Assembly: GCA_900545265.1 (NCBI GenBank) | Contig: UQYI01000003.1 | Span: 8,932 to 72,931, forward strand | DNA from: an uncultured Eubacteriales bacterium | Lineage (GTDB): Bacteria > Bacillota > Clostridia > Christensenellales > CAG-138 | DNA: 64,000 nt | Reading direction: 5' to 3' | Part shown: positions 1 to 64,000 of the stretch, piece after piece | Numbering within the stretch: position 1 is the stretch's first letter | Layout of the letters: the number at the start of each line of letters is the position of its first letter | Translations under genes and position numbers: made by a program | The notes under the pieces: generated by a model | Seen by the model: only the letters and a program-made list of their open reading frames with translations | What the model was told of the DNA's origin: nothing | The model's database searches: none

Positions 1-611
1 TTCTGTGTCTGGGGCCTTTGCCCCGTAAGTCCATAACGGCGGTTGACGATCTCCTGTTCCCGGGAGTTGAGCCGCTTCAGTGCCGTATGCAGCAGCACCC
101 GGTCCACCTCTTCCTCCAAAGCCTCCCCTACCTCTGCCCCGTCGGTACCCAGCACATCGGAAAGCAGCAGTTCATTGCCGTCGCCGTCCGTGTTCAAAGG
201 CTCATCAATGGACACTTCCAGCTTCAGTTTGCATGTTCGTCGCAAGTGCATCAATATCTCATTTTCGATGCATCGGGAAGCATAGGTCGCCAGTTTGATC
301 TTTTTCTCGCTGTTAAAGGTGTTTACAGCTTTGATAAGGCCAATGGTGCCGATGCTGATAAGGTCTTCCGTCAGCACTCCGGTGTTTTCAAACTTTTTGG
401 CGATATACACCACCAGCCGCAGATTATGCTCTATGAGCTTGTTCCGGGCCCACTCCTCCTGCGGGGCCAGCATGGCGCAGCGGCTCTCCTCTTCCGGGCT
501 CAGGGGAGCAGGCAGACTCTCTCCCGTCCGCAGATACCACAGAACATTCTTTTTCTTGGGAAACAGACGGCCCAGCAGCCGGTAAAACAACCTTTGAAAA
601 AATTGCAGCAT
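1..611 (-). CDS. sigE: Sporulation sigma factor SigE (pro-sigma-E), 3' end cut by window edge
   Basis: Minus-strand reading from ATG 611 (GGAGAA SD upstream) gives [42 protein letters not shown]...[39 protein letters not shown]...[15 protein letters not shown]. This shows sigma-70 regions 2-4 plus an N-terminal pro-sequence, and the gene lies directly downstream of spoIIGA. It is absent from the ORF track because it runs off the window. Confidence 0.85.
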
Positions 612-1362
612 ACTTATTTCTCCTTTCTCTGTGCGGCAATGCCCAGTCCGGCACAATGGCTCCCTCCTGAGCCAGTTCCATGGGCGCTTCTCCGCAGTAT
701 ACCGGTATCCTTTCCCCAGAATCCAACCGCAGTTCCCCCGGTGCTACGGTGATCTCTCCCCATCCCTCTATAAACAGAGGCGCTCCTTTTTGTATGCCTG
801 CATTTTTAAGCAGCACCACCGGCAGCCCTGTTACGGGCTCCCGAAGGAGATTTCCCGTATCCACAAAGGCCTGCCGGGCCATGGATCTTCCCTCCAGATA
901 CAGGATCACAGGGATCTCCCGGCTTTTTGCGTATCCCCGGCGAAGAAGGCTGCGCATCAGCCGCACCAGCCCCATTCCCGCCCCGGCTCCGTATAAAGCC
1001 AGCCGCAGGGGCACCGTAGTCACCACTGCCCCGCCGCTTTGCAGAGGGATCCCCAGGGCCAGCTGCAAAAGCAGCAGCCCTCCTCCCAGCAGGATAAAAG
1101 CTGCCAGCAGGGAAAAAAACACCGCCCCATACCGGCCCCGACGGCCCGTGCATACCGTCAGCAGGATCAAACAGACAATCCGCCCCGGCAGGGTCAGCAG
1201 AAACGGGATCCGGCTCAGAGCCGCCAGGCTCCACAAAGCCCCTCCCAAAGCGCACAGCCTGCTGCACCGGCCCCGCTCTCCCCGCAGACATTCCCCCAGC
1301 CGCAGGCCCAGCAGGTTCATGATAAAATTGTCCAGCAAAAACAGTTCCAGCGAGATGCGCAT
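424..1362 (-). CDS. spoIIGA: Sigma-E processing peptidase SpoIIGA
   Basis: 312-aa ORF with multiple N-terminal TM helices ([20 protein letters not shown]...) and the aspartic protease motif [19 protein letters not shown]. It lies between spoIIE and sigE. The last ~63 codons overlap sigE out of frame, so the true end is uncertain. Confidence 0.8.
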
Positions 1363-1366
1363 TTCT

Positions 1367-3664
1367 TTACTCTATCCCTACCACCATCACCGTCATGTCA
1401 TCCTGCTGCCCCCGGGCTCTGGCCGCTTCCAGCACCGTTTGGGCCAGCTCCCGGTCTCCGCCCCGGTTCCATTGGGTCAACGCTTCCTCCATTTCCTTCC
1501 CCAGCAGATCATAGACCCCGTCGGTCACAAAGATCAGCTTATCCCGCCGCCGCAGATGCAGCCGCTGCACGGAGGGCTTGGCCTCATCTACGATACCGCA
1601 GGGCAGGGATTCTCCAAAGAGAAACCGTGGCACTCCGCCCCGCAGCAGACAGGTAGGGGGTGCGCCGAACTTTACCAACTCCGTTTCCCCCGTGCCCAGA
1701 TCGATACTGGCTGTATCCAATGTAGCATATATTTCCTCCCGAGCCCGATGCAGCAGCAGGCGATTCACATTTTCATATACCAGCTCCCGTTCCAATCCTG
1801 CCTGCAGCATGGTAAAGAGCAGATGAATGGCCTCCCGGCTTTCCGCCATGGCCTTTTCCCCGCTGCCCATGCCGTCGGATACGGCATAAACCACCCGGCC
1901 ATTGGGCAGCCGGTATTCCCCCGATGCATCCCCGGAGGGCACGCCGGGGTTTTCCGGCAAAGCCGCCACAGCCATGGAAGCTCGCAGCGCCGCCCCTTCC
2001 TCCATCTCCAGCAGCAGGGTATTTTCCCTTCGCCGGGCTTCCAGCAGCCGCATGGTCTTTCCCGTCAGCTGACTCACCGCCTGTACCGCCTGACCGGAGG
2101 ATATGTCCTTATCCGCCTCCAGCTTCAGTCGCAGCAGCAGTCTTCCCCCGGGGTAAAAGGCATCTAAAGCCGCCGGCCGAAACCCTTTACTCTGAAGGCC
2201 GCCGAACAGCCGGGTCTCCAGCTTGTCATCCACCCAGCAGTCCTCTCTCAGCCTTGCAGACTGCCGGAACAGGGCGGCCGCCAGCCCGCTGAGCTGGCGA
2301 TTCATATAGGCATACTGATCCATGGCCCGCCGCAGCCCTGCTTCATGGGCAAAGGCCTGATTATAAGATTGATAGGCGGCGGACATCATTTCATGAAAAT
2401 ACCGGCAGCGGACGTCCATAGGCGGCAAAGGACGCACGCTCTCCCCCCGGTCATAGGCAGGCAAAAGGGAAAGGATCGCTTTTTCCATGGCAGCTCCGTC
2501 CCGCCAGCAGAGTATCCTGGCTTCACAGCCCATACATACCTGCCGGGCTGCCCCCAGCGACCAGGCCTCCAGATATTGCCCCGCCGTCTCTCCCGGAGTG
2601 AACAGACCGGAAAGCTCCCCGCACAAACGGGCGGTCTGCTCCATCTCCCGGGCGGTACGTTCCTGAAGCCGCCGGATAGCCAAAGCCGTATTTTCCCGGC
2701 GGCTTCGGTTTTCGCTGAGGATACCTTCCAGCAAATTCAGCCATTCCCCCGGTAAGGCTCCGAAAAGCATAGCGGCGATCAGCGCATTCTCCATGGTCAC
2801 CGGGCCCCGGTTCCCCGTCAGAAATCCATAGGCAACGGCCTGACTCAACAAAAATGCAATAAGCAGATAACCCCGGCCATAGGGTGCCGTCAGCGCACAG
2901 AACAGCGCCGTCAGCGCATAGGTGCCAAGCAGTTCCGGCCCCTTATCCATGCCCATGGCCAGCACGGCTCCCAGCAATACGCTGACCCCTATGCCCCCCG
3001 GCCCTCGGGCATAAGTCAACAGCAGCATACACACATACAGCAGCACCGCCGGCAATGACAGGTTCCCCGCCTCCAGCCCCCGGAGCCCAAGCAGCAGCAA
3101 TCCCGTCAGCACGCACAGGCACAGCTGCTCCGACCCGCCCAAGGGGTTTTGCAAAGAAAATCTGCGGAAAATGGCGTAACACCGCAGCAGCAGAAACAAA
3201 CACAATACGGATAAGGCTGCCGACAGCAATGCATACGCCGCAGAAGCCCCCGTACCGTCTATTTGAAAAGGCAGTACCGCTCCCTCCGTTAGCACAAACA
3301 GGAGCAGCCGCCCGCTTACCGAAGGCTGTCGAACGAATATCCCGGCCAGGATCAGAAGCAGGGAAAATACCGCCCCTGCGATCATAACGCCCCAAAGCGG
3401 CTGCCCCTCCAGCAGAGCGCCCAGCAGCACCCCCGCCCCGGGAAACAGGGGATGAATGCCGCAAAATGCCGCTGCTCCCAGAACACTCAATCCAAAAGGT
3501 GCGCACAGATTCCCCAGCCGGATCCGGCCCAGAAGCAATGCGCAAAGAAAGAGCCCCAGCTCCATGCAGCACCGGCTGCTCCCTTGCAGCAGGGGGCCTG
3601 CTTCCATGGTGCTGCGCAGCCGTGCATACAGCGATTTTCGTTTGTTGCCTTTTCTGTTTGACAT
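1367..3664 (-). CDS. spoIIE: Stage II sporulation protein E (membrane PP2C phosphatase)
   Basis: 765-aa ORF with about 10 N-terminal TM segments. The C-terminal PP2C domain reads YAVSDGMGSGEKAMAESREAI...FVTDGVYDLL...QQDDMTVMVVGIE. Confidence 0.9.
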   Translation of the reverse strand: MSNRKGNKRKSLYARLRSTMEAGPLLQGSSRCCMELGLFLCALLLGRIRLGNLCAPFGLSVLGAAAFCGIHPLFPGAGVLLGALLEGQPLWGVMIAGAVFSLLLILAGIFVRQPSVSGRLLLFVLTEGAVLPFQIDGTGASAAYALLSAALSVLCLFLLLRCYAIFRRFSLQNPLGGSEQLCLCVLTGLLLLGLRGLEAGNLSLPAVLLYVCMLLLTYARGPGGIGVSVLLGAVLAMGMDKGPELLGTYALTALFCALTAPYGRGYLLIAFLLSQAVAYGFLTGNRGPVTMENALIAAMLFGALPGEWLNLLEGILSENRSRRENTALAIRRLQERTAREMEQTARLCGELSGLFTPGETAGQYLEAWSLGAARQVCMGCEARILCWRDGAAMEKAILSLLPAYDRGESVRPLPPMDVRCRYFHEMMSAAYQSYNQAFAHEAGLRRAMDQYAYMNRQLSGLAAALFRQSARLREDCWVDDKLETRLFGGLQSKGFRPAALDAFYPGGRLLLRLKLEADKDISSGQAVQAVSQLTGKTMRLLEARRRENTLLLEMEEGAALRASMAVAALPENPGVPSGDASGEYRLPNGRVVYAVSDGMGSGEKAMAESREAIHLLFTMLQAGLERELVYENVNRLLLHRAREEIYATLDTASIDLGTGETELVKFGAPPTCLLRGGVPRFLFGESLPCGIVDEAKPSVQRLHLRRRDKLIFVTDGVYDLLGKEMEEALTQWNRGGDRELAQTVLEAARARGQQDDMTVMVVGIE

Positions 3665-3806
3665 GGCGCTATTTTATACCAGAGCGATGGGTGATTTTTC
3701 GGCGAATCGACTCTTTGGTTCCCGGGATTCTTTTGACAGCATCCCTCCATCCCGCCCCCATATCCCTCCGTACCTCCAGCTCTCCCCTTGCTTCCGTGGG
3801 AAAACC

Positions 3807-3835
3807 TTGCCACAGACTCCGTACTGTGGTATACT
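3807..3835 (+). promoter_or_regulatory. Sigma-A-type promoter upstream of the tmk-like gene
   Basis: TTGCCA (3807-3812), 17-nt spacer, TGG-TATACT (3830-3835, extended -10), located 33 nt before the ATG. Confidence 0.5.
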
Positions 3836-3867
3836 CGGCTAGAAATTTTTTGTGAACGGGAGCAGCT

Positions 3868-4542
3868 ATGAGCAGGATCATTACTCTGGAAGGCATTGAC
3901 GGTACCGGGAAGGGCACACAGACCCGGCGTCTGAAGGCGGCACTGGAGCAGCGGGGACTGAAGGTGGGTGAGCTTTCCTTCCCTGCCTACGGCAGCTACT
4001 TTGGCGGTTATGTGGGGCAATACCTTTCCGGAAAACTGGGCACCGCCGCCGACCGGGTGGATCAGCACAGTATGGCCCTGTGGTTTGCCCTGGATCGTTG
4101 GGAAGCCATGCAGGCCTTTGATCCGGAGGCCTACGATGTGGTGCTCATCAACCGGTATGTACTCTCCAATGCCGTATACCAGAGCATTCGGGACCTTGAC
4201 CTGAACAGCGGCACAGATATGCTGGCCTTTTGCACGGAACTGGAATACGGGCATTTTCATCTGCCTCGACCGGATATGCAGCTGATTCTGGATGTTGCGC
4301 CTATGGAAGCTTCCAGAAATGTAGAAAAGAAAGGGTTCCGGGACTATGTGGGGGATAAGAAGGATGTGTATGAAGCCGCCGGTTCCCTGCAGCAGCGCGC
4401 CCGGGACAGGTATCTGCAATACGCAGCCCGGCTGGATGATGCATTTGTGATCTCCTGTATGGAAGCCGGCCGGTTGCTGCCCGAGGAACAGGTACACGAA
4501 AAAGTCATGGCTGTAGTACTTCCCGGGCTGAACCTTTGCTGA
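3868..4542 (+). CDS. tmk: Thymidylate (dTMP) kinase family protein
   Basis: 224-aa ORF with N-terminal P-loop ITLEGIDGTGKGTQ and a dTMP-kinase-like length and layout. GGGAG SD sits 6 nt upstream. Confidence 0.65.
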   Translation: MSRIITLEGIDGTGKGTQTRRLKAALEQRGLKVGELSFPAYGSYFGGYVGQYLSGKLGTAADRVDQHSMALWFALDRWEAMQAFDPEAYDVVLINRYVLSNAVYQSIRDLDLNSGTDMLAFCTELEYGHFHLPRPDMQLILDVAPMEASRNVEKKGFRDYVGDKKDVYEAAGSLQQRARDRYLQYAARLDDAFVISCMEAGRLLPEEQVHEKVMAVVLPGLNLC

Positions 4543-4574
4543 GCTTCGCCAATGCCTCTTCCGTCTATATGTAC

Positions 4575-4600
4575 GGCCCCTTCGGGGGCTTTTTTCTTTT
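4575..4600 (+). terminator. Intrinsic terminator after the tmk-like gene
   Basis: GGCCCC-TTCG-GGGGC hairpin followed by TTTTTTCTTTT. Confidence 0.7.
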
Positions 4601-4691
4601 CGGAGGAAAAGGCGGCACACAGCAGGTAGAAAAACGGTGTGCTGCTCAGATATGGCCTCCCGACTCACCAGCCTTTTTTAGCAGCAACAAA

Positions 4692-4738
4692 GCAAACAAA
4701 AAGAAGCCTCCAAAGAGGCTTCTGTTCCGATAAAAAAA
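4692..4738 (-). terminator. Terminator region of the SRP RNA gene
   Basis: A U-run (4732-4738) directly follows the 3' closing stem of the RNA. A second hairpin GAAGCCUC-UUUG-GAGGCUUC (4703-4722) is followed by UUUUUGUUUG on the minus strand. Confidence 0.6.
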
Positions 4739-5005
4739 GCGTGCACCCCGCTTCGTCGCCTGGTTCCCGGCTGGACCCCCGGACAGGTGGCTCCCCGCAG
4801 GAAGACTTGCGGCACACAAACCTATCCGCTTAGTGCTGCTTCCTTCCGGATCTGACACGGTTCACAGCGGTCTGTTGCACAAGACCCGCAGCTCAACACT
4901 CCTTATCCGGGCCATAACCCAAAACCATGCGCCTCAGACGGGGGATCCGGTCCTGCTGTAGCGGATTGCAGGTTCAGGGCACCGCTGATTCCCCACTTGG
5001 CACGC
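4739..5005 (-). ncRNA. ffs: Signal recognition particle RNA, long (Bacillus/Clostridium) type with Alu domain
   Basis: The minus strand contains the universal helix-8 motif GUCAGAUCCGGAAGGAAGCAGCACUAAG and an Alu-like 5' domain (GGUGCCCUGAACCUGCAAUCCGCUACAGCAGG). The 5' GCGUGCC pairs with the 3' GGUGCACGC. Length is about 267 nt, with its own promoter and a U-run. Confidence 0.85.
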
Positions 5006-5012
5006 AAGTTAT

Positions 5013-5041
5013 AGTATACCCTATTCTTTCGTCCTTTGCAA
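5013..5041 (-). promoter_or_regulatory. Sigma-A promoter of the SRP RNA, embedded in the 3' end of the upstream CDS
   Basis: Minus strand: TTGCAA (5041-5036), 17-nt spacer, TATACT (5018-5013). The predicted start lies about 7 nt downstream, at the 5' stem of the RNA. Confidence 0.6.
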
Positions 5042-5935
5042 GCGGGAAATCGCCCAAAGCAGCGCCTGCCTTTCTCCATTTGGGATCTGTTCCTTCAGCT
5101 GTTGTTCCATCAGCGGCAGCAGATCCTTTCTGTCGGCCTTAGCTGCCAGCACAGCACTTTGGGCAATGAGCTTATTCCCCTTTTTCATGTTCTTTCCAAT
5201 GATCTGCAAAGCCGCCTTCTGTTCCCCGGCCAACAGCCTCTCCGGCGCAAAGGCTGCCCGTTCCTCTCCTGTCTGGGGCCGATGCGGCACCCCCGCATTC
5301 AGCGGGCATACCTCCTGGCAGACCTCACATCCCATAAGCACGGTCATTCGCTCCATGACCGCCGGAGGCATATCCTCCTCCATATAGGCGCGGATACACC
5401 TGCGCCAATGATACCCGCCTTCGTCTATGGCGCCTCCTGGGCAGGCCCGTTGGCAGCGCCCGCAATGCAGGCAGCCGCTGGAAAGAACCGGATCGGGGCA
5501 CTCTCCCTCCGCCTCCACCATCAGACCCTGCAAAATGAACCGGGTTCCCCATCGAGGCAGCGCTATCAGCGAATTGCAAAGCATCGTCCCAAGCCCCCAG
5601 TGCTCCATGACGGTTTTGAAAGGCACCCGGGCCATTTCGCACCGTTCTCCCCTGCCCAGAAGCTTTTGCCGCAGGGCCATGGCGGCATGATAACTTTGGT
5701 TGGAGGCCGGATAGTAACCCGATAGTCCGCTCTCCGGCGTATAGGGCACATAAGGCCAGACCAACAGCAAAAACCCCCGGGCCCATGGATAGGCCTGACG
5801 GGGGTCTGCTTCAATATAATCTGCCTGCGGGGGCATATCCCCCTCCGCCCGCCTGCACACCCAATCTTTATATTGGGGCACCGGCAGCAGCCAGGCCTGC
5901 TGAAAGCCAAAAGCGGCGGCTTCCTCCGTCAGCAC
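5021..5935 (-). CDS. Epoxyqueuosine reductase (QueG)-like 4Fe-4S protein
   Basis: 304-aa ORF with two ferredoxin-type Cys clusters (CLHCGRCQRACPGGAI and GCEVCQEVCPLN) and a C-terminal HEAT-like tail. This architecture resembles QueG; the call is from motif memory only. Confidence 0.55.
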   Translation of the reverse strand: MLTEEAAAFGFQQAWLLPVPQYKDWVCRRAEGDMPPQADYIEADPRQAYPWARGFLLLVWPYVPYTPESGLSGYYPASNQSYHAAMALRQKLLGRGERCEMARVPFKTVMEHWGLGTMLCNSLIALPRWGTRFILQGLMVEAEGECPDPVLSSGCLHCGRCQRACPGGAIDEGGYHWRRCIRAYMEEDMPPAVMERMTVLMGCEVCQEVCPLNAGVPHRPQTGEERAAFAPERLLAGEQKAALQIIGKNMKKGNKLIAQSAVLAAKADRKDLLPLMEQQLKEQIPNGERQALLWAISRLQRTKE

Positions 5936-6565
5936 TTACTTGGTGCCGAAAAGCCTGTCTCCGGCATCGCCCAGACCGGGCACGATGTAGCCATGGTCGT
6001 TGAGTTTTTCATCGATGGCCGCCACATAAATATCCACATCGGGATGGGCCTTCTGCAGGGCGTAAATCCCTTCAGGCGCCGCCAGCAGGCAGACCAGACG
6101 GATGCTGTTGGCCCCTGCTTCCTTCACCAGACGGATGGCCTCGATGGCGGAATTTCCGGTAGCCAGCATGGGATCCACAATGATGCATTCCCGCTGTGCA
6201 ATATCATCGGGAAGTTTGCAGTAGTAGCCCGTGGGCATCAGGGTATCGGGGTTGCGGTACAGGCCAATGTGCCCCATTTTGGCATTGGGGATCAGGTTCA
6301 TCATGCCGTCTGCCATACCCAGGCCAGCCCGCAGAATGGGGATCACCGCCAGCTTCTCGTTGGAAAGCATATTGAAGGTAGCGGTCGTAATGGGCGTTTC
6401 AATGGATACGGGGGTCAGAGGAAGGTTCCGGGTGACCTCATAGCCCATGAGCATGGACAGCTCCTGCACCAGTTCCCTGAACTGCTTGGCGCCGGTGTTC
6501 TTGTCCCGCAGCAGGGCCAGCTTATGCTGAACGAGAGGATGGTCGATAACGGTTACTTTGCTCAT
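5936..6565 (-). CDS. upp: Uracil phosphoribosyltransferase
   Basis: 209-aa [53 protein letters not shown]...[10 protein letters not shown]...[17 protein letters not shown], which carries the canonical Upp signatures. Confidence 0.95.
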
Positions 6566-6583
6566 ATGTACACCTCCTGGGTT

Positions 6584-7054
6584 TTAATCGTTTTCTTTTT
6601 CGTATCTGGTAATCTTGCCTATGCGGCGGGCGTGCCGTTCCTCACCGGAAAAGGGCGTTTCCAGCCAGATCCCGGCAATTTTTTCCGCCTGTTCCGCCGT
6701 TACCAGCTTGGCGCCGAAGGCCAGCACATTGGTATCGTTATGCAGCCGGGTTAGCCGGGCGCATTCTTCATTATCACACAATGCGCAGCGGATGCCCCTG
6801 ACTTTGTTGGCGCAGATAGACACGCCAATGCCCGTAGTGCACATAACGATGCCCCTGTCCGCTTCGCCGGTAGCTACGGCCAGAGCAGCGGGAAAAGCGG
6901 TATCCGGATAATCCATGCTTTCCTGAGAGAAACACCCAAAGTCCAGCACCACATACCCCTGCGCCTGAAGCCATGCCTTTATATGCTGCTTGAGCGCATA
7001 AGCCCCATGGTCGCAGGCCATGGCAATCTTTTCTACGCCTATCTTATTTATCAT
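6584..7054 (-). CDS. rpiB: Ribose-5-phosphate isomerase B
   Basis: 156-aa ORF ...KIAMACDHGAYALKQHIKAWLQAQGYVVLDFG...GIVMCTTGIGVSICANKVRGIRCAL..., typical of the RpiB/LacAB family. The start may be an internal GTG a few codons downstream. Confidence 0.9.
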   Translation of the reverse strand: MINKIGVEKIAMACDHGAYALKQHIKAWLQAQGYVVLDFGCFSQESMDYPDTAFPAALAVATGEADRGIVMCTTGIGVSICANKVRGIRCALCDNEECARLTRLHNDTNVLAFGAKLVTAEQAEKIAGIWLETPFSGEERHARRIGKITRYEKEND

Positions 7055-7171
7055 ACCATTTGTTCCGTCCTTTCTACAAGATGAAAATATCTGGGAACGG
7101 GCTGAATTTCTTTTATGTCTCCCATTCCCTCATAGCTGGTATGTGCACTGCCATATAAGTCCCCTCTGTCT

Positions 7172-8218
7172 TTATACCTCTTCTACCTGAAAGCCCGCAG
7201 CCCGCAGCAGCCGGTTCATGTAGGCAAGGCCCGCCCCCTGAGGCGGTACGCCTTCGCAGAGGATCACCTCCGCCCGTTCATCCATTTCCCGCAGCAGGGT
7301 AAAAAGCCGGGCACACAGAGTCACCGGATCCTGCCTGTCCCCCATAAGGGAGCAGCGGCAGCCTCTGGCTTTGTACAGCGCCATAGTCTGTTCCGTGCCG
7401 GCTATTTCCACAGTCTTTCCCTGCGCTTCCATAGCGGCATACCGCTCCAATATCCGCCGGGCTGCCTTTTCCGGCTCCCCGGTGACCACATATACCTGCG
7501 CTTTGGGGGCATAGTGGCGATACTTCATTCCGGGGGAAAGTACCTTTTCCCCTGTCTTCAGGGGATGGAGCAGACAGTCTGCCAGCTGCACCTCTCCTAT
7601 AACGGCTCCCAGCATCTCCTTGGTCACGGCACCGGGCCGAAGGATGGTGGGTATCCCCACCAAAGAAAGTACCGTGCTCTCCACCCCAAAGCGGCAGGGG
7701 CCTCCGTCCAGGATCAGCGGGATCTTCCCTTCCATATCCCGCAAAACATGCTCCGCCCGGGTAGGGCTGGGCTTGCCGCTGAGATTGGCGCTGGGGGCAG
7801 CAACAGGCACACCCGCCTTCTCAATAAGAGCCAGCGCCGTAGGATTATGGGGCATACGCACCGCCACGGTATCCAGTCCTGCCGTTACCTCATCCGGCAC
7901 GCATTCCGCCCGCCGGAATATCAGGGTGAGGGGGCCCGGCCAGAATGTATCCATCAGCTTTTCGGCCTCCGGGGGCACCTCCAGCCACAGATTTCCGGCC
8001 TGTTCCTTCCGGGATACATGGAGGATCAACGGGTTGTCGTTAGGCCGTCCCTTGGCCAGAAAGATGCGGTTTACCGCCTCTCCGTCCAGTCCGTTGGCCC
8101 CCAGACCATATACCGTTTCCGTTGGGAAAGCCACCAGCCCGCCGTTCCGAATAATTTCGGCGCCCAGCTCCGTCCCCGCCAAGGGATCCGCCACGCAGCC
8201 GATCACTTTGGTTTCCAT
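7172..8218 (-). CDS. tsaC: L-threonylcarbamoyladenylate synthase (Sua5/YwlC long form)
   Basis: 348-aa ORF with the YrdC-domain motif GGLVAFPTETVYGLGANGLD plus a C-terminal Sua5 domain. It sits in the conserved context next to prfA-prmC-rpiB. Confidence 0.9.
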   Translation of the reverse strand: METKVIGCVADPLAGTELGAEIIRNGGLVAFPTETVYGLGANGLDGEAVNRIFLAKGRPNDNPLILHVSRKEQAGNLWLEVPPEAEKLMDTFWPGPLTLIFRRAECVPDEVTAGLDTVAVRMPHNPTALALIEKAGVPVAAPSANLSGKPSPTRAEHVLRDMEGKIPLILDGGPCRFGVESTVLSLVGIPTILRPGAVTKEMLGAVIGEVQLADCLLHPLKTGEKVLSPGMKYRHYAPKAQVYVVTGEPEKAARRILERYAAMEAQGKTVEIAGTEQTMALYKARGCRCSLMGDRQDPVTLCARLFTLLREMDERAEVILCEGVPPQGAGLAYMNRLLRAAGFQVEEV

Positions 8219-8239
8219 AAAACTTTACTTCCTTTTGGC

Positions 8240-9313
8240 TTATGCCTCTCCTTCGCCGCTGAGCTGCCGGGTGCGCTCGGCCACGATAAGTGCGTCGATA
8301 AGCTCGTCCATATCTCCGTCCAAAAACTGATCCAGCTTGTACAGGGTCATGTTGATCCTGTGATCCGTCACCCGGTTCTGCGGGAAATTATAGGTGCGGA
8401 TCCGCTCGCTTCTGTCGCCGGAACCTACCATGCTCTTTCGGGCGCTGGCCACGGCGGCATTCTGCTGCGACTGGTACATATCGTACAGGCGGCTTTTGAG
8501 TACCTTCATGGCCTTATCCTTATTCTTGAACTGACTGCGCTCATCCTGACATTCCACCACGATACCCGTAGGCAAATGGGTGATGCGGATGGCCGAGGAT
8601 GTCTTGTTTACATGCTGTCCCCCTGCCCCGGAGCTGCGATAGGTATCGATCTGGATATCTGAATCCCGGATCTCTATCTGCACGTCTTCCACCTCCGGCA
8701 GCACGGCCACCGTGGCTGCGCTGGTGTGGATGCGTCCCTGAGATTCCGTCTCCGGCACCCGCTGCACCCGGTGAACGCCGCTTTCAAACTTCAGCCGGGA
8801 ATAGGCACCATTTCCGGTAAGGGTCAGCACCACTTCCTTGACGCCGCCCTTTTCCGTCAGATTCTCGGTCATAAACTCCACGCCGTAACGATGGCGCTCG
8901 GCGTAGCGCTCATACATCCGCAGCAGATCCGCTCCGAACAAAGAGGCTTCCTCCCCGCCGGTGCCTGCCCGAATCTCCAGAATTACGTTTTTATCGTCAT
9001 TGGGGTCTTTTGGCAGCAGCAGGAGTTTTAGTTCCTCCTCCAGCTTTTTTTCTTTTTCTCCCAGCAGAGAAAGCTCTCCCTGGACCATCTCTTTCATTTC
9101 CGGCTCCAGGTGCTCTTCCAGCATGGCCCTGCAGTCCTCTTCTTCCGTAAGAGTCTGCTCATACACATCGTATACGGCCACAATCTCTCCCAGCTGGGAC
9201 TGTTCCTTATTCATCTCCCGCCATTTGTCCATATCCGCCATGGCTTCCGGCGCACTGAGGAGCTTTCCCAGCTCCTCGTAACGGGCTTTCAGTTTTTTCA
9301 GCTTATCTCTCAT
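8240..9313 (-). CDS. prfA: Peptide chain release factor 1
   Basis: 357-aa ORF with the GGQ motif [23 protein letters not shown] and an RF1-type N-terminal region. Confidence 0.95.
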
Positions 9314-10100
9314 GTTTCGTCCAGATCACCATGCGGTCCAGGCCGCTCAGGTCTTTTTCCACTCGGCTTCCCGGGAACAGCGCCTGTACTTCTGTCCCCT
9401 GAGTGCAGCCTATCTCCATATACAGGGATCCTCCCGGTTCCAGACAGGCCGCCGCCTCCCGGCTCAACCGCCGGTAGAAGTCCAGACCGTCTTTGCCGCC
9501 GTACAGGGCCTGTGCAGGTTCAAATGTCAGTTCCTTTTGCAGGAAATTCATTTCCGTTTCCGTCAGGTAAGGCGGGTTGCAGAGAATACAGGCAAATGTA
9601 TCCGCCTTTACGGGCTCCAGCAGATCTCCCTGCAAAAACACCCCTTCCACGCCGTTTATACGGGCGTTTTCCCGGGCCAGCGCCAACGCCTCTCCGCTGA
9701 TATCGGAAAAGGTAACCTTCGCTCCGCCCAGCTTCCCCAGCGCCACCCCCAGACAGCCCGTGCCGCAGCAGAGATCCAGCACCATGTCTCCGGGTTTTAT
9801 CTCTTTCAGTGCCAACTCGCACAGCAGTTCCGTTTCCGGGCGGGGGATCAGCGCGCCAGGGCCCACCCGCATGGGCAGCCCCATAAACGCCCATTCTCCC
9901 AAAATATACTGGAGCGGTTCTCCCGTAAGCCGCCGCCGTACCATGGCGCTCAGCTGCATCCAATCTTCCGCTGTCACCGGCCGGGAAGTCCTGCGCCCCA
10001 ACACCTGTTCCAGCATAAATCCAGCTTCCAGTCCGGCTTCCTCTCCGGCAGCGGGGATCAAGATCTGTTCCAGCTCCCGGCGGGCCAGATTCCGATCCAC
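9303..10100 (-). CDS. prmC: Release factor glutamine N5-methyltransferase PrmC/HemK
   Basis: 265-aa ORF with a SAM-binding motif ([12 protein letters not shown]) and the NPPY motif (ILCNPPYL). It overlaps the prfA stop by 11 nt. Confidence 0.9.
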
Positions 10101-11171
10101 TTATGCGTCCTCTCCTGACCGGCCGGCTTCTTCCGGTGCTCCGGACAGATCCTTTTCTTCCGGTACTTCGGGGTGTACCGTCTCTGTCGCTTCCGCAGGA
10201 GCCTGCTCCTCTGCCGCCTGCTCCTTTTCCTTGGGCAGCACTACCCGCAGATCCTCTGCCGGAGGATTCATGGCCAGGTTAAAGGCTGCCAGTGCCACCT
10301 CCGCCATATCCTCTGTAGGTTCGGCAGTGGTGATCCGCTGAAGGGCCAGTCCAGGAGCCCGGACGATTCGAGCCAGCAGGCAATCAGACTTGGCTGCGGC
10401 CTTGAGCACCTCGTAAGCCAGCCCCGCCACTACGGGAATAAACAGGATCCGGGTGATGAGCCTGGGCAGGAGCGCCTTCACCGGGATGCAGGCAAAGAAC
10501 AGTATGGATACCATCATCACCAGAAACAGATAATTGGTACCGCAGCGGGCGTGAAACCGGGTGTAATGAAGGATGTTCGCAGGCGTCATCTCTCCTTCCG
10601 CTTCATAACAGGCGATGGTCTTGTGTTCCGCTCCATGATACATGAACACCCGTTTGATATCTTTGATCCGGGAAACGGCCAGCAGATACCCGATAAAAAT
10701 CACCAGCCGGCACACTCCCTCCAGCAGGCTGACTGTAAAGCCGCTCTGCAGATGCAGCAAGCTTACCAGCAGGGAAGGCAGCAGCACAAACAGCCCCAGC
10801 GCCAATCCCACGGCCAGCACTATGGCCACTCCCATTGCTACATCCATAATATCCTTATGGAAGGTCTTGGAAAGCCATTTTTCAAACTTGCCCGGTTCCT
10901 CTTCATATTCTTCCCCCAACAGCTCCGCACTGCGGGTAGTGATCTTCATGCCCCCTATCAGTGAATCCACAAAGGCATAGACCCCCCGCACCACCGGCCA
11001 AGTGGGGAAGGAACCAGGCTTATGTTTATTTGTAGTATGATAAAATTCCTTGACGATGGAACCATCGCTCTGCCTGACAGCCAAAGCCGTGCCCTCAGGA
11101 GATTTCATCATCACGCCCTCCATAACGGCCTGACCCCCAACGGTGCTCCTGCGTATGGGATGTTTTTCCAT
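10101..11171 (-). CDS. DUF1385-family membrane protein
   Basis: Start chosen at MEKHPIRRSTVGGQAVMEGVMMKSPEG... (GGAAAGGA SD); the ORF track begins at 11276. The protein has TM helices, the motif MYHGAEHKTIACYE, and an acidic/Pro-rich C-terminal tail. This is the usual partner upstream of prmC. Confidence 0.75.
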   Translation of the reverse strand: MEKHPIRRSTVGGQAVMEGVMMKSPEGTALAVRQSDGSIVKEFYHTTNKHKPGSFPTWPVVRGVYAFVDSLIGGMKITTRSAELLGEEYEEEPGKFEKWLSKTFHKDIMDVAMGVAIVLAVGLALGLFVLLPSLLVSLLHLQSGFTVSLLEGVCRLVIFIGYLLAVSRIKDIKRVFMYHGAEHKTIACYEAEGEMTPANILHYTRFHARCGTNYLFLVMMVSILFFACIPVKALLPRLITRILFIPVVAGLAYEVLKAAAKSDCLLARIVRAPGLALQRITTAEPTEDMAEVALAAFNLAMNPPAEDLRVVLPKEKEQAAEEQAPAEATETVHPEVPEEKDLSGAPEEAGRSGEDA

Positions 11172-11307
11172 AGTAATCCTTTCCGGGCGGAGCTCATGGC
11201 CCCATACCCCATGATGTTTCTCCTGTATCATACCACACCGCTCTCCCCGGGAAAACCCCTGTAAATGCAAACACATTGAGAAAACTGTAAAAAACGGCTT
11301 TTCTGGC

Positions 11308-11337
11308 AGAAAAAATGCCCGGAGAGCCTTTCCGGGC
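11308..11337 (-). terminator. Intrinsic terminator after scpB
   Basis: Minus strand: GCCCGGA-AAGGCUC-UCCGGGC followed by AUUUUUUC. Confidence 0.65.
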
Positions 11338-11339
11338 GA

Positions 11340-11873
11340 TTATACGTTGTCTATTTCCTCCGGAACGGGCATCTCCGGCAGGGCGGGCAGTTCCTCCAGA
11401 GAATGGAGCCGGAACTTGTGCAGAAAGGCATCGGTCGTTACAAAAAGCAGAGGCCGGCCGGGCACATCCTTGCGGCCGGAAACGGAAATGAGCCCCAGCT
11501 TTTGCAGCTGGGTTACGGCATATTCGCACCGCACCCCCCGTATCTCCTCTATCTCCCCCCGTGTCACGGGCTGTTTATAGGCCACTACAGCCAAAGTTTC
11601 CAGCATGGAGGCGGAGACGGAACGTTTTTGTATGGGCGCAAGGACTTTTTCCACCGCTTCCCCATTTTCCGGAGCGGAAGTCAGCTGCGCGGTTTTGTCT
11701 GTATACAGCAGCCGCAGCCCCCTGCCCTCCCGCAGATAGCTTTCTTCCAACCGTGCAAGGGCTTTGCCCAGAGTATCCGGATCCGTTTCCAGCCCGGCAC
11801 ACAGGGCCGTCAGCGCCACCGGTTCTCCCGCCACAAAAAGGATGGACTCCAGCCTGCTTTCCAATTCCGTCAT
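11340..11873 (-). CDS. scpB: Segregation and condensation protein B
   Basis: 177-aa ORF MTELESRLESILFVAGEPVALTAL...LETLAVVAYKQPVTRGEIEEIRGV..., the ScpB signature. It follows scpA. Confidence 0.9.
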   Translation of the reverse strand: MTELESRLESILFVAGEPVALTALCAGLETDPDTLGKALARLEESYLREGRGLRLLYTDKTAQLTSAPENGEAVEKVLAPIQKRSVSASMLETLAVVAYKQPVTRGEIEEIRGVRCEYAVTQLQKLGLISVSGRKDVPGRPLLFVTTDAFLHKFRLHSLEELPALPEMPVPEEIDNV

Positions 11874-11876
11874 AGA

Positions 11877-12632
11877 TCAGTTTTCCTCGTCCATATAACT
11901 GCCCTCTTCTTCCTCCCGCAGAGTCAATGCCTTCAGTCGGATAGGGGCGAAAGTATCTTTCTGCATTACATGCACCTCTCCCCGGGCCATGAGCTCCAGC
12001 ACCGCCATAAAGGTGACCACCAGCTCCATGCGGGTAGGGCTGCCCGAAAACAGTTCGTAAAAATTCAAGGAAGCTTTTTCCCGAAGGCGGCGGCGAATCA
12101 TCCCTGAACGCTCCCGAACGGTATATACGTCCTGCCGCACCCGGTGAAGCAGCGCCTCTTTTTCTTCGGGCTCCCGGCTAAGCGCCGACAAAAAGGCCAG
12201 CAGCAGGGTATCGGCCTCCACATCCGGTAGGTCTGCCTCCACCGGTGGAGCGGGCAGATCCTCTGGCAATCTGGCAAAAGCTTCCCGACCCCGCTCAAAA
12301 AGACGGCCCAGATCCTCCCCGGCCGTTTTGAATACCTGATACTCCTTCAACCGGCGGATAAAGGCCTGCTCCGGATCTTCCTCTTCTTCCTGCAAGGGGG
12401 GCGGAGCAGGAAGCAGCCGGCGGGATTTGATATACAGCAGCTGGGCCGCCACCAGCAGAAAGTCACTGGCTCCGTCCATCTGCTCCTTGTCCATGTCTCC
12501 CACCGCCTGCAGATACTGGGCGGTGATCTCGGATACGAATATATCCTCGATCCGCAGCTGTGCCTTCTGGATCAGCTGTAAAAGCAGATCCAGGGGGCCG
12601 TCAAACTGTCCGGTGTGTACCTGATACTCCAT
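11877..12632 (-). CDS. scpA: Segregation and condensation protein A
   Basis: Start set at MEYQVHTGQFDGPLDLLLQLIQKAQLRIEDIFVSEITAQYL. This ATG overlaps the TGA of the upstream gene by 1 nt; the ORF track extends to 12788. Confidence 0.85.
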   Translation of the reverse strand: MEYQVHTGQFDGPLDLLLQLIQKAQLRIEDIFVSEITAQYLQAVGDMDKEQMDGASDFLLVAAQLLYIKSRRLLPAPPPLQEEEEDPEQAFIRRLKEYQVFKTAGEDLGRLFERGREAFARLPEDLPAPPVEADLPDVEADTLLLAFLSALSREPEEKEALLHRVRQDVYTVRERSGMIRRRLREKASLNFYELFSGSPTRMELVVTFMAVLELMARGEVHVMQKDTFAPIRLKALTLREEEEGSYMDEEN

Positions 12633-13288
12633 CAAAGCAGCCTCAGGATCCAGTTGTATACCAGATTCTGCGCCCAGTTCAGAGGATACTGCAATACTCC
12701 CAGCCACAGCAGCGCCACCAGTATATACTTGCCGTAACGATGCATGAAATCCCTTATGTTGTGAGGCAGATGCCGTCCCATAACACATTCCAGCACATGG
12801 CTGCCGTCCAGCGGCGGAATGGGGATCAGGTTAAACACGCACAGGCAGGTGTTCATACTGATAATGTTGAAGAAGATGTTTACAAAGGCTTCGTTGTACA
12901 GCAGCGCATAATTGCTTCTGGCCAGCAGCACAAACAGCCCTGAAAACACCAGCACGATCAAAACGTTCATGGTCACCCCCGCCAGGGAAACGATTATATT
13001 GTCCCGGCGGAAGTTCTTGAAGTTCCGATAATTGACGGGCACAGGCTTGGCCCAGCCAAAGCCCAGCAGCAGCATGCACAGCACACCCAGGGGATCAAAG
13101 TGATCCAGGGGGTTCAATGACAAACGCCCCATGTTTTTGGCCGTGGGATCCCCCAACCGGTAGGCCGCATAGGCATGTCCCCATTCGTGGAAAGTGAGCC
13201 CCAGGAGCACTGCCGGAAGCATGTACAAAAGCTGCAGCGGATTTTGAAAATAATACAGGATTCTGTTCATGGTTTCAGTATACCCCAC
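12632..13288 (-). CDS. Site-2 protease family (M50) zinc metallopeptidase
   Basis: 218-aa polytopic ORF with HEWGH (HExxH) and the second motif FNLIPIPPLDGSHV. An alternative start exists at MNRILYYF (13270). Confidence 0.75.
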   Translation of the reverse strand: MGYTETMNRILYYFQNPLQLLYMLPAVLLGLTFHEWGHAYAAYRLGDPTAKNMGRLSLNPLDHFDPLGVLCMLLLGFGWAKPVPVNYRNFKNFRRDNIIVSLAGVTMNVLIVLVFSGLFVLLARSNYALLYNEAFVNIFFNIISMNTCLCVFNLIPIPPLDGSHVLECVMGRHLPHNIRDFMHRYGKYILVALLWLGVLQYPLNWAQNLVYNWILRLL

Positions 13289-13436
13289 CCGAAGCCAAAG
13301 GGCAAGAAAAATCCCCGCGAATCCCGCTTCTTGCGCATAAGCGGATCCCCTTGCACTGGCAAAACAGGCATTGACGCCGATTCAGGCTGCGGATACCGGG
13401 AAGTTCGAAGGAACGTTAATTCACGGGAAGCGGGGG

Positions 13437-13522
13437 TGGGGCGCACTGCGTGCCTGACGGCACGCCTGCGGGGCATTTGCCCCGCAGAGTTCCGGCGGCA
13501 AAGCCGCCGGAACGTGCGCCCC
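13437..13522 (+). repeat. Intergenic multi-hairpin repeat, copy 1 of 3
   Basis: GGGGCGCAC [GCGTGCC-TGAC-GGCACGC] [CTGCGGGGC-ATTT-GCCCCGCAG] [GTTCCGGCGGC-AAA-GCCGCCGGAAC] GTGCGCCCC. Near-identical copies occur at 46473 and 54186. Confidence 0.9.
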
Positions 13523-13650
13523 GCCCATGTATACGGCTCGGCCCCGTGCCCTAACGTCCCAGCCTCCGCCGCAGGAAAATCTCTTTCCTCCGAAAGAGCA
13601 GCTGCATGTTCCTTCTTGTACGTTTTTCCGCAGACCCGTGTTTTTCCCGT

Positions 13651-14778
13651 TCAGCTGCGTATATACGCTTCCATGCACTGCCGGAGAAGCGCCAGATAAC
13701 TCCTGGATTCCACATCCTTCCCTGGGTACAGATCAATCGTGCAAAGCACCTCCTCCCCCGCCCGGAATGTCACCGTTCCTACAGGGGTATCCGTCCGCAG
13801 GGGTGCCGTCAAAGGTTCCGTCACCTCCAGTGTCTTTTCCAGGGCCTCCTCTCCTTTGGGCCGTAGAAAAGCTACGGTATCGTGGCTCACCAGATCCACC
13901 TGTTTTACACTGCCGCTACGCACCTCCACCCCTTCCGCCAGAGGACTGCCCGCCCGGGCGGCGGTGACCTGCCGATAGTTGGCGAATACATGATCCAGCA
14001 ATTCCCCTGCAATGGCAAAGCGCTTCTGACTGTTAGGGGCCCCCAACACCACGGCTACCGCCAGAGTATCATTCTTTTTGGCAGCAAAGACCCCGCAGTA
14101 TCCATCCTGTGCAGAGGATCCTGTCATCAGGCCAAAGCAGCCGCCGTAACTGCGCAGCATTCGATTGGCATTGACCAATTCCGTCCGCCGTCCCCCCGGA
14201 TGGACGATCTCATCCATATATACGCCTGCCCAGCGGCAAAAAGAGGGGCTCCGGGCCGCCTCCAGCCCCAGCAGCGCCAGCTCTCCGGCGGTAAAGGTCA
14301 TGCCCGCCCCGGTGCAGTCGCTGAATTCCTTTTCTACCCCCAGTTCCCGGCAGGTAACGGAGATGTTCTGACAAAACACGTTCTCCGAACCGAAGGCGTT
14401 TTCTCCCAGCGTACACAAGGCATCTCCGGCAGAAAGCATCACCGCCGCTTTAAGCAGTTCTCCGGCAGCTATCTGCTCCCCTGCTTCCAGAAAAGCCGTA
14501 GGCCCGGATATTCCCGCTGCCCGGCGGCTGACGCTCATCAAAGTGTTTTCCTCAATGACTTCGTTGTCAAAGGCTCTGCACAGGGTCAGTACGGCGGGAA
14601 GCTTGCAAAGCCCTGCCGCTGGCAGAGACACGTCTCCCTTCTGCTCCAGCAAAGGCGTCTGCTGTCCTTCTCCCACCACCAAACAGCTTTTACAATCATA
14701 TCCTTCCGCCAACGCCACCGCAGGAACAACCGCCAGCAGGCAAAGGCAGGCAACAAACAGGCACAAAAAACGGCGCAT
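13651..14778 (-). CDS. Secreted S11 (PBP5/DacB-like) DD-carboxypeptidase homologue with degenerate catalytic motifs
   Basis: 375-aa ORF with a signal peptide (MRRFLCLFVACLCLLAVVPAVALA). It aligns by eye to DacF/DacB throughout, including the C-terminal beta-sandwich domain. However, SxxK reads GLCK, SGN reads SAG and KTG reads MTG. Confidence 0.7.
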   Translation of the reverse strand: MRRFLCLFVACLCLLAVVPAVALAEGYDCKSCLVVGEGQQTPLLEQKGDVSLPAAGLCKLPAVLTLCRAFDNEVIEENTLMSVSRRAAGISGPTAFLEAGEQIAAGELLKAAVMLSAGDALCTLGENAFGSENVFCQNISVTCRELGVEKEFSDCTGAGMTFTAGELALLGLEAARSPSFCRWAGVYMDEIVHPGGRRTELVNANRMLRSYGGCFGLMTGSSAQDGYCGVFAAKKNDTLAVAVVLGAPNSQKRFAIAGELLDHVFANYRQVTAARAGSPLAEGVEVRSGSVKQVDLVSHDTVAFLRPKGEEALEKTLEVTEPLTAPLRTDTPVGTVTFRAGEEVLCTIDLYPGKDVESRSYLALLRQCMEAYIRS

Positions 14779-14833
14779 AGAACCCTCCTTAACAGAGGGT
14801 ATGCGCCGAAAAGATCATCTATACAGGGAACTG

Positions 14834-16003
14834 TCAGCGGAGCATCTCACTCAGGAAGGAGGTACCCGCCGTCCAGGGCGTACCGGTCAGATATTCATAC
14901 ACAGTGGAGGCAATATCGCAAAAGCTCTTTCTTACCCCCAGATCCACCCCCTGCTTCACGGGCTGGCCCAATACCAGCAGAGGGATATATTCCCGGGTAT
15001 GATCCGTGCCTGCGTAGGTGGGGTCACAGCCATGATCTGCCGTAATCATAAGGATATCCTCTGCCCCCATGGCTTCCACAAGTTCCGGCAGCCGGACATC
15101 AAAATATTCCAGAGCCCGGGCGTATCCTTCCACATCCCGCCGATGGCCGTACAGCATGTCCGTATCCACCAGATTTGTAAAGATAAAGGCGCCTTTCCCT
15201 TCTTCTATCAGCCGTCTGGTAGCCTCAATGCCCGTGTGGTTGTTTTTGGTATGATCCACCATGTCAATTCCCCTGTGGCAGAAGATATCCTCGATCTTGC
15301 CCACGGCCACTACCGGCAGCCCCCTGCCGTGGAGTCCATCCAGAATGGTATCCCCAAAGGGCGGGATGGCATAGTCCCGGCGGTTTTCCGTGCGGGTATA
15401 CTGCCCGGAGGTGCCGGTAAAGGGCCGGGCGATGACCCTGCCCACCAGATTGTCTCCCACCAGCATCTCCCGGGCGATCTGACAAATGCGGTACAGCTCC
15501 TCCAGCGGGATAACGCTCTCATGAGCGGCTATCTGAAAGACGCTGTCTGCGGAGGTATAAACGATGGGCTTGCCGGTTTTGACATGCTCATCGCCCAGCC
15601 GCTGGATGATCTCCGTGCCGGAAGCTACACAGTTGCCCAAAGTACCCCGGCCGATCTTCTGTTCAAACGCCTCCATGACCTCTTTTGGGAAGCCATGAGG
15701 ATAAGTCTTAAAAGGATGGGTCTGTACCAGTCCTGCGATCTCCCAGTGCCCGCAGGTAGTGTCCTTGGCATGGGTGGTTTCGGCGCACTTTCCGTAAGCC
15801 CCCTCCACCTGTCCCTCCCAGGGCGTCACCAGGCTGCCCTGAATGTTCCCCAGTCCATACCGGCGCATATTGGGTATGTTCATGGGCCGCCGCTGCCATA
15901 TATGGCCGATGGTATTGCAGCCTTTATCGCCAAATTCCGCCGCATCGGGCATTTCACCGATGCCTGCGCTGTCCAGAACGATCAGAATGACTCTTTTGCT
16001 CAT
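14834..16003 (-). CDS. deoB: Phosphopentomutase
   Basis: 389-aa [38 protein letters not shown]...[10 protein letters not shown]..., the canonical DeoB sequence. Confidence 0.95.
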
Positions 16004-16041
16004 AATGCCGCGCTCCTTTATCTGATATCTTTAGTGGCTCC

Positions 16042-16069
16042 AGTATAGCACGTTTTTCCCCGTAAGCAA
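16042..16069 (-). promoter_or_regulatory. Candidate sigma-A promoter for deoB
   Basis: Minus strand: TTGCTT (16069-16064), 16-nt spacer, TATACT (16047-16042). Confidence 0.45.
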
Positions 16070-16181
16070 AGCCCTCCGTTTTATAGCGACAGCAGCATGG
16101 CGTACAGGCTGTGTCCCCACCGGCCATAAATCTTCTCGGTCAAAAATGCATCCCGTCCGTGTGGGATTCCTGGGGCTCTCT

Positions 16182-17000
16182 TTATGCCTGATTGCCGGCC
16201 TTTGCAAAGGCCTCTATGGTTTCCACAAATTCCCGCGGCAGCAGAGCCGGTATGTTCCATTGGGTAAGCAAAGCACGGCAAGCTCCTTTATCCCGGTCTT
16301 TACAGCAATAGTAAGCCCAGGCAATGCTCCCGGCTATAGCCGCCTGAGTATCGCTGTCCCCGCCCAGCGATACGGCGTTGCGCAGAGCATCCTCATAACT
16401 GTCCGCTTCCAGAAAGGCTTCTATGGCCTGGGGCACCGAGCCCTGACAGCTTACGTCAAAGCCATACCCCAGGCGTATCTGCGCCAAAGACCTGTCCAGC
16501 GGATAAAAATTCTTCCGGATATATGCGGCGATCTCCGCTTTGCTTCTGCCTGTTTTGGCCATATATACCGCTGCCGCTGCGGCTTGTGCCCCTCGGATGC
16601 CTTCCGGATGGTCATGCGTGACCGCCGCTGACAGTTCTGCCAGCGTCAAAGCTTCCCCCAGGCTTTTGGCCCAAAGACCGCAGGGAGATACCCGCATGGC
16701 TGATCCGTTGCCGAAACTGCCGTAAGGAACCGGGCAGGGAGAACAAAGCCAGCCCCAAAAGCGTTCCCCGTACCCGGCATGGGGATACCGGCGCCCCAAA
16801 GCCTGCATCTCCCGTACCAGCAGAAAGTCAATCGGTTCTCCGGTCTCTTTGTTGGCCAGCAAGGCCCGGGCTACAGCTACGGTCATGACCGTATCGTCTG
16901 TAAAGGTGCAGCCGGGGCTCACAAGAGGAAAATCCTTTGTTTTGATACTTTCATGCTCATATCGGGAACCCACTATGTCCCCCATGATGGCGCCGTACAC
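16182..17000 (-). CDS. ADP-ribosylglycohydrolase family protein
   Basis: The family N-terminus (V)YGAIMGDIVGSRYEHESIK...FTDDTVMTVAVARAL and a C-terminal GGDSDTQAAIAGSIAWAYY are both present. Start set at GTG 17000, with GGAGGG SD 6 nt upstream; the ORF track extends to 17126. Confidence 0.8.
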   Translation of the reverse strand: MYGAIMGDIVGSRYEHESIKTKDFPLVSPGCTFTDDTVMTVAVARALLANKETGEPIDFLLVREMQALGRRYPHAGYGERFWGWLCSPCPVPYGSFGNGSAMRVSPCGLWAKSLGEALTLAELSAAVTHDHPEGIRGAQAAAAAVYMAKTGRSKAEIAAYIRKNFYPLDRSLAQIRLGYGFDVSCQGSVPQAIEAFLEADSYEDALRNAVSLGGDSDTQAAIAGSIAWAYYCCKDRDKGACRALLTQWNIPALLPREFVETIEAFAKAGNQA

Positions 17001-17164
17001 GTTTTTCCCTCCGTTTGCTTTTGATTTAAGTATATCCGTCCGGCTGCCAAAGGCAAGCGTTATCTTCTTTCTGCAAAACATCTGTTTTTGCAGAAAGAAA
17101 GGAAACCGATCAAAAGGGCTGTTCAAAAGCCTTTCCGCATGCTATAGTAAGCATGTAAAGAAAA

Positions 17165-17236
17165 GCTCTCATATAGTTTCGCTGAAAACGGTGCGAAAGT
17201 TTCTACAGAGCCGCCGAAAGGCTCTGCTATGAGTGC
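17165..17236 (+). promoter_or_regulatory. Purine riboswitch aptamer, guanine/xanthine class (C discriminator)
   Basis: P1 is CUCAUA (17168-73) paired with UAUGAG (17228-33). J2/3 is GUUUCUAC. P3 is AGAGCC-GCCGAAA-GGCUCU, and J3/1 is GC with C at 17227. The pattern matches the xpt guanine aptamer and lies upstream of a guanine deaminase. Confidence 0.8.
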
Positions 17237-17276
17237 CCGGTATGGATACAGAGTTTCATACGGGCGCTTTTTCTTT
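17235..17276 (+). terminator. Intrinsic terminator forming the riboswitch expression platform
   Basis: GCCCGGUAUG...CAUACGGGC stem (one bulged G) followed by GCUUUUUCUUU, located 28 nt before the guaD start. Confidence 0.65.
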
Positions 17277-17303
17277 CGTAAATGCGTAAAAGGAGGCTGT
17301 ATC

Positions 17304-18560
17304 ATGATCCTGCTCAAAGGCAACATTCTGCACACCCCTGCACCGGGACAGCTGGAAGCCCTCCCCCATGGCGGTCTGCTTCTGGAGGAAGACGGCACCA
17401 TCCGCGCAGTGCTCTCCCATATCCCGGAAGGGTTGGAGGCCCGGGTCATTGACTATGGGGACAGGCTGCTGCTTCAGTCCTTCTGCGATATGCATCTGCA
17501 CGCCCCCCAGTACCCCATGCTGGGCATGGGAACGGATCTGCCCCTGCTTCAATGGCTCCACCGCTATGCTTACCCTACGGAGGCACGTTTTGCGGATACA
17601 GACTACGCCCGGCGGGTCTACCGGCAGCTGGCACAGGTGCTCATTGCCAGCGGCACCACCCGGGTATGCATGTTCTCTTCCCTCCATACCGACGCCACGC
17701 TGATCCTTATGGAAGAGTTGGAAAAGGCCGGAGTCACGGGCTTTGTGGGCAAAGTGAACATGGACAGAAATGGAGATCCCGCCCTGCAGGAGACCACGGA
17801 AGGCTCCAAGCGGGAGACCCTTCGCTGGCTGGAAGCCTGTACCGGATTCCGCTATGTACGGCCCATCCTGACCCCCCGGTTCACCCCTTCCTGCACCGAC
17901 GGGCTCATGGCCTTTTTAGGAGAGCTGGCGCAGGAGCGGGGATTGTATGTGCAATCCCATCTTTCCGAAAATAAAAACGAGGTGGAATGGGTGCGCACTC
18001 TCCACCCGGACTGCTCCCAGTACTGGCAGACCTACGCCAAATTCGGCCTGTGGAAAGAGCATACCCTTATGGCTCACTGCGTCCAGTGCGGAGAAGAAGA
18101 GATCCGTTCCATGGCAGAAAACGGGGTGATAGCCGTGCACTGCCCCGATTCCAACGTGAATATCTGCAGCGGCACAGCCCCCGTTCGCCATCTGCTGGAA
18201 AGCGGTGTATGGGTGACTCTGGGCAGCGATATTGCCGGCGGGGCGCAGCTGCCCATGAACCAGGTCATTACCGCCAGCATACGGGCCAGCAAGGTACGTC
18301 ACATGACGGATCCCGCCGCCCCGCCCTTTCTTACGGCAGCAGAGGGCTACTATCTGGGTGCCGCCTCCGGACACCGTTACTTCGGTGCCGGGCCGGGCTT
18401 TGCCCCGGGGGATAAGCTGCACGCTCTGGTGTTGGATGATTCCGCTTTCCCTGAGCCGGCTTCTCCGCTGTCCCTGCCGGAGCGGCTGGAGCGGGCGCTG
18501 TATCTCATGACTCCCGATTCCATCACCGCACGCTGGTCCGAAGGACGGCTGCTGCCGTAA
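17304..18560 (+). CDS. guaD: Guanine deaminase (amidohydrolase superfamily)
   Basis: Start at MILLKGNILHTP... (AAAGGAGG SD); the ORF track begins at 17229. The metal-binding motif DMHLHAPQYPMLGMG is present, and length and layout fit guanine deaminase. Riboswitch context supports the call. Confidence 0.75.
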   Translation: MILLKGNILHTPAPGQLEALPHGGLLLEEDGTIRAVLSHIPEGLEARVIDYGDRLLLQSFCDMHLHAPQYPMLGMGTDLPLLQWLHRYAYPTEARFADTDYARRVYRQLAQVLIASGTTRVCMFSSLHTDATLILMEELEKAGVTGFVGKVNMDRNGDPALQETTEGSKRETLRWLEACTGFRYVRPILTPRFTPSCTDGLMAFLGELAQERGLYVQSHLSENKNEVEWVRTLHPDCSQYWQTYAKFGLWKEHTLMAHCVQCGEEEIRSMAENGVIAVHCPDSNVNICSGTAPVRHLLESGVWVTLGSDIAGGAQLPMNQVITASIRASKVRHMTDPAAPPFLTAAEGYYLGAASGHRYFGAGPGFAPGDKLHALVLDDSAFPEPASPLSLPERLERALYLMTPDSITARWSEGRLLP

Positions 18561-18590
18561 ACAAAATCAGGTTTCCTTCCCATAGAAATC

Positions 18591-18631
18591 AAAAGCTCTC
18601 CACCGGGTTGCAAGCCGTGCGGAGAGCTTTT
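18591..18631. terminator. Bidirectional terminator between convergent genes
   Basis: AAAAGCUCUCC...GGAGAGCUUUU hairpin flanked by an A-run and a U-run. Confidence 0.65.
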
Positions 18632-18679
18632 ATTCGTTGAGTTTTGGGTTTCAGAGGGCACCCGGGCCCATGTAAAATC

Positions 18680-19408
18680 TTAGCCCCGACGGATGGCCGA
18701 CCAGTCTGCGGCCCGCTGCACCAGATCTTCAAACAGCCGCAGCATCCGTACATCGCTCTGGCATTGTGCTTCCGGGTGCCACTGCACCAATACAAACTGC
18801 CCATCCGCAGATTCCAGCCCCTCAATAACGCCGTCCGGGGCTTTGGCCGTTACGATCAGACCGGGGGCAGGCGCATCCACGCTCTGATGATGGGTGGAAT
18901 TCACATAGATCTCCTCTGTATTCAGCAGCCGGGACAGGCGGCTTCCCGCCGCCAGCTGCACCTTATGGATGGATTCCGATTGAGGATGCTTCTGCATATG
19001 CATCAGGGGCTGAGGGATGCACCGGCCTATATCCTGGTATAGGGTGCCGCCCAGCGCCACATTGGCCAGCTGGATCCCCCGGCAGATGCCCAGCACCGGC
19101 ATTCCCGTCTCCCGGGCATACCGGACGGCAGCCATCCAACAGCGATCTCCCCGGATATCCACCATGCCCAGTTCCGGCAATGGCTCCTGCCCATAAAACC
19201 GGGGATCCACATCCGGTCCGCCGGGCACCAGCAATCCATCGCAGAAAGAGAGAACCGTCTTTACATCCTCAGGATCCTTCGTTTCCGGCAGCACCACCGG
19301 CACCCCGCCGGTCTCCGCCACCCGCTGGCAGCAGGCATGCGGCGCCGCTTCCAAAATCCGCTCTCCCGTTATCCTTCTTCCCAATACTGCGATCACCGGC
19401 TTTTGCAT
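18680..19408 (-). CDS. Gamma-glutamyl-GABA hydrolase-like class I glutamine amidotransferase (peptidase C26)
   Basis: 242-aa ORF with the nucleophile elbow VLGICRGIQLANVALGG and STHHQSV...WHPE near the C-terminus. Confidence 0.75.
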   Translation of the reverse strand: MQKPVIAVLGRRITGERILEAAPHACCQRVAETGGVPVVLPETKDPEDVKTVLSFCDGLLVPGGPDVDPRFYGQEPLPELGMVDIRGDRCWMAAVRYARETGMPVLGICRGIQLANVALGGTLYQDIGRCIPQPLMHMQKHPQSESIHKVQLAAGSRLSRLLNTEEIYVNSTHHQSVDAPAPGLIVTAKAPDGVIEGLESADGQFVLVQWHPEAQCQSDVRMLRLFEDLVQRAADWSAIRRG

Positions 19409-19533
19409 ATATCCTTTCCTCCCTTTTCCGTTTTTATTTTATCTTTCTGCGCTTTATACCCGGCTTTGCTTCTGCACATAGCATGTTTATTTCCGGAAGA
19501 TGCGCTATACGCCTCTATTCCACAGGATCTTTT

Positions 19534-20412
19534 TTACTCCGTCCAGGCATACAGAGGCGGTTTTCCCTCCAAACGCCGGGCGGCTGCATCCAGCTGCCGG
19601 CACATCCGCTCCTTATCCTTGGGCAAGCGGCCCCGGATGCGCAGGGATACGCAGTCATGGAATCCCTCATACTCCAGACTCTCCACCTTCAGATTTTCCA
19701 GCAGACAGCGTTCCTCCAGCAGGTTTTCCCGCTCATCAGCCGGAGAAAAAGTTCCGTTCTCCATGGAAGCATACAGCGGCGCCCTGCGATGCAGAAACAT
19801 GGAAAAGTTGATCACCGCCGCCGGGGCCGCAGCATTAAGAAATGCCGCCGTAGCCATGGCATTCTCCACGCCCCGGCCATGACCCGCCACGCCTGTCATA
19901 ATATGAGCCCCGTACTCCATGCCCGCCGCCCGCAGCCTGTCTGTCTGGATGCGTGCCTGTGCCAGCGTATGCCCCTTATGCATAAAGGCCAGCACATCTT
20001 CCAGTCCGCTTTCTATCCCCAGATACAACCGCTCCACCCCCATTTCCCGGAGCAGGCGCAGTTCTTCCTCGCTTTTCCCTGCCACGGCCGGGATGGTAGC
20101 ATCCATGCGGAAATGCTCTGCCTGAGGGAAATAACGGCGCACCATAGAAAGGATCCCGGTAAGCCGGTCCGTATCCATGGCAAAAGCGTTTCCGTCTCCC
20201 AGAAAGACACGCCGTGGATTGCCTCCCATCGCCTTTACCCGCAGGAGCTCCTTTTCTATCTGCTCCAAAGGCAGTTCCCGGTAGGCAAGATGTTTGAAAA
20301 GCATGCAGAACCGGCACCGGTTATAGGAACAGCCCACAGACACCGGCAGCATATAAGACCCCCGTTCCATGGGGCCCCGGCAGATCCAGCCTTCATATTC
20401 CATCTTTTTCAC
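19534..20412 (-). CDS. Radical SAM domain protein, function unknown
   Basis: 292-aa ORF with N-terminal cluster motif VSVGCSYNRCRFC. Note the CX4CX2C spacing. A TIM-barrel-like remainder follows (FLGDGNAF..., LYLGIESG). Confidence 0.7.
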   Translation of the reverse strand: MKKMEYEGWICRGPMERGSYMLPVSVGCSYNRCRFCMLFKHLAYRELPLEQIEKELLRVKAMGGNPRRVFLGDGNAFAMDTDRLTGILSMVRRYFPQAEHFRMDATIPAVAGKSEEELRLLREMGVERLYLGIESGLEDVLAFMHKGHTLAQARIQTDRLRAAGMEYGAHIMTGVAGHGRGVENAMATAAFLNAAAPAAVINFSMFLHRRAPLYASMENGTFSPADERENLLEERCLLENLKVESLEYEGFHDCVSLRIRGRLPKDKERMCRQLDAAARRLEGKPPLYAWTE

Positions 20413-20512
20413 CTCCGGCTAAGTATAACACATGCCTTCGCTTCGGCGCCATGGAAGTTTTCGATACATGCATTTTGCCGCCATATCTGTCGATAAAAAA
20501 TACAAAAAAGGC

Positions 20513-20541
20513 TTGCAATTCTCCTCTTTTTATTTTATAAT
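20513..20541 (+). promoter_or_regulatory. Near-consensus sigma-A promoter driving the BCCT leader
   Basis: TTGCAA (20513-18), 17-nt spacer, TATAAT (20536-41). Confidence 0.65.
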
Positions 20542-20959
20542 CTTGATTATTAAATACAAGTCGGCTGTCTGGTAGCGTCCGCTCCGTATGGGAAGAAGCC
20601 GAACACATCCTTCTTTTGTGTTCCACCCCTGCTTCTTCAGTGTGCTGTATCTTTACCGGATACAGCAGTCCCTCCTAAGGGAACCCCTGCCACCGGGAAA
20701 AGGGAGCCCCGGCGGCAGGGGCCCTGTCTCGTTTTTCAGCCTGCGCCACGTATGAGAAAGGAGGCCGGTCGTTATTCAAAGAACCAGCGACCCACCGGTC
20801 AACAACTGCTTATTCAGATCTCGCAAAGGGATTTTTCCCTTTCGGGGTCTTTTTGACGTATAAAAACACCCAAGCATCTGCGGCGAACATTCTTTATCCG
20901 GAAGATCCTGTTTGTGGGGACTCACAGGGCTTCTTCCTAAAAAACAGAAGAGGTACATC

Positions 20960-22443
20960 ATGTAAAAAGAAAAGAATCGAAATCTTGTTTTTATCCTTTC
21001 CGTGTGCCTGACTCTGCTCATCTGTCTATGGAGCATACTGCTGCCGGATTCATTCGGCACGGCGGCAGGGAACAGCATGCGCTTTCTTACCACCAACTTT
21101 GCCTGGCTTTACTGCCTGGCCATGACCCTGTTCGTAGCGTTCTGCCTGTGGATAGGGTTGTTCTCCAAATACAGAAATATACCGCTGGGGCCGGACGGAG
21201 CCAAGCCGGAATACAGCAAAAGCGCCTGGTTCTCCATGCTCTTCTGCGCCGGTATGGGCGTAGGTCTGGTCTTTTGGGGAGCGGCAGAGCCCATGAACTA
21301 TTTTGCCGCGCCCATAGGCGGCCTGCAGAGCGGCACCGGCGAGGCCATGCGTTTTGTCTTTGCCCGCTCTTTTCTTCATTGGGGCATTCACCCCTGGGCC
21401 AATTATTCCGTGCTGGCGCTGGCACTGGCCTATATGCAGTTCCGCAAAGGGCAGCCGGGGCTCATCAGTTCCGTGTTCATCCCCCTCATCGGGGAAAAAA
21501 GAGCCCGAGGCTGGTTGGGAAAAACGGTGGATGTGCTCTCCGTCTTTGCTACGGCCGCAGGGGTAGCCACTTCTTTGGGGCTGGGGATCCTGCAGCTTAA
21601 CGCCGGGCTGCACTTTCTCACCGGGCTGCCGGAAACGGCTCTGGTACAGCTCTTATTCTGTTTCTGGCGGCGGTGTATATCCTTACGGCAGTAGTGGGCA
21701 TTGAAAAGGGCATGAACACCGTCAGCAAGCTGAATATCCGGGTCAGCATGGGCGTCCTGCTTCTGTTGGTGGTTATCGGCCCCACGGTGCCCATTCTCAA
21801 CAACCTGCTGAAAGGCGCAGGCGCCTATTTAAGCTCTCTGCTTTCCATGACTACAGAGGTAGGAGCCTTTGGAGACGAGGGTTGGTATCGCACCTGGACC
21901 GTATTCTATTGGGCCTGGTGGATTGCCTGGGCTCCCTTTACGGGCTCCTTTATAGCCAGGATCTCCCGCGGCCGCACCATTGGGGAATTTATAAAAGGCG
22001 TTATGTTCCTGCCCGCCGGTTTTTCGGTGATCTGGTTCACTGTATTCGGCACGCTTGGTATGCGCCTGGATATTTCCGTTGTCAAAGAAGCCATAAAGTC
22101 CACTTCCACCGCATTATTTGTGGTATTGCAGCAGTATCCCCTGGGCACGGTGCTGTGCGCCGTTATGGCGCTGCTGATCTTTACCTTTCTGGTCACGGCT
22201 TCCAACTCCGCTACCTATGTGCTGGGCATGTACAGTGAAGGGGGCACTTTGCAGCCTTCCAACAGGAGTAAGATCATATGGGGCGCTCTCATTGCGGCGC
22301 TGGCTGCGATAATGATGCTGGGCACGGGCAACGGCCTTTCCATGCTGCAAACCTTATCCATTGTGGCGGCCTTCCCCTTCATTTTCATCATGCTGGCAGC
22401 TATGCCCGCCCTTGTAAAGGCGCTGAAAGAAGAAAAGCTTTGA
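20960..22443 (+). pseudogene. BCCT-family (betaine/carnitine/choline) transporter, disrupted by a codon-2 TAA and a frameshift near 21650
   Basis: ATG 20960 is followed by TAA 20963. Family-like sequence occupies ORFs 21002-21694 and 21673-22443 in two frames (...FCAGMGVGLVFWGAAEP...; ...VFYWAWWIAWAPFTGSFIARISRGRTIGEF...). Confidence 0.8.
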
Positions 22444-22471
22444 CCCTGTATGGCTTTATACCGCAAAAAGC

Positions 22472-22502
22472 AAAGGAACCGCTAAAAACGGTTCCTTTTT
22501 TG
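22472..22502 (+). terminator. Intrinsic terminator after the BCCT gene
   Basis: AAAGGAACCG-CUAAAAA-CGGUUCCUUU followed by UUUUU. Confidence 0.75.
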
Positions 22503-22518
22503 CACATTATTACAGGTT

Positions 22519-23073
22519 TCAGTTTACAAGCCACTCCTTTTTCAATCGCCACAAGGCAGCCTGGAGATAAGCCAGTTCTTCCGGCGGGATCAGCAGATTC
22601 CGCCGCCAGCTGTTCAGTATTTCCTGCCTTTGCACCGGGTAAAAGGGCGTCAGGAACACCTGACTGCCGTGAAAAACGCCCACACAGCGCAGCTCTTTTT
22701 CAAAAGCCTCCTCCTCATCCTTTTCCTTGCCCAGATACGAAAGATTCAGCACCCTGTTCCAGCGGCGGCTGTCGAAAAACAGACAGTCTTTTCTGGGAAC
22801 ATTCAATACCAGCAGCTGTCCGTCTCCATATACGCCCGCTCCCAAAGCGGTTCCGTGGAGCCAGTAGGGAGACTCTTCTCCGGTTTCCGGCGGAATACGT
22901 TCTGCCATCAGTTCCCGAAAAAATCCATAAGCGATTTGAAAGCTTTTGGCCTCTGCTCCATATTTTTCTGCTACATATGCCTTTTTGACTTGTACAATGC
23001 CGTCTTTTTGCAGAGCTGCCGCCACGGCATCCGCCTGACGGGTATACAGAAGAATACAGCTTTCACGCTCCAT
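22519..23073 (-). CDS. DUF3841-like protein (paralogue B)
   Basis: 184-aa ORF with ...ESPYWLHG...LLVLNVPRKDCLFFDSRRWNRVLN...WRLKKEWL. It shares a motif pattern with the adjacent paralogue. The family assignment is from memory. Confidence 0.55.
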   Translation of the reverse strand: MERESCILLYTRQADAVAAALQKDGIVQVKKAYVAEKYGAEAKSFQIAYGFFRELMAERIPPETGEESPYWLHGTALGAGVYGDGQLLVLNVPRKDCLFFDSRRWNRVLNLSYLGKEKDEEEAFEKELRCVGVFHGSQVFLTPFYPVQRQEILNSWRRNLLIPPEELAYLQAALWRLKKEWLVN

Positions 23074-23647
23074 AGACCGCTCCTCTCAGCCACTCCCGTT
23101 TCAGCTCCCATACGGTGCCCTGGCACAGTCCGCTGCCGGTAGCAGGGTCCTCAAAGACCCTGTCCCAGCTTTGTATGATCTTCCGCTTCAGCAGCGGATA
23201 AAAGTTCCCCTTTCCGGTCTGGATAAGGGCCGTCTCATTGCCGATGCCGTTGCGCTTAAGCTCTGCTTCGTGGGCATCCCGATCCTTTTCATCCAGAGGG
23301 ATATACAGATAGTTCACCCGGTATCCCCAGCGCTCCACATCCGTCAGCACCACAAGATCCCGTGGGATCTCCAGTTCCAGACACACGCTGCCCGGCAGGG
23401 ACGGCAGTTTGTTTTCCTCCTCCAGAAACAGCCAGATGGGGTACTCCGCCCCCTCCGGGCGGGGTACCAGTCTTTCGGCATGACGGACGTACCAGTCATA
23501 CAGCTCCAGGTAATATTGACTGATAGCCCCGCTCTTTTCCTCGATATGGCTTTTTTGTACCCGGTACACACCTGTCTGTTCCAATGTTTTCAGAACCTGG
23601 GGATGCTGGCGGGTATAGGCCCGCAAGGTCTTTCCTGATAATTCCAT
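23063..23647 (-). CDS. DUF3841-like protein (paralogue A)
   Basis: Start at MELSGKTLRAYTRQHPQVL... (GAAGGAG SD); the ORF track extends to 23929. Motifs seen: YDWYVRHAERL...AEYPIWLFL...LELEIPRDLVVLTDVERWGYRVN...VWELKREWL. Confidence 0.6.
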   Translation of the reverse strand: MELSGKTLRAYTRQHPQVLKTLEQTGVYRVQKSHIEEKSGAISQYYLELYDWYVRHAERLVPRPEGAEYPIWLFLEEENKLPSLPGSVCLELEIPRDLVVLTDVERWGYRVNYLYIPLDEKDRDAHEAELKRNGIGNETALIQTGKGNFYPLLKRKIIQSWDRVFEDPATGSGLCQGTVWELKREWLRGAVYGA

Positions 23648-23733
23648 AGTCGGCTCCTTCTTCAAAAATGCAGAATACGCAAAGGGGCCGGCCATAAAGA
23701 CCGGCCCCACTGCAGCAGAGAGACATAAGAGAC

Positions 23734-25042
23734 TTATATTTTCACCTTGAATACGGTCTGTTCCGTAATATCCGTGGCCAGTGCTTCCAAAGCCACGCCC
23801 ACCCGGTGATACCGCAGCTTCCACCGCTCTGCCGCCGGAGCATTTGGATCTCCCAGCGGATAGGGAATGGAAATGGTCGGCACGATCCGGTTGGCCCCTA
23901 CGGTCAGGGACACGGGGATCAGGTTGCACATATGCACAATGGGGAACCCTGCCTTTTCAAACTCTTTTACCATCGTTGCACCGCAACGCGTACAGGTGCC
24001 TCATGTGGAGCCCATAATAATGGCGGTTACCCCGTCTTCCTGCAAAAAGGGAATCATCTCGCCGGGCCTCAGCCTCAGTAGTGCCTGTGCCTACGGTGGA
24101 ATAGAACCAGTTATGGAGCCGGCCGATCTTTCCTTCCCGTTCATAGGCGCGCATGGCATCCAGCGGCACGATCACGTTGGGGTCGGCGTTGGCGGCAGCC
24201 GGGTCAAAGCCGGCGTGGATGGTTTTGAACTGACCGGCGCTGAGACGCTCCATACCGGAAACGTCATAGCGTCCCCAGCGGGTAGCAGAGGCGGACTGGA
24301 TGCGATCCGGATTATCCACAGGAACGATGCCGCCGGTAGTCACCAGTGCCACCACCGCCTTGGAAAGATCCCGGATGGCCGGTGCAATGGGCACCATCTC
24401 CTTTTCGGGAATGATGAGCTCCGTCTGATAGGGCAGCTTGTTCATCTTTTGGATGAGCATCTGCACCCTGCGGTAAGCGGCGGTATTCTCCCTGATATTC
24501 TCCAGAAATTTTTCGTGCCGGCAGCCCCGGGGGAAGTATCCCTCTGCCAAGGCGCCCTCATTGGGCAGCCCCTGCAGGAGCTTATTGGCAAAGGCGGCCA
24601 TTGCTTTTACATCCTGACGCATCTTTACGGCTCCGTTGCCGCCCTTAAAAATGATCACATCCCGCTTGAACATTTCCACACCGGGGTTTTCTTCGTTCAT
24701 GGAAGTGATCACGGGGATATGGAGCCGTTCCTTCACCGCTTTGCATATGTTGCCGCAGGCCACGCCGTAACGCCCTGCCTGAAAGGCGGGTCCGGCAATA
24801 AACAGATCGCAGGGTTTATCCTGCAGCATATCCATGATCCGGGAAAGAGCCTCTTCCGTATGAGAGCCCATAAAGTTGTCGCCGCAAACCACGGTGTGCG
24901 TGATCTCGGCTCCCTTGAGCGCCGCCTTGAAAGCCATGCCGGGGCCCACCACGCCCTCCATGATATAGGGCTCCTGGTCTGCCTTATCCTCTCCGCCCAC
25001 ACCGGCGAAGAACTGATTGAGATAACAGATAACCTTCTTCAT
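23734..25042 (-). pseudogene. Glycine/sarcosine/betaine reductase component B selenoprotein subunit (GrdB/GrdF/GrdH family), with Sec-UGA and an apparent frameshift
   Basis: N-terminal part is MKKVICYLNQFFAGVGGEDKADQEPYIMEG... (ORF 23957-25042). The Sec motif IIMGST-UGA-GTCTRCGATMVKEFEKAGFP lies in another frame, with UGA at 24003-24001, and that frame continues to the stop at 23734. Confidence 0.8.
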
Positions 25043-25053
25043 GCCGCACCTCC

Positions 25054-25584
25054 TTAATATTCGATCATGGTCTTGACGGAGAACCCGGAGATATGATCCC
25101 CGCAGAACCAGTTGTTATCCTCCATGATAATGGAGCCGTCGTCCCTGGCGGATTTGCCCAGCTTTTCATCGTAGCCCCAGCTGCCGGACATACCGTCCCG
25201 GTTCATGGCCTCCAGATTACCTATGACCGTCTTGCAGGCGGGCAATTCCGTAAGTTCCGAAACATTCCCCGTAGAAACCAGAGCGTTCATCTTGGCGTCC
25301 AGCGTTACCAGCGGCTGGGAGAAGCCGTCCCGTCCGGTGCATTCGTTAGAAATGCCTACCACGGGGATCCCCGCATCCTCCAGAATCACCTGACAGCGGA
25401 CGTAATCGGTGTCGGGGTTGCCGTATCCCTCTTCGGTGACGATGGCATAATCCACACCCAGGTTTATGCATCCTTTTCTCCCAGGCAGACGGATCTTACC
25501 TGAAAATTCCCTATTTTGAGTTTCAAAGCAGTAACTCCTTTCTTGCGTGTGGTAATGGGGGACTCGATAACTTTCGGAGAGCAT
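25054..25584 (-). pseudogene. C-terminal remnant of a GrdE/GrdI-type reductase proprotein subunit
   Basis: 176-aa ORF. ...LGVDYAIVTEEGYGNPDTDYVRCQVILEDAGIPVVGISNECTGRDGFSQPL... matches only the C-terminal third of the family. The N-terminal two thirds are missing here. Confidence 0.7.
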
Positions 25585-25753
25585 TCTTTAATCATGATTA
25601 TAAAATTAAAAAGTAAAAAAATCAGGATGATTTAACAATTTGATCGTTTTTTCGATTACTTTACATGGGAGCTTTTTACATCCATACCTCTGGCGCAAAG
25701 AAAGTGAATGTGGTAGTATGTTTTAGAAATCTTGATTTGAAAAGAGAGTATCC

Positions 25754-26419
25754 ATGGGACGACCCAAACTGAAACAGACGGCCAGCGATGCCATCAAGCA
25801 GCGCCTTATTGAAAGCACCCGCAAACGCATCAAAGCGGAGGGGCTCTCCGGTGTGACCATCCGGAGCATCGCCCAGGACGCATCGCTGAACAGTGCCGTT
25901 TTATACAAGTATTTTGAGAATCTGGATGAACTGCTGCTCTTTGCCTGTGTGGATACTCTACGGGACTATACGGCAGCCCTGCTGGAAGCCGAAGCCAGCA
26001 CCGAAGCTTTCACGCCCCGGGAACGGTATATGACCAGCTGGACGCTGTTCTGCCGCCATGCGTTTTCAAACCCGGAAAGCATACGGCACCTGTTTTTCAG
26101 CGCCCAGAGTGCCCGGCTTAAACCGGTGATCCAGGAATACTACCGGCTGTTTCCCGGTGAGTTGGGCGATATGCCCCAATGCCTGCAGCAAATGCTGCTG
26201 GAAGCGGATCTCAGCTGCCGAAACCTGGCGGTTCTTCAACTGGTTCTGGAGGGAAAGATACCGCCCCATGAACTGGTGCTGCGAAACGAGTTGACCATCG
26301 CCGCCTTTTATATGCTTTTGACCCAGCGCATCCAATTCCCGGATCAATACCCGGCAGAACGGCAGCAGGCCCGAATGCTGGAAGCCTGCGCTGCTCTTTT
26401 GCGGCCCTTTGCCGAATAA
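25754..26419 (+). CDS. TetR/AcrR family transcriptional regulator
   Basis: 221-aa ORF with the N-terminal HTH GLSGVTIRSIAQDASLNSAVLYKYFENLDEL. Confidence 0.8.
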   Translation: MGRPKLKQTASDAIKQRLIESTRKRIKAEGLSGVTIRSIAQDASLNSAVLYKYFENLDELLLFACVDTLRDYTAALLEAEASTEAFTPRERYMTSWTLFCRHAFSNPESIRHLFFSAQSARLKPVIQEYYRLFPGELGDMPQCLQQMLLEADLSCRNLAVLQLVLEGKIPPHELVLRNELTIAAFYMLLTQRIQFPDQYPAERQQARMLEACAALLRPFAE

Positions 26420-26464
26420 ACAGTCTTCCGCAGCGTCCCGCTGGAAAGCAAGAGCTATATGTGC

Positions 26465-26510
26465 AAAAAAGCAGCCGTCTCCTCATGGAGGAAACGGCTG
26501 CTTTCTTAAA
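26465..26510. terminator. Bidirectional terminator between convergent genes
   Basis: AAAAAAGCAGCCGU-CUCC-UCAU-GGAG-GAAACGGCUGCUUUCUU. Confidence 0.6.
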
Positions 26511-26529
26511 TCGCGTTGCTGCACTCACA

Positions 26530-27678
26530 TCATAGCATTTCCAAAAAGGCTTCCAACCGGGTAGACAGCTGTCCTGCATCCCCTGTGGAGTAATCCGTCT
26601 CCAGTGTCAGACACCGCAGTCCCAGCTTTTCCATCTCTTTGCGGACGGTACGGCTCTCGATCATATAAGGGGTACAGGCTTGCAGATCGATCTCCACCAC
26701 TCCATCCACCGCATATTCCGAAACCAGCTTTTTCAGCAGCTCCATGCGCACGGTGTTGGGCGTCATAACGGCGCAGCCGATACCCAGGTACCGCTCTGCA
26801 ATGGCTGCCAGAATATCCTCCGCCTCTTCATCCACCATTTGATAAGCCGCCTTGATGCCACTGCAGTTTTCAAAGCACACCACGGTGCCGCCATGCGCTT
26901 CAATGGTCTTGATGGTCTTTTCCAGCACGCCGCCAATGGGGCAGCCCGTTACCAGGATCCTTTTGGCATGGGGATCCACCTGGTTTTCTCCGGCAGCAAA
27001 GGCCTTTTGGATATCCTCCCGCAGACCGCGGATCTTTGCCACCCGTTCCTCATGATCAAAAAGGAAACCGGATCCTTCCAGCGTTTTATACAGATCATAA
27101 CCCTGCGCCATGGGCGGATTCTGCTTTTGCAGCTCCATCAGGGCCAGCCGTTCCCTCCGCTCCAGATTGCGGGCATGAGCCGCCCTGCGCAAAGCCTCAT
27201 CGGTGATCGTTAAAGAAAAGGTCTCTTCCAGATATGCCTTAAAGCGCCGCACCTCTGCCGTCCACTCCTGCAAAGCGTCCGGTCCGCTGCCCTGGGGAAG
27301 TTTTAATATATAGGTGGGGCGAATGTGATTCAGCAGCTCATACATCTTCTTTTTTCCGTCGCAGGTGGTCTCCCCTACGATCAGGTCGGAAAAGTAGGTG
27401 TACGGGCATTTATCGGAAACGGCAAACCCGTAGCTGGATTTGATCAGCGGGCACAGGTTTTTAGGCAGATCCGCTTCCGCCGCCGGGATCGTTTCTGCGC
27501 TCATGCCGCACAGGCTCACCGGGGTAAATCCCGCCGCATCCAGAATTTCCGAGGGAGTAAAGGTGCAGAATATTCCGGCAATATGGCCACCGTTATCCTT
27601 TATCTCCTTTACTTTGAGGAACCCGTTTTTCCGGGCATCGCCAAATTCTGCAAACTGTGCAGGCAGATCTCTTGTCAT
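26530..27678 (-). CDS. 2-hydroxyacyl-CoA dehydratase / BcrC-BadD-HgdB family protein (double-cubane-cluster-type)
   Basis: 382-aa ORF ...IAGIFCTFTPSEILDAAGFTPVSLCG...LCPLIKSSYGF...GETTCDGKKKMYE...VTGCPIGG...FENCSGIK. The conserved Cys pattern fits the family. No activator ATPase gene is adjacent. Confidence 0.65.
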   Translation of the reverse strand: MTRDLPAQFAEFGDARKNGFLKVKEIKDNGGHIAGIFCTFTPSEILDAAGFTPVSLCGMSAETIPAAEADLPKNLCPLIKSSYGFAVSDKCPYTYFSDLIVGETTCDGKKKMYELLNHIRPTYILKLPQGSGPDALQEWTAEVRRFKAYLEETFSLTITDEALRRAAHARNLERRERLALMELQKQNPPMAQGYDLYKTLEGSGFLFDHEERVAKIRGLREDIQKAFAAGENQVDPHAKRILVTGCPIGGVLEKTIKTIEAHGGTVVCFENCSGIKAAYQMVDEEAEDILAAIAERYLGIGCAVMTPNTVRMELLKKLVSEYAVDGVVEIDLQACTPYMIESRTVRKEMEKLGLRCLTLETDYSTGDAGQLSTRLEAFLEML

Positions 27679-28148
27679 CCTTTTTACCTCTCTTCATTTA
27701 TGGGGCAAAATGCCGGTCTGTTAAAACAAAAGCTGCCGGACAAAACCCTAACAGCGATTCATATAAGTATATCCCCTGTTTTTTCTTCTGACAAAACGGA
27801 TAAAACGAACAAACCGCATTTTGATCGTTATAAACGATTCTTATTCATTTTGACATTCCTTCTTTGTCATCCGATATTTTTATGCGTTTTGTTTCCTTCG
27901 ATTTTTCACACTTTTATTCTGCCCGGCAGAAAATAATTTTTATTTTTTGTGTTTTCTCTTTTTTCCTGTGTTTCAGGTATTTTTTATCACTGGTTGTACG
28001 AGAACTTCGGAATTATCGATTGTATAAGTACTTGTCAAAAATGGTAAAGTATGATATTTTAGTTTTGATTTTGGTTTTGTCGTGCACGTGTATGCGCGCT
28101 GCCATGCCCCTAAAGCCAAACAACAAAAACAAGATATGGAGTACATGT

Positions 28149-30269
<2,121 letters not shown>

Positions 30270-30288
30270 ACAATCTGACTGCACACCA

Positions 30289-30323
30289 GGCGGCCGCCCG
30301 ATCATGGACGGCCGCCGTTTTTT
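30289..30323 (+). terminator. Intrinsic terminator after hppA
   Basis: GGCGGCCG-N12-CGGCCGCC followed by GUUUUUU. Confidence 0.8.
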
Positions 30324-30521
30324 AGGTCTCATCCCCAAAGCCAACTTTATTTTGCGGTCGGCTGCGCATATTACGTTCATGCCGAAAACCATGCAGAACG
30401 CTTTCAAAGCAGCCCATTGAACAAAAAATCGGCCGTCCATTTACGCACACCGGGTTTCATGATATGTTTATATAAAATTCAGTCTGTCCGGCTCTGTCTG
30501 CCAGGCACAGGAGAAGCTCCC

Positions 30522-31817
30522 ATGGAAATTGCCCGCATACTGGAAAAGCTTAAAGAGTCCCCCTGCACCTGGAACTATTTCGGTCCCCCTTCGGAAGAGG
30601 TTTTTGCCGTAAGTCTTACCGGTTCCGGCGCTCATTTTCACTCCGGTGTACTGTACTCAACACCACGGATCGTTACCAGTATGCCCATCTGTATGAAAAC
30701 ATGTGCATCCTGGTCACGGAGCCCTATCATGCTTCCCGCCTTTTTGAGATCGTCCAGCAGCGGCTTTTCTTCCGGGGATACGACCCTGATCACCGCCTGC
30801 CGCCCGAATGCTTTTCTTATGCGGCTGCAAAACAGTCCCTTTATGCTTTTGGAACCGGGAGATGGATTGGATCCCCTGCCCCGGCGTATGCTGTATATGC
30901 GTATCTGTCAGGAACAGGCAGATATACTTCTGTTCACCGCAGAGCAGGAAAACAGCTTTGCAGATACGGATGCTGCCTCCAGGCTGGCCGCCCTGCGCGA
31001 AGCATTCGCCAGCATTCCCTTGAAGCAGGAGCACCTTTGTCCGCAGCTGCAGCTGCAGAACCTGCTGTTCCGGCTGCTGCAAAACAAGCCTTCCAATGAA
31101 GAGGATATCAAAAAGCAGCTGACTGCGCTGGGCTGGACTTTTTATGAAAAATACTATGTGCTGGCCATCTACCGAAAGCTGCAGAACTGCCCCGGCTCTC
31201 TGGCGGAGGAGATCTCCCATATTCTGGGGGAAAAGGTGTATGAATTTGGGGATTATTACATCAGTATCCTCCATTCGGACTGGAAAACGGAGCTGTATGC
31301 GCTTTTCGGGCGCAATTTCCCCGAGCTTAAAGCCCTGATCCAGCGCACGGATATGTATGCTTCCCTGAGTTACGGCTTTTTTGACATTATCAACGCCGCC
31401 ACCGCCATGAAGCAGGCTACCCGCTGCATCGAGATCATCCGCAAATTCAGCTGGTCACAGCGCATCAACGGCTACGGGGATATGGTCATCTCCCACCTGA
31501 TCGATACCGCTCTGGCCTGCGGAGAGATCACACTGGACAGCGTATGCCACCCCATTGCACTGAAGATCAGGGAATACGATGACAAAAACGGTACGGATCT
31601 GCTGGATGTGCTGGCCACTTACATTTATTCCGGCTTGTCCGTAAAAATCTCCTCCGAATATCTGCATATGCATATCAACACCGTATATCAGCGGATACAC
31701 AAGCTGGAAGAGGATTTCGACATTGATTTCAGTGACCGGCGCATTGTCACCATGCTCCATATCTCCATCATTGCCATGGCCTACCGGGGAGATTACCCCG
31801 CCGACCGGTATCTGTAA
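30522..31817 (+). CDS. PucR/CdaR-family transcriptional regulator, with a possible internal out-of-frame stretch
   Basis: Start at MEIARILEKLKES (AGGAGA SD). The C-terminal PucR HTH reads LLDVLATYIYSGLSVKISSEYLHMHINTVYQRIHKLEEDF. Residues ~47-110 look non-protein-like, whereas an alternative frame looks coding. Confidence 0.65.
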   Translation: MEIARILEKLKESPCTWNYFGPPSEEVFAVSLTGSGAHFHSGVLYSTPRIVTSMPICMKTCASWSRSPIMLPAFLRSSSSGFSSGDTTLITACRPNAFLMRLQNSPFMLLEPGDGLDPLPRRMLYMRICQEQADILLFTAEQENSFADTDAASRLAALREAFASIPLKQEHLCPQLQLQNLLFRLLQNKPSNEEDIKKQLTALGWTFYEKYYVLAIYRKLQNCPGSLAEEISHILGEKVYEFGDYYISILHSDWKTELYALFGRNFPELKALIQRTDMYASLSYGFFDIINAATAMKQATRCIEIIRKFSWSQRINGYGDMVISHLIDTALACGEITLDSVCHPIALKIREYDDKNGTDLLDVLATYIYSGLSVKISSEYLHMHINTVYQRIHKLEEDFDIDFSDRRIVTMLHISIIAMAYRGDYPADRYL

Positions 31818-31950
31818 AACGGCCCAAACCCAAAATCCTCCCTTGACAGGGAGGATCCGGGCAGCATGGCTGCCTCCTGTTTGCCGCATCTGGGGTAAAG
31901 AATGCGGCGACAGCCACTCTATTTCTACTTACAGGAGGGGAGACACTTTT

Positions 31951-32770
31951 TCACTTTGCAGCGGACGGTCCCTGGTCATGCAGGAGCCGCCGCTGTTTTT
32001 TATATACACCGTTCACCAGCAGCAGCGAAAGCAGCGTGGCAGCGGCACAGAAAAGATAGTATCCGGTATAGCTGCCGGTCGCATCCGCCAACAGCCCCGG
32101 CAGCGGAGACATGCACAGCCCGCCCAGAGTACAGCAGGACTGAAGCTTTTTCAGTGTGGAGGCATACTGGGCTTCATCCGTCAGTTCCGCCACCCACATG
32201 GGGGTTCCTACGGTGCTGATGGTAAAGCAGCCCAGCCCCAGACATATGGCCACCGCATATACCGGCAAAGGCGATATGCCGTTGAAGCATACCACGCCCA
32301 CATGGCCCAGTATCAGCATCCCGTAATACAGCAGGTTGGCTTTTTCCACACCCATGGCGTCTGCCGCCACGCCGTAAAGGGGCTTGCCTACCATGTTCAT
32401 AAGGCCGTTAAGGGCCATGACGGAGCTGACAAACACCACGTCATACCCGGCCGCAATGGTTGAAAAGTTAAAATTATCCCAGCTGCAATAGGTAAAGAAG
32501 CCTGCGCAGACCATGGCAATGCCAAGCAGGAGCACTACCTGCTTCCCTACCGGGGGAAGCTTTTTCTTTTCTTTCTGAACGGAATGTTCCCACGCCCCAT
32601 AGGGTGCCAGCTGCAGCGCCTCCGGGCTTTCCCGCAGGAAAAGGAGCACCACCAGCCCCAGCAGGGCAAAGAGCCCGCCCATGATCAGTTCCGCCGTCAG
32701 AACACCTTTTTCGGATACGATCCCGGTAACGGGTACAGACAGAAGCAGCGAAGTCACTCCTGAGCTCATG
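31951..32770 (-). pseudogene. MFS transporter, 5'-truncated and fused in frame to the reductase remnant
   Basis: This is the C-terminal ~270 aa of ORF 31951-32952. It has 2 TM helices, a central loop (RESPEALQLAPYGAWEHSVQKEKKKLPPVGK) and 6 TM helices. About 4 N-terminal TM helices are absent. The junction position is approximate (32766-32787). Confidence 0.65.
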
Positions 32771-33149
32771 GCACATATAAAGGGCACATCCTCTTTGGGA
32801 TCGGCATTTTCGGCTACAAACACCAGGTTGATGAGCTTTGCATAGGGAGACATCTCGGCCGCCGGGCCGGACATATCCACCATACCGTTCATGCCCTGCC
32901 GGCTGTGCAGCCCGGCGCCCAGCACGCACATACCGTCCAGTGCGTAGGTCACGCCGCTGCCTTGACGGGAATGATGCGGGTGCTGTCTCCCGGCCGGGCA
33001 ATGTGCAGGGAAACGTTTTTCAATTTTCCGTCCTTATTCAGCGCCTCTATGGCTTCTTCCCGGTTTACGGTGAGGATCCCGTCCGCAAAGGCGTTTTCTT
33101 CACCGAACCGAACGTCTTTGACGCTGAAATGTCCGATCTCCAATTTCAT
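32771..33149 (-). pseudogene. N-terminal remnant of a GrdE/GrdI-type reductase proprotein subunit, in two frames
   Basis: MKLEIGHFSVKDVRFGEENAFADGILTVNREEAIEALNKDGKLKNVSLHIARPGDSTRIIPVK is followed by a stop. Family-like sequence then resumes in another frame: GSGVTYALDGMCVLGAG...GMVDMSGPAAEMSPYAKLINLVFVAE. Confidence 0.7.
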
Positions 33150-33220
33150 GTCCTGAAATCCCTCCTCTTATATGCACGCCTCAAAGGGCCGTTGCATTGA
33201 CCGAATAAATTACCAGTTCA

Positions 33221-33249
33221 ATTATATGGAAATAACCGATACATTTCAA
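33221..33249 (-). promoter_or_regulatory. Consensus sigma-A promoter upstream of the reductase remnant
   Basis: Minus strand: TTGAAA (33249-44), 17-nt spacer, TATAAT (33226-21). A GAGGAGGGA SD precedes the ATG at 33149. Confidence 0.6.
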
Positions 33250-33609
33250 TGTGACTCACGTACATGAAATTCCATAAAAGCAGAGTTTTCTTCCATATGC
33301 TTTTTAATTTTATGTTCTATTTTGGCGTACTGTGGGCGGATATTGTACCGCAAAGGTTCCTTTTTTCACCTCTGTACTCACAAGAAGCCGCGTCCGGATG
33401 GCTTTTCTGTCACAATAACTTCACATTTTTCCATCCGTTTTTATGAAAAACAGTCTCTCCCTTTCCGTCGTTTTATAAAGAAAATTCCCTCGGGTGCACA
33501 AAATAAATACAAAAAAGTCCCTTGGATGCACAAAGCAAATGTGATACTGTAAGAAAGAATCAACAGGCAGCACCTGCCCCAGCCTTTGCGGGTGCTCAAA
33601 GGAGGATCT

Positions 33610-34101
33610 ATGCCCCCATACAAAATCAAGCCCATGGAGACCGAGACGGAGATGGACGGCAAGGGCTACGTCCATTATAAAAGCTGGCAAGAAACTTACC
33701 CCGGCCTGGTGCCGCAGGCATATCTTGAAAGCGTAACGCTGGAAAGCTGTACCGCTATGGCCCGCCGCTGGCGCAATAACATTCTTATTGCCAAAGACGG
33801 AAAACAGGTCATTGGGTTTGCCGCCTTCGGCCCCTGCCGGGACGATAGACTGCGGAACTGCGGAGAGATCATTGCCCTATATACCCTGCAAGCCTGTTAT
33901 GGAAAAGGCGCCGGGCAGATGCTGCTGCAAGCTGCTTTAGAAAAACTCTCCGGCTATGCGCATATCTTCCTCTGGGTGCTCCGTGGAAACAGCCGGGCGA
34001 TCCGTTTTTATGAAAAAAACGGCTTCCGCTTTGACGGCACCCAAAGAGATATCCTTTTAGGCACACCGGTAACGGAGCTTCGAATGTATCTGGAAAAGTA
34101 G
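33610..34101 (+). CDS. GNAT family N-acetyltransferase
   Basis: Start at MPPYKIKPMETE (AAAGGAGG SD). The acetyl-CoA motif LYTLQACYGKGAGQMLL and C-terminal AIRFYEKNGFRFDG are present. Confidence 0.75.
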   Translation: MPPYKIKPMETETEMDGKGYVHYKSWQETYPGLVPQAYLESVTLESCTAMARRWRNNILIAKDGKQVIGFAAFGPCRDDRLRNCGEIIALYTLQACYGKGAGQMLLQAALEKLSGYAHIFLWVLRGNSRAIRFYEKNGFRFDGTQRDILLGTPVTELRMYLEK

Positions 34102-34117
34102 CAGAAAGGAAACGCCT

Positions 34118-34843
34118 ATGCGCTTAAAAGCCGCTTTTATCGATATAGACAATACGCTGTTGGATTTTGACGCCTATGTGCGCCAAACCATGGAAAAAGG
34201 ATTCGCCCGCTTCGGGCTTTGCCCTTACGCTCCGTGGATGTATCATGTGTTCACCCGGGAGAACAATGCTCTCTGGCGGCGCATTGAGGCGGGAACGCTG
34301 ACCTTTCCGGAACTGGAAAAGATCCGCTGGAATACCGTTTTTGCCGCTTTGGGCATACAGGGGGACGGCCCCGCCTTTGAAGCTTATTTTCGGAAGGAGC
34401 TCCATGAAAGCGCCATTCCCGTGCCGGGCGCCATGGATCTGCTGCGGGAACTCCGGGGTAAGTGCATCCTCTGCGCCGCCAGCAACGGACCTGAGGAACA
34501 GCAGCTTCACCGGCTGCAGCTGAGCGGTATGGACGACTTCTTTGATGATTTCTTTATTTCTCAGGGATTGGGGGCCTCCAAACCCTCCAAAGACTTTTAT
34601 GCACGGGCTTTTGCCCGGCTGAATGCCGGCCGGCGCCTGCCTATCCTGCCGGAGGAAACGGTGATGATCGGGGACTCCCTGACCTCGGATATGACCGGCG
34701 GATTGGGTTACGGTATGGCCGTATGCTTTTTCCGCCGGGATTCCGGGCAGGAAGTCCCCGCCTGCATCCCTCTTGCGGCGGATCGTCTGACGGATATCCC
34801 CCCTATGCTGGAAAATTTTTTCGGCTTTTCGCCCCCTGCCTGA
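34118..34843 (+). CDS. HAD-superfamily hydrolase (YjjG-like nucleotidase subfamily)
   Basis: 241-aa ORF with motif I FIDIDNTLLDF, later SNGPEEQQ, and motif IV MIGDSLTSDMTGG. Confidence 0.8.
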   Translation: MRLKAAFIDIDNTLLDFDAYVRQTMEKGFARFGLCPYAPWMYHVFTRENNALWRRIEAGTLTFPELEKIRWNTVFAALGIQGDGPAFEAYFRKELHESAIPVPGAMDLLRELRGKCILCAASNGPEEQQLHRLQLSGMDDFFDDFFISQGLGASKPSKDFYARAFARLNAGRRLPILPEETVMIGDSLTSDMTGGLGYGMAVCFFRRDSGQEVPACIPLAADRLTDIPPMLENFFGFSPPA

Positions 34844-34891
34844 CGGTTCTTCGTTTCTCAGGCCCATGGGGGCTTTTTTTGTAAAACACGC

Positions 34892-34919
34892 TTGCATTTA
34901 TTCCTTCTTATGTTATACT
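34892..34919 (+). promoter_or_regulatory. Sigma-A promoter of the TetR-led operon
   Basis: TTGCAT (34892-97), 16-nt spacer, TGT-TATACT (34914-19, extended -10). Confidence 0.6.
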
Positions 34920-34920
34920 C

Positions 34921-34940
34921 TAAATGAACGTGTTCATTTA
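34921..34940. promoter_or_regulatory. Palindromic operator candidate (TetR site) between the -10 element and the SD
   Basis: TAAATGAAC-GT-GTTCATTTA, with 9 of 10 positions symmetric, immediately downstream of the -10 element. Confidence 0.55.
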
Positions 34941-34950
34941 AGGAGAATAC

Positions 34951-35505
34951 ATGCCAAAAATCATAGAAAACCTGCGGGAAATCCTGCTCGCCGCCTCCCG
35001 GACCCTGCTGCTGGAAGAAGGCTATCGGGCTTTGACCATGCGCCAGGTTGCAGGTCTGTGCCATGTGGCCGTGGGAACGGTATATAACTATTTCCCCTCC
35101 AAAGATATGCTGGCCGCACACATCCTGCTGGAAGACTGGAATGACCTGCTCCGTTCCCTGCAGAAAAAAGTCAATGCCGCCCCCGCGCCCATGGACGGGC
35201 TGGAAGCCGTTTTTTCCGGCTTGCGTGCTTTCTCCCGGCGGTACCGCCCTATCTGGGAGGAATATGACGGCAGCGCCGCCCTGCCTTTTCGGCAGTGGCA
35301 TGGCCGGTTGATCGAACAGCTTGCCGCCTGCATGGAGCCTCTGCTCCGGCGTTTCGACCTGCTGTTTGCCCCGATCTTTCCCAAATTTCTTGCTCAGGCC
35401 CTGTTAAGCTGGTCTTTGGAGGAGGACACAGAGTTTTCCGCTCTGCGTCCTGTTCTGGACCGGCTTTTACAACCATACACAAAACAAGGAGGATACCGTT
35501 TATGA
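34951..35505 (+). CDS. TetR/AcrR family transcriptional regulator
   Basis: 184-aa ORF with HTH LTMRQVAGLCHVAVGTVYNYFPSKDML. Its stop overlaps the next start (ATGA). Confidence 0.8.
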   Translation: MPKIIENLREILLAASRTLLLEEGYRALTMRQVAGLCHVAVGTVYNYFPSKDMLAAHILLEDWNDLLRSLQKKVNAAPAPMDGLEAVFSGLRAFSRRYRPIWEEYDGSAALPFRQWHGRLIEQLAACMEPLLRRFDLLFAPIFPKFLAQALLSWSLEEDTEFSALRPVLDRLLQPYTKQGGYRL

Positions 35506-36425
35506 GCAGTTTTAAGGATCTGCGTATTGTGGACAATTTCTACCAGACCTCTGCCTTCTTTCCCATGCCGACGGTGCTTATCAGCACCCTGACGCCGGAA
35601 GGGCAGACTTCCCTGGGGCCCTATTCTCTGGTGGCTCCCTACTACATTGCAGGCAAGGATTATTATGCCATGCTCCTGTGCTGCCGGAACTCTTCCAACA
35701 CCGCCCAGCACCTGCTGCAAAACGGTAAATGCGCCCTGAATTTCATTCCCGACAAGCGCAAATATTTTAAGGAAGCGGTGCGTCTGGGCTTCCCCGGGGA
35801 TACGCCCGAAGAAAAGATGAAGGGCTGTATCTTTACGCTGGAACCTGGTCAGGCGCCCTGTCAAGAAGGAGAACAGCGGCCCCAGGTCATTGCCGAAGCC
35901 TATCAGGTCTTTGAATGCACCTGGATGCGGGAGCTGGACAACGCCCAGACGGATCAGCCGGGAGAGCGTAACGGGTATCCCGGCCCCTATCATGACTTCA
36001 ACGGCATCACCTCGCCTTTCGGCGCTCATTTTATTCTTCGGGTGGATAAGATCCTCATGAAGGAAAAGTATTATGATGCCATCGTCAACGGCGTCCGGGC
36101 AGGGGATTTCCCCCGGGTACCTGTGGATTACGGCTATCGGGACAGCAAGAACTTCTGGTATACCAAGTTCCGCCGCCCCATTCCGGAGCTTCTGCCCATC
36201 CGGGAAACCAGTCTGGAGTCTGTGCGCTATGCCGCCAACCGGGCGGATGATGTGGTAAAGTTTACCGACGCCGCCTGTATGAAGCTTATCAAAGTGCCCC
36301 GGATCTTTTTGCCCACGGCCCTCAAAGGCTGTGTCCAGTGGGCCAAAGAAAATGGCGTTACTCTCATCGATGAGAAGGAGATGGACATCATCAACGACAA
36401 GCGGGCCAAGGAAAAGAACCGCTGA
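35502..36425 (+). CDS. Flavin reductase-like (FMN-binding split-barrel) domain protein with a C-terminal extension
   Basis: Start at MSSFKDLRIVDNFYQTSAFFPMPTVLISTLTPEGQTSLGPYSLVAP... (AAGGAGG SD); the ORF track begins at 35295. The N-terminal ~170 aa resemble the flavin-reductase fold, and the last ~140 aa are unassigned. Confidence 0.55.
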   Translation: MSSFKDLRIVDNFYQTSAFFPMPTVLISTLTPEGQTSLGPYSLVAPYYIAGKDYYAMLLCCRNSSNTAQHLLQNGKCALNFIPDKRKYFKEAVRLGFPGDTPEEKMKGCIFTLEPGQAPCQEGEQRPQVIAEAYQVFECTWMRELDNAQTDQPGERNGYPGPYHDFNGITSPFGAHFILRVDKILMKEKYYDAIVNGVRAGDFPRVPVDYGYRDSKNFWYTKFRRPIPELLPIRETSLESVRYAANRADDVVKFTDAACMKLIKVPRIFLPTALKGCVQWAKENGVTLIDEKEMDIINDKRAKEKNR

Positions 36426-36435
36426 GGTACCCGCC

Positions 36436-37146
36436 ATGCCTGCATCCGCTTTTGATTCTTTGCCGGAGCTGCTTATACGCAGCTTTGGCGAAAACATTCC
36501 TTTGAAGGAGATCTCTGCCGCCCCCTATGCCGTCATGTCCTGGCCCCGTTTTTTGCCTATGATGCACTTTCGTGTGCGCCGCTGGCAGGCCGGTGAACAG
36601 GGCTATGTATTTTTGATGCAGACCCGGGCCATGGGCGGACTTATGAAGCTGATCACCGCTTCCTTTATGCCTGCCTCCGGGATAGAAGCCCCCTTTGTGC
36701 TTATGGACTGCATGGAGATGCGGCAGAAGCGCACGGTCTTTGTGGAGTATTACGACTGCACTGCCAAAGGAGTCTGTGCCCCGGAGCTGGATCGGATCCG
36801 GGAAAAGTATGACCCGCTGCTGACGGACTATACGGAAAAACCCGCCTGGTACATACAGGAGCGTATGGACTGTTCCCTGATCAAGGGCGGTACACGAGAG
36901 CAGGAGGCTCTGCTGCTGCAGATGCTTCAGGACAGCGCCCGCGCCTGCGGCGCCCTTTGGGATCGGGCACCCAGAGATCCTGCCAATCTGCCCGGCCTTG
37001 CCGCTTTCCGCAGCCGGATGCTTACCGAAGGAAATCCTTCCTCTTCCACCATGGAAAAGGTATTGGGAAAAGAAGGTGCGAACGCCTTCTTCCTCAATGC
37101 CGTTATGCCCATGCACACCTCACAACCGAATCAAACTGAAAAATAA
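36436..37146 (+). CDS. Hypothetical protein, possibly ferredoxin-dependent-bilin-reductase-like
   Basis: Start at MPASAFDSLPELL; the ORF track begins at 36331, overlapping the previous gene. By-eye resemblance to PcyA-type proteins is weak (see finding). Confidence 0.4.
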   Translation: MPASAFDSLPELLIRSFGENIPLKEISAAPYAVMSWPRFLPMMHFRVRRWQAGEQGYVFLMQTRAMGGLMKLITASFMPASGIEAPFVLMDCMEMRQKRTVFVEYYDCTAKGVCAPELDRIREKYDPLLTDYTEKPAWYIQERMDCSLIKGGTREQEALLLQMLQDSARACGALWDRAPRDPANLPGLAAFRSRMLTEGNPSSSTMEKVLGKEGANAFFLNAVMPMHTSQPNQTEK

Positions 37147-37158
37147 AGGAGTATAAGC

Positions 37159-38004
37159 ATGAAAATTGTATTGGCCGGTGCTTACGGCAATTTAGGCAGC
37201 GACATTCTCCGCTCTCTTTTGCGGGAAGGCCATGAAGTAGTAGCTGCAGACATGATGGAACGGGATCTGGGTCTGACGGGCCGTTTTTCTTTCAGAAAGA
37301 TCGATGTGACTGATCCCGCTTCCCTGAAAGGACTGTGCGAGGGAGCGGATATGCTCATCTCCACTGTAGGCCTTACCAAGACCTCCGCCACGCTGGATAA
37401 CTATCAGATTGACTATCAGGGCAACGTGAACCTGCTGCGGGAAGCGCAGGCAGCCGGCGTGAAAAAGTTCATCTATATCTCCGTGCTCAAAGCGGATAAG
37501 GCCCCCAAGGTGCCCATGCTTCACGCCAAGTACCTGATGGAGGAGGAGCTGAAAAAGAGCGGCCTTTCCTACATCATTTACCGGCCCACCGGGTATTTCT
37601 ATGATATCGTGAAGGTATTCCGTCCCATGATCGAAAAGGGAGAAGTTACGCTTTTAGGCAATACCCCCGTCAGCGCCAACGTTATTGACACCCCTGACTT
37701 TGCGGATTATATCGCAGCCCACCTTATGGACCCCAACGGCATTGTAAACATTGGCGGCCGGGAGACTTATTCCTACGAAGAGATCGCCCGCATGTGTTTT
37801 GCCGCCGCCGGAAAAGAGCCTGTGATCAAACATGCACCGCCTTTCCTGTTTGACGTGCTGGCCTTTGTCAACAAGCTCAAGAAGAATGGTAAAGAAGCCA
37901 TACTCCGCTTTTCCAAATGGACGCTGACGGAATCCATGGTAGCGGAAGTGCAGGCCGGGAACCACAGCTTTAAGCAATACATTCAGGACAGTTTTGCAAA
38001 ATAA
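37159..38004 (+). CDS. NAD(P)H-binding atypical SDR / NmrA-like oxidoreductase
   Basis: 281-aa ORF with the Rossmann N-terminus MKIVLAGAYGNLGSDILRSLLREGHEVVA and a later ...YRPTGYFYD motif. Confidence 0.75.
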   Translation: MKIVLAGAYGNLGSDILRSLLREGHEVVAADMMERDLGLTGRFSFRKIDVTDPASLKGLCEGADMLISTVGLTKTSATLDNYQIDYQGNVNLLREAQAAGVKKFIYISVLKADKAPKVPMLHAKYLMEEELKKSGLSYIIYRPTGYFYDIVKVFRPMIEKGEVTLLGNTPVSANVIDTPDFADYIAAHLMDPNGIVNIGGRETYSYEEIARMCFAAAGKEPVIKHAPPFLFDVLAFVNKLKKNGKEAILRFSKWTLTESMVAEVQAGNHSFKQYIQDSFAK

Positions 38005-38019
38005 GGAGGCATACCATCT

Positions 38020-38811
38020 ATGGGTTGGGAATATCTGTGGATCCTGGCCGTGGTGGCGGCAGTGCTTTGTGCCGTGGGCTACTACAAGTTTGTTTACTTT
38101 CTTTCCATCGGCTACGGTTTTGCCGTAGCGGGCATCGGCGTTGCCCTGGTGGTTCTTTTTCACGGGCAGATGGCTCCTGTTCATTATGTGCAGTGCGCCC
38201 TGCTGGCCGCTTATGGTACCCGGCTTTCCGGCTTTCTGCTGTACAGAGAGATCAAAAATGCCGCTTACCGAAAGACCCTCAAGGAAGTCACTGCTTCGGA
38301 AAAAGATATGCCCCTGCCGGTAAAGTTCTGTATCTGGGTCTCGGTGACCGTGCTGTATGTAGCCCAGACCAGCCCTGTGTTTTTCCGGCAGTACAACGGC
38401 GGGGCCGCTGGATTCCTGCCATGGGTAGGCTGCTGCATCAGCCTGCTGGCCCTGGTGCTGGAATCTGCCGCTGACCGGCAGAAAAGTGCCCAGAAGGCGG
38501 AAAATCCCCACATGGTAGCCACCAAAGGGCTGTATAAGCTGGTGCGCTGTCCCAATTATCTGGGGGAGATCCTTTTCTGGACCGGCGTGCTGGTGGGCAG
38601 TCTCAATATTCTCTCCGGAGTCGGTCAATGGCTTACGGCGATACTTGGGTATGTGTGCATCGTACTGATCATGTTCAACGGCGCACAGCGGTTGGAAAAG
38701 CGCCAGTCCGCCCGCTACGGCAATGACCCGGCTTACCGGCTCTATGCCGATAAAACCCCTATCCTTATCCCCTTTGTCCCCCTGTATCACCTTTACAAGG
38801 AGGAAAAATAA
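38020..38811 (+). CDS. DUF1295 / steroid-5-alpha-reductase-fold membrane protein
   Basis: 263-aa polytopic ORF with the C-terminal signature TKGLYKLVRCPNYLGEILFWTGVLV. Confidence 0.7.
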   Translation: MGWEYLWILAVVAAVLCAVGYYKFVYFLSIGYGFAVAGIGVALVVLFHGQMAPVHYVQCALLAAYGTRLSGFLLYREIKNAAYRKTLKEVTASEKDMPLPVKFCIWVSVTVLYVAQTSPVFFRQYNGGAAGFLPWVGCCISLLALVLESAADRQKSAQKAENPHMVATKGLYKLVRCPNYLGEILFWTGVLVGSLNILSGVGQWLTAILGYVCIVLIMFNGAQRLEKRQSARYGNDPAYRLYADKTPILIPFVPLYHLYKEEK

Positions 38812-39444
38812 ATGCACCTGTCCCTGCCCATGGCTCTGGCGGACTTTGTGCCCGTCGGCCTGTTTCTTGCCGCCTCCGTACTGCTGCAACGGGATCTGTA
38901 TAACAAGATGAGCAAGGGCGCCTTTGCCCTTTTTGCAGGAGGCACCATCATGGTCTTTCTGGCAGGCGCCTGTAAAGCCTTGTGGAAGCTACTGTATGCC
39001 ATCGGCCTGTGTGATTTCACCGCCCTGAGCGCCATGTTTTTCCCCATGCAGACAGCAGGCTTTGTGCTGGCTGCTTTGGCTCTGATCGCACTGCTCACCG
39101 CCCGTCAGGGAAAGGGCACGGCGTACGCCGTTGCCGCCGTCCCGCCGGTATTTTCCGGCACCATGCTGTTTGTAGCGCTGACCCTGCTGGGCACCCTGGG
39201 CCTTTGCGGTTGTCTCAGTCTCATCGCCCTCAGGATCCGCAGAAAAGCGGCTGCATTGTGGTTTGTGCTGGCCTTTATACTCATGATGGCCATGGGCTAT
39301 CTCTCCTCCCGGGATTTCTCCCAGGCCGCTTCCCACTGGATGGCCGAGGGTGTCAATATTCTGGGGCAGGGCGCCCTGCTGCTGGGCGTCCTGGATCTGC
39401 ATCGCCATGGCCTTGCCTCTGCCGCCCTGCACAAGCGGTCATGA
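38812..39444 (+). CDS. Integral membrane protein (about 6 TM), unknown function
   Basis: 210-aa hydrophobic ORF. Its ATG directly abuts the upstream TAA, and an AAGGAGG SD lies inside the upstream gene. Confidence 0.6.
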   Translation: MHLSLPMALADFVPVGLFLAASVLLQRDLYNKMSKGAFALFAGGTIMVFLAGACKALWKLLYAIGLCDFTALSAMFFPMQTAGFVLAALALIALLTARQGKGTAYAVAAVPPVFSGTMLFVALTLLGTLGLCGCLSLIALRIRRKAAALWFVLAFILMMAMGYLSSRDFSQAASHWMAEGVNILGQGALLLGVLDLHRHGLASAALHKRS

Positions 39445-39462
39445 CAGGTGGTCTTTTCAGCA

Positions 39463-39500
39463 GGCCGGAGATTCTGTGGATCTCCGGCCGCTTTATTTTT
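39463..39500 (+). terminator. Intrinsic terminator ending the TetR-led operon
   Basis: GGCCGGAGAU-UCUGUG-GAUCUCCGGCC followed by GCUUUAUUUUU. Confidence 0.8.
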
Positions 39501-39502
39501 GG

Positions 39503-39531
39503 TAGACAATATAAAAAAGGGGACGTATACT
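39503..39531 (+). promoter_or_regulatory. Candidate promoter for the nitroreductase gene
   Basis: TAGACA (39503-08), 17-nt spacer, TATACT (39526-31). Confidence 0.5.
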
Positions 39532-39544
39532 ACTTGAAAAATGA

Positions 39545-40318
39545 ATGGAGGTGTTCATTCTGGATCCGTCTTTATATCCCATGCTTTTCAAGCGCAAATC
39601 CTTTCATCTGTTCCGCAACTTGGGGAATGCTTCCATGACGGAAGACGATATTGCCGATATCCGCCGTGCTTTTACCGGCTTTACTCCTCTGTACCCGGAT
39701 ATCCGGGTATGCATGGAGCTGGTGCCTGCTGCCGAAACCTCCTGCCCGACCGGAGCGGAATATTGTGCCCTTTTCTACAGCGAAGATAAAGATGGTTATC
39801 TGCGGAACATCGGCTATTTGGGAGAGCAGCTGGATCTGTATCTGGCCAAAAAGAATATCGCCTCCCTTTGGTGCGGCCTGGGCAAGCCCCATCGCCCGGC
39901 ACCGGAGGGCATGACCTACTGCATCATGATCGTTATGGCGAAAGTATCCGGGCCGGAAAAGTTTCGCAAAGATATGTTCAAGGCAAAACGAAAGCCGATA
40001 GAGGAGATCTGGCAGGGAGATGCCATCCCTGGCGTTACGGACATTGTCCGCTTTGCTCCCAGTGCCTGCAACAGTCAACCGTGGAAAACGGAATATGCAA
40101 ACGGCATTATGCAGGTCTTCCGATACCAGAAGCCCGGCCGGGCAGGCATTATGAATCAGGAGCACGCCGCCTACTTCAACCGCATAGACATGGGTATCTA
40201 CCTGTGTTTTCTGGATCTGTGTCTGGCTCACGAAGGCATCCCGTTTTCCCATGTTATGCTGCCTGACAGTGTCGGTGCGGTTTTTACACCCATCGCCAGC
40301 TATATGCTGCAGCGATAA
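39545..40318 (+). CDS. Nitroreductase family protein
   Basis: 257-aa ORF with LFKRKSFHLFRN near the N-terminus and RFAPSACNSQPW. The exact start is uncertain; ATG 39545 has no SD, and GGAGGTG sits at codons 2-3. Confidence 0.7.
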   Translation: MEVFILDPSLYPMLFKRKSFHLFRNLGNASMTEDDIADIRRAFTGFTPLYPDIRVCMELVPAAETSCPTGAEYCALFYSEDKDGYLRNIGYLGEQLDLYLAKKNIASLWCGLGKPHRPAPEGMTYCIMIVMAKVSGPEKFRKDMFKAKRKPIEEIWQGDAIPGVTDIVRFAPSACNSQPWKTEYANGIMQVFRYQKPGRAGIMNQEHAAYFNRIDMGIYLCFLDLCLAHEGIPFSHVMLPDSVGAVFTPIASYMLQR

Positions 40319-40324
40319 CGACTT

Positions 40325-40360
40325 AGCCCCGGAGCCGTACCGTTCCGGGGCTTCTTTTCT
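40325..40360 (+). terminator. Intrinsic terminator after the nitroreductase gene
   Basis: AGCCCCGGA-N10-UCCGGGGCU followed by UCUUUUC. Confidence 0.7.
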
Positions 40361-40535
40361 ATAACTGTATTATATGGGCATCCATTTTTGAACATTGCAG
40401 ATAATTGTATGAAAATGGATAAAATATTGCTATGTTATTTTGCAACTTCTTTTCCCGTTCATATATCAGCCACATTTGTGCATTGTTTTTACAGTTTATT
40501 CATGAAAATGAAGGGGACTTCGCCGGATTTACACA

Positions 40536-40563
40536 TTGAAAAACAGCAAAAAATTGTTACAAT
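40536..40563 (+). promoter_or_regulatory. Sigma-A promoter upstream of the Spo0A-like pair
   Basis: TTGAAA (40536-41), 16-nt spacer, TGT-TACAAT (40558-63), inside an AT-rich spacer. Confidence 0.55.
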
Positions 40564-40627
40564 GGAGAGGAACGTTCACCCGGAATACGACTTTTTTCAC
40601 ACATGCATGCATCATATTGTTTATCAC

Positions 40628-41449
40628 ATGGAATGGGGAGACGAGAAATTGAAGACTCTACAGATCGTAAGCGCCGACCAGTCTCTGGCGGAAGCCTTGA
40701 TAGCTGCCTCGGCATCCTTACACCAGTTCCACCCAGTACCGGTACTTGCCGGCGGACGAGCCTTTGCAGAAGAACTGCTGCTCACTTCTCCGGATGCTGT
40801 GCTGCTGGATATGGACCTGCCCGACATGGACGCATTGGAAGCTTTGGAACTGTTGGATGGCCTGCCCCTTGCCACACGGCCCAGACTGTTCCTCATGACC
40901 GGTCCCTACGGCAAAATGGGAGAGGCGTATCTGAGCCACCGGATACACTACTGTTTCCTGAAGCCTCTGGATCCAGAAAGCGTACTGCACACTATGATCC
41001 GGCTATTGGGCGACTGCCCTGCCGTACCGCCGGTAGTGCGTCCCTGCTACAGACTTGTGGACCAGCTGGCCACCGGGATACTCTTTTCTCTGGGCGTTCC
41101 GCCCCAGCTTCAGGGCTATCATCTGCTCAGAGAAGCCATCAAGCTGGTGACCTGGGTAGAAAACCCCGCCAGTCTTTCCGTCATGAAGGATATCTATCCC
41201 GCTGCGGCAGATCTGTGCGGCTGTACCGTGGGCATGGCGGAACACGCCATGCGCCATGCCATAGAAAGCGCCTGGATGCGGGCAGACCTGGATACCCTGC
41301 AGCGCTTCTTCGGTTATACGGTGGGCGCTCACCGGGATACGCCTTCCAATTCCGCTTTTATCTATATGGCGGCAGACAGGGTACGTATGGAATTGACCCA
41401 ACTATGGCCCGGGCTCATGTATGAGCGCAGAGAGGCGGCCTGCGTATGA
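40628..41449 (+). CDS. Spo0A-like response regulator (receiver plus Spo0A-type effector domain)
   Basis: The receiver reads ...LQIVSADQS...VLLDMDLPDMDALE...FLMTG...CFLKP. The effector reads GVPPQLQGYHLLREAIKLV...MAEHAMRHAIESAWMRADLDTLQRFFGYTV...PSNSAFIYMAADRV. Start is either ATG 40628 or TTG 40649 (GGGGAG SD); the ORF track begins at 40388 in AT-rich non-coding-looking DNA. Confidence 0.75.
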   Translation: MEWGDEKLKTLQIVSADQSLAEALIAASASLHQFHPVPVLAGGRAFAEELLLTSPDAVLLDMDLPDMDALEALELLDGLPLATRPRLFLMTGPYGKMGEAYLSHRIHYCFLKPLDPESVLHTMIRLLGDCPAVPPVVRPCYRLVDQLATGILFSLGVPPQLQGYHLLREAIKLVTWVENPASLSVMKDIYPAAADLCGCTVGMAEHAMRHAIESAWMRADLDTLQRFFGYTVGAHRDTPSNSAFIYMAADRVRMELTQLWPGLMYERREAACV

Positions 41450-42243
41450 TGCTGATCGCCCTTCAATGCGGCAAAGAATGGACGAACCGCCTTCTTGCCG
41501 CCGCCCGGGATATGCCCTGGTGTCAGTTGGCCACCGGCTTTGTTCAAGCCCCCTGTGCTGTGATCCGGGATGGTCTGGCAGATACTTCCGTCTCCCTTTA
41601 TCCTCAAAATAAGGATATTCCTCTGTTTTTTATCAGTTCCCGGGAAGCACCTGCTCCTGCAGATTCCCATGCAGAATATGTCTTTTCCCCCAATGTTACG
41701 GCGCAGGGCGTCCTCCGCCACATCGGCGCACTGCTGGCCGATCCTTCCGGGCAGCTCCTTCCTGAAAAGCAGCGCCTGCGGGAAATGGTCTCTCTCAGTC
41801 TGGAAAAGCTGGGCATCGGTTCCCATCTGCTGGCTCACCGCTATTTGCAGGAGGGCGTAGTCTTTCTTTTTGACACCCCGTATCCCGGCCGCATACGGCT
41901 CATGGCCAAGCTCCATGAACATCTGTCGCAATGCTTTGATACTTCTCCCGTAATGGTGGACAGAGCCATTCGCCATGGCGTAGAGGTGTGCTGGAAGAAA
42001 AGTTCCCCGGAGCTTCAGCGGGCTTATTTCGGCTACAGTGCTCAGGATAAACGAGGCATGCCCACCAACGGAGAATTTCTGTTTGCCCTGTATGAGCGGC
42101 AGCGGCAGTTGTTGTTTGCCGACCGGGGCCGGGAAGACTTTTTCCGCTGTCTGGAAAAAGTCCGCTCCCGCAGCGGCTGCCGCCTGTTTCTGGAAGAAGA
42201 ACCCAGTTCCCCCTCTTCCGGGCAGAAAGCGCAGCTTCCCTGA
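41446..42243 (+). CDS. Spo0A-effector-domain protein with a degenerate (pseudo-)receiver
   Basis: 265-aa ORF that is ATGA-coupled to the upstream gene. The C-terminal half reads GIGSHLLAHRYLQEGVVFL...MVDRAIRHGVEVCWKKSSPELQRAYFGYS...PTNGEFLFALYER. The N-terminal half (MMLIALQCG...) lacks the acidic pocket and the conserved Lys. Confidence 0.7.
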   Translation: MMLIALQCGKEWTNRLLAAARDMPWCQLATGFVQAPCAVIRDGLADTSVSLYPQNKDIPLFFISSREAPAPADSHAEYVFSPNVTAQGVLRHIGALLADPSGQLLPEKQRLREMVSLSLEKLGIGSHLLAHRYLQEGVVFLFDTPYPGRIRLMAKLHEHLSQCFDTSPVMVDRAIRHGVEVCWKKSSPELQRAYFGYSAQDKRGMPTNGEFLFALYERQRQLLFADRGREDFFRCLEKVRSRSGCRLFLEEEPSSPSSGQKAQLP

Positions 42244-42250
42244 ACGGTTT

Positions 42251-43630
42251 TTATGCTTTCCCGGCAGCGCCGGCATCCATCTTTTTAAGTGCTTTGCGAA
42301 ACTGGAAGAAGAAAAGCAGTGCGGTGCAAGTCATGGCAATGCTGTCGGCTACGGGTTCGGCCGTGTATACCGCCATGGTCTTATCCGGCAGGATATGGGG
42401 CAGCAGGAAGATGAGGGGCAGCAGCAGGATGAATTTGCGCAGCACCGCCACCAGAATGGAGCAGGGCGCGTTCCCTATGGAAACAAAAGTCATCTGGCAG
42501 GCGATCTGCACCCCGAAAAGGAACAGTGCCCCGCAGTAGACCCGCAGCGCCAAAGCCGTAAAGGCAATGAGTTCCGGCTCCGGAGTAAAGATCCTTGCAA
42601 ACGCCCCGGGAAAGGCCATGATAGCTGCCCAAAGCAGCAGAGAATAGGTCATACATACCTTCAGCAGCAACAAAAAGCTTTCCTTTACCCGGCTGCTGTT
42701 GCCGGCTCCGTAATTGTAACTGGTAATGGGCTGAGCCCCCTGGGCAATGCCCTGCAGCGGCAGCATGGCAAATTGCATGACGCTGGAAAGAATGGTCATG
42801 GCCCCTACTGCCAGATCTCCTCCGTATTTGAGCAGTGAGAAATTGAAGCAGACGGAGATCACACTTTCACTGGCCTGCATGATAAAAGCAGCCGCCCCCA
42901 AAGCGATGCAAGGCAGCAGCAGGCGGAAACCGGGTAAAAGATTTTCTTTCTTCAGCCGCAGGAAAGTCTTTTCTCCCCGGAGGAAAAAGATCACCCATGC
43001 ACATGAAATGCCCTGTGAAAGAATGGTCGCCAGTGCAGCGCCCCGTACGCCCATTTTCAGTCCGAATATAAACAGAGGATCCAACGCAATGTTGGCCACC
43101 GCTCCAATAAGCACGGTATACATGCCGATCCTGGCAAAGCCCTGGGCCGTGATAAAGGCGTTCATTCCCAAAGTCAGTTCCACAAACAGCGTTCCCAGCG
43201 CATACACCTGCAAATATTCCCAGGCATAGTCTATTGTGTTTTCACTGGCTCCGAAAAGCAGCAGCATATCCCGGCCAAACAGAAGAAGTACTGCCATAAG
43301 CACAAGGGAAATGCATACCTGCATGGTGAAGCATCCTCCCAGCAATTTTTCTGCCTGATCGTGATCCCCTTTTCCCATGGCAATAGACGCCCGTGGCGCC
43401 CCGCCTGAAGCAACAAAAGCCGCAAAGGCGGAAACGATAAGGATCACCGGCAGGCATACTCCCACACCGGTAAGGGCCAGGCTGCCATCCCCCGGCATAT
43501 GGCCGATGTATATCCGGTCCACTATGTTATACAGCATATTCACCAGCTGCGCAATGACCGTAGGGACGGCCAGTTTTATCAACAGTTTACCCACAGGCTG
43601 GGTGCCAAGAAAAGTTTTGTCCTGTTCCAT
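42251..43630 (-). CDS. MATE family efflux transporter
   Basis: 459-aa, 12-TM ORF starting MEQDKTFLGTQPVGKLLIKLAVPTVIAQLVNMLYNIVDRIYIGH. Confidence 0.9.
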   Translation of the reverse strand: MEQDKTFLGTQPVGKLLIKLAVPTVIAQLVNMLYNIVDRIYIGHMPGDGSLALTGVGVCLPVILIVSAFAAFVASGGAPRASIAMGKGDHDQAEKLLGGCFTMQVCISLVLMAVLLLFGRDMLLLFGASENTIDYAWEYLQVYALGTLFVELTLGMNAFITAQGFARIGMYTVLIGAVANIALDPLFIFGLKMGVRGAALATILSQGISCAWVIFFLRGEKTFLRLKKENLLPGFRLLLPCIALGAAAFIMQASESVISVCFNFSLLKYGGDLAVGAMTILSSVMQFAMLPLQGIAQGAQPITSYNYGAGNSSRVKESFLLLLKVCMTYSLLLWAAIMAFPGAFARIFTPEPELIAFTALALRVYCGALFLFGVQIACQMTFVSIGNAPCSILVAVLRKFILLLPLIFLLPHILPDKTMAVYTAEPVADSIAMTCTALLFFFQFRKALKKMDAGAAGKA

Positions 43631-43641
43631 TTTCTGCTCCT

Positions 43642-44097
43642 TTATATTTGCGTCCGGGAGCGATCCCCGGGCAGTTCCGAAAGGTTCCGTTCAAAAACAT
43701 CCAGGCAATGCATACATACCTCCAGTTCCTGCGGACTCAGCCCCTGTGTCAATTTTTGGGAGAACTCCTTCTGCATCTGCTTTCCCCGCATCAGAACAGG
43801 ATTCGCCTGAGCCGTGCATGCCAGTGGACACCGACGGCGGTCAATCGGAGAAGGCCGCCGTTCCAACAGTCCCTCCCGCACCAGATTGTCCACATGAAAG
43901 GATACGATACCCGGTTTCAGGTGCATATAGGCGCAGATATCCCGGGCCGTATCCATACCCGGGTTGTTGGCCAGAAACAGCAGTATATCCAATGCCGTCT
44001 GGGCCATGCCCAACTCCCGGCTTAATGGAGCCATGAAGGCGCTGTAGGCTTCCCGAAACCTTCTGGCCCCGGTATGTACTTTAGATGCGGTAAGCAT
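43642..44097 (-). CDS. MarR family transcriptional regulator
   Basis: 151-aa ORF with the winged-helix region ...DTARDICAYMHLKPGIVSFHVDNLVREGLLERRPSPIDRRR. It lies upstream of the MATE pump. Confidence 0.85.
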   Translation of the reverse strand: MLTASKVHTGARRFREAYSAFMAPLSRELGMAQTALDILLFLANNPGMDTARDICAYMHLKPGIVSFHVDNLVREGLLERRPSPIDRRRCPLACTAQANPVLMRGKQMQKEFSQKLTQGLSPQELEVCMHCLDVFERNLSELPGDRSRTQI

Positions 44098-44230
44098 ATT
44101 CCCTCCATTAATCCAATTTTGAACTGTTTGATTTTAGCATATTCTGTTTCCGGACGCAAGAAAAGCCATGAAGAATATTCCTGTCTCTTACGCTGTGTTG
44201 AAGGTTCTTGAAAATGTTTTAAGGAATATG

Positions 44231-44262
44231 CAAAAAGGGAGCCTTTACCGGCTCCCTTTTTG
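44231..44262 (-). terminator. Terminator after the ABC-2 permease gene
   Basis: GGGAGCC-N6-GGCUCCC flanked by an A-run and a U-run. Confidence 0.65.
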
Positions 44263-44277
44263 TGCTTCATTGCACCG

Positions 44278-45009
44278 TTATTGCCGCTTCATCTGCCGTA
44301 AAAACAGCAGCACGGCCAACAGTATGCTCAAGAGCATATATCCCAATATCCACCACAGGTGAGGAAAAATGTCTGCAATGTTTTCTGCCAGTAAGGCCCG
44401 TCCCATCTGCACGCCATGGGTAAAGGGTAATACGTTTGCCGCCGCCTCAAAAACACCACCTACCAGTTCCAGGTCAAACCAGGCCCCGGAGAGCCAGGCC
44501 GTCAGGTTTGTAAGCAGGGCGCCGCAAAGGCCCCCCACCTGCTTGGAAGTGCATACACTGCCGCAGAGAAGCCCCAGGGCAATAAAGAACATCGCCAGAG
44601 GCACCGTCCCCGCCACGGCATACAGTATCCCCCAGGATGGCTGCAGCCCCAGCAGCAGGGCCGTACCATAGCAGATCACGGTTTGCACCAGTGCCATGGG
44701 CAACAGCGGCAAAGCATACCCGAAAATAAAGTCCGAAGCCTTCAGCGGTGTTGTATACAGTCGCTGAAGCAGTGCGCTTTCCCTGTCTCTGGAAAGGAGC
44801 ATCGCGGCAAACAGGGTCATAAAGGAAAAACCGAATACTGCGATCCCCGGGGTCAGTCTGTTCAGTGCAAACAGTTCCACCGGCACATTGGCCTGAATGG
44901 CGCTGAGCAGCAGCAGCAATATCACCGGGAATCCCAGACCGAAAAACAGGTTGAGAGGATCCCGCAGTATCTCCTTAGCCGTTCTGGATGAGATTGCCAT
45001 CAGCTTCAT
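44278..45009 (-). CDS. ABC-2 type transporter permease
   Basis: 243-aa, 6-TM ORF that overlaps the ATPase gene stop by 4 nt. Confidence 0.8.
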   Translation of the reverse strand: MKLMAISSRTAKEILRDPLNLFFGLGFPVILLLLLSAIQANVPVELFALNRLTPGIAVFGFSFMTLFAAMLLSRDRESALLQRLYTTPLKASDFIFGYALPLLPMALVQTVICYGTALLLGLQPSWGILYAVAGTVPLAMFFIALGLLCGSVCTSKQVGGLCGALLTNLTAWLSGAWFDLELVGGVFEAAANVLPFTHGVQMGRALLAENIADIFPHLWWILGYMLLSILLAVLLFLRQMKRQ

Positions 45010-45734
45010 TTTGCCGCCCCCTTTACAATAGCCACAAAGGCATCTTCAAAACGTTCCATGCCCGCCCGTTTTTTCAGGGCCTGCGCAGTGCCCCGTGCCA
45101 GCAACCGGCCATCCTTCATAATACCGATCTCATCGGACAGGGCTTCCGCCTCCTCCATGTAATGGGTGGTAAGTATAATGGTTATCTTTCCTTTCAGTGC
45201 CCGGATCACCTCCCAAAGATCGCTGCGGGCCAGCACATCCAGCCCCAGGGTAGGCTCATCCAGAAACAGGATTTCCGGCTCCCCGATAAGGGCCATGGCA
45301 ATACTCAGCCGCCGCTGCCACCCCCCGGAAAGCTTCCCGGCCTTTCTTTTCAGGATATCTTCAAGGCCCAGCTCTTCGGCGATCTGCCGTACCTTTTGCA
45401 TTTGCTTTTCTCTGGTAAAGCCGTGCACGCCGCACATAAGCTCCAGATTCTCCTGCACCGTCAGGTTGGGTGCTACTGCTGTTTCCTGAGGGGATACACC
45501 AATGCGGGCCTTGACCCCCGCCGGATCCGTAAGAATACTGCTTCCGTTCAAAAATGCATCCCCGGCAGTAGGCCTGGTCAGGCAGCAAAGCATCTTGATG
45601 GTGGTGGTTTTGCCTGCTCCGTTCACTCCCAGCAGTGAAAACAGCTCTCCCTGCGGAATAGTCAGATCCAGGCGATCCACAGCAGTCAGTTCTTTATAAG
45701 TTTTGGTCAGTCCAATTGTTTTAACGGCATCCAT
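45006..45734 (-). CDS. ABC transporter ATP-binding protein
   Basis: 242-aa ORF with Walker A GVNGAGKTT, signature LSGGWQRRL and Walker B ILFLDEP. Confidence 0.9.
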   Translation of the reverse strand: MDAVKTIGLTKTYKELTAVDRLDLTIPQGELFSLLGVNGAGKTTTIKMLCCLTRPTAGDAFLNGSSILTDPAGVKARIGVSPQETAVAPNLTVQENLELMCGVHGFTREKQMQKVRQIAEELGLEDILKRKAGKLSGGWQRRLSIAMALIGEPEILFLDEPTLGLDVLARSDLWEVIRALKGKITIILTTHYMEEAEALSDEIGIMKDGRLLARGTAQALKKRAGMERFEDAFVAIVKGAAK

Positions 45735-46311
45735 TCTTTTCCACCTCTCCGGCCCGGAGTGTCAGGCCTCTGTATACATCCGTCATCATGACGCTTATAT
45801 CCGCTTCGTCAAACTCCAGATAACCCGTAGCGATCATGGAGGCAATGCCGTGGACATAGATCCAATTTTCCAGATACAACATTCTGGCAGACTGCTCATT
45901 CAGCCCTGCATTTTTCTGTACCAGCTCCGTCATCAGCGCGGCGACTTCCGCTCCCTCTTTTTCCTGATGGGGTTCATGGGAACGATCCCGCATAAATAGC
46001 AGCCGGAACAGCTGCTTTTCCTCCTTGGCAAAGCGGATATAGGCCATGCCCGCTGCCTTAAACGGAGGATACTTACCCTCCTGCATCCCGCTTTTCAAAT
46101 ATGTCTGGTATACCTGGTCGGCGGCCTCCATCACTGCGGCCTGCACCTGTTCCATGCTCCGAAACCAGCTGAAAATGGGTTTGGAAGAGGCTCCCAGCTT
46201 CTCCCCCAGTCCCCGGGCGGTAAGGGCTTCCATACCCTGTTCCCGCACCAGTTCCAAAGCAGAAGAAACAATTTGTTCCCGGGTAAACATGTTTTTCCTC
46301 GGCATAGACAC
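45721..46311 (-). CDS. TetR/AcrR family transcriptional regulator
   Basis: 196-aa ORF with HTH FTREQIVSSALELVREQGMEALTARGLGEKLGASSKPIFSWF. It is a paralogue of the TetR at 47370. Confidence 0.8.
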   Translation of the reverse strand: MSMPRKNMFTREQIVSSALELVREQGMEALTARGLGEKLGASSKPIFSWFRSMEQVQAAVMEAADQVYQTYLKSGMQEGKYPPFKAAGMAYIRFAKEEKQLFRLLFMRDRSHEPHQEKEGAEVAALMTELVQKNAGLNEQSARMLYLENWIYVHGIASMIATGYLEFDEADISVMMTDVYRGLTLRAGEVEKNGCR

Positions 46312-46472
46312 TCCTTCCTTTAAGAAACATTTGTTACGCTACGTTTGTTTCTGTATTGTATGTCACAAAACTTATTCTGTCAACAGAAACTTTCACACCG
46401 AACCATGTGCCTTTGCCAGCTAAAAAGAGGCCGGCGCCCGCCGCTGCCCAGGTTGCATCAAATACGATATTA

Positions 46473-46555
46473 GGGGGCGCACCGCGTGCCGAAGGCACGC
46501 CTGCGGGGCATTTGCCCCGCAGAGTTCCGGCGGTACCGCCGGAACGTGCGCCCCC
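46473..46555 (+). repeat. Intergenic multi-hairpin repeat, copy 2 of 3
   Basis: GGGGGCGCAC [GCGTGCC-GAA-GGCACGC] [CTGCGGGGC-ATTT-GCCCCGCAG] [GTTCCGGCGG-TA-CCGCCGGAAC] GTGCGCCCCC. Confidence 0.9.
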
Positions 46556-46671
46556 GGAAAGCGAAGCACTTTCCTCCCCCGTAAGACCCGGGAGCCGCAT
46601 ATAACACAAATGCTGCTTTTACCGGAAAAACACCCGTACGGCTGCATGTTCAAACGATATTCACCTGACAG

Positions 46672-46702
46672 CATATAAAAAAGAAGCCCGCTTTCGGGCT
46701 TC
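46672..46702 (-). terminator. Intrinsic terminator after the small membrane protein gene
   Basis: Minus strand: GAAGCCCG-AAAG-CGGGCUUC followed by UUUUUUAUAU. Confidence 0.8.
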
Positions 46703-46727
46703 TTTGTATCTGTTTACGGAAAATCTA

Positions 46728-46943
46728 TCACTCGCCAATGTTGTGCTCGTTTTCCGCCTTTACCCTTTTAGCGCATCGATACAGCAAAAAGTTTGTTCCG
46801 GCAGAACAGATCAGCGCTAACGGAAGCAGTACTTGATCTCCCCAGTCCGTACATAGAGATATGACCAGAGCCGCTATCCCCAGAAACAGAAGCCCTCCGA
46901 TCAAGAGTTTCAGTCCTTTCACTTTCTTCAGCACGCTCTCCAC
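46728..46943 (-). CDS. Small 2-TM membrane protein
   Basis: 71-aa ORF with two hydrophobic segments, the last gene of the TetR-Pth2 unit. There is no recognisable family. Confidence 0.45.
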   Translation of the reverse strand: MESVLKKVKGLKLLIGGLLFLGIAALVISLCTDWGDQVLLPLALICSAGTNFLLYRCAKRVKAENEHNIGE

Positions 46944-46953
46944 GCTTCCCCCT

Positions 46954-47373
46954 TTAATATAAAGGCAGCTCCCCGGTAACAGGATCCACCTCCTCCGGGA
47001 AAGCGGGCTCTATGGCCAAACAGGTGAATGTAGGCTCCCCGTGGAATTCCGTCCGCCCGGCATCCTGAATAAGAGAAGCATGCAGTCCCGCTTCCCGGGC
47101 CTTCTTCTCTACCGCCAGCAGTTCCTCCAAAGAATCCACATAGACACAGACCTTGGCCATACCCTCTGCCAGCCAGCGGATCAGGGGCGTTTCCTCGCCC
47201 CGGGGCATCAGGCAGGCATATCCCTCATGCAGCCGGAGATCTTCCTGGCGTCCTTCCCGTATCAGGGCACAAAGCACTGCCTCCACACAAGCGTGCCCCG
47301 CCTGTGCGGCAATCTTTCCCTTGCGCATCTTCAGATCCCTGCGCATAACGATCATCATCTTGGGAGAGGTCAT
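46954..47373 (-). CDS. PTH2-type (archaeal/eukaryotic-type) peptidyl-tRNA hydrolase family protein
   Basis: 139-aa ORF KMMIVMRRDLKMRKGKIAAQAGHACVEA...KVCVYVDSLEELLAVEKKAREAGLHASLIQDAGRTEFHGEPTFTCLAIEP...VTGELPLY, which matches the PTH2 pattern. Confidence 0.7.
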   Translation of the reverse strand: MTSPKMMIVMRRDLKMRKGKIAAQAGHACVEAVLCALIREGRQEDLRLHEGYACLMPRGEETPLIRWLAEGMAKVCVYVDSLEELLAVEKKAREAGLHASLIQDAGRTEFHGEPTFTCLAIEPAFPEEVDPVTGELPLY

Positions 47374-48017
47374 ACCGCCGCCTCCCCCGAGTTTTCTCCC
47401 TGAATCAGTTTTGTAAACAGTGCATCCCTGTCATATGTGCCGGAAACAAAGCCCGGAATCTCCTTACAGGCCATGCATTGACTGAGGCTGAAACCGGTAA
47501 GGATTTTTCTCATCTCTTCCGGGCCGTAAGTACATCCGCCTGTGACCAGTAACGTGGCCAGGCTGTGCACCACCAGCCACATGTTCCGAAAGTACAGATC
47601 CGCCGCCGCTTCCTCCATGCGGTAGACCTTCATCAGCGAAGGCCGCACCAGTACCCGGGATCGCTCCATAGCCGCCAAAGCTTCACTTTTCCCTTCTTTA
47701 TTCTGCTGTAAAAACAAAAGTTTATAAAGCTCAGGCTCCTGCCTGGCAAAGGCAAGATACTGCACCCCTACGCCGAAGAAAGGCGGGTCCATGGAAAGTC
47801 CTCTTTCCACATACCCCTGGTACACCCGCCAAGCGGCAGTACAAACCTCTTCCCGTGCCTCCTCCATAGTGGTAAAGCAGGTAAACACCGGCTGGGTAGA
47901 TACCCCCAGAGCCTTTGCCAACGCTCGGGCGGTAAGAGCCGAAGCACCCTGTTTCCGGGTGAGTTCCAAAGCCGCAGAGATTATCTGTTCCCGGGTAAAT
48001 TTATTTTTCGGCGCCAT
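47370..48017 (-). CDS. TetR/AcrR family transcriptional regulator
   Basis: Start at MAPKNKFTREQIISAALELTRKQGASALTARALAKALGVSTQPVFTCF (AAGGAG SD); the ORF track extends to 48107. Its stop overlaps the pth2 start. Confidence 0.8.
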   Translation of the reverse strand: MAPKNKFTREQIISAALELTRKQGASALTARALAKALGVSTQPVFTCFTTMEEAREEVCTAAWRVYQGYVERGLSMDPPFFGVGVQYLAFARQEPELYKLLFLQQNKEGKSEALAAMERSRVLVRPSLMKVYRMEEAAADLYFRNMWLVVHSLATLLVTGGCTYGPEEMRKILTGFSLSQCMACKEIPGFVSGTYDRDALFTKLIQGENSGEAAV

Positions 48018-48170
48018 TTTCGCTATGCTCCTTTCTTTCGCGCACAAATATATATCGTACGATATGTAACACGATTGTATCCTACCATTCTTTTCGTCGG
48101 ATGTCAACGGTACATACTGTTGAAAAATCCTTCACGGGGGTGTTTACAAACAGGCACGAAAAGGAGTACT

Positions 48171-48923
48171 ATGGAGCGGCCCGGTAAAATCGGGCAGAAA
48201 GCGATCCTGCTCCAAATGCATAAAGAAAAATTCTCACAGGGCTTTCGGGATGGATTCCCCATTGCCCTTGGATACCTGGCCGTGGGCTTCGGCATAGGCA
48301 TCTCCTGCCGCAGCGCCCGGCTCAACGTTTTGCAGGGACTGTTGCTGAGCCTTTTGAACAACGCCTCTGCCGGGGAATACGGCGGCATCACCGTCATGAC
48401 CGAAGATGCCGGATATCTGACCATGGTACTGATGATGCTGGTGGTCAATGCCCGCTATATGCTCATGAGCTGCGCCCTGAGCCAACGGCTGGCCCCCGGC
48501 ACCGGCCTGAAGCAGCGGCTGCTTATCGGTTTTGACTTGACGGATGAGCTTTTTGGCCTTGCCGTGGCTCAGCCGGGCTATTTGGATCCTTATTACTACT
48601 ACGGAGCCATGGCCGTGGTCATGCCCGCCTGGAGCGGCGGCACGGTGTTGGGCGTACTGCTGGGGCAGACCCTGCCCGCCTGGGCGCTCAGCGGCCTTTC
48701 GGTGCTGCTGTTTGGTATGTTCATCGCCATTATTGTTCCCGAAAGCAAGAAGAATCCAGTGGTGCTGGGCTGTGTAATCGTAAGTTTCATATGCAGCTTT
48801 CTCGCCGCCAGACTCCCGCTGCTGCAGCGCATGTCCGAAGGGATGCGTACCCTGCTGCTGACCGTAGTGCTTTCGGCGGCAGCGGCTTTGCTTTTTCCCC
48901 GGAAGGAGGACACCGTCCAATGA
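48171..48923 (+). CDS. azlC: AzlC family branched-chain amino acid exporter subunit
   Basis: Start at MERPGK (AAAGGAG SD). The sequence ...FSQGFRDGFPIALGYLAVGFGIGISC...NNASAGEY... fits the family pattern, and the protein is polytopic. Confidence 0.8.
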   Translation: MERPGKIGQKAILLQMHKEKFSQGFRDGFPIALGYLAVGFGIGISCRSARLNVLQGLLLSLLNNASAGEYGGITVMTEDAGYLTMVLMMLVVNARYMLMSCALSQRLAPGTGLKQRLLIGFDLTDELFGLAVAQPGYLDPYYYYGAMAVVMPAWSGGTVLGVLLGQTLPAWALSGLSVLLFGMFIAIIVPESKKNPVVLGCVIVSFICSFLAARLPLLQRMSEGMRTLLLTVVLSAAAALLFPRKEDTVQ

Positions 48924-49219
48924 AAAACTACCTGTATATTGCCCTTATGGCTTTGGTCACCTATCTGATTCGGGTTTTGCCCTTAACACTGATACGCAAG
49001 CCTATCAAAAGCGTATTCCTTCGCTCCTTCCTCTATTATGTGCCTTATGTAACTCTGTCGTTGATGACCTTCCCCGCCATTACCACCGTGACCCAATCGC
49101 CTTTGGCCGGAGCGGCAGCTATGGCCGTGGGGATCCTTTCTGCCTGGCTGGGTCTGGGGCTGTTTCCCGTGTCTTTGCTGTGCTGCGGCACGGTTGTGGT
49201 TCTGGAGCTGCTGCTTTGA
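48920..49219 (+). CDS. azlD: AzlD family small membrane subunit
   Basis: 99-aa MKNYLYIALMALVTYLIRVLPLTLIRKP..., ATGA-coupled to azlC with a GGAAGGAGGA SD. Confidence 0.75.
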   Translation: MKNYLYIALMALVTYLIRVLPLTLIRKPIKSVFLRSFLYYVPYVTLSLMTFPAITTVTQSPLAGAAAMAVGILSAWLGLGLFPVSLLCCGTVVVLELLL

Positions 49220-49277
49220 TTTTTTCATAACTGAAACCGTTCTTTTTGCAGATCTTCCACAAACAGACCTGTATTAC

Positions 49278-49308
49278 AAAGCCCCCTGTCCGCCGGACAA
49301 GGGGCTTT
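49278..49308. terminator. Hairpin between convergent azlD and the anti-sigma-like gene
   Basis: AAAGCCCCCUGUCC-GCC-GGACAAGGGGCUUU (one mismatch). Confidence 0.5.
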
Positions 49309-49370
49309 GCAGCTTATTTAGCCTATACAGCAGGACGTGGATACATCTTCCCAGAGATGCAGCTCTTGAT

Positions 49371-50642
49371 TTATGCACCCGTCCGGTCAGGCTGCGGCGT
49401 AGGCATAGCCCGCACCCCGCGTTCCAGATGGAAGCAGGTCTCCATCGCCCGGCTCTGTCCGTTTTCACTCAGTACAGTATATTCCAGATAGACCCAGAAG
49501 CTCCCACAGGTCGGTTCCAACAGCTCCTCCACTGTGGCAGGCTGCTGTTCCACCACTTCCAGATCTTCGTTCAGCACCAGCATCCGCGTAAGAAGAACCC
49601 CGTCCCGTCCTTCCAGCGTCAACTTGGAAGTCAGCCCTGTTACGATTTGCACCTCCGGATACCGTGGTTCCTGAGCCGCTGCTTCCCGGGCAATAAAGGC
49701 CTTGGCACGGGCAGCAGGATCATTCTGCATACCGTCGGATGCTATCTCCTGCCCGGCCTGCACGGAGTACACTTGCCCGTCTACCCGAATACAAAAGACT
49801 TCATCCGCTATTCTCTTACCTGTAACTTCCGGCGCTTGGGGAAGCAATTCCCGTCCTTCAGCGTCCAGCAGCATAACTCCCTCTGTCATAGAAGGCGCCC
49901 AGGCAAAAGACCATACCGAAAAGGCATCGGCATAAGCGCTGTTTTGAAGCACTTTTTGCGCTTCTTCTTTTGTCAGCTGAGCCGTAAAGGTCAGTTTCCA
50001 GTCCTTATACATATCCGTTTCCTCAGAGCCGCAGAGTGTTTGCTGCCCCGCTCCCAGGAGCATATAGCTTTTCGGCATGACCGGCTGGGCCACAGCCAGT
50101 TCTTCTGAATATCGGGCCACAGCCTCCACCCCCAGAATATGCGTGTTGGCTGCATCCGTTTCAAACCGATAGAGTACCGGCGCTGATTGGGAAAAGTCAT
50201 ACTGCAAAAGGGCATACCCGGCTGCCTTTTTATCAGCTTCTCCTGCCGACTGTCCGGGATATACTTCCAGAACCTCCAGCAGCCACAGCTCTTCAAAGCT
50301 GCCCTCTGGAAGAGTGCTCTTCACCAGCTTCATCAGTTCCGAGCTCAGCGCCCAGCCTTCGGTCAGGTCATAACACTTTTCCTGCACCTGATTCGCCAAA
50401 GCCCGGGAGTTTTGGGAACGCCCCAGCAAAACAGTGGCAGCCGTCAGCAGAAGCAGCACCAGAACGGCAGCAGCAGCGGTGATCCTCCGCCATCCTGCAT
50501 TGTGTGTTCCCGGCTCCGTGGGAGTCTTCCCCTCCTTCTGCCGGCACTGGGCAAGCGCCTTTTCTACAGCATTGGTAAATTCCTGAGGGGTGGGAGGTAT
50601 CCATGGGGTATTTTCTTTTTTGCAGTTATCTTTATAACTCAT
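49371..50642 (-). CDS. Single-pass membrane protein, putative anti-sigma factor
   Basis: Start at MSYKDNCKKENTPW..., overlapping the sigma gene stop by 11 nt. It has one TM helix (ITAAAAVLVLLLLTAATVLL) and a ~320-aa extracytoplasmic domain with no family recognised. Confidence 0.55.
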   Translation of the reverse strand: MSYKDNCKKENTPWIPPTPQEFTNAVEKALAQCRQKEGKTPTEPGTHNAGWRRITAAAAVLVLLLLTAATVLLGRSQNSRALANQVQEKCYDLTEGWALSSELMKLVKSTLPEGSFEELWLLEVLEVYPGQSAGEADKKAAGYALLQYDFSQSAPVLYRFETDAANTHILGVEAVARYSEELAVAQPVMPKSYMLLGAGQQTLCGSEETDMYKDWKLTFTAQLTKEEAQKVLQNSAYADAFSVWSFAWAPSMTEGVMLLDAEGRELLPQAPEVTGKRIADEVFCIRVDGQVYSVQAGQEIASDGMQNDPAARAKAFIAREAAAQEPRYPEVQIVTGLTSKLTLEGRDGVLLTRMLVLNEDLEVVEQQPATVEELLEPTCGSFWVYLEYTVLSENGQSRAMETCFHLERGVRAMPTPQPDRTGA

Positions 50643-51114
50643 ACAGTTTCTCCTTTCCTTGCAGCAGGTCCTTGAGATGACTGCGTCCCCTGGCCAGCCA
50701 GGAGCGCATGGTTCCCGCCGGAGCATCCATAAGCCTTGCTATATCCCTGACAGACATATCCTCGTAGTAAAACAGCACCAGCGCTCCCCGCTCCTTTGGC
50801 GGCAGCCGGTCAAAGGCGGCGCGCAGATCTCCGTTGGCAGGAACATCCTCCCAAGAAGGTTCCGGCACTTCCTCCAGCGGGAGCGTCCGGGGCCGTTTTT
50901 TCAGCAGCTGCAGGCACTCCCGCTGGAGTATCCGCAGCAGCCACGAACCAAAGGCATTTTTATCCCGAAGGGCGGGCAATGCTTCATAAGCTTTGAGGAT
51001 AGCACTTTGAACGGCATCCTCGCAGTCCGCTTCGTTGCGAAGCATGGCCCAGGCCAGCCGGAACATGCTTCGCTCCCTTTCACGGACACTGCGGCAGAAC
51101 CATGTATCCTCCAT
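50632..51114 (-). CDS. ECF-type RNA polymerase sigma-70 factor
   Basis: Start at MEDTWFCRS (AAGGAG SD). Region 2 reads ...EADCEDAVQSAILKAYEAL...FGSWLLRILQRECLQLLKK. Region 4 reads LPPKERGALVLFYYEDMSVRDIARLMDAPAGTMRSWLARGR. Confidence 0.85.
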   Translation of the reverse strand: MEDTWFCRSVRERERSMFRLAWAMLRNEADCEDAVQSAILKAYEALPALRDKNAFGSWLLRILQRECLQLLKKRPRTLPLEEVPEPSWEDVPANGDLRAAFDRLPPKERGALVLFYYEDMSVRDIARLMDAPAGTMRSWLARGRSHLKDLLQGKEKLYEL

Positions 51115-51470
51115 ATATCCGTATCTCCTTTCTTTTTTGAGGTCTCTGTTTATAAGAGGCCCGCCCGGGGCAAAATGTTGCAAGGCATCCGTTTTTTCAC
51201 AAGCTTTATTGAGGCTGCTTCAGTATACCAGCATCCCCACCTTTTCCGCAAAAGAAAAGACTGCGCAGCAGCAGTCAGAAAGATATTTGTTTTTGTACAG
51301 CATACCTTATCTCATAAAAGCATACTGATCGTTATTATCCTGTATCTTTGCCGGAAACAAACAGTATGCACTGCCGCGGCTGTTCTCCTGTGTCGTATCC
51401 GGTTATCTGATACTATAGCATCAAACAGACCTGTAAATCGAAATTTGCCGAGAGATGAAGTGTAAGAAGT

Positions 51471-52085
51471 ATGGAAATACAGCGAATAGACACATATGAG
51501 GATTCCCGTTTTTCTCAAACCGTTCTGCATCAGCATGGATGCTTTTTAGCAGATGGAAAGCCTTATGAAGTGGAGGTCATTTCTGATCATGAAGCAACAA
51601 TCCGCGGAGAAAACCAAATGGTGTACGCAGCAGTCGCGGAAGAGTTTCGCTTCTATACTCCGCATATTACACGGTTCTATGACAGAGATGGAAAGATTGT
51701 CAAAAAGTATCCACCAGTGCAGGTATTAACGCTGCGCTTAGAGCAAATTCAACCGTCGCAGTTTTTCGTGGATGCAGATAAGATAGAGGCTGTCCGTTCC
51801 TTCATTCATACCCCCCAGGATATTATTATTCAGGTGCTTCCAAACAAGGATCGTTTCATTTCGCTGGATGGGCATACCCGGCTATACTATGCGGTAATGA
51901 AAGGTTGGAAATATGTCCGGGCGGTAGCTGTACCCTCTGATGACTGGACATATAAGTTTGTATCCGAAGCACAGAAGCGTGGGATCTATGTTCCCAATGA
52001 TATGACTTTGGTAAGTCACGCTGAATATGAGGAAAAATTGGATCGCTTCTGCAATGATCTCTTCGCAGGTGATAGAATTGAGTAA
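51471..52085 (+). CDS. Hypothetical protein with a ParB/sulfiredoxin-like nuclease-fold segment
   Basis: 204-aa ORF in an AT-richer islet. ...LEQIQPSQFFVDADKIEAVRSF...ISLDGHTRLYYAVMKGWKYVRAV resembles the ParB N-terminal domain pattern. The assignment is weak. Confidence 0.4.
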   Translation: MEIQRIDTYEDSRFSQTVLHQHGCFLADGKPYEVEVISDHEATIRGENQMVYAAVAEEFRFYTPHITRFYDRDGKIVKKYPPVQVLTLRLEQIQPSQFFVDADKIEAVRSFIHTPQDIIIQVLPNKDRFISLDGHTRLYYAVMKGWKYVRAVAVPSDDWTYKFVSEAQKRGIYVPNDMTLVSHAEYEEKLDRFCNDLFAGDRIE

Positions 52086-52086
52086 A

Positions 52087-52539
52087 ATGGAAATCAAACG
52101 CTACACAAAAGACCGGATCTCAGATGTTTTGCAATTTGAGCGTGACTTGCGTGCAGAAGAAAACTTTTGGGGTTGGGAGATCGATGAAAAATACATAGCC
52201 AACGTAACTGCCAGTTTTGAAGATCCTGCCTTTGCAAATTCTCTGTCCCTGCTTGCCTATATGGATGGAAAAGTCGTGGGCCGAATCGATTCTGCCAAGA
52301 TATGCAGCCGCTTCGACGGCTCTGTTAAGGCATATCTGGACTGGATCTGTGTCATTTAAAGCTATCGGCATAAAGGCGTTGCACAGATGTTGTTAAAAGA
52401 ATTAAGAAGGCAGCTTAAAAAATCAGGTGTTGAAACACTAATTGCTTTAACCGATTCTAACGAAGCTTCTCAACGCTTTTATAGAAAAGTGCCAAATTCC
52501 GAAATGAAGGATACAGGCATCTGGATCGATATTATTTAA
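52087..52539 (+). pseudogene. GNAT acetyltransferase interrupted by an in-frame TAA at codon 91
   Basis: MEIKRYTKDR...AYLDWICVI-TAA-SYRHKGVAQMLLKELRRQLKKSGVETLIALTDSNEASQRFYRKV... The acetyl-CoA motif lies downstream of the stop (52357-52359) in the same frame. Confidence 0.7.
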
Positions 52540-52690
52540 ACTGCAACTACAGGCCGATACAGGGGCATACTTCCATACCGGCCGCCCCGCATATATATTA
52601 TGCAAAAGGCGTGGCCTTCATGGTCACGCCTCATGTTTTACCGTCTTACGACCGTCCGGCTAACGCCGCAGCCCCTTTTGAATAAGTTTA

Positions 52691-53809
52691 TCAGATTAGA
52701 TTCTTTCCGGTTTCGGCAGAGAACAGGTGCACCAGTTCCCCGTTGACGCCCAGCGTAAGGGCTGTGCCATAGGGATAGCCTCCCCGATGCTCAGCCTGAA
52801 GTCGGGTGATGGGGATGCGGATAACCGTGTCCCGGCCATGGCACTGGGCATGCACATACAGTTCGCTGCCCATCATTTCGCACACATCCACCTTGGCAGG
52901 GAGCGTGTTCTCTCCGGCTTCTGCAGCCAGATCCGTATGCTCGGGACGGATACCCAGCACGATGGCCTGGGACTCTACGTTCTGCGCCTTCAGGGCATTC
53001 TGCTTGCTTTCGGGCAGACGGATGATATCCCCTTCCAGATCCACGTAATAGCCGGTTTCATCCTTCTTGAGCTGCGCATCGAAGAAATTCATTTGCGGCG
53101 TACCGATAAAGCCGGCGACAAACTGGTTGGCGGGATGATCGAACACCTCGCTGGGGGTGCCGATCTGCTGGATGTAGCCATCTTTCATAATAACAATACG
53201 ATCCCCCAGCGTCATGGCTTCGGTCTGATCATGAGTAACGTATACAAAAGTGGTGTTGACCCGCTGACGCAGCTTGATAATCTCGGCACGCATCTGATTG
53301 CGGAGCTTGGCATCCAGGTTGGAAAGAGGCTCGTCCATCAAAAAGACCTGCGGATCCCGGACGATGGCCCGGCCGATGGCTACACGCTGGCGCTGGCCGC
53401 CGGAAAGGGCTTTGGGCTTTCTGTCCAGATACTGGGTGATGTCCAGAATCTCTGCGGCGGCCCGAACCTTTTTGTCGATCTCGGCCTTGGGCGTCTTGCG
53501 CAACTTCAGGGCAAAAGCCATGTTCTCATACACGGTCATGTGGGGATAGAGGGCATAGTTCTGGAATACCATGGCGATATCCCGATCTTTGGGCGCTACA
53601 TCGTTGACCAGCTTGTCGCCGATGTACAGTTCCCCTTCTGAGATCTCTTCCAGGCCTGCGATCATACGCAGAGTAGTGGATTTGCCGCAGCCGGAAGGGC
53701 CAACCAGCACGATAAATTCCTTGTCGGCGATCTCCAGATTAAAATCATGAACCGCCACCACATTCTTGTCGTAGATCTTCTTGATGTTTTTCAGGGACAA
53801 AGTTGCCAT
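52691..53809 (-). CDS. msmK: Sugar ABC importer ATP-binding protein (MsmK/MalK/UgpC type), orphan
   Basis: Start at MATLSLKNIKKIYD...; the ORF track extends to 53896. It has Walker A GPSGCGKST, signature LSGGQRQR, Walker B VFLMDEPLSNLD, and a C-terminal regulatory/TOBE-like domain. No permease or binding-protein gene is adjacent. Confidence 0.9.
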   Translation of the reverse strand: MATLSLKNIKKIYDKNVVAVHDFNLEIADKEFIVLVGPSGCGKSTTLRMIAGLEEISEGELYIGDKLVNDVAPKDRDIAMVFQNYALYPHMTVYENMAFALKLRKTPKAEIDKKVRAAAEILDITQYLDRKPKALSGGQRQRVAIGRAIVRDPQVFLMDEPLSNLDAKLRNQMRAEIIKLRQRVNTTFVYVTHDQTEAMTLGDRIVIMKDGYIQQIGTPSEVFDHPANQFVAGFIGTPQMNFFDAQLKKDETGYYVDLEGDIIRLPESKQNALKAQNVESQAIVLGIRPEHTDLAAEAGENTLPAKVDVCEMMGSELYVHAQCHGRDTVIRIPITRLQAEHRGGYPYGTALTLGVNGELVHLFSAETGKNLI

Positions 53810-54029
53810 TGGGTCTTGTTCATGGCAAAAGAGCCTCCGCTGATTTGCCTTGCCGCCGGGAAGCTGCCTCCCGAAAGCTTTACGACAGGTCTCCACGCTG
53901 CCGCACCGCTGAACAAAGCGGGTTCTCTCCTTTCACGATTCCCCTCAGGGCATGAAGTGGAGTGCCGAAAGGGGGCTGAAATAGATAAGTACAAAAAGTC
54001 TGCAAAAGCAATCCTTTCTGCCTGTTTAC

Positions 54030-54058
54030 AGTATACGATGGAGAAAATGCTCTGTCAA
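54030..54058 (-). promoter_or_regulatory. Consensus sigma-A promoter for msmK
   Basis: Minus strand: TTGACA (54058-53), 17-nt spacer, TATACT (54035-30). This leaves a ~210-nt leader. Confidence 0.65.
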
Positions 54059-54185
54059 GACCGGCAGAAAAACGAAGGATATTATGCAAAAAGCGCTTTT
54101 TGTGAGAAGATGCATCCTCTGCCTTTTCCGACCCGGTATGGATCGCTGGCAGCCGCTATTGTAGCCGTTCGGTAAGCGAAGGGGC

Positions 54186-54263
54186 GGGCGCACTGCGTGC
54201 CGCAAGGCACGCCTGCGGGGCATTCGCCCCGCAGCGTTCCGGCTGTGCCGGAACCGTGCGCCC
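54186..54263 (+). repeat. Intergenic multi-hairpin repeat, copy 3 of 3
   Basis: GGGCGCAC [GCGTGCC-GCAA-GGCACGC] [CTGCGGGGC-ATTC-GCCCCGCAG] [GTTCCGGC-TGT-GCCGGAAC] CGTGCGCCC. Confidence 0.9.
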
Positions 54264-54338
54264 GGGGAGCGTATACCCTCAAATCCCTTTTGTCCGAGGC
54301 AGCGAAGGGCATACAGCCGCATTCAGTAAACTGCTTCT

Positions 54339-55520
54339 TTATACCCGCCGTTCCTGCGGCAGGGGCCTTGCAAACAGAAACAGCAGCAGAGAACCCAAGG
54401 CTCCCACGGAAGAAGCCACCCACAAAGATGGCAGTATCCCTGCTCGCTCCACCATCAATCCGCCCAGCAGGTATCCAAAAAAGCCTGCCGCCGCAATGGA
54501 ACCCGTGATCAGCGCCTGCCCCCGGATGCGGTCTTCCTCCGCCAGCAGCCGGTTGGCGTAATAAGCCATACCCGGCACCACAAAAGCATATGTGACCATC
54601 TGCATCCCCTGAGACACATATACCATGGGTATGGAGGGATGCAGCAATATCAGCAAGGGCTTCAGCACATACAGTATGGCGGCCAGCTGCAAAAGTCTGT
54701 GGCACCCGGCTCCTTTTTCCAGCCGGGTAAACAGGAGCATCACCGGCACCTCTGCCAACGCACCTATGAGCAATGCCGTTCCCATATCCGAAGCGGTACC
54801 CCCGGCATAGCGGATAATGTCCCACATATAGCCGTTGATGCAGTTATGCTGAAAAAAGATCAGCAGCTGCCCCAGCAGCATCAAAGAAAATCCGGGATAC
54901 CTCTTTATAAAGGCGCCGGTGCTGCCCCCTGCAGAGCTGCGTTGAGTCAACCCTGCTCCGGCACTGCCCGCTCCCTGCGCCAGCACCAGAGAAACGGCCA
55001 GGGTAGCTGCCGTCATCAGCAGATAACAAAGAAGCATCCCCCGCCCCGTTTCCAACTCTGATACTGCCGCCAGGATCTTGGATATTCCTGCATATGCCAG
55101 GGATGCTACACCCCGGGAAGCGGAATAATTCAAAGATGCGCCTTCGTTGATATAGCCAAAGCCGACAGAGTTTATAAACGGCTGCACCGTGAGAGTCATG
55201 GTGGCGGCTATAAGGAAAAAGACTGCCAGCACACCCATAGATACAGGCACCAGCAGCAGTCCGCCACAGAAGAGCGACAGCACCAGCGCCCCTGTAATCA
55301 CGCTCCGCAGAGACAGACTTTTTCTTTTTCCCAAAGCGGAAGCAATCCATGGCTGCAGCAGCACGCTGAGTATGCTGGAAAAAGCCAGCTCCGCCCCCGC
55401 CACAGAAGCGGAAAACCCCAGTTTCTGTAAAAATACCCGCGTATAGCTGTATACAAAGCAGGCGCTCATCCAGTACAGACTTTGATACAGGCTGTAAGAA
55501 AAATTCAGATTTCTTTTCAT
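54339..55520 (-). CDS. MFS transporter
   Basis: 393-aa, ~12-TM ORF with an internal hydrophilic central loop. Confidence 0.8.
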   Translation of the reverse strand: MKRNLNFSYSLYQSLYWMSACFVYSYTRVFLQKLGFSASVAGAELAFSSILSVLLQPWIASALGKRKSLSLRSVITGALVLSLFCGGLLLVPVSMGVLAVFFLIAATMTLTVQPFINSVGFGYINEGASLNYSASRGVASLAYAGISKILAAVSELETGRGMLLCYLLMTAATLAVSLVLAQGAGSAGAGLTQRSSAGGSTGAFIKRYPGFSLMLLGQLLIFFQHNCINGYMWDIIRYAGGTASDMGTALLIGALAEVPVMLLFTRLEKGAGCHRLLQLAAILYVLKPLLILLHPSIPMVYVSQGMQMVTYAFVVPGMAYYANRLLAEEDRIRGQALITGSIAAAGFFGYLLGGLMVERAGILPSLWVASSVGALGSLLLFLFARPLPQERRV

Positions 55521-55742
55521 GATGGTATTCTACCTTTTCCTTCCGCGCTTGTAAATAACGGCAGCGTTTTTGCTTTGCTTCTTTTGGATCCGTTGTTTTT
55601 CAAAAAAACCGTATGAAGAAATCTTCTCCTGTCCATACTATCGCCAAGAGGCAGTGATCCTCAGCAGGATCATGTTTTGCAGCACCGGCCCTTGTCTGTG
55701 GGGCAAAACAGCCCCAATACCGCAGAAAAGGAGTCAAAAAAT

Positions 55743-56477
55743 ATGGAAACGAATCCTACCCGTTCCAAGTTCGTGGAATTTCTCAGAAGCCAGGGTTTCT
55801 ATGTGGCGCTGGCACTGTGTCTGCTCATCGTAGGGGCCGCCGTTGTCGTCAGCGTGCTGCCCAACACACCGGAGCAGCAACAGGCTGAGCCCTCTGCCCC
55901 GCAGGACATCCTGCAGCAGCAGGCCGTTGTGCGCCCCGACCCCACCAGTATGCCTGTGATCCGGGTATTGCCCGGGGCTACCGCTACCGCCGTTCCCGCT
56001 CCTACGGAGCTGCCCGTTATGGCCACGGCAGAACCGGCCGCTCAGGCTGTATCTGCTCCCTCCAAGGCTGCTGCTCCCGTTCAGGGCCAGGTGATCTGGG
56101 AATTTGCCATGGATCGTCTCATCTATTCCAAAACCCTGGATCAGTGGACTACCCACAGCGGTGTGGACATTGCCTGTGAGCAGGGCACCAAGGTCAAGGC
56201 TGTTATGGCCGGTACCGTTGAGGAAGTCCGGGAGGACGATGCGCTCGGCTTCATGGTCACGGTGAGTCATCCCGGTGATAAAAAAAGCGTATATGCCAAC
56301 CTTTCCGGCACCATTCCCGTAAAAGCCGGGGATAAGGTCAACGCCGGGGATACCCTGGGTACCGTAGGCAGCAGTTCCATGCTGGAATGCGGTGATGAAA
56401 GCCATTTGCACTTCGGTTTCTTTGTCAAAGGCAAAGCCGTAGATCCTGCAGGCTATGTGCGCCTGGGTTCCAAGTAA
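55743..56477 (+). CDS. Membrane-anchored M23 (LytM) family metallopeptidase
   Basis: Start at METNPTRSKFVEFL (AAAAGGAG SD). It has an N-terminal TM helix, a Pro/Ala-rich linker, and catalytic motifs HSGVDIA and SHLHFGF. The architecture is SpoIIQ-like. Confidence 0.8.
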   Translation: METNPTRSKFVEFLRSQGFYVALALCLLIVGAAVVVSVLPNTPEQQQAEPSAPQDILQQQAVVRPDPTSMPVIRVLPGATATAVPAPTELPVMATAEPAAQAVSAPSKAAAPVQGQVIWEFAMDRLIYSKTLDQWTTHSGVDIACEQGTKVKAVMAGTVEEVREDDALGFMVTVSHPGDKKSVYANLSGTIPVKAGDKVNAGDTLGTVGSSSMLECGDESHLHFGFFVKGKAVDPAGYVRLGSK

Positions 56478-56524
56478 AAAAGCAGTAAAAGCGGCTCCCC
56501 TAAAGGAACCGCAGTCTTCACAAA

Positions 56525-56556
56525 AGCAGCGTTCCCCGGAACGGACTGCTTTTTTA
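56525..56556 (+). terminator. Terminator after the M23 gene
   Basis: AGCAGCGUUCC...GGAACGGACUGCU (bulged) followed by UUUUU. Confidence 0.5.
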
Positions 56557-57315
56557 TGCTTCTTCCGGTGCAAAGCACCAGCTCAGCGTATGCTCCCTGT
56601 CCACCGTGATGCCCAGGGATCCTTGCAAGGCAAAGGAAGCATCGTTGTCCGTATAGATCTGGCCGTAACTGGTCCAGCCCCGTTCCAGACAGAAGTTTAT
56701 CATAAATTTTTCCAGGCACTGGGCAATGCCCCTGCGGCGATAAGGCGGCAATACCTCCAGCAGACCGGTAGAGCCATCATCATGGAACCCTATAAAGCCT
56801 GCAAACACGCCTTCCATTCGGGCGGAAAACAGCTCTCCGGCCTCCGCCCGCTCCCGAACATAATCTGTTCGCCCATGATAGACCTCTCCGGCTAAAGGGA
56901 TCTCCTCCTCTGCCATGGGGCCTATGGTCAATCCCGGCAGGCTCCATGCCAGGAGATCCCGGTCCATATATGCGCCCTGGCAGCACGCCTCCCCCGTTTC
57001 CAATCCGAAATGCTCTGCCAGCATCCTGGCCGTATCCCGGCCCCGGGCCACCACGCAGCGTGGAACTGGCAACCCCCGAAAGGCCCACAGCCCCATCTCA
57101 TAATCCTCCGCTGCCAGCCGGTAGAAGTCCGGTTCATTTGGCGCCTGCAAAAGCAGCGTGTTCCCTTGGGCATATACGATCTCCATAGCTCCCCGTTTCA
57201 GGGATTCACTCATGTCCATGTACCAAAGGGGATATCGATCCAATATCCCCTGAGCGATCTCTTCCATTTTCCGGTATTCGGGCGTTGTTTTATCCTTCAT
57301 TTCATCATTCCCCAC
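56554..57315 (-). CDS. GNAT family N-acetyltransferase, two-domain
   Basis: 253-aa ORF whose C-terminal half carries GLLEVLPPYRRRGIAQCL. Confidence 0.65.
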   Translation of the reverse strand: MGNDEMKDKTTPEYRKMEEIAQGILDRYPLWYMDMSESLKRGAMEIVYAQGNTLLLQAPNEPDFYRLAAEDYEMGLWAFRGLPVPRCVVARGRDTARMLAEHFGLETGEACCQGAYMDRDLLAWSLPGLTIGPMAEEEIPLAGEVYHGRTDYVRERAEAGELFSARMEGVFAGFIGFHDDGSTGLLEVLPPYRRRGIAQCLEKFMINFCLERGWTSYGQIYTDNDASFALQGSLGITVDREHTLSWCFAPEEA

Positions 57316-57324
57316 AAATGCATT

Positions 57325-58182
57325 TTACCGTTTATAGCCGATATCTTTATAAAAGTGCTGATAATCCTTGTCCCCTTTAAAGTCTCCGCCCCAGACCCAG
57401 CCGTGCGCATGAAAGACCTTATAGGCATAATCCCCATGGGTGATCATGTGGGGCCGCACATCCTTGCGGTCCAGATAAGCTCTCCCTGCTTCCGGAGAAA
57501 CGTGGCTGCCGTTGATATAGGGATTTTCCACAGGATTGATATCTATAGCAGCGCCAAAGCTGTGCCAGCTGAGCTTTTTACTGTCGTTGACCTTTCGATA
57601 GCAAAAGGAGGAAGTGTTGTTATCCTCCATAGACAGGGTATCCTGTCCGGGCTGGCCGTAATCGTCCACCAGTCGCACGGAAGCCAGTGGATAAGCCTCA
57701 GTATAAAGCTGATAAAAGATCTCCATGACCTCCGCTGCCACTTTTTTGTGCACCATCAGCTCTCCGATCCGCTCCTGTCCTTCGTAATCCACATATATGA
57801 GCCCCACATACCGCAAGTCCTCATAACTCACCCGGCAGCTTTCCCCTTCCGCCGGATAACTGAGTCCGGTGATCCGCTCCTTCAGTGCCTGCGTCAGCTC
57901 CGCATAATAGAACCGCGGATCCTCCTCCAGCACCACTTTTTCCACACATGCAAAGGGATCCGGCGTAGGCGTGGGGCTGGGCGTGAGAGTAGGCGCAGGG
58001 CTGGACGTAAACAAAGGCGTAGCCGTAGGCGCAAAGGACGCCTTCACTTCCGCCTGCCGTTCCTCCACGGCCGCAGGGGTCTGAACCGGCAGAGCGGTCG
58101 CCTGCAAAAAAGGCTCCGCTGCCTTTTGTTTGCAGCCTGCCAGCAGAAACAGCAGACACAGAGCAAAAACAAATCTTTTCAT
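57325..58182 (-). CDS. M15 family (VanY-like) D-Ala-D-Ala carboxypeptidase lipoprotein
   Basis: Start at MKRFVFALCLLFLLAGC (lipobox); the ORF track extends to 58239. Zinc motifs present: SWHSFGAAIDINP and GGDFKGDKDYQHF. Confidence 0.8.
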   Translation of the reverse strand: MKRFVFALCLLFLLAGCKQKAAEPFLQATALPVQTPAAVEERQAEVKASFAPTATPLFTSSPAPTLTPSPTPTPDPFACVEKVVLEEDPRFYYAELTQALKERITGLSYPAEGESCRVSYEDLRYVGLIYVDYEGQERIGELMVHKKVAAEVMEIFYQLYTEAYPLASVRLVDDYGQPGQDTLSMEDNNTSSFCYRKVNDSKKLSWHSFGAAIDINPVENPYINGSHVSPEAGRAYLDRKDVRPHMITHGDYAYKVFHAHGWVWGGDFKGDKDYQHFYKDIGYKR

Positions 58183-58311
58183 GCCCATATTATATAGGCA
58201 TACCGCCTCCTTCGCAAGGCCTTCGCCCGCGGTTCCCATCTAAAATGGAGTATCTGCGCAAAGGAGCTTCCCACCCTTGCCTGGCAGGAAGCTCCTTTCG
58301 TCTGATTCTTT

Positions 58312-58434
58312 TTACTGCTCTTCTACCAGCAGACGCTGTTTCTGCTGTTCATACTCCTCGTCAGAAATGGCTCCCTTTTCTCTCAGCGCCATCAGCTTGG
58401 CCAGCTTGTCTGCCGAAGATCCTTTCGGACTCAT
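58312..58434 (-). CDS. 40-aa SHOCT-domain peptide
   Basis: MSPKGSSADKLAKLMALREKGAISDEEYEQQKQRLLVEEQ. Its ATG overlaps the TGA of the upstream membrane ORF (ATGA). It is too short for the ORF track. Confidence 0.5.
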   Translation of the reverse strand: MSPKGSSADKLAKLMALREKGAISDEEYEQQKQRLLVEEQ

Positions 58435-58634
58435 CCATGTTTTTTCAATGGTTCCGCTTTATACTTCTGGAAGCCAAAGCCTGCCAGCAGGATAGCGGCC
58501 ATTACGACAATCATTGGCCATGAATGCTGCCAGAATTCTCCCATATTATTCCAGCCAAGTTCTTGTACCCACAATACTGCGTCATGAATAACGGGCATTA
58601 TTCTGCATATAGCTGCCCCTATGCCAAAATACAT
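58431..58634 (-). CDS. Small membrane protein
   Basis: 67-aa hydrophobic ORF in the AT-rich islet. Confidence 0.4.
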   Translation of the reverse strand: MYFGIGAAICRIMPVIHDAVLWVQELGWNNMGEFWQHSWPMIVVMAAILLAGFGFQKYKAEPLKKHG

Positions 58635-58978
58635 GGCTTGTCTCTTAACAGCATAAGCACTATCATCAATGAAAAAGAAGCAATATGTGGAAGAAAGTCA
58701 TAACCGTCTGTAATTTTATATCTGATAGGATACATCAATGTATACAATATGCCGATAACCGCTCCCGTTATGCCCAATGCCGAGATTTCCATCAGGATGC
58801 CCAGCCCCAGGAGCACCCATATCAAGGCATGTAGAACCGACTGGGGATCTAAATCAGGTAACACATTGAGTATACTGATAAGCATGCCCAAGAACAGGAA
58901 TAATCCTCCGCTCAGCAAACGGAGCATTCTCTGCTGTTTCTCTTTATTCATATCCACCCTCACATTCTGTTCAGGCAC
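58619..58978 (-). CDS. Membrane protein (about 4 TM)
   Basis: 119-aa hydrophobic ORF overlapping its neighbours by 16-19 nt. Confidence 0.45.
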   Translation of the reverse strand: MPEQNVRVDMNKEKQQRMLRLLSGGLFLFLGMLISILNVLPDLDPQSVLHALIWVLLGLGILMEISALGITGAVIGILYTLMYPIRYKITDGYDFLPHIASFSLMIVLMLLRDKPCILA

Positions 58979-59289
58979 TGGGTCTTCAACTTCTCATACT
59001 CCTCATCTGTGACGGCGCCCTTTTCGTGCAGTTTTTGGAGCTTATCCAGATCGTCATAAGCATCGGCAGCTGCCGCTTTCTTTCCCGTATCATCTTCATA
59101 AGAGGAACCGTCTGCGGGCAAAAGTTTTCCTGTAGCAATAAACACGATATCTATAATATACAAAACGCCGAAGCAGCCCCCTGTGAACAGCTTCAAAATG
59201 CCTATGCCCGTGTATCCCAAATAGAATCGGTCTATGCCCAGCCCGTCCAGCAATATGGAAAAAATCAAAGTCGTAGTCTTATTCTTCAT
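58960..59289 (-). CDS. TM2-domain membrane protein with a C-terminal SHOCT domain
   Basis: Start at MKNKTTTLIFSILLDGLGIDRFYLGYTGIGILKLFT (the TM2 pattern), with an AAGGAGG SD. The tail LDKLQKLHEKGAVTDEEYEKLK is a SHOCT domain. Confidence 0.65.
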   Translation of the reverse strand: MKNKTTTLIFSILLDGLGIDRFYLGYTGIGILKLFTGGCFGVLYIIDIVFIATGKLLPADGSSYEDDTGKKAAAADAYDDLDKLQKLHEKGAVTDEEYEKLKTQCLNRM

Positions 59290-59488
59290 GTCTTTTGTCC
59301 TCCTTTTTTGATTCAAGTTTCTGCGCATTTACCGAGATCCACCAGAGAGCTCCTTTTTATTGAGCCCCCACTATCTTTCCTTCCTGACATCATTTTGATG
59401 CCTGCATTGAAGTACTTCTCCTCCGTTCCGTCATGCCTGCGGTACCCACATACTCTTATTCCGTCATTTCTGTTCCCTTTCCACGGTA

Positions 59489-59532
59489 TTAACCGATATT
59501 GGTTAATATGTGTATATACCGAATTCGGTTAT
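59489..59532. promoter_or_regulatory. Two adjacent palindromic operator candidates upstream of the XRE regulator
   Basis: TTAACCGATATTGGTTAA (59489-59506) and ATACCGAATTCGGTTAT (59516-59532). They share ACCGA / TCGGT half-sites. Confidence 0.5.
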
Positions 59533-59557
59533 CATTCAAGAGGAAAGGAGGAATTTT

Positions 59558-59788
59558 ATGATCTCTTACGACAGATTATGGCAGCAAATGCGAAAGAAGG
59601 GGGTGACTCAGTACGCACTGATTCGCCGTTACGGCATCAGCCCCGCCCAAATTACCCGGCTCAAGCGCAATGAAAGCGTCAGCACCCACACCATTGATAT
59701 GTTCTGCACCATATTGAATTGCCGGGTAGAGGATATCATGGAACACATACAAGATGTATCCCCTCAAGAAGAGAACGAAAAGAAATAG
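59558..59788 (+). CDS. XRE/Cro-type helix-turn-helix regulator
   Basis: Start at MISYDRLWQQMRKKGVTQYALIRRYGISPAQITRLKRNESVSTHTIDMFCTILNCRVEDIMEH (AAAGGAGG SD). Confidence 0.8.
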   Translation: MISYDRLWQQMRKKGVTQYALIRRYGISPAQITRLKRNESVSTHTIDMFCTILNCRVEDIMEHIQDVSPQEENEKK

Positions 59789-59790
59789 GG

Positions 59791-59820
59791 CTGCCATAAA
59801 GCCATGGCAGTCCATTTTTA
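59791..59820 (+). terminator. Terminator after the XRE gene
   Basis: CUGCCAU-AAAGCC-AUGGCAG followed by UCCAUUUUUA. Confidence 0.6.
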
Positions 59821-59825
59821 TGCAC

Positions 59826-61484
59826 TTAACCCAGGAAGGGATCCCCCTGATAGGGCGGCGCCGTATCGGCAGGAATATCCGAGGGTGCCGGTGTGGTATC
59901 CGGTGCCTGGGTCTGGGGTTCGGGGGTAGCCATCTCCGGTGTGGCGCCCGCCAGAATATCCGGCGAAGCGGTGGGCACCGTATACCCCAGCTCATGGGGA
60001 GAAATGGTCACGCCGTTTTTGCTGTACAGATAGATGGTCACATTATCCGCTCCCTTGTTTTTAAAGGCGGCGGCTTTGTTCATAAGGGTCCCCCAGTTGT
60101 TTTTCAGCCGGGTGAATTTGGTGGCCAGTTCCTTGGCGCTGCCCACTTCTATGCGATAACCTTCCTCAGTATACAGGCTGATGCCCATGGTTTCCCGCAG
60201 GTCTGCCCTGGCTATTTTGGAAAGAAGCCCGTATTCTTCCAGTCCGTTCAGGATATCCAGCATACTCTGAACCTGTTCGTCTGCCTCCTCGCCGATCTTG
60301 GCGCCCGCCAGAATGCGGGTGACGATCATCCCTTCCACCAGCGGAAGACCCCGTCGGGAATCGGCGTCGCTTTCCAGAATGGTGCCTTCTCCATCTACAA
60401 TGGCCAGATATTCCATGTTGGGCCCCCACTGAACCGCGCCCAAGGGCTTACGCTCCTTAATGGTAATGGCAATGCGGTTAGGGAACACATAGCGCACCGT
60501 TGCATTCAAATAGGGATCCGCTTCCAGGTTCTCCCGAGCCTTGTCCAGATTTTGAGAAAGGATATGCCGTTTGGCTTTCAGACCGGACATGGTAACGATC
60601 TCCTGGGCTGTATACCGGGTCAGGGTGCCGTTTACATCAATGCTCTGTATGCGGAAGGACAGATACGCCGCCGCAAGTACCAGCAGCACCAGCCCGCTGA
60701 GCACCCCCAGAACGCTGAGCCTGCGTTTCAACTCTGCTTCCCGCTGCTTTTTGCGCCGGGCCTGCTGCATTCGCTGCTGCTTCTGACGGATCTCTTCCCG
60801 TTCCTGGGCTCGCTGGCGAGCCTCTTCCTGCTCCCGGGCGGCTTCCGTCTCGTTCGTTATAACGGTGGTGGAGGCTTTTCTGGCGTTTTTCCTTCGTCCG
60901 TATTCATCCTTGCGCCGTTTCTGGGGCCTGTCCCCTGTACGGCGGCCATAGCGGTCGAAGGAGAAGGTTTCCCGGCTGCCGTCTGCTGTGGCTTCCGGCA
61001 CGGCAGCGTCCTGTTCCGCTGGGGGCGCTTCCTGCTCTTTACGAGCAGCTGCCTTTGCCGGATCTCGGGTATAAAAGTTCTCCCGGGTATAAGCAGCCGT
61101 CTCCTCCGCTTCCTCTTTTTCCGAAGAAGCGGCGGCAGGTCTGTCCGTTTCGACCGCAGGACCAAAGATAAAGGGCTGCCCCGGTTGCCGGCCGGTGCGC
61201 AGAGGCGCTTCCTTCTGCGAGTGGGCATACGTCTCCGGGCGGCGGAAGTCCTCCTCTGTCCAGGGCGTATACTCCCGCTCTTCCCCACAGGCAGCCTTGG
61301 GAGCGGCTTTTTTAGTCTTCTTCTGTTTTTTATTCTGTTTAAAGAGAGAAAAACCAGATCGAGCCTTCTTCTCCTGCGGAAACAGATCCTCCGTCTCCTC
61401 AAAATCTTCAGAAGAAAGCTCTTCTTCCTCTGCAAAGAGGTCGATATACCCGGTATCCTGCTTATTTTTGCCTGCTTTGGCCAT
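59826..61484 (-). CDS. ftsQ: Cell division protein FtsQ/DivIB with a long charged N-terminal extension
   Basis: 552-aa ORF. It has a ~255-aa Lys/Glu/Arg-rich low-complexity cytoplasmic region, one TM helix (VLGVLSGLVLLVLAAAYL), a POTRA domain (IQSIDVNGTLTRYTAQEIVTMSGL...) and a Pro-rich tail. Confidence 0.8.
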   Translation of the reverse strand: MAKAGKNKQDTGYIDLFAEEEELSSEDFEETEDLFPQEKKARSGFSLFKQNKKQKKTKKAAPKAACGEEREYTPWTEEDFRRPETYAHSQKEAPLRTGRQPGQPFIFGPAVETDRPAAASSEKEEAEETAAYTRENFYTRDPAKAAARKEQEAPPAEQDAAVPEATADGSRETFSFDRYGRRTGDRPQKRRKDEYGRRKNARKASTTVITNETEAAREQEEARQRAQEREEIRQKQQRMQQARRKKQREAELKRRLSVLGVLSGLVLLVLAAAYLSFRIQSIDVNGTLTRYTAQEIVTMSGLKAKRHILSQNLDKARENLEADPYLNATVRYVFPNRIAITIKERKPLGAVQWGPNMEYLAIVDGEGTILESDADSRRGLPLVEGMIVTRILAGAKIGEEADEQVQSMLDILNGLEEYGLLSKIARADLRETMGISLYTEEGYRIEVGSAKELATKFTRLKNNWGTLMNKAAAFKNKGADNVTIYLYSKNGVTISPHELGYTVPTASPDILAGATPEMATPEPQTQAPDTTPAPSDIPADTAPPYQGDPFLG

Positions 61485-61495
61485 GCTTGCTCTCC

Positions 61496-62764
61496 TTATA
61501 CATTTGCTTCCGGCGGCTCCCGGGTGACTCTGCCGCCCAGAGCGCTGAGGGCTTCCTCCAAGCGCACATAACCCCGGTCGATGCGCTGGGCGCCTTCAAT
61601 GCGGGTCATCCCCTCCGCCCGCAGCCCCGCCAACACCAAGGCAGCGCCTCCCCGCAGATCATGAGCGGTAAGATCGGCGCCATGCAGGGACTTTACCCCC
61701 CGTATCACCGCCATATCTCCCCGGATATGGCACAGCGCCCCCATTTTTTGCAGTTCCTCCCCGTGAACAAAGCGGTTCTCAAACACATTTTCCACGATCA
61801 GGCTGGTACCCCGAGCCACGGTGCACAGGGCAAAAAACTGACTTTGCAGATCCGTGGGAAAGCCGGGGTAGGGCCTGGTTTCTATTTTCTTCAATTCCCT
61901 CGGCCGCTTGGGTCCCTTGAGATAGACGCCCATCCTTTCCTCCCGGATAAGGCAGCCCGCTTCTCTCAGCTTGTTCAGGGGAGCCGTAAGCTCCTTTACA
62001 GGGGCATTCCGCACAAAGATCTCTCCGCCGGTGATAGCCCCTGCCGCCAAATAGGTCCCTGCCACAATGCGGTCTGCCGGGATCTCATAGCGTATGCTCC
62101 GGCCCTCACCCCCGCCCCGGATGGTGATCTGCGGTGTACCAGCTCCCGTGACGGAAAACCCGCCCCGGTTCAAAAATTCACACAGGGTCACGATCTCTGG
62201 TTCACAGGCTCCGTTAATGATTCGGGTAACGCCCTGAGCGATACAGGCGGCCATGATCAGATTTTCCGTAGCGCCTACGGAGGGGTAATCCAGCTGAATA
62301 TCCGTCCCCTTAAGACCTGCGGTGCGGCAATATATGCGCCCTTCCCGTTCCTCTATCTCTGCCCCCAGGAGCCGGAGCCCCTGCAGGTGCAGATCGATAG
62401 GCCTGCGGCCGATGTCGCATCCTCCGGGATAAACGGCTGCCGCCTCATGAAAACGGCTCAGCAGCGGTCCCAGCAAAAACAGAGAGGAACGGAGCCTGCG
62501 GGTGATATCCGTCCGCAGCTCCGTGCAGGTAATGCCACGGGGATCCACTTCCACCCGATCCCCCTGCTGCCGGATGCGGCAGCCCAGCTCTTCCAAAAGA
62601 GCCAGCATATGCCTGACGTCTGCCAGTTCCGGGCAATTCGTCAGTTCCACCGGCTCTGGGAAAAGAACCGTAGCCGCCAAAATAGGCAGCGCAGCGTTTT
62701 TGGATCCGTGTACGGCTATCTCCCCCCGCAGGGGGATCCCCCCCACAATCTTCAGCTTCGACAT
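61496..62764 (-). CDS. murA: UDP-N-acetylglucosamine 1-carboxyvinyltransferase
   Basis: 422-aa ORF MSKLKIVGGIPLRGEIAVHGSKNAALPILAATVL... with active-site region PGGCDIGRRPIDLHL. Confidence 0.95.
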   Translation of the reverse strand: MSKLKIVGGIPLRGEIAVHGSKNAALPILAATVLFPEPVELTNCPELADVRHMLALLEELGCRIRQQGDRVEVDPRGITCTELRTDITRRLRSSLFLLGPLLSRFHEAAAVYPGGCDIGRRPIDLHLQGLRLLGAEIEEREGRIYCRTAGLKGTDIQLDYPSVGATENLIMAACIAQGVTRIINGACEPEIVTLCEFLNRGGFSVTGAGTPQITIRGGGEGRSIRYEIPADRIVAGTYLAAGAITGGEIFVRNAPVKELTAPLNKLREAGCLIREERMGVYLKGPKRPRELKKIETRPYPGFPTDLQSQFFALCTVARGTSLIVENVFENRFVHGEELQKMGALCHIRGDMAVIRGVKSLHGADLTAHDLRGGAALVLAGLRAEGMTRIEGAQRIDRGYVRLEEALSALGGRVTREPPEANV

Positions 62765-62842
62765 GTTCTTCTCCTCTCCCCGGCATACCCCATTTTATGC
62801 GGATACCAGGAAAAGAAGTGACAACCGGGCAAAGAAGGCCCC

Positions 62843-63985
62843 TTAAATAGTTTGTGCCTCCCGGGAGATATTCAGCAATATCCCCATGGCGCCCATAAAA
62901 ATGATCAGAGATGTACCCCCGGCGGATATAAAGGGCAAAGGCTGCCCCGTAGTAGGCGCAAGCCCCGTAACCACAGCGATGTTAATGAACACCTGCATGC
63001 CGAAAACGATGGAAATACCGGCAGCCAGCAGACTGCCGAACTTATTGGGACACATGAGACTGATGCGCATCCCCCGGTATACGATCCATGTATACAGCAG
63101 GATCAGCACAATACCCCCTACGATGCCGAACTCCTCGCAGAGAATGGCGAAGATAAAATCCGATTCCCCGTAGGTCATATACAAAAGCTTCTGGTAGCTG
63201 TTGCCCAGCCCTTTGCCGAACCAGCCCCCGGAGCCGATGGCATACAGAGCCTGGATCAGCTGATACCCTGAGCCCTGAGGATCCTTCCAGGGATCCCGGA
63301 AAGAAGTGATACGGGCCAGACGATACGGCTGCGCTACAGCCAGAATCACAAACAGCACAGCGCCCGCTATGGCCAGCCCCAGGAAGTAGCGCACATCGAT
63401 CCCGCCCAGATACAGCAGAATACCGCCTATACCGGCCACGATAACTGCCATTGACATATTGGGCTGCAGCATGATCAGGCCGCAGACCATACCCATGACC
63501 AGCAGCATAGGCGCCAGCCCCTTGGTAAAGGAGCGCATCTCTCCCCGATGCCGGGACATATACCCGCACATATAGAAGATCAGACCGAACTTTGCCACCT
63601 CTGAAGGCTGAACAGAAACACCTGCCAGCTCCAGCCAACGCTTGCCGCCGTTCAGCTCCTTTCCGAAAGCCAGCACCGCCACCAGCAGACCCAGAGAAAT
63701 CACCAGTGCCGCTCCGCCCAGATTCTGGATATAGCGGTAATTGACCTTGGAAAGCACCAGCATCAGGGGATAGGCCAGCGCCATATAGGCCATCTGCCGC
63801 TTGAGATAGTAATACCCGTCGTAGTTGCAGCCCTTCGTGTGCAGGGCATAATAGTAGCTGGCGGAAAACACCATCACCAGGCCGAAGGCGCAGAGCACCG
63901 TCACCACCAGCAGGATGGAAAAATCCAGAGACCCCTCCTGCTTTTTATACAGTATTCGGTTTTTTCTTTCTTTTTTCTGCTCCAT
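62843..63985 (-). CDS. SEDS family protein (FtsW/RodA/SpoVE)
   Basis: 380-aa, 10-TM ORF. ...GGKRWLELAGVSVQPSEVAKF... and ...GLAPTTGQPLPFISAGGTSL are SEDS signatures. It sits in a dcw-cluster context. Confidence 0.9.
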   Translation of the reverse strand: MEQKKERKNRILYKKQEGSLDFSILLVVTVLCAFGLVMVFSASYYYALHTKGCNYDGYYYLKRQMAYMALAYPLMLVLSKVNYRYIQNLGGAALVISLGLLVAVLAFGKELNGGKRWLELAGVSVQPSEVAKFGLIFYMCGYMSRHRGEMRSFTKGLAPMLLVMGMVCGLIMLQPNMSMAVIVAGIGGILLYLGGIDVRYFLGLAIAGAVLFVILAVAQPYRLARITSFRDPWKDPQGSGYQLIQALYAIGSGGWFGKGLGNSYQKLLYMTYGESDFIFAILCEEFGIVGGIVLILLYTWIVYRGMRISLMCPNKFGSLLAAGISIVFGMQVFINIAVVTGLAPTTGQPLPFISAGGTSLIIFMGAMGILLNISREAQTI

Positions 63986-64000
63986 GACCTTTCTTTCTTT

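Follow-up and report, generated by a model that had tools for sequence, protein, structure and literature searches.

Apparent halves of a split GrdE/GrdI-type gene in a gut Clostridia species are probably leftovers of two neighbouring reductase genes

Results

Gene content of the locus

The window, i.e. the whole stretch of 64,000 nucleotides analysed here, comes from an uncultured, very prevalent human-gut Clostridia species. Its genes are described with reference to two modules: module 1, the betaine module, comprises tetR, grdI, grdH (a selenoprotein gene), two DUF3841 genes and a BCCT transporter gene, and module 2 comprises a GrdE/I-family alpha gene, a GrdH-like selenoprotein gene, a sodium:solute symporter (SSF) gene, an MFS gene and a PucR regulator gene. 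The features are as follows (sequences used for comparison carry L numbers).

20960..22443, plus strand: BCCT (glycine-betaine-type) transporter pseudogene, located by tblastn with the intact 495-aa L058 allele
22519..23647, minus strand: two tandem DUF3841 genes downstream of grdH (Pfam DUF3841)
23734..25042, minus strand: grdH (betaine reductase selenoprotein B) pseudogene (Pfam GRDB, E 4e-146)
23963..24000, minus strand: SECIS element directly 3' of the grdH Sec TGA (Rfam RF01990 SECIS_4, 62.5 bits against a gathering threshold of 38)
25054..25464, minus strand: grdI codons 307-442 and stop, the C-terminal remnant, out of frame with the stub (Pfam Gly_reductase)
25464..25541, minus strand: grdI 5' stub with ribosome-binding site, TTG start, 20 codons and TAA (sequence read directly)
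25754..26419, plus strand: TetR-family regulator, divergent from grdI (Pfam TetR_N)
26530..27678, minus strand: double-cubane-cluster reductase gene of the HGD-D family, intact (NCBIfam NF040772, 486 bits, cutoff 350)
28149..30269, plus strand: membrane pyrophosphatase (PPase) gene, intact (Pfam H_PPase, E 5.6e-189)
30522..31817, plus strand: PucR-type regulator of module 2, intact here (Pfam HTH_30)
31951..32776, minus strand: MFS transporter gene from codon 141 to the end, without its first 140 codons (blastp to the L018 MFS)
32777..32952, minus strand: module-2 alpha gene, codons ~92-150, in a shifted frame (Pfam Gly_reductase 94-143, E 6.8e-8)
32953..32962, minus strand: the only copy of a 10-nt direct repeat still present, AGGCAGCGGC, left behind as a scar by a 76-nt deletion (comparison with L017 and L020-L025)
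32949..33149, minus strand: module-2 alpha gene, codons 1-66, ending in a stop made by the frameshift (Pfam Gly_reductase 1-65, E 1.9e-21)

A preliminary description of this DNA had read the two outer Gly_reductase pieces as the halves of one GrdE/GrdI-type gene split by a 7.2-kb segment. The sequences it described are all present, including the tetR, HGD-D/double-cubane, PPase and PucR genes of the interval, and both pieces are remnants of the GrdE/GrdI family by Pfam; that they are halves of one gene does not hold, as shown below. Genes flanking the region, both neighbours and housekeeping genes, are intact, and grdA, grdC and grdD were not found in the window.

The C-terminal remnant and grdI

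The 176-aa ORF 25584..25054 covers Gly_reductase positions 297-425 (E 1.4e-43) and lies 12 nt upstream of the GRDB-family gene, in agreement with the earlier placement of a C-terminal piece directly upstream of a grdB/H-like gene. That downstream gene is itself frameshifted, a point the preliminary description missed. Just upstream of the remnant, in another frame, lies a second, different GrdE/I-type N-terminus, with AAAGGAG at 25541..25535 and a TTG start at 25526 (TTG AAA CTC..., reading MKLKIGNFQVRSVCLGEKDA-stop, 25526..25464). The codons themselves occupy 25526..25467, the TAA arising at a deletion junction (25465|25464), and all 20 are identical to the start of full-length grdI in L015 and L021.

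An uninterrupted 442-aa grdI occupies this site in strains of the same species (98-99% nucleotide identity), where it adjoins the same tetR, double-cubane and PPase genes. Full-length grdI with the same upstream block was seen in L015, L020-L025, L057 and L058, and tetR holds the same position beside it in L015, L020-L025 and L057. Comparison of L015 with the window gave nucleotide identities of 99.2% and 98.1% on the two sides of the grdI gap, and L015 positions 3890-4745 (856 bp) are exactly what the window's grdI is without, indicating that codons 21-306 of 442 were lost through an 856-bp internal deletion. The C-terminal remnant shares 94-96% identity with GrdI (96% over residues 302-442 of the same-species protein), versus 38-40% with the module-2 alpha protein. 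An absent self-cleavage cysteine, which the preliminary description had counted among the losses, has no bearing on this remnant: GrdI is reported as a non-proprotein, grdI being the type without self-cleavage (PMC10838667), and the species' intact 442-aa GrdI lacks any Cys between residues 153 and 330.

The module-2 alpha gene and its fusion to the MFS gene

At the far end of the interval, the ORF 33149..32949 encodes 66 aa followed by a stop, as originally described, and the encoded residues share 84% identity with positions 1-64 of L018's intact 435-aa orthologue, versus 43-44% with GrdI. Similarity resumes in another frame, where the first 59 residues of a 333-aa ORF (32952..31951) align with positions 92-150 of that L018 orthologue at 83-84% identity. 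The roughly 25 missing residues and the change of frame, both already noticed, reflect a real 76-nt deletion: L017 and L020-L025 retain both repeat copies (AGGCTGCGGC ... AGGCAGCGGC) and the intervening sequence, with a start-to-start spacing of 76 nt and an open frame, and the deletion costs alpha codons 67-91 and shifts the frame. Taken together, the N-terminal pieces share 70-84% identity with the module-2 alpha paralogue, versus 29-44% with GrdI; the two paralogues are 34-40% identical, and 34% inside one genome.

The 333-aa ORF passes without a stop from Gly_reductase into MFS_1 positions 128-325 (Pfam), and its residues 59-322 match residues 141-397 of the intact 400-aa L018 MFS protein at 64% (blastp). 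Alpha codon 150 is joined in frame to MFS codon 141 at the junction 32777|32776, bearing out the proposed fusion of the N-terminal remnant to a 5'-truncated MFS gene. In L017, which is 98% identical to the window at the nucleotide level, alpha-gene sequence carries on beyond the MFS junction; in L018, L026 and L053, selenoprotein-B, SSF and MFS 5' sequences are present between the alpha and MFS parts. A deletion of ~4.3 kb took out the second selenoprotein-B gene and the SSF gene; its size and right breakpoint are estimates from other species (64-84% amino acid identity), same-species cover amounting to 56 nt in L017. This deletion is older than the 76-nt one. In L020-L025 the 424-aa chimera (P0129, indexed in 75 blocks) is uninterrupted, with the native start and ribosome-binding site. 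The alpha gene has lost codons 67-91 and 151-435 of about 435, so that the earlier figure of ~130 absent central residues, which presumes a single gene, describes neither this gene nor grdI.

Decay of neighbouring genes across strains

In grdH, an 11-nt deletion at 24061|24060, visible as a gap relative to L002, L015 and L007, shifts the frame, and the Sec codon TGA is kept (24003..24001). The intact same-species allele (L058) scores 776.6 bits with the betaine_GrdH model NF040795 (cutoff 775 bits), and one or two DUF3841 genes adjoin grdH and BCCT in L016, L053 and L058. The BCCT gene has a stop as its second codon and shifts frame near 21652, tblastn placing residues 1-231 in one frame with one stop and residues 233-495 in another; the intact allele has betaine_BCCT (NF047988) as its best match at 562 bits, below the 650-bit cutoff, and passes TIGR00842.

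Sister species keep the two modules whole and adjacent, sharing one orientation, with module 2 directly upstream of tetR-grdI-grdH in L026 and L053. Module 2 there (L018, L026, L053/L054) consists of alpha (435 aa), selenoprotein B (347 aa plus U), SSF (503 aa), MFS (400-413 aa) and PucR, the selenoprotein falling under every substrate-specific NCBIfam cutoff (550 versus 775 bits). In L018, L026 and L053 the PucR and MFS genes are likewise neighbours, with unchanged relative orientation; the PPase gene is absent from the corresponding position in L053/L026.

Within the host species, a few strains (Hadza samples) still have an intact module 1. Elsewhere the lesions vary by strain, grdH being affected by the 11-nt deletion, a 1-nt deletion or another frameshift, and grdI by the deletion, a nonsense codon or a frameshift. 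The strain survey found PucR broken in many other strains by three different disruptions, the double-cubane gene intact in every strain but L006, and the PPase gene intact wherever it was wholly covered. Index entries for the remnant proteins occur in 611 and 889 blocks of the collection, and identical junctions recur in hundreds of independent assemblies. Within-species pN/pS was 0.2-0.4 for the remnants, slightly above the 0.08-0.18 of intact neighbours, with very few substitutions and no statistical support for relaxed selection.

Discussion

The region contains the ruined remains of two 'protein B' modules in tandem, both substrate-specific and both part of the glycine/betaine reductase system, in a species that is losing its betaine-to-trimethylamine pathway. 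We assign a probability of about 0.93 to the reading that the two 'halves' derive from distinct reductase genes lying next to each other, each shortened by its own deletion in the course of ordinary, ongoing gene decay. By sequence comparison, the 'N-half' corresponds to the 5' end of the module-2 alpha gene and the 'C-half' to the 3' end of grdI. The DNA between them is resident between two tandem modules and not an insert, because a full-length grdI occupies the site and relatives carry a full-length second paralogue module. None of the remnant pieces is able to make a functional reductase subunit.

A single grdE/grdI gene broken by insertion or rearrangement of a 7.2-kb segment would account for two remnants on the same strand, 7.2 kb apart, that share a Pfam family and cover non-overlapping parts of its profile (1-143 and 297-425). 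Yet the two are orthologous to different paralogues, and starts exist both at 33149 and at 25526, the latter with its own ribosome-binding site and 20 codons. The supposed insertion site is filled by full-length grdI in same-species strains with the same upstream genes, relatives carry the second paralogue in full with its own partner genes upstream of MFS, and tetR, PucR and MFS belong natively to the modules and are no cargo. Terminal repeats are absent and the called genes of the interval include no integrase or transposase, as the preliminary description had found; its suggestion of illegitimate recombination without a mobile element survives in the form of deletion. The difference in orthology and the filled sites refute the single split gene, which we consider very improbable. 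An assembly or sequencing artefact, either a chimeric contig or indel errors giving false frameshifts, is practically negligible, even though several adjoining frameshifted genes can be the mark of error-prone assemblies: the junctions and remnant proteins recur unchanged in hundreds of metagenome assemblies that were produced independently by different assemblers, which argues against misassembly, the lesions consist of deletions of 856, 76 and 11 nt and of nonsense point changes rather than homopolymer slips, and the flanking housekeeping genes and PPase are intact.

Retention of the remnants for an acquired function, be it as a GrdE-like(1-150)::MFS(141-end) chimera or as a 176-aa GrdI C-terminal domain, is favoured by the in-frame chimera junction with an uninterrupted 424-aa ORF in one lineage, the wide distribution of the remnant ORFs and a pN/pS that is not clearly neutral; we still regard it as very improbable. 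The chimera is frameshifted by the 76-nt deletion in the commoner lineage, which includes the window, and loss of the first 140 residues (~4 helices) makes it unlikely that the MFS protein folds into a transporter. The 176-aa ORF starts inside the former 5'-UTR, out of frame with the native grdI start and without a ribosome-binding site of its own. Their partner genes show parallel decay, and recent common descent explains how prevalent the remnants are.

Under the preferred reading of two separately deleted genes, the ~4.3-kb deletion came first, fusing alpha codon 150 in frame to MFS codon 141 and destroying four genes. The 76-nt deletion between the 10-nt direct repeats then frameshifted the alpha-MFS chimera. 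grdI lost codons 21-306 to a blunt deletion of 856 bp, grdH was frameshifted by an 11-nt deletion, and BCCT gained its nonsense codon and frameshift. The decay of the genes would be neutral, because the window lineage is probably no longer under selection to reduce betaine or the module-2 substrate.

Comparison with known systems

Module 1 resembles betaine reductase protein B GrdI/GrdH (Eubacterium acidaminophilum type; NF040795) in its grdI-grdH order, in the in-frame TGA of grdH, which lies in an STUG motif and is followed by a SECIS, and in the nearby BCCT betaine-type transporter gene; the same-species GrdI without a central Cys fits the non-proprotein GrdI (PMC10838667). In the window, by contrast, codons 21-306 are missing from grdI, a frameshift disrupts grdH, and the BCCT gene is broken. 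The GrdE proprotein of glycine reductase (Clostridium sticklandii, C. difficile), for which processing at Cys242 to give the pyruvoyl group is documented (PMC9908766), belongs to the same Pfam family (PF09338), but the remnants' best NCBIfam match is the GrdG model at 235 and 295 bits, far below its cutoff of 780. Cloacibacillus porcorum has separate protein-B modules for glycine, sarcosine, betaine and proline as well as a FarB/FarE module, each paired with a transporter of its own (PMC10838667); the sister species are alike in having two tandem alpha/selenoprotein-B pairs, each pair accompanied by a regulator and transporters (BCCT; SSF and MFS), whereas both modules are being lost in the window species. 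Deletional pseudogenes and fusions in pathway-losing bacteria likewise show precise junctions, here one of them between short direct repeats, and several independent lesions per pathway that differ by strain, with minority strains keeping intact alleles. We see no essential difference between these and the window, which is a new instance of deletional pseudogenes and deletion fusions, not a new kind.

Remnants of two paralogous genes

Three open reading frames (ORFs) match the Pfam profile Gly_reductase (PF09338), and four other genes lie between the N-terminal remnant (33149..32777, minus strand) and the C-terminal remnant (25464..25054, minus strand):

33149..32949, minus strand: 66-aa ORF; Gly_reductase positions 1-65, E 1.9e-21
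32952..31951, minus strand: 333-aa ORF; first 52 residues match Gly_reductase positions 94-143, the remainder MFS_1 positions 128-325
30522-31817, plus strand: PucR-type regulator gene
28149-30269, plus strand: membrane pyrophosphatase (PPase) gene
27678-26530, minus strand: double-cubane-cluster reductase gene; NCBIfam NF040772, 486 bits against a cutoff of 350
25754-26419, plus strand: tetR
25584..25054, minus strand: 176-aa ORF; residues 37-173 match Gly_reductase positions 297-425, E 1.4e-43

A GRDB-family gene starts 12 nt downstream of the 176-aa ORF, and the flanks of the window carry intact sporulation and housekeeping genes (SpoIIGA, SpoIIE, PrfA, PrmC, Sua5, UPRTase and ScpA). Rfam also placed a purine riboswitch at 17149-17249 (plus strand), overlapping the 5' end of the ORF at 17229-18560, a malK-I RNA at 53804-53980 (minus strand), overlapping the 5' end of an ABC ATPase ORF (52691-53896, minus strand), and a large SRP RNA at 4739-5005 (minus strand).

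The remnant junctions are genuine, and an assembly artefact is excluded. In an exact-sequence look-up of a public assembly collection, the 176-aa and 66-aa products were indexed in 611 and 889 blocks, respectively. The contigs that carry them are as long as ~0.9 Mb, derive from numerous independent human gut metagenomes and different assemblers, and all show the same gene order.

The preliminary description took the two remnants for halves of one gene split by a 7.2-kb segment. The ORFs, their matches and the intervening genes are present as described; the account was incomplete in overlooking a second N-terminus at 25526. Reading the three frames 5' of the C-terminal remnant, we found AAAGGAG (25541..25535) followed by TTG AAA CTC AAA ATA GGG AAT TTT CAG ... 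GAT GCA TAA (25526..25464). This stub translates to MKLKIGNFQVRSVCLGEKDA-stop, a second GrdE/I-type N-terminus that differs from MKLEIGHFSVKDVRFGEENAF, the N-terminus at 33149. Having its own translation start, the C-terminal remnant cannot be the distal half of a gene that starts at 33149.

Comparison with intact proteins separates the pieces in the same way, as each fits a different paralogue (96% vs 40% identity for one fragment, 84% vs 43% for the other), and the two paralogues are only 34% identical to each other within one sister-species genome (L026).

Identity of the remnants to the two intact paralogues
C-terminal remnant: GrdI, 94-96%; module-2 alpha protein, 38-40%
N-terminal pieces: GrdI, 29-44%; module-2 alpha protein, 70-84%

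In the sister species (L026, L053/L054; GrdI 89% identical and indexed in 770 blocks), the two modules are intact and follow each other in tandem, in the order alpha, selenoprotein B2, SSF, MFS, PucR (minus strand), tetR (minus strand), grdI, grdH, DUF3841, BCCT (minus strand). The two supposed halves are thus the outer ends of a two-module array.

Insertion of the interval into a single gene fares no better when the undisrupted site is considered. In same-species strains with a full-length grdI at this site, the same tetR and the same double-cubane and PPase genes still lie upstream, and the sister species has both genes at full length, separated by MFS, PucR and tetR. The paralogue split, the two starts and the full-length same-species grdI together refute the split-gene reading. 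The absence of a mobile element, also stated in the preliminary description, was borne out: a repeat search of 24800-33400 found no terminal repeats, and no integrase or transposase occurs among the called genes of the interval. The PPase and double-cubane genes (window 26530-30269) stand between PucR and tetR in this species only, and this block is a lineage-specific replacement or insertion between the modules. A gap of 124 nt separates PucR from tetR in the sister species (L053 8937-9061), whose tetR is only 43% identical to that of the window, though the adjoining GrdI is 89% identical.

An internal deletion in grdI

The C-terminal remnant represents grdI at its own site, reduced by an internal deletion. 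The same-species contig L015 matches the window on both sides, at 99.2% identity over 29353..25465 and at 98.1% over 25464..23981, and between these stretches it carries exactly 856 bp more than the window (L015 3890-4745). With this segment, the L015 frame becomes a full-length 442-aa grdI having the same first 20 codons. In the window the junction reads GATGCATA|AACCTGG, without microhomology, and since 856 is not a multiple of 3, the frame runs into a stop after grdI codon 20. Full-length grdI is found on six more same-species contigs (L020-L025, one of which derives from the NCBI MAG GCA_037369085.1) as well as on L055-L058, and is uninterrupted in all except L023. On contigs that reach upstream of grdI it adjoins the same tetR, double-cubane and PPase genes, indicating that the 7.2-kb interval was not inserted into grdI.

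A naturally split or selenocysteine-containing GrdI was suspected because the first homologue search returned only matches of 100-240 aa, many with the same start. This was ruled out: the split in the more distant relative L016 is a scaffold gap of Ns, that in L015 is a single TGG-to-TAG nonsense codon, and a full-length query returned thousands of 442-aa proteins. Short queries retrieve short fragments, which explains the early matches.

A deletion-generated chimera

The preliminary description proposed that the N-terminal remnant is fused to a truncated MFS gene, and this we confirmed. At the junction, 32777|32776 (…EDVPF|ICAMSS… in the protein), alpha sequence gives way to MFS sequence: the first 59 residues of the 333-aa ORF align with residues 92-150 of the alpha orthologue on L018, a contig of another relative, where this protein is intact and 435 aa long, and ORF residues 59-322 align with residues 141-397 of the L018 MFS, intact at 400 aa. 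L018, L026 and L053/L054 carry, in this order, alpha (435 aa), a GrdH-like selenoprotein (347 aa + U + ~85 aa), an SSF symporter (503 aa), MFS (400-413 aa) and PucR on the opposite strand. The interval missing from the window corresponds to ~10213-14543 in L018 coordinates, or ~4.3 kb.

A further 76 nt, missing from the window, are kept in L017 and L020-L025, where they are flanked by the 10-nt direct repeats AGGCTGCGGC and AGGCAGCGGC; one repeat copy is left in the window at 32962..32953. This deletion accounts for both the 'about 25 missing residues' and the change of frame. In L020-L025 the chimera is an uninterrupted 424-aa ORF (P0129; 10001-11275, equivalent to window 33149-31951) with native start and ribosome-binding site, indexed in 75 blocks. 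Contig L017, 98% identical to the window, continues past the chimera junction as alpha-gene sequence (...EDVPFMDNVHYIKASCRLAEYVGK), implying that undeleted alleles exist, or recently existed, in the species. An exact or degenerate DNA search of JGI metagenomes for the undeleted module-2 junction with the L017 sequence gave 0 matches, and a follow-up protein scan for undeleted module 2 gave other species only. L017 1-728 represents a third module-2 alpha allele, in which the 76-nt segment and the sequence past the MFS junction are still present, along with a 5-nt deletion of its own; this alpha N-terminal region has other frameshifted forms in P0097 and P0122.

Within PF09338, the window retains positions 1-65 and 94-143 in one gene and positions 297-425 plus the 20-codon stub in the other, while intact relatives span positions 1-426. 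Taking a functional GrdE, GrdG or GrdI to be an uninterrupted ORF of ~430-445 aa collinear with positions 1-426, neither window copy is one. Nor is a selenoprotein-B partner intact: grdH is frameshifted and the module-2 partner gene is deleted outright.

Lesions across strains

Window grdH lacks 11 nt at 24061|24060, and the resulting frameshift lies 57 nt upstream of the selenocysteine codon, with the TGA (24003..24001) and the Rfam SECIS_4 element (24000..23963, 62.5 bits) kept. The window BCCT gene is stopped at codon 2 and frameshifted near 21652, as judged against the same-species L058 allele; the L016 BCCT, 54-55% identical, was missed at the 60% identity filter. We surveyed lesions on 22 contigs.

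Allelic states in the two common lineages
Window lineage: chimera with 76-nt deletion; grdI with 856-bp deletion; grdH intact, 11-nt deleted or otherwise frameshifted
L020-L025: chimera uninterrupted; grdI intact except in L023; grdH with 1-nt deletion at ~codon 29

Independent lesions in different strains are clearly present, and many strains have a fully intact grdH beside a deleted grdI. Wherever a contig covers PPase or tetR, that gene is intact, and a single strain has a double-cubane gene that is not. PucR, which is intact in the window, is broken in L020-L025 and disrupted among L001, L006, L007, L011, L013 and L057, with at least three different disruptions across the survey (N-terminal loss with a stop, frameshifts and a nonsense codon); it appears to be decaying together with module 2. 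Between lineages dN/dS, and in the pooled data pN/pS, are only slightly raised, from very few substitutions.

Some alleles remain whole. On contig L058, which comes from a Hadza sample and matches 10.4 kb of the window at 98.6% identity, no lesion interrupts grdI, grdH, the two DUF3841 genes or the 495-aa BCCT gene, and L057 has intact grdI and grdH (intact grdI-grdH loci at L058 16-5447 and L057 6782-12218), which overturned a provisional conclusion that no strain has both. Three contigs of the species in all carry both genes intact, two of them from Hadza/Nepal cohort assemblies (ERZ4559915, ERZ4567913), a number far too low to conclude anything from.

For three of the deletions, an intact same-species allele stands against a bounded, frame-breaking loss, as expected of deletional pseudogenes: 856 bp (versus L015, L021 and L058), 76 nt (versus L017 and L021) and 11 nt (versus L002 and L058), none a multiple of 3. 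The locus is a case of deletional pseudogene formation in which one deletion also fused two genes in frame, a known kind of phenomenon.

Course and consequences of the decay

The region shows four sharply bounded deletions (~4.3 kb, 856 bp, 76 nt and 11 nt) together with point lesions. The ~4.3-kb deletion is common to both common lineages and is therefore the older, and the 76-nt and 856-bp deletions, limited to the lineage of the window, are younger. Deletion between short direct repeats is typical of replication slippage; the 76-nt deletion lies between such repeats, and the 856-bp deletion is blunt. Presumably neither betaine reduction nor reduction of the module-2 substrate is selected for any longer, leaving the genes to drift. 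The loss of the trimethylamine (TMA)-forming betaine reductase module might even be a recent sweep, still segregating in this very prevalent human gut Clostridia species and tracking host lifestyle. Deleted alleles predominate in other public gut metagenomes, next to the three contigs with a fully intact grdI-grdH(-BCCT), yet we consider the sweep unlikely. If true, it would be a tangible example of a microbiome function lost in association with lifestyle, and counts of TMA potential based on grdH would contain many dead loci.

Pathway decay within the species is stepwise and well resolved here, comprising an in-frame chimera, lineage-specific inactivating lesions and surviving intact alleles. 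Its practical value lies in pseudogene annotation and in caution on grdH as a marker of trimethylamine potential (PMC6964529). The 66-, 333- and 176-aa ORFs are annotated as genes in hundreds of assemblies ('glycine reductase', 'MFS transporter', 'hypothetical protein') and merit a pseudogene-fragment flag. As for grdH, surveys of gut metagenomes and qPCR assays use it as the marker gene of the potential to form trimethylamine from betaine (PMC6964529, PMC5537630). In this species its reading frame is often uninterrupted and the selenocysteine codon and SECIS remain, while grdI, its obligatory partner, has been lost by deletion. Because grdH looks intact beside a deleted grdI, marker counts could overestimate functional betaine reductase.

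Relation to known reductase systems

The locus consists of a betaine reductase protein-B module (GrdI/GrdH) and a second protein-B module. The intact same-species GrdH (L058, 439 aa, U written as C) scored 776.6 bits against the NF040795 betaine_GrdH cutoff of 775, a small margin, and the truncated grdH ORF of the window scored 551.8 bits. The module-2 selenoprotein reached 550 bits (versus 775), under all substrate-specific NCBIfam cutoffs, and the module-2 alpha protein fell far under the GrdG and FarE cutoffs; module 2 may be a reductase for an uncharacterised substrate. Intact module 2 occurs in relatives at L053 1858-8937, L018 9763-17009 and L026 9566-16645, with a PutP/PanF-like SSF, and the PutP-like transporter would make N-methylated amino acids and proline-type compounds candidate substrates.

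The preliminary description also had the central deletion removing the cysteine at which the proprotein self-cleaves. This point fits GrdE, whose pyruvoyl group is at residue 242 (Cys242) in C. difficile (PMC9908766), and would not hold for GrdI, which is reported as a non-proprotein (PMC10838667). Consistent with that report, the stretch between residues 153 and 330 is free of Cys in the intact GrdI of this species. In the module-2 orthologues, Cys201 is the sole Cys of the central region.

No grdA, grdC or grdD lies within the 64-kb window, nor do genes for protein A, protein C, thioredoxin or selenocysteine insertion. One or two copies of DUF3841 constantly accompany grdH and BCCT across species (window 22519-23647; L016 5437-6562; L053 12776-13351), which suggests a functional link of DUF3841 to betaine reductase loci. 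It is already known that one genome can carry several substrate-specific B modules, with a separate transporter for each (PMC10838667). The more distant relative L016, 91% identical over the GrdI C-terminal region, has a complete single cluster (8336-20552) of tetR, grdI, grdH, trxB, trx, grdA (with selenocysteine), grdC and grdD, followed by selD and selA; in the species of the window, DUF3841 and BCCT follow grdH instead of trxB, trx, grdA, grdC and grdD.

What the first reader, a model, noticed from the sequence alone, without database searches (positions are those of the whole stretch)
34892..39500. TetR-gated six-gene operon made almost entirely of poorly characterised reductase-fold and membrane proteins
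A promoter (TTGCAT-16-TGTTATACT) and a palindromic operator are followed by six genes. In order these are tetR, a flavin-reductase-like split-barrel protein with a 140-aa unknown extension, a 236-aa unknown protein (possibly bilin-reductase-like), an NmrA-like atypical SDR, a DUF1295/steroid-5-alpha-reductase-fold membrane protein and a 6-TM protein. A strong terminator at 39463-39500 closes the unit. The genes are tightly packed: an ATGA overlap at 35502-35505, gaps of 10, 12, 15 and 0 nt, and SD sequences inside upstream genes. This implies co-translation as one unit. Three or four different reductase scaffolds, two membrane proteins and a ligand-sensing TetR together suggest an inducible pathway. 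Such a pathway could reduce C=C or C=O bonds of a hydrophobic conjugated substrate (steroid or bile acid, bilin, polyene or quinone-like xenobiotic). I know of no characterised system with this composition.
Basis: inference. Interest (0 to 1): 0.55.

Follow-up and report, generated by a model that had tools for sequence, protein, structure and literature searches.

The report
TetR-gated reductase operon with bilin-reductase fold
A common uncultured human-gut Clostridia bacterium carries a repressor-controlled six-gene operon of reductases and membrane proteins, conserved across gut and rumen Firmicutes, one of which is a previously unrecognised distant relative of the enzymes that reduce bile-pigment-like molecules; its substrate is still unknown.

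Summary
Six tightly packed + strand genes (34951-39444) lie between a promoter/operator and a strong terminator. Comparative data support a functional unit. The operator core TGAACNNGTTCA lies upstream of 31 of 40 TetR homologues in fetched loci (37 matches in 1.42 Mb, about 1.4 expected).

The conserved core is TetR, a split-barrel flavoprotein, an NmrA-like SDR, DUF1295 and a 6-TM protein. The last three were always found together (18 of 18). TetR plus the flavoprotein also occur alone.

The 236-aa "unknown" is an accessory member. Its model (pLDDT 94) matches ferredoxin-dependent bilin reductases (PcyA, TM 0.78). A broadened profile reaches PebB by sequence (E 8e-5). The central catalytic Asp is invariant and the second acid is replaced by Asn.

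In other genomes the flavoprotein is fused or adjacent to a flavodoxin plus 2x[4Fe-4S] module. DUF1295 keeps the steroid-5-alpha-reductase NADPH motif.

Best reading: an inducible, multi-step reductive pathway for a hydrophobic conjugated substrate, most plausibly a tetrapyrrole. The substrate is inferred, not shown. I found no characterised system of this composition. Three of the six proteins have no Pfam family at threshold. Interest is moderate to high.

The parts
34860..34882 (+). Terminator-like hairpin plus T-run that closes the upstream HAD-hydrolase gene and isolates the operon
   Evidence: stem 34860-34875, 6 pairs, then TTTTTGTAAA; sequence
34892..34919 (+). Promoter: -35 TTGCAT (34892-34897), 16-nt spacer, extended -10 TGtTATACT (34911-34919)
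   Evidence: Sequence. The -35 matches at only 3 of 6 positions, so the scan did not list it. The same layout (TTGACA-like -35, about 17 nt, TATAAT-like -10 ending 2-5 nt before the operator) recurs in most of 36 homologous sites.
34921..34940 (.). TetR operator: perfect 9-bp inverted repeat TAAATGAAC-gt-GTTCATTTA, abutting the -10 and covering the likely transcription start
   Evidence: Sequence. It is the only exact ATGAACNNGTTCAT in the 64-kb window. TGAACNNGTTCA occurs 37 times in 1.42 Mb of related loci, against about 1.4 expected. 31 of 40 TetR homologues have it within 200 nt upstream of their start, observed distances 17-100 nt.
34951..35505 (+). TetR-family repressor, 184 aa, first gene (autoregulated)
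   Evidence: PF00440 TetR_N, 46.7 bits. Best NCBIfam hits cover the DNA-binding domain only (KstR 38.7 bits against a cutoff of 280). 39 homologues conserve the HTH residues plus D62, W63 and H117.
35502..36425 (+). Split-barrel flavin-reductase-like protein, 307 aa, with a conserved C-terminal extension of about 115-120 aa of unknown fold. It is the most conserved member.
   Evidence: PF01613 at 23.8 bits, below the cutoff of 27. The AF2 model has pLDDT of only 65.6. Foldseek matches residues 1 to about 190 to NbaA, flavoredoxin, CtcQ and PH0856, E 2e-9. At least 8000 clusters, the top 120 at 76-100% identity. Fused to flavodoxin plus 2x[4Fe-4S] in L023, L028, L032 and L039.
36436..37146 (+). 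Ferredoxin-dependent-bilin-reductase (FDBR)-fold protein, 236 aa, no Pfam family; an accessory member of the operon
   Evidence: AF2 pLDDT 94.4, pTM 0.91. Foldseek: PcyA 2g18 E 1.5e-10, TM 0.78, followed by PebB, PebA, HY2, RCCR and PebS. Broadened profile A3 against the PDB: PebB E 7.8e-5, PebS 3.7e-3. Distant relatives give sub-threshold PF05996 hits. D91 is invariant and aligns with PebS D105. N200 aligns with PebS D206.
37159..38004 (+). NmrA-like / NAD(P)H-binding atypical SDR, 281 aa
   Evidence: PF13460 at 69.2 bits and PF05368 at 59.4 bits. GAYGNLG motif and conserved PML.AK and RPTGYFYD motifs. Nearest PDB sequences: 3e8x, 5f5n, NDUFA9, YtfG.
38020..38811 (+). [quoted passage not shown]
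   Evidence: PF06966 at 92.4 bits, PF02544 at 24.8 bits. VRCPNYLGEILFW aligns with the matching motif of the bacterial 5-alpha-reductase homologue 7c83 and is conserved in 33 homologues. A DUF1295-like fungal protein, UsgR, is a proven ene-reductase (PMC8597850).
38812..39444 (+). Membrane protein of about six TM segments, 210 aa, uncharacterised family (no Pfam, no PDB relative)
   Evidence: at least 3450 clusters, all 'hypothetical'. Hydropathy and conserved D11, P14, K55, K59, FFPxQ, MGYLS, W176, N182; no conserved His. Pairs alone with the FDBR-like gene in L027, L044 and L047.
39463..39500 (+). Intrinsic terminator closing the operon
   Evidence: 12-bp stem with 8 GC pairs, 3-nt loop, then GCTTTATTTT; sequence

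Best explanation
This is a ligand-inducible, TetR-repressed operon for stepwise reduction of a hydrophobic conjugated molecule.

Regulation:
- The TetR dimer sits on the 20-bp palindrome directly after the -10 and blocks initiation, including of its own gene.
- An unknown small molecule is expected to release it.

The five downstream proteins would then form a reductive pathway:
- The split-barrel flavoprotein, the ancient partner of this TetR, takes reducing equivalents from NAD(P)H and/or a ferredoxin/flavodoxin-type carrier.
- It passes them on to the FDBR-fold protein, which binds the substrate in its alpha/beta/alpha sandwich. That protein would use the invariant central Asp (D91) for proton-coupled reduction.
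- The NmrA-like SDR and the membrane-embedded DUF1295 ene-reductase carry out NAD(P)H-dependent reductions of further C=O or C=C bonds at the membrane.
- The 6-TM protein acts as importer, scaffold or substrate-presenting partner.

The substrate class I consider most likely is a tetrapyrrole available in the gut, such as a bile pigment, a haem-derived porphyrin or a chlorophyll catabolite.

What is shown and what is inferred:
- Shown: operon anatomy, the conserved operator, the conserved gene association, the folds and family relationships, and the flavodoxin/Fe-S fusion.
- Inferred: the direction of electron flow, the role of each enzyme, the inducer and the substrate.
For: - Operon anatomy.
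- Operator: the core lies upstream of 31 of 40 TetR homologues, 37 hits against about 1.4 expected, always abutting a -10. It is also kept in loci that hold only TetR and the flavoprotein, and upstream of the FDBR-like gene in L013.
- Gene linkage: NmrA, DUF1295 and the 6-TM protein co-occur in 18 of 18 cases and follow the flavoprotein in 18 of 31 evaluable metagenome loci. The set survives order shuffling in L010, L030 and L066 and spans three families of Firmicutes.
- FDBR relationship: pLDDT 94 model, PcyA TM 0.78, E 1.5e-10. Profile A3 hits PebB at E 7.8e-5 over profile positions 41-218. Paralogues score up to 28.8 bits on PF05996. D91 aligns with the catalytic Asp.
- Redox chain: flavodoxin plus 2x[4Fe-4S] is fused to the flavoprotein in 4 loci and is an adjacent gene in 3 more. 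In six of these seven loci an FDBR-like gene is also in the cluster. The seventh, L087, has none.
- DUF1295: reductase-type cofactor motif and a proven ene-reductase relative.
- Habitat: human gut, rumen and hindgut for the full module.
- Established knowledge: all characterised FDBR-fold enzymes (PcyA, PebA/B/S, HY2, RCCR), and the fold-related coproporphyrinogen oxidase, act on tetrapyrroles.
Against: - The FDBR-like gene is optional (8 of 31 loci), so the core pathway cannot depend on it.
- Half of its homologues are solitary, next to housekeeping genes.
- The second catalytic acid of PebS/PebB is Asn or Gly here.
- A distant subfamily has an N-terminal membrane anchor or signal peptide. 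It is probably extracytoplasmic, which fits a binding protein better than a ferredoxin-fed enzyme.
- No haem oxygenase, ChuW-like radical SAM, haem transporter or bilin-binding protein appears within 10 kb of the operon in the window's own species. The other loci were not screened for these.
- The flavoprotein model is poor (pLDDT 65.6) and its Pfam score is below threshold.
- Common strain lineages carry frameshifts in the 6-TM gene or in DUF1295, so the module is dispensable in vivo.
- Nothing here identifies the inducer.
Confidence: 0.4

Rival explanations
1. Detoxification of, or respiration-independent reduction of, plant-derived or xenobiotic electrophiles: quinones, flavones/chromones, nitroaromatics or other enones. 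TetR senses the compound. The split-barrel flavoprotein is the primary reductase. The SDR and DUF1295 ene-reductase finish the job at the membrane. The FDBR-fold protein has been recruited as a binding or auxiliary reductase for a planar aromatic that is not a tetrapyrrole.
For: - TetR plus the flavoprotein form the ancestral, often stand-alone pair with the same operator.
- The closest structural matches of the flavoprotein include a nitroreductase (NbaA) and FMN proteins crystallised with p-hydroxybenzaldehyde or hydroquinone.
- The DUF1295-like UsgR reduces the 2,3 double bond of a naphtho-gamma-pyrone, a chromone-type enone.
- NmrA-like relatives include the quinone reductase YtfG.
- The window neighbourhood looks like a stress/efflux island: TM1586 nitroreductase, MarR plus MATE, TetR plus an ABC transporter, GNAT.
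- The gene set is enriched in herbivore guts.
Against: - It does not explain why an FDBR-fold protein with the tetrapyrrole-contacting Asp is repeatedly recruited, often in two copies and next to ferredoxin-type genes.
- The very high conservation of the flavoprotein (70-85% identity across families) suggests one specific substrate or partner rather than broad detoxification.
Confidence: 0.25
2. Membrane-lipid or isoprenoid reduction: biohydrogenation or detoxification of unsaturated fatty acids, reduction of phytol/polyprenyl chains, or remodelling of plasmalogen-type lipids. The TetR would sense a fatty acid or acyl-CoA. DUF1295, the SDR and the 6-TM protein would act on the lipid in the membrane.
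For: - DUF1295 belongs to the clan of steroid/polyprenol reductases, with a conserved NADPH-type motif.
- NmrA, DUF1295 and the 6-TM protein form a strictly linked, membrane-centred trio.
- The best NCBIfam hits of the TetR DNA-binding domain are lipid-sensing regulators (KstR, Bacillus FadR, FasR).
- The operator core GAACNNGTTC resembles the KstR motif TnnAACnnGTTnnA (PMC1995591).
- A YhhN (lysoplasmalogenase-family) gene lies directly upstream of the FDBR-like gene in L025 and L029.
- Rumen and gut Firmicutes are the known biohydrogenators, and their genes are largely unidentified (my own knowledge).
Against: - The regulator similarities concern only the HTH domain, with scores far below the family cutoffs.
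- An FDBR fold and ferredoxin/flavodoxin fusions have no precedent in lipid reduction.
- The YhhN adjacency is a single lineage.
- The flavoprotein often occurs without any membrane partner.
Confidence: 0.2
3. The genes are merely neighbours, or a loosely co-regulated stress set, with no shared substrate.
For: - The FDBR-like gene and the flavoprotein each also occur alone.
- Frameshifted members persist in common strains.
Against: - Tight packing, with one promoter, one operator and one terminator.
- The trio co-occurs in 18 of 18 cases.
- The gene set is kept through rearrangements and across three families.
- A gene fusion links the redox partners.
Confidence: 0.05

Closest known systems
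Ferredoxin-dependent bilin reductases (PcyA, PebA, PebB, PebS, HY2, RCCR) and the pre-PcyA lineages of heterotrophic bacteria (PMC10151467, PMC13446030)
   Same: Alpha/beta/alpha sandwich fold (TM 0.72-0.78). An invariant Asp on the central sheet, aligned with PebS D105 and the LGLDLV motif of PebB. The E/D of the 'EYYD' / 'IDMQP' strand. Similar length. Ferredoxin-type genes next to it in six loci.
   Different: Only 10-14% identity and no Pfam PF05996 hit for the window protein. The second catalytic acid (PebS D206) is Asn or Gly. Found in strictly anaerobic, non-photosynthetic gut and rumen Firmicutes, which are not mentioned in either pre-PcyA paper. No haem oxygenase, globin or phytochrome neighbour. 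Embedded in a TetR-controlled reductase operon.
Gut bilirubin reductases BilR and BilV (PMC10769871; bioRxiv 10.64898/2026.06.10.731317; PMC13252198)
   Same: Gut Firmicutes, inducible, reductive saturation of a conjugated pigment, multi-enzyme logic.
   Different: BilV is described in the abstracts read as an Old Yellow Enzyme family flavoenzyme. That BilR belongs to the same family is my own recollection, not checked here. No OYE domain was found here. No sequence or fold relationship to any of the six proteins.
Steroid 5-alpha-reductase family (PbSRD5A, PDB 7c83) and the DUF1295-like fungal ene-reductase UsgR (PMC8597850)
   Same: Multi-pass membrane protein. C-terminal cofactor motif G.Y..VRCPNYLGEI..W aligned with 7c83. 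Proven enone C=C reduction in relatives.
   Different: Only a 51-residue stretch aligns by sequence (E 2.7e-4). The catalytic residues are not mapped. The bacterial DUF1295 substrate is unknown. Here it is strictly coupled to an NmrA-like SDR and a novel 6-TM protein.
KstR-type TetR regulons (PMC1995591)
   Same: TetR repressor. A palindromic operator with core AAC-NN-GTT that overlaps the promoter. The regulator is autoregulated and controls catabolic oxidoreductases for a hydrophobic substrate.
   Different: 38.7 bits against a KstR cutoff of 280. Similarity is confined to the HTH. The outer operator bases differ. Different phylum, and no steroid-catabolic genes.
Flavin reductases with extra domains (flavoredoxin, NbaA, the C1 component of HPAH 5zyr, SMa0793 3rh7)
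   Same: N-terminal FMN-binding split barrel, plus an appended C-terminal domain.
   Different: The C-terminal 115-120 aa matched nothing. 70-85% identity across bacterial families is unusual. There are natural fusions to flavodoxin plus 2x[4Fe-4S].

Membership tests
TetR-family repressor with palindromic operator | N-terminal TetR_N helix-turn-helix above the Pfam threshold | tested here: met
   PF00440 at 46.7 bits against a cutoff of 24
TetR-family repressor with palindromic operator | Inverted-repeat operator overlapping its own promoter, conserved with the regulator | tested here: met
   9-bp arms at 34921-34940. 31 of 40 homologues have TGAACNNGTTCA within 200 nt upstream of their start (observed 17-100 nt). 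37 hits against about 1.4 expected.
TetR-family repressor with palindromic operator | Ligand-induced release from DNA | not testable with these tools
   Needs EMSA or ITC with candidate ligands
Ferredoxin-dependent bilin reductase (FDBR, PF05996) | FDBR alpha/beta/alpha sandwich fold | tested here: met
   pLDDT 94.4 model. The top 45 PDB matches are FDBRs, RCCR and FDBR-like chains, with E down to 1.5e-10 and TM 0.78.
Ferredoxin-dependent bilin reductase (FDBR, PF05996) | Sequence membership: Pfam gathering score or a significant profile match | tested here: inconclusive
   No PF05996 hit for the window protein, even at E 10. Paralogues reach 17.7-28.8 bits against a cutoff of 31. The broadened family profile hits PebB at E 7.8e-5 and PebS at 3.7e-3. 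It is therefore a superfamily relative, not a PF05996 member.
Ferredoxin-dependent bilin reductase (FDBR, PF05996) | Central catalytic Asp (PcyA/PebS D105) | tested here: met
   D91 is invariant in 26 of 26 sequences and at least 90% conserved among 40. It aligns with PebS D105 and with LGLDLV of PebB.
Ferredoxin-dependent bilin reductase (FDBR, PF05996) | Second proton-donating residue (PebS D206 or PebB DPARG Asp; His88/Glu76 in PcyA) | tested here: not met
   The aligned position is an invariant Asn (GNPSS) in the close family and Gly in the wider family. PcyA-type His/Glu were not mapped.
Ferredoxin-dependent bilin reductase (FDBR, PF05996) | Ferredoxin as electron donor | tested here: inconclusive
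   A flavodoxin plus 2x[4Fe-4S] gene is adjacent to, or fused with, the neighbouring flavoprotein in L023, L028, L031, L032, L037 and L039. There is none in the window operon. Biochemistry is needed.
Ferredoxin-dependent bilin reductase (FDBR, PF05996) | Genomic association with a bilin source or sink (haem oxygenase, biliprotein, phytochrome) | tested here: not met
   No such Pfam family within 10 kb in the window's species. The recurrent neighbour families that were examined are unrelated.
Flavin reductase-like split barrel (PF01613) | Pfam gathering score | tested here: not met
   23.8 bits against a cutoff of 27, E 5.5e-5; 23.5 bits in the L039 fusion
Flavin reductase-like split barrel (PF01613) | Split-barrel fold of the N-terminal domain | tested here: met
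   Foldseek matches to NbaA, 3bpk, CtcQ, flavoredoxin and others, E 2e-9 to 1e-6 over about 180-230 columns. The model is only of medium confidence (pLDDT 65.6).
Flavin reductase-like split barrel (PF01613) | FMN/FAD binding and NAD(P)H oxidation | not testable with these tools
   Requires purified protein
DUF1295 / steroid-5-alpha-reductase-fold membrane reductases | PF06966 above threshold; multi-pass membrane protein | tested here: met
   92.4 bits against a cutoff of 20.4; hydropathy
DUF1295 / steroid-5-alpha-reductase-fold membrane reductases | Reductase-type C-terminal cofactor motif | tested here: met
   VRCPNYLGEILFW aligns with PbSRD5A 7c83. R176, C177, P178, N179, Y180, G182, E183 and W187 are at least 90% conserved.
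DUF1295 / steroid-5-alpha-reductase-fold membrane reductases | Catalytic Glu/Tyr pair and an enone substrate | not tested
   Conserved Y65, R68, R76 and E77 exist, but no structure-based mapping was possible
NmrA-like / atypical SDR | PF13460/PF05368 above threshold and an N-terminal GxxGxxG | tested here: met
   69.2 and 59.4 bits; GAYGNLG is conserved
NmrA-like / atypical SDR | Classical SDR catalytic YxxxK | tested here: inconclusive
   The conserved motif is PML.AK...E (K124 conserved, Y125 not). This fits an atypical SDR, but the catalytic competence is unknown.
BilR/BilV bilirubin reductases | Old Yellow Enzyme (TIM-barrel, FMN) domain | tested here: not met
   No OYE family was found in any of the six proteins or in the flanking genes

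The most novel reading that the evidence does not exclude
The operon is a previously unrecognised anaerobic tetrapyrrole-reducing pathway of gut Firmicutes, built around an FDBR-derived enzyme that is fed by a flavoprotein/Fe-S chain. Its SRD5A-fold ene-reductase would saturate the lactam or vinyl C=C bonds. It could be the still-missing system that converts urobilinogen to stercobilinogen, or that makes the haem-derived meso/deutero-porphyrins of faeces.
Probability: 0.12. Interest if true: 0.9.

Novelty: new variant of a known kind. Interest (0 to 1): 0.62.

Why it matters
1. It extends the bilin-reductase superfamily into strictly anaerobic, non-photosynthetic gut and rumen Firmicutes. There is no haem oxygenase next to it and no light-harvesting role. 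A bilin specialist would not expect this. It raises the question of what tetrapyrrole-like molecule these bacteria handle.

2. The organism and operon are very common in human gut metagenomes. The exact 236-aa protein is indexed in 333 blocks of the collection.

3. Reductive steps of bile-pigment metabolism beyond urobilinogen still had no enzyme in a paper dated August 2026 (PMC13526984). To my knowledge the same holds for haem-derived porphyrin modification and ruminal biohydrogenation.

4. The locus offers a defined and directly testable candidate:
- a known 20-bp operator;
- a small set of enzymes;
- natural frameshift lineages that can serve as controls;
- three families (flavoprotein extension, FDBR-like, 6-TM) that lack Pfam coverage at threshold.

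If it turns out to be a generic detoxification operon, the value is more modest: new family definitions and a well-defined TetR regulon.

Tried and rejected
- Pfam and NCBIfam at E up to 10 gave nothing for the 236-aa protein, the 6-TM protein or the flavoprotein extension.
- The original family profile A1 against PDB sequences gave only marginal PebS hits (E 0.07). The search became significant only after distant relatives were added.
- The 6-TM profile against the PDB gave no hit. A homologue search returned only 'hypothetical protein' names.
- The flavoprotein profile against the PDB gave only E 0.6 to an FMN-binding protein. Its AF2 model is mediocre, so the C-terminal domain stays unassigned.
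- Rfam found no RNA element in 33000-41000. Base composition shows no island signal.
- The flavoprotein has no match in the plasmid collection, so there is no sign of plasmid carriage.
- Neighbours of solitary FDBR-like genes are housekeeping genes (endonuclease III, a RarA-like ATPase, an aldolase, PyrI, peptidases) and gave no functional lead.
- Recurrent neighbours of the flavoprotein (alpha/beta hydrolase, HIT, a HypB-like GTPase, an ABC ATPase) are not consistently linked.
- A haem-sequestering bis-His membrane protein was considered for the 6-TM protein and rejected, because no His is conserved.
- Membership in KstR, FadR or BetI equivalogs was rejected on score.
- Literature searches for this gene combination, and for bilin reductases in Clostridia, found nothing relevant.

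Full report

Yes. The ORF list and sequence give six + strand genes:
- tetR: 34951-35505
- a 307-aa protein: 35502-36425, with an ATGA overlap at its start
- a 236-aa protein: 36436-37146
- an NmrA-like SDR: 37159-38004
- DUF1295: 38020-38811
- a 210-aa membrane protein: 38812-39444

The gaps are 10, 12, 15 and 0 nt. AAGGAG(G) ribosome-binding sites lie in front of five genes, two of them inside the preceding gene. The 236-aa gene has only GAGG.

The promoter reads TTGCAT (34892-34897), 16 nt, TATACT (34914-34919), preceded by an extended TG. Its -35 matches the consensus at only 3 of 6 positions, so the generic scan missed it. That scan found no more promoter-like sites than its shuffles.

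The palindrome is better than described. It has perfect 9-bp arms, TAAATGAAC and GTTCATTTA (34921-34940), with a 2-nt spacer, starting 2 nt after the -10. A 12-bp GC-rich hairpin plus T-run (39463-39500) ends the unit. A smaller hairpin (34860-34875) separates it from the upstream HAD hydrolase gene.

No Rfam element and no compositional anomaly are present.

**2. Is it more than chance?**

The window comes from an uncultured Eubacteriales MAG species that is very common in human gut metagenomes. The exact 236-aa protein is indexed in 333 blocks. Its proteins are named only 'hypothetical', 'SDR family oxidoreductase' or 'DUF1295 domain-containing'.

I fetched 47 genome loci anchored on the 236-aa protein and 80 metagenome loci anchored on the 307-aa protein. 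I then mapped all six proteins onto them.

Among 31 flavoprotein-anchored loci with enough flanking DNA:
- 18 carry NmrA, DUF1295 and the 6-TM gene, always all three together.
- 20 carry the TetR.
- 8 carry the 236-aa gene.
- 9 have the flavoprotein alone and 4 have only TetR plus the flavoprotein.

Among 28 evaluable loci anchored on the 236-aa protein:
- 14 carry at least one partner.
- 14 are solitary.

The set survives rearrangement:
- L010: TetR-NmrA-DUF1295-flavoprotein-6TM-236aa
- L030: 6TM-NmrA-DUF1295-236aa
- L066: flavoprotein-6TM-NmrA

It occurs in Oscillospiraceae, Lachnospiraceae and Erysipelotrichaceae from human, mouse, chicken, hare and many ruminant samples.

However, the conserved unit is a five-gene core, built from an older TetR-flavoprotein pair plus a strictly linked NmrA-DUF1295-6TM trio. 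The 236-aa gene is an optional insertion. Several loci add a second, divergent copy (25-27% identity) after the 6-TM gene.

**3. Regulation**

The operator is the best-supported element.
- TGAACNNGTTCA occurs 37 times in the 1.42 Mb of fetched loci, against about 1.4 expected for ten specified bases.
- 31 of 40 TetR homologues with upstream sequence have it within 200 nt upstream of their start codon, at observed distances of 17-100 nt.
- It is also present in loci with only TetR and the flavoprotein, in front of flavoprotein genes that lack an adjacent TetR (L116, L127), and in front of the 236-aa gene in L013.
- Anchoring on the operator shows a conserved layout: a TTGACA-like -35, about 17 nt, then a TATAAT-like -10 ending 2-5 nt before the palindrome.
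- The window contains a single exact site.

I infer classical TetR repression by promoter occlusion, with autoregulation and release by an unknown ligand.

The TetR's family hits concern only its DNA-binding domain and lie far below all equivalog cutoffs. The operator core resembles the KstR box TnnAACnnGTTnnA (PMC1995591). I treat this as a lead only.

Outside the HTH, D62, W63 and H117 are conserved among homologues that share only 30-50% identity.

**4. The 236-aa protein**

It has no Pfam or NCBIfam hit. It belongs to a family found almost only in gut and rumen Firmicutes.

- Fold: with a 26-sequence alignment, AlphaFold2 gives pLDDT 94.4 and pTM 0.91. Foldseek against the PDB returns ferredoxin-dependent bilin reductases as ranks 1-19, then red chlorophyll catabolite reductase. 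PcyA 2g18 scores E 1.5e-10 with TM 0.78, followed by PebB, PebA and HY2, at 10-14% identity. Coproporphyrinogen oxidase follows far behind.
- Family size: a profile search of 1.84 billion representatives finds 435 relatives.
- Sequence bridge: distant relatives give sub-threshold PF05996 hits of 17.7-28.8 bits against a cutoff of 31. A profile that includes them hits solved FDBRs by sequence: PebB at E 7.8e-5 over nearly the full length, PebS at 3.7e-3 and PcyA at 0.099.
- Residues: in these alignments the invariant D91 (LLIDxM) matches the catalytic Asp, which is D105 in PebS and lies in LGLDLV of PebB. E104 (VEYYD) matches the Asp of PebB 'IAIDMQP'. The invariant N200 (GNPSS) sits where PebS has D206. 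The D206N mutant chain 2x9j accordingly scores better than the wild type.

It is thus a remote FDBR-superfamily member that keeps the central acid and lacks the second one.

Neither paper on pre-PcyA proteins of heterotrophs mentions Firmicutes, Clostridia or gut organisms. A search for 'bilin reductase' with 'Clostridi' found only incidental co-mentions.

One caveat stands. A distant subfamily carries an N-terminal transmembrane anchor or a signal peptide. It is therefore probably extracytoplasmic, which suggests ligand binding rather than ferredoxin-driven catalysis in that branch.

**5. The flavoprotein**

- Its Pfam Flavin_Reduct score is below threshold (23.8 against 27).
- The AlphaFold model is only moderate (pLDDT 65.6).
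- Residues 1 to about 190 match flavin reductases, flavoredoxin and the nitroreductase NbaA (E 2e-9 and weaker).
- The C-terminal 115-120 residues matched nothing.
- It is strikingly conserved. There are at least 8000 clusters, the 120 best at 76-100% identity. Identity is 61-79% in loci from other families (for example 77% in a Lachnospiraceae locus and 67-68% in Erysipelotrichaceae loci), including the extension.

The most informative result is a natural fusion. In L039, L023, L028 and L032 a 576-579-aa ORF joins a flavodoxin domain (1-96), two [4Fe-4S] motifs (168-236) and the complete flavoprotein (286-576). In L031, L037 and L087 the same flavodoxin-ferredoxin protein is a separate adjacent gene.

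In L039 the order is: Fld-Fdx, distant FDBR-like, close FDBR-like, Fld-Fdx::flavoprotein, NmrA. This ties the flavoprotein to low-potential Fe-S/flavin electron transfer. It also places ferredoxin-type proteins beside FDBR-fold proteins, which is the donor relationship that defines FDBRs.

**6. The remaining members**

- The SDR has the GAYGNLG dinucleotide motif and conserved PML.AK and RPTGYFYD motifs. Its nearest solved sequences are atypical SDRs: 3e8x, 5f5n, NDUFA9 and the quinone reductase YtfG.
- DUF1295 scores 92 bits. Its VRCPNYLGEILFW segment aligns with the bacterial steroid 5-alpha-reductase homologue 7c83 and is conserved in 33 homologues.
- A DUF1295-like fungal protein, UsgR, has been shown experimentally to be an ene-reductase for a pyrone C=C bond (PMC8597850).
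- The 6-TM protein belongs to a large family (at least 3450 clusters) with no Pfam model, no solved relative and no informative name. It conserves D11, P14, K55, K59, FFPxQ, MGYLS, W176 and N182 but no histidine. It pairs alone with the FDBR-like gene in three loci.

**7. How it most likely works**

The anatomy, the operator, the linkage, the folds and the fusion are shown. From them I infer an inducible multi-step reductive pathway.
- The flavoprotein collects electrons from NAD(P)H and/or ferredoxin/flavodoxin.
- The FDBR-fold protein uses them on a bound planar substrate.
- The SDR and the membrane ene-reductase perform NAD(P)H-dependent reductions.
- The 6-TM protein imports or presents the hydrophobic substrate.

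I favour a tetrapyrrole substrate, with about 0.4 for the whole statement. Every characterised enzyme with this fold acts on one. The tetrapyrrole-contacting Asp is invariant. Bile pigments, haem porphyrins and chlorophyll catabolites are abundant in exactly these habitats.

Against this reading:
- The FDBR-like gene is optional.
- There are no haem- or bilin-related neighbours within 10 kb in the window's species.
- The second acid is missing.
- Some relatives are probably extracytoplasmic.

The rivals are electrophile or plant-phenolic detoxification (0.25) and lipid or isoprenoid reduction (0.2). A mere neighbourhood effect is unlikely (0.05).

**8. Comparison with known systems, and novelty**

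It works like a TetR-controlled catabolic or detoxifying reductase operon. It uses four known scaffolds. It is not a member of PF05996, of BilR/BilV (OYE family), of KstR or of any NCBIfam equivalog.

Three of the six proteins lack a family assignment at threshold. No paper in the searchable library describes this combination.

I class it as a new variant of a known kind. The FDBR-like family is the most novel element.

A paper dated August 2026 still calls the enzyme for the urobilinogen-to-stercobilinogen step unidentified (PMC13526984). The reading that this operon fills that gap, or a similar one, is not excluded. I put it at about 0.12.

**9. Strain variation**

A widespread lineage of the same species (187 blocks) has a 1-nt deletion, at window C39080, that splits the 6-TM gene into 90 and 93 aa. 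The other five genes stay intact.

Another strain has a 2-nt deletion in a TG repeat that truncates DUF1295.

The membrane part is therefore dispensable in some hosts. This gives natural controls for association studies.

Noticed in passing
L039:6435-8165 (also L023, L028, L032; separate gene in L031, L037, L087): A natural fusion of flavodoxin, two [4Fe-4S] motifs and the complete split-barrel flavoprotein (576-579 aa). In L039 it sits next to two FDBR-like genes and a further stand-alone flavodoxin-ferredoxin gene.
   Followed up: yes
window 39080 (6-TM gene); L134:6001-6632: A common lineage of the same species (indexed in 187 blocks) has a 1-nt deletion that splits the 6-TM gene into 90-aa and 93-aa ORFs. 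The other five genes are intact.
   Followed up: yes
window about 38653-38660 (DUF1295); L006:3128-3832: One strain has a 2-nt deletion in a short TG repeat (tatgtgtgcat to tatgtgcat). It frameshifts DUF1295, which is then called as 234 aa.
   Followed up: partly
proteins P0274, P0290, P0348, P0362, P0322 (distant relatives of window 36436-37146): A subfamily of the FDBR-like family has an N-terminal transmembrane anchor, or a signal peptide plus a repeat domain. This suggests extracytoplasmic FDBR-fold domains in Firmicutes. Odd fusions also exist: P0261 (metallophosphoesterase plus FDBR-like) and P0100 (HAD plus a fragment).
   Followed up: partly
window 39503-40318: Directly after the terminator lies a separately promoted TM1586-type nitroreductase gene (TAGACA-17-TATACT at 39503-39531). 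A 2-mismatch operator-like site (ATGGAGGTGTTCAT, 39545-39558) overlaps its annotated start. It was not found beside the operon in any fetched locus of another species (tblastn).
   Followed up: partly
window 40388-42243: Two tandem genes encode Spo0A C-terminal-domain proteins. The first has only a weak receiver-domain hit and the second has none. It is an unusual pair of Spo0A paralogues.
   Followed up: no
window 31951-33149 (- strand): A 66-aa ORF with a glycine-reductase-component (PF09338) hit overlaps by 4 nt an MFS transporter ORF of 333 aa. In another strain (L134) the two are called as one 422-aa product. This is either a strain-specific frameshift or an unusual fusion.
   Followed up: no
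L013:9907 and L116, L127: The TetR operator also occurs in front of module genes that have no adjacent tetR: before the FDBR-like gene in L013 and before the flavoprotein in L116 and L127. This implies regulation in trans, or a regulon with several operons.
   Followed up: partly
L025 and L029, gene directly upstream of the FDBR-like gene: A YhhN-family (lysoplasmalogenase-type) membrane protein lies immediately upstream of a solitary FDBR-like gene in two related Erysipelotrichaceae MAGs.
   Followed up: partly

Follow-up and report, generated by a model that had tools for sequence, protein, structure and literature searches.

The tandem pair and its transcription unit

Two adjacent genes on the plus strand of the window (the whole stretch of 64,000 nucleotides that was analysed) encode proteins related to Spo0A. 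Gene 1 (40649..41449) most likely encodes a divergent Spo0A orthologue of 266 aa, as assigned by Pfam, TIGR02875, PDB matches and profile alignment, and gene 2 (41446..42243) encodes a Spo0A paralogue of 265 aa with a probable pseudo-receiver, as assigned by Pfam, PDB matches, hhalign, AF2 and Foldseek. Both open reading frames were confirmed. The TGA stop codon of gene 1 (41447-41449) and the ATG start codon of gene 2 (41446) share the sequence ATGA (41446..41449, plus strand), which points to translational coupling, and the same 4-nt overlap was found in 10/10 related loci and also in L026 and L027.

Upstream of the pair, a nitroreductase-like open reading frame (39545-40318) is ended by an intrinsic-terminator-like hairpin (40325..40352, plus strand; an 11-bp stem, of which 8 pairs are GC, followed by a T tract), which sets the pair apart as its own transcription unit. 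A sigma-70-type promoter with an extended -10 element (TG-n-TACAAT), TTGAAA-16-TGtTACAAT, was located at 40536..40563 on the plus strand and matched the consensus at 10/12 positions plus the TG. Its position was kept in 10/10 relatives, where TTGAAA-17-TATTAT lies roughly 100 nt upstream of the start codon. The 5'UTR of the pair also contains a hairpin of only 6 pairs (-1.7 kcal/mol) with some compensatory changes, which was set aside as a candidate structured RNA element.

A preliminary description of this DNA had reported the stop/start overlap and a promoter belonging to the pair; both were borne out and are conserved in the relatives, and the peptide strings quoted there were found in both proteins. 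The start of gene 1 had been placed at ATG 40628 and is likely TTG 40649, seven codons downstream in the same frame. The TTG start is backed by the Shine-Dalgarno sequence GGGGAG (40635-40640, plus strand), by the start MKTLRIV in all relatives and by the NCBI call of 266 aa.

The window organism keeps early sporulation genes. SpoIIE (1367-3664) and SpoIIGA (424-1362) are encoded on the minus strand at 424..3664, with a sigma-factor gene just past the window start. A deoB–dacB–M50 peptidase–scpA–scpB cluster is found at 11340..16003 on the minus strand. As this cluster lies about 24 kb from the pair and on the opposite strand, while in relatives it is directly downstream of the pair, a rearrangement is indicated.

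Domains, recognition helices and candidate DNA sites

The Spo0A_C domain, which had been proposed for both proteins from alignment by eye, was confirmed by profile search. Against Pfam PF08769 (cut-off 25 bits), Spo0A_C scored 92.4 bits (E 2e-26) in gene 1 (41075-41380, plus strand) and 69.5 bits (E 2.8e-19) in gene 2 (41797-42096, plus strand), and gene 1 (E 1.6e-21) and gene 2 (E 1e-12) both matched the Spo0A effector-domain structures 1LQ1 and 1FC3. On TIGR02875 (cut-off 200) gene 1 reached 116.5 bits, which is not an equivalog score, and gene 2 reached 57.9 bits. Gene-1-type relatives scored 137-143 bits, all gene-1 types in three subclades fell within 116-143 bits, and the canonical protein P0227 scored 290 bits. 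The product of gene 1 was named by PGAP only as 'Spo0A C-terminal domain-containing protein'. The gene-1 family is 52-57% identical, consists of REC plus Spo0A_C and is clearly separated from canonical Spo0A, with which it shares about 33% identity.

The receiver of gene 1 (about 40649-41002, plus strand) is real but divergent, judging from profile alignments. It scored 26.7 bits, under the Pfam receiver cut-off of 30.2, with relatives at 41-48, and was aligned to canonical Spo0A receivers by hhalign at 98.7% probability. Of the receiver hallmarks reported earlier for gene 1, the acceptor Asp (codon 40808-40810, plus strand) and one pocket Asp are invariant in the gene-1 family and the Lys is mostly kept; the conserved Thr is present in the window protein and is Ala in 40/53 of the family. 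In gene 1, Ala stands in place of the first Asp of the acidic pair in β1. The other β1 Asp (D10) and the acceptor Asp (D54) were each present in 53/53 members, and the Lys of K105-P106 was K in 45/53 and R in 5/53.

The N-terminal domain of gene 2 (41446-41742, plus strand) is best read as a receiver-like fold stripped of its phosphorylation chemistry, a reading of moderate confidence. AF2 models of the gene 2 type had a mean pLDDT of 75-76 (N-domain 55-80, moderate confidence). The N-domain was modelled as β1-α1-β2-β3-β4-α4-β5-α5, and the model of a relative was complete, with five strands and the intervening helices. In Foldseek, Spo0A_C was matched with a target-normalised TM-score of 0.77-0.85; the matches beyond Spo0A_C were nearly all response regulators or receiver domains and were weak (TM 0.4-0.6, E 5e-3 to 0.3). 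The N-domain was aligned to the gene-1 receiver by hhalign with E 6e-5 and 65% probability. Its best-conserved part is β5-α5 (0.82 vs 0.5-0.65 elsewhere), and the tail of the protein past residue 224 showed poor conservation and low model confidence. The gene-2 family comprises about 60 clusters (250-280 aa) to which Spo0A_C alone was assigned, and a search of 1.84 billion proteins gave only 24 representatives at E<=1e-30.

The preliminary description had stated that gene 2 lost the receiver hallmarks. Of these, the β1 acid and the KP Lys are indeed gone: the window protein has G9 where 49/61 family members carry D or E, and no Lys stands before the Pro. The absence of these two residues makes 'dead receiver' the best reading. 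The claim that no Asp occupies the acceptor position did not stand, since D42 (AVIRD; codon 41569-41571, plus strand) lies at the end of β3 opposite AVLLD of gene 1, both in the profile alignment and in the AF2 model. In the family this column is always acidic (E 48/61, D 13/61). The receiver of gene 2 probably cannot be phosphorylated, although D42 at the acceptor position of the window protein may still permit residual phosphorylation.

The canonical recognition helix SRVERAIRHAIEVAW was kept in 41/41 canonical proteins and in B. subtilis. Gene 1 has GMAEHAMRHAIESAW (41231-41275, plus strand) and gene 2 has VMVDRAIRHGVEVCW, within the 17-residue helix SPVMVDRAIRHGVEVCW (41944-41994, plus strand), and neither equals the canonical sequence. 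The earlier observation that both recognition helices diverge was thus upheld, and the changes are fixed in the families: R214→H was found in 53/53 gene-1 types and E213→D in 60/61 gene-2 types. Eleven positions of the 17-residue gene-2 helix were invariant across 61 clusters. The residues that contact bases are reportedly E213, R214 and R217. The base contacts of Spo0A are at G2, C4 and G5 (PMC3485338).

In the relatives, TATTCAY boxes form direct repeats spaced by 11 nt upstream of gene 1 and flank the shared promoter. It is chiefly the rumen clade that conserves them; the window has one exact copy and a second that agrees at 6 of 7 positions. The exact copy, TATTCAT (40497..40503, plus strand), is a candidate operator 39 nt upstream of the -35 element. 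From these repeats, TATTCAY-N4-TATTCAY is a candidate site for the pair. The 0A box TGTCGAA was not enriched across the window (4 seen vs 4.4 expected), and none was found in the promoter of the pair. A degenerate TTCGCCG lies next to the -35 elements of gene 1 (40519-40525) and spoIIE (3706-3700, minus strand), a weak resemblance seen by eye only.

Relatives, gene order and selection

The tandem pair was found in 13/13 genome loci and additionally in L008, L009, L026, L027 and L028. The relatives carrying the pair are MAGs from rumen and gut with the label Christensenellales. Pair-bearing MAGs include RUG13181, RUG14416, GCA_964474405.1 and GCA_025563055.1. A scan of genome contigs for the gene-2 family did not return the window species. 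In nine rumen-clade loci the order was spoIVB–gene-1 type–gene-2 type–deoB–dacB–M50–scpA–scpB, and in the more distant L028 it was recN–spoIVB–gene-1 type–gene-2 type, with recN at 523 bits (cut-off 408). As spoIVB or recN-spoIVB upstream marks the canonical spo0A slot, gene 1 most likely represents the native spo0A of the lineage, an orthologue that has evolved fast, and not an accessory copy. The absence of the spoIVB/recN neighbourhood noted in the preliminary description was true of the window, in which no spoIVB or recN was found, but not of these relatives.

Orthology was judged from locus neighbourhoods and protein clusters, with the spoIVB neighbourhood used as the test. The spoIVB of the probable window organism follows rpoA-rplQ, and no Spo0A_C gene was found within 10 kb of it. 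This locus is on a separate contig and was assigned by the proximity of its accession, by GC content and by tetranucleotide similarity (0.88-0.92). SpoIVB (MDD7396503.1) and gene 2 (MDD7397494.1) belong to one accession series, and the spoIVB locus very probably belongs to the window organism. Canonical Spo0A clusters that came up together with gene 1 had accessions from other MAGs and at most 55 members, vs 146-467 for proteins of the abundant window organism. The preliminary description had allowed that gene 1 might prove to be the sole orthodox spo0A, with gene 2 an already described neighbour. This is half correct: gene 1 is most likely the orthologue, but its sequence is unorthodox (116 bits), and gene 2, though common in the clade, is undescribed.

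Gene 2 is a tandem paralogue specific to this clade, and purifying selection acts on it. The dN/dS of gene 1 was 0.15-0.25, and that of gene 2 was 0.1-0.2 in the C-domain (dS 0.3-0.8) and 0.4-0.55 in the N-domain. The gene 2 protein was identical across 357 independent metagenome contigs. Polymorphism among near-identical metagenome copies was uninformative, since the loci had been picked by exact gene-2 identity. No relatives of gene 2 were found in the viral contig collection, and an origin from a phage or mobile element was rejected for this gene, its neighbours being chromosomal.

Proposed function and comparison with known systems

We lean towards a model in which gene 1 is the organism's own fast-evolved spo0A and gene 2 is a tandem duplicate whose pseudo-receiver makes it a constitutive, co-translated partner of gene 1. 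One mRNA and the conserved 4-nt overlap would deliver both proteins in fixed proportion. Gene 1 would be switched on by phosphorylation at its conserved Asp, and with the sigma-A-activating segment DLDTLQRFFGYTV retained it would serve as both transcriptional activator and repressor. Gene 2 would not be phospho-switchable, as the window protein is without the β1 acid and the Lys and most relatives have a Glu acceptor. Its constrained HTH and conserved β5-α5 face suggest a constitutive DNA-binding partner, most simply in a head-to-tail heterodimer with gene 1 on tandem direct repeats, and the TATTCAY-N4-TATTCAY repeats around the pair's own promoter in relatives would be candidate heterodimer sites. 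The outcome would be a Spo0A switch with altered specificity or threshold. We infer the heterodimer from co-translation, strict co-occurrence and the conservation of β5-α5.

A bolder proposal, which we put forward only tentatively, is a heteromeric Spo0A master switch, in which a phosphorylatable R214→H subunit and a co-translated pseudo-receiver E213→D subunit would bind head-to-tail on composite direct repeats, TATTCAY-N4-TATTCAY being the candidate, with both G contacts of TGTCGAA replaced. If this were true, the clade would have changed both the subunits that make up, and the DNA code that is read by, a regulator otherwise regarded as invariant among endospore formers.

Gene 1 could also be the orthologue and gene 2 its antagonist or buffer, a non-activating look-alike that occupies sites or titrates gene-1 dimers and sets the threshold for phosphorylated gene 1. 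Such a role, which we consider rather unlikely, would fit the retention of R214, R217, H218, E221 and W224 in the recognition helix of gene 2, the divergence of its sigma-A-activating segment (KKSSPELQRAYFGYSA vs DLDTLQRFFGYTV) and the proposal that phage receiver-less Spo0A domains override host control (PMC10294663). However, the coupling fixes the ratio of gene 2 to its target in every genome and leaves no separate regulation possible, and the helices differ at base-contacting positions (EH vs DR), which speaks for two different half-sites and against competition for a single site.

It is likewise unlikely that sporulation was lost and that the pair is a repurposed remnant running another stationary-phase or host-adaptation programme, its divergence being explained by relaxed constraint. 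Gene-content classifiers predict most Christensenellales MAGs to be non-sporulating (PMC12536801), many non-spore-formers retain Spo0A (Galperin et al. 2022, bioRxiv 10.1101/2022.02.25.481979), and the otherwise invariant recognition helix is altered in both proteins. Against this, the SpoIIE, SpoIIGA, SpoIVB, YunB and DacB-type genes are still intact, and strong purifying selection acts on both DNA-binding domains (dN/dS 0.1-0.25), which indicates new constraint and not relaxation. The classifiers may themselves be biased, as this Spo0A falls under annotation thresholds.

The preliminary description had suggested that both genes may be accessory Spo0A paralogues. In this reading they would exist alongside an orthodox spo0A at another locus, competing with it or adding to its action at 0A-box-like sites. 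The score of gene 1 on TIGR02875 (116 bits, cut-off 200), the lack of spoIVB and recN in the window and the two or three spo0A paralogues known per genome elsewhere (Galperin et al. 2022, bioRxiv 10.1101/2022.02.25.481979; C. thermocellum, PMC4890492) would agree with it. In the relatives, however, the pair holds the recN-spoIVB-spo0A slot, no spo0A stands beside the spoIVB of the probable window organism, none of the retrieved canonical clusters has as many members as the proteins of this organism (at most 55 vs 146-467), and scores of 116-143 bits in three subclades are a lineage-wide trait rather than that of one extra copy. We now judge this reading improbable. That gene 2 is a functionless decaying duplicate, as its least conserved N-domain (dN/dS 0.4-0.75) and the missing Lys and β1 acidic residue might suggest, is effectively refuted by the selection data, with a C-domain dN/dS of 0.1-0.2 at dS 0.3-0.8; intact ORFs at every locus, 11 invariant positions in the 17-residue helix across 61 clusters and the same protein on 357 metagenome contigs also speak against it.

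Spo0A is used as the universal marker of endospore formation and as its master switch, and the helix with which it recognises DNA is, to our knowledge, regarded as essentially invariant. Here a whole clade, which takes in many rumen MAGs as well as an uncultured species of the human gut that is among the more prevalent ones in public metagenomes, carries a most likely Spo0A orthologue with an altered helix and a score under the curated annotation threshold. With this score and the PGAP name, marker-based surveys may call these organisms Spo0A-negative and non-sporulating. The coupled pseudo-receiver paralogue would be a natural experiment in which a two-component output is split into signal-responsive and signal-blind subunits, and the pair offers a testable case for recognition-helix residues co-varying with operator sequence.

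Compared with canonical Spo0A (B. subtilis P06534; TIGR02875; 1QMP, 1FC3, 1LQ1), gene 1 is alike in REC plus Spo0A_C, the acceptor Asp and the Lys-Pro, its sigma-A-activating segment DLDTLQRFFGYTV is exactly the one found in canonical clostridial Spo0A, and the gene-1 type shares the recN-spoIVB-spo0A position in relatives. It differs in overall identity (about 33%; 116 bits vs 200), in having one Asp left of the β1 pair, in the Thr that is unconserved in its family and in the helix, MAEHAMRHAIESAW vs the invariant RVERAIRHAIEVAW, with R214→H in 53/53. Unlike canonical spo0A, it always has an overlapping second Spo0A_C gene directly after it.

More than one Spo0A_C gene per genome also occurs in clostridia with second spo0A paralogues. 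Ten genomes have two spo0A copies, and Anaerostipes hadrus has three (Galperin et al. 2022, bioRxiv 10.1101/2022.02.25.481979). The second copy of C. thermocellum, Clo1313_0637, is 56% identical to the primary copy (PMC4890492) and is the only one described in detail, whereas gene 2 shares about 21-27% identity with its neighbour, to which it is translationally coupled. In the literature, no report was found of pseudo-receiver or overlapping bicistronic Spo0A paralogues, or of this pair. Human-gut phages carry receiver-less Spo0A effector domains, for which the Spo0A regulon of the host was the proposed target (Schwartz et al. 2023, PMC10294663). As is probable for gene 2, Spo0A_C is uncoupled from phosphorylation control there, but the phage proteins are effector only, whereas gene 2 has a full-length receiver-derived N-domain of 100 residues and lies on the chromosome in a conserved housekeeping and sporulation context. 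Atypical, phosphorylation-independent response regulators (for example the RitR family 5U8M, FrzS and MtbGlnR, all of them fold matches) keep the receiver fold, have lost the residues of the phospho-chemistry and use the receiver as a dimerisation or sensing module. Gene 2 differs from these in its Spo0A_C output, in being the obligate neighbour of a probably phosphorylatable paralogue and in the mostly Glu acceptor of its family.

Gene models and domain content of the pair

The two Spo0A_C genes on the forward strand were recovered with the ATGA overlap (41446-41449) claimed in the preliminary description: the gene 1 stop codon, TGA, is at 41447-41449, and gene 2 extends from ATG 41446 to 42243. 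The start proposed there for gene 1, ATG 40628, was replaced by TTG 40649, the best start because a GGGGAG Shine-Dalgarno sequence lies 8 nt 5' of it, the gene-1 type begins with MKTLRIV in every relative, and the NCBI model has 266 aa. Metagenome assemblies also contain longer calls for this gene (315 and 353 aa), which were rejected as over-extensions. A strong terminator-like hairpin ends the upstream gene (40325-40352), and the promoter that had been assigned to the pair was located as an extended -10 element, TTGAAA-16-TGtTACAAT (40536-40563). A small hairpin directly after the -10, in the first ~25 nt of the predicted gene-1 5'UTR (loci L008-L021, alignment columns 9-30), had 6 base pairs, 4 of them with compensatory changes, and a very low consensus stability of -1.7 kcal/mol.

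Spo0A_C, claimed for both genes, scored 92.4 and 69.5 bits in gene 1 and gene 2, respectively (Pfam cut-off 25), and the two proteins matched the Spo0A effector-domain structures 1LQ1 and 1FC3 (E 1.6e-21 and 1e-12). The receiver of gene 1 scored 26.7 bits in the window protein, under the Pfam threshold of 30.2, and 41-48 bits in relatives; the family N-domain profile aligned with canonical Spo0A receivers at 98.7% probability. The single β1 Asp and the acceptor Asp were invariant in 53 family members and Lys-Pro nearly so (K in 45, R in 5), and in 40 the conserved Thr was replaced by Ala. Gene 1 can probably be phosphorylated. The sigma-A-activating region of canonical clostridial Spo0A recurs unchanged in gene 1 as DLDTLQRFFGYTV; the role of this region is established from work in B. 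subtilis. Identity to canonical Spo0A is only ~33%, and gene 1 reached 116 bits on the orthodox Spo0A profile TIGR02875 (cut-off 200), so that PGAP named it only 'Spo0A C-terminal domain-containing protein'.

The effector domains of gene 1 and gene 2 are only ~21% identical, which indicates an old rather than a recent duplication. No receiver was found in gene 2 by sequence-profile search. In AlphaFold2 models, both the window protein (mean pLDDT 76) and a rumen relative (75) have an N-terminal β1-α1-β2-β3-β4-α4-β5-α5 domain, modelled with moderate confidence, followed by a confident Spo0A_C domain. The best Foldseek match was the Spo0A effector domain (target-normalised TM-score ~0.8); nearly all subsequent matches were response regulators or isolated receivers (0.4-0.6), including the atypical regulators RitR, FrzS and GlnR. 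Together with a profile comparison to the gene 1 receiver (E 6e-5), the models point to a receiver-derived N-domain. The dead receiver that had been ascribed to gene 2 holds: the window protein has neither the Lys nor an acidic residue in β1. The statement that the acceptor position has no Asp was wrong in detail, since D42 of the window protein falls there by profile alignment and by its position at the end of β3; all 61 family members are acidic in this column (48 Glu, 13 Asp), and most relatives carry a Glu that cannot be phosphorylated. Within the N-domain, conservation is highest in β5-α5, which belongs to the face by which most response regulators dimerise.

Conservation and genomic position of the pair

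Homologue searches retrieved gene-1 types of 52-57% identity, with a second tier at 43-50%, and gene-2 types of 38-59%; several homologue pairs shared contigs. A scan of species-representative genomes gave 13 loci. All belong to MAGs of uncultured rumen or gut organisms, under the labels Christensenellales, Christensenella or Clostridiales, and every relative compared was a MAG. The gene-1 type lay directly 5' of the gene-2 type in every locus with enough sequence, with the 4-nt overlap in 10 of 10; two additional loci, from a less closely related subclade, had the same arrangement. A search of 1.84 billion proteins yielded 24 representatives of the gene-2 family at E<=1e-30, which makes it a narrow family, and no relatives were found in viral contigs. 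Both genes are under purifying selection, with dN/dS of 0.15-0.25 for gene 1, 0.1-0.2 for the gene 2 effector domain and 0.4-0.55 for its pseudo-receiver.

The same representative-protein search returned many Spo0A_C-only proteins of 115-190 aa and single polypeptides of 390-450 aa with two to four separate Spo0A_C-like stretches (P0440, P0447, P0450, P0459, P0460); Spo0A_C has spread into other architectures besides REC plus Spo0A_C. Three short proteins annotated with PF01522 (polysaccharide deacetylase) or PF00117 (glutamine amidotransferase) plus Spo0A_C (P0066, P0067, P0197) could be real fusions or contig-end gene-call artefacts.

In Bacilli and Clostridia, spo0A canonically lies in the order recN-spoIVB-spo0A. 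Nine rumen-clade loci had the order spoIVB, gene-1 type, gene-2 type, deoB, dacB, M50 peptidase, scpA, scpB, and locus L028 had recN (TIGR00634, 523 bits), spoIVB, gene-1 type and the start of a gene-2-type ORF. The gene-1 family therefore occupies the proper place of spo0A, which speaks against the earlier reading of gene 1 as an accessory paralogue. The absence of spoIVB from the 64-kb window, noted before, was confirmed; the block from deoB to scpB occupies 16003-11340, on the strand opposite to the pair, and the pair is displaced by rearrangement in this uncultured organism. Its probable SpoIVB was found in a 226-member cluster, whose member MDD7396503.1 has an accession number roughly a thousand away from that of gene 2, MDD7397494.1. 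The corresponding gene (L023-L025, 10001-11185 and flanks) follows the ribosomal protein cluster at its rpoA-rplQ end, and 3' of it is a variable region with type I-C CRISPR-Cas, Fic and PBECR4 genes. These loci were tentatively assigned to the window species by accession proximity, GC (53-54%) and tetranucleotide correlation with the window (0.88-0.92). No Spo0A_C-like sequence was found within 10 kb of the relocated spoIVB. The window also carries spoIIE and spoIIGA, 5 nt apart (424-3664, reverse strand), with a sigma-factor gene next, at the window edge and beyond its start, so the early sporulation apparatus is retained. The synteny of relatives, the spo0A-free spoIVB locus and the sporulation genes make gene 1 most likely the only receiver-bearing Spo0A of the lineage. 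The direct spoIIE-spoIIGA linkage is itself unusual.

Elsewhere in the window, two overlapping ORFs (21002-22443, forward) share one BCCT betaine/carnitine/choline transporter between them, one matching profile positions 7-223 and the other 230-485; the gene is apparently frameshifted or a pseudogene. An MFS/Gly_reductase-annotated gene (31951-33149, reverse) is split into 333 + 66 aa in the window and some metagenome copies and is a single 389-aa ORF in others (L001 506-1704 versus L004 535-1704), a polymorphic frameshift inside the species.

DNA recognition, proposed roles and known systems

In the 1LQ1 paper, the 0A-box contacts are reported to come from E213, R214 and R217. In the classical box, TGTCGAA, contacts are at G2, C4 and G5 (PMC3485338). 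The 41 canonical clostridial Spo0A proteins compared and that of B. subtilis all carried the helix SRVERAIRHAIEVAW. The divergence of both recognition helices, suggested earlier, was borne out: gene-1 types have SMAEHAMRHAIE(C/S)AW, with an invariant His at the R214 position, and gene-2 types have VMVDRA(M/I)RHGVE(S/V)CW, with Asp replacing E213 in 60 of 61.

The promoter 5' of gene 1 is conserved in relatives despite dS of ~0.4-0.6, as are exact TATTCAY heptamers in direct repeats 11 nt apart, one pair ~40-50 nt 5' of the -35 and one in the 5'UTR. In L011-L019 they lie ~150 and ~38 nt before the gene-1 start (e.g. L012 9468-9485), and no other copy of the tandem repeat was present in the rest of each 20-kb locus. 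The window has TATTCAT at 40497-40503 and, in the 5'UTR, a second copy matching at 6 of 7 positions. In 1LQ1, Spo0A dimers reportedly bind direct repeats in tandem, spaced by roughly one turn of the helix. The TATTCAY boxes, unlike the classical 0A box in sequence, are a reasonable candidate for an operator, perhaps autoregulatory. A different heptamer, TTCGCCG, adjoins the -35 of the gene-1 promoter (40519-40525, forward) and the spoIIE promoter (3706-3700, reverse); it matches TTCGACA, the 0A-box complement, at 5 of 7 positions and was spotted by eye, without statistics.

We propose that gene 1 would act as a phosphorylation-dependent activator and repressor, and that gene 2, made from the same mRNA in a fixed ratio, would be a phosphorylation-blind DNA-binding partner. 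Pairing through the receiver face, the two may occupy composite tandem sites with changed specificity or threshold. A serious rival is that gene 2 antagonises or buffers gene 1; the partner role is favoured because co-occurrence is strict, translational coupling is invariant and the two helices carry different substitutions. A decaying pseudogene is excluded by the purifying dN/dS of gene 2.

In the literature searched, we came across neither a pseudo-receiver Spo0A paralogue, nor an overlapping spo0A bicistron, nor a clade-wide recognition-helix change. Receiver-less Spo0A effector domains occur in gut phages (PMC10294663). Of 118 genomes encoding Spo0A, 10 were reported to have two copies of the gene, and Anaerostipes hadrus to have three (Galperin et al. 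2022, bioRxiv 10.1101/2022.02.25.481979); the two copies of C. thermocellum are 56% identical (PMC4890492).
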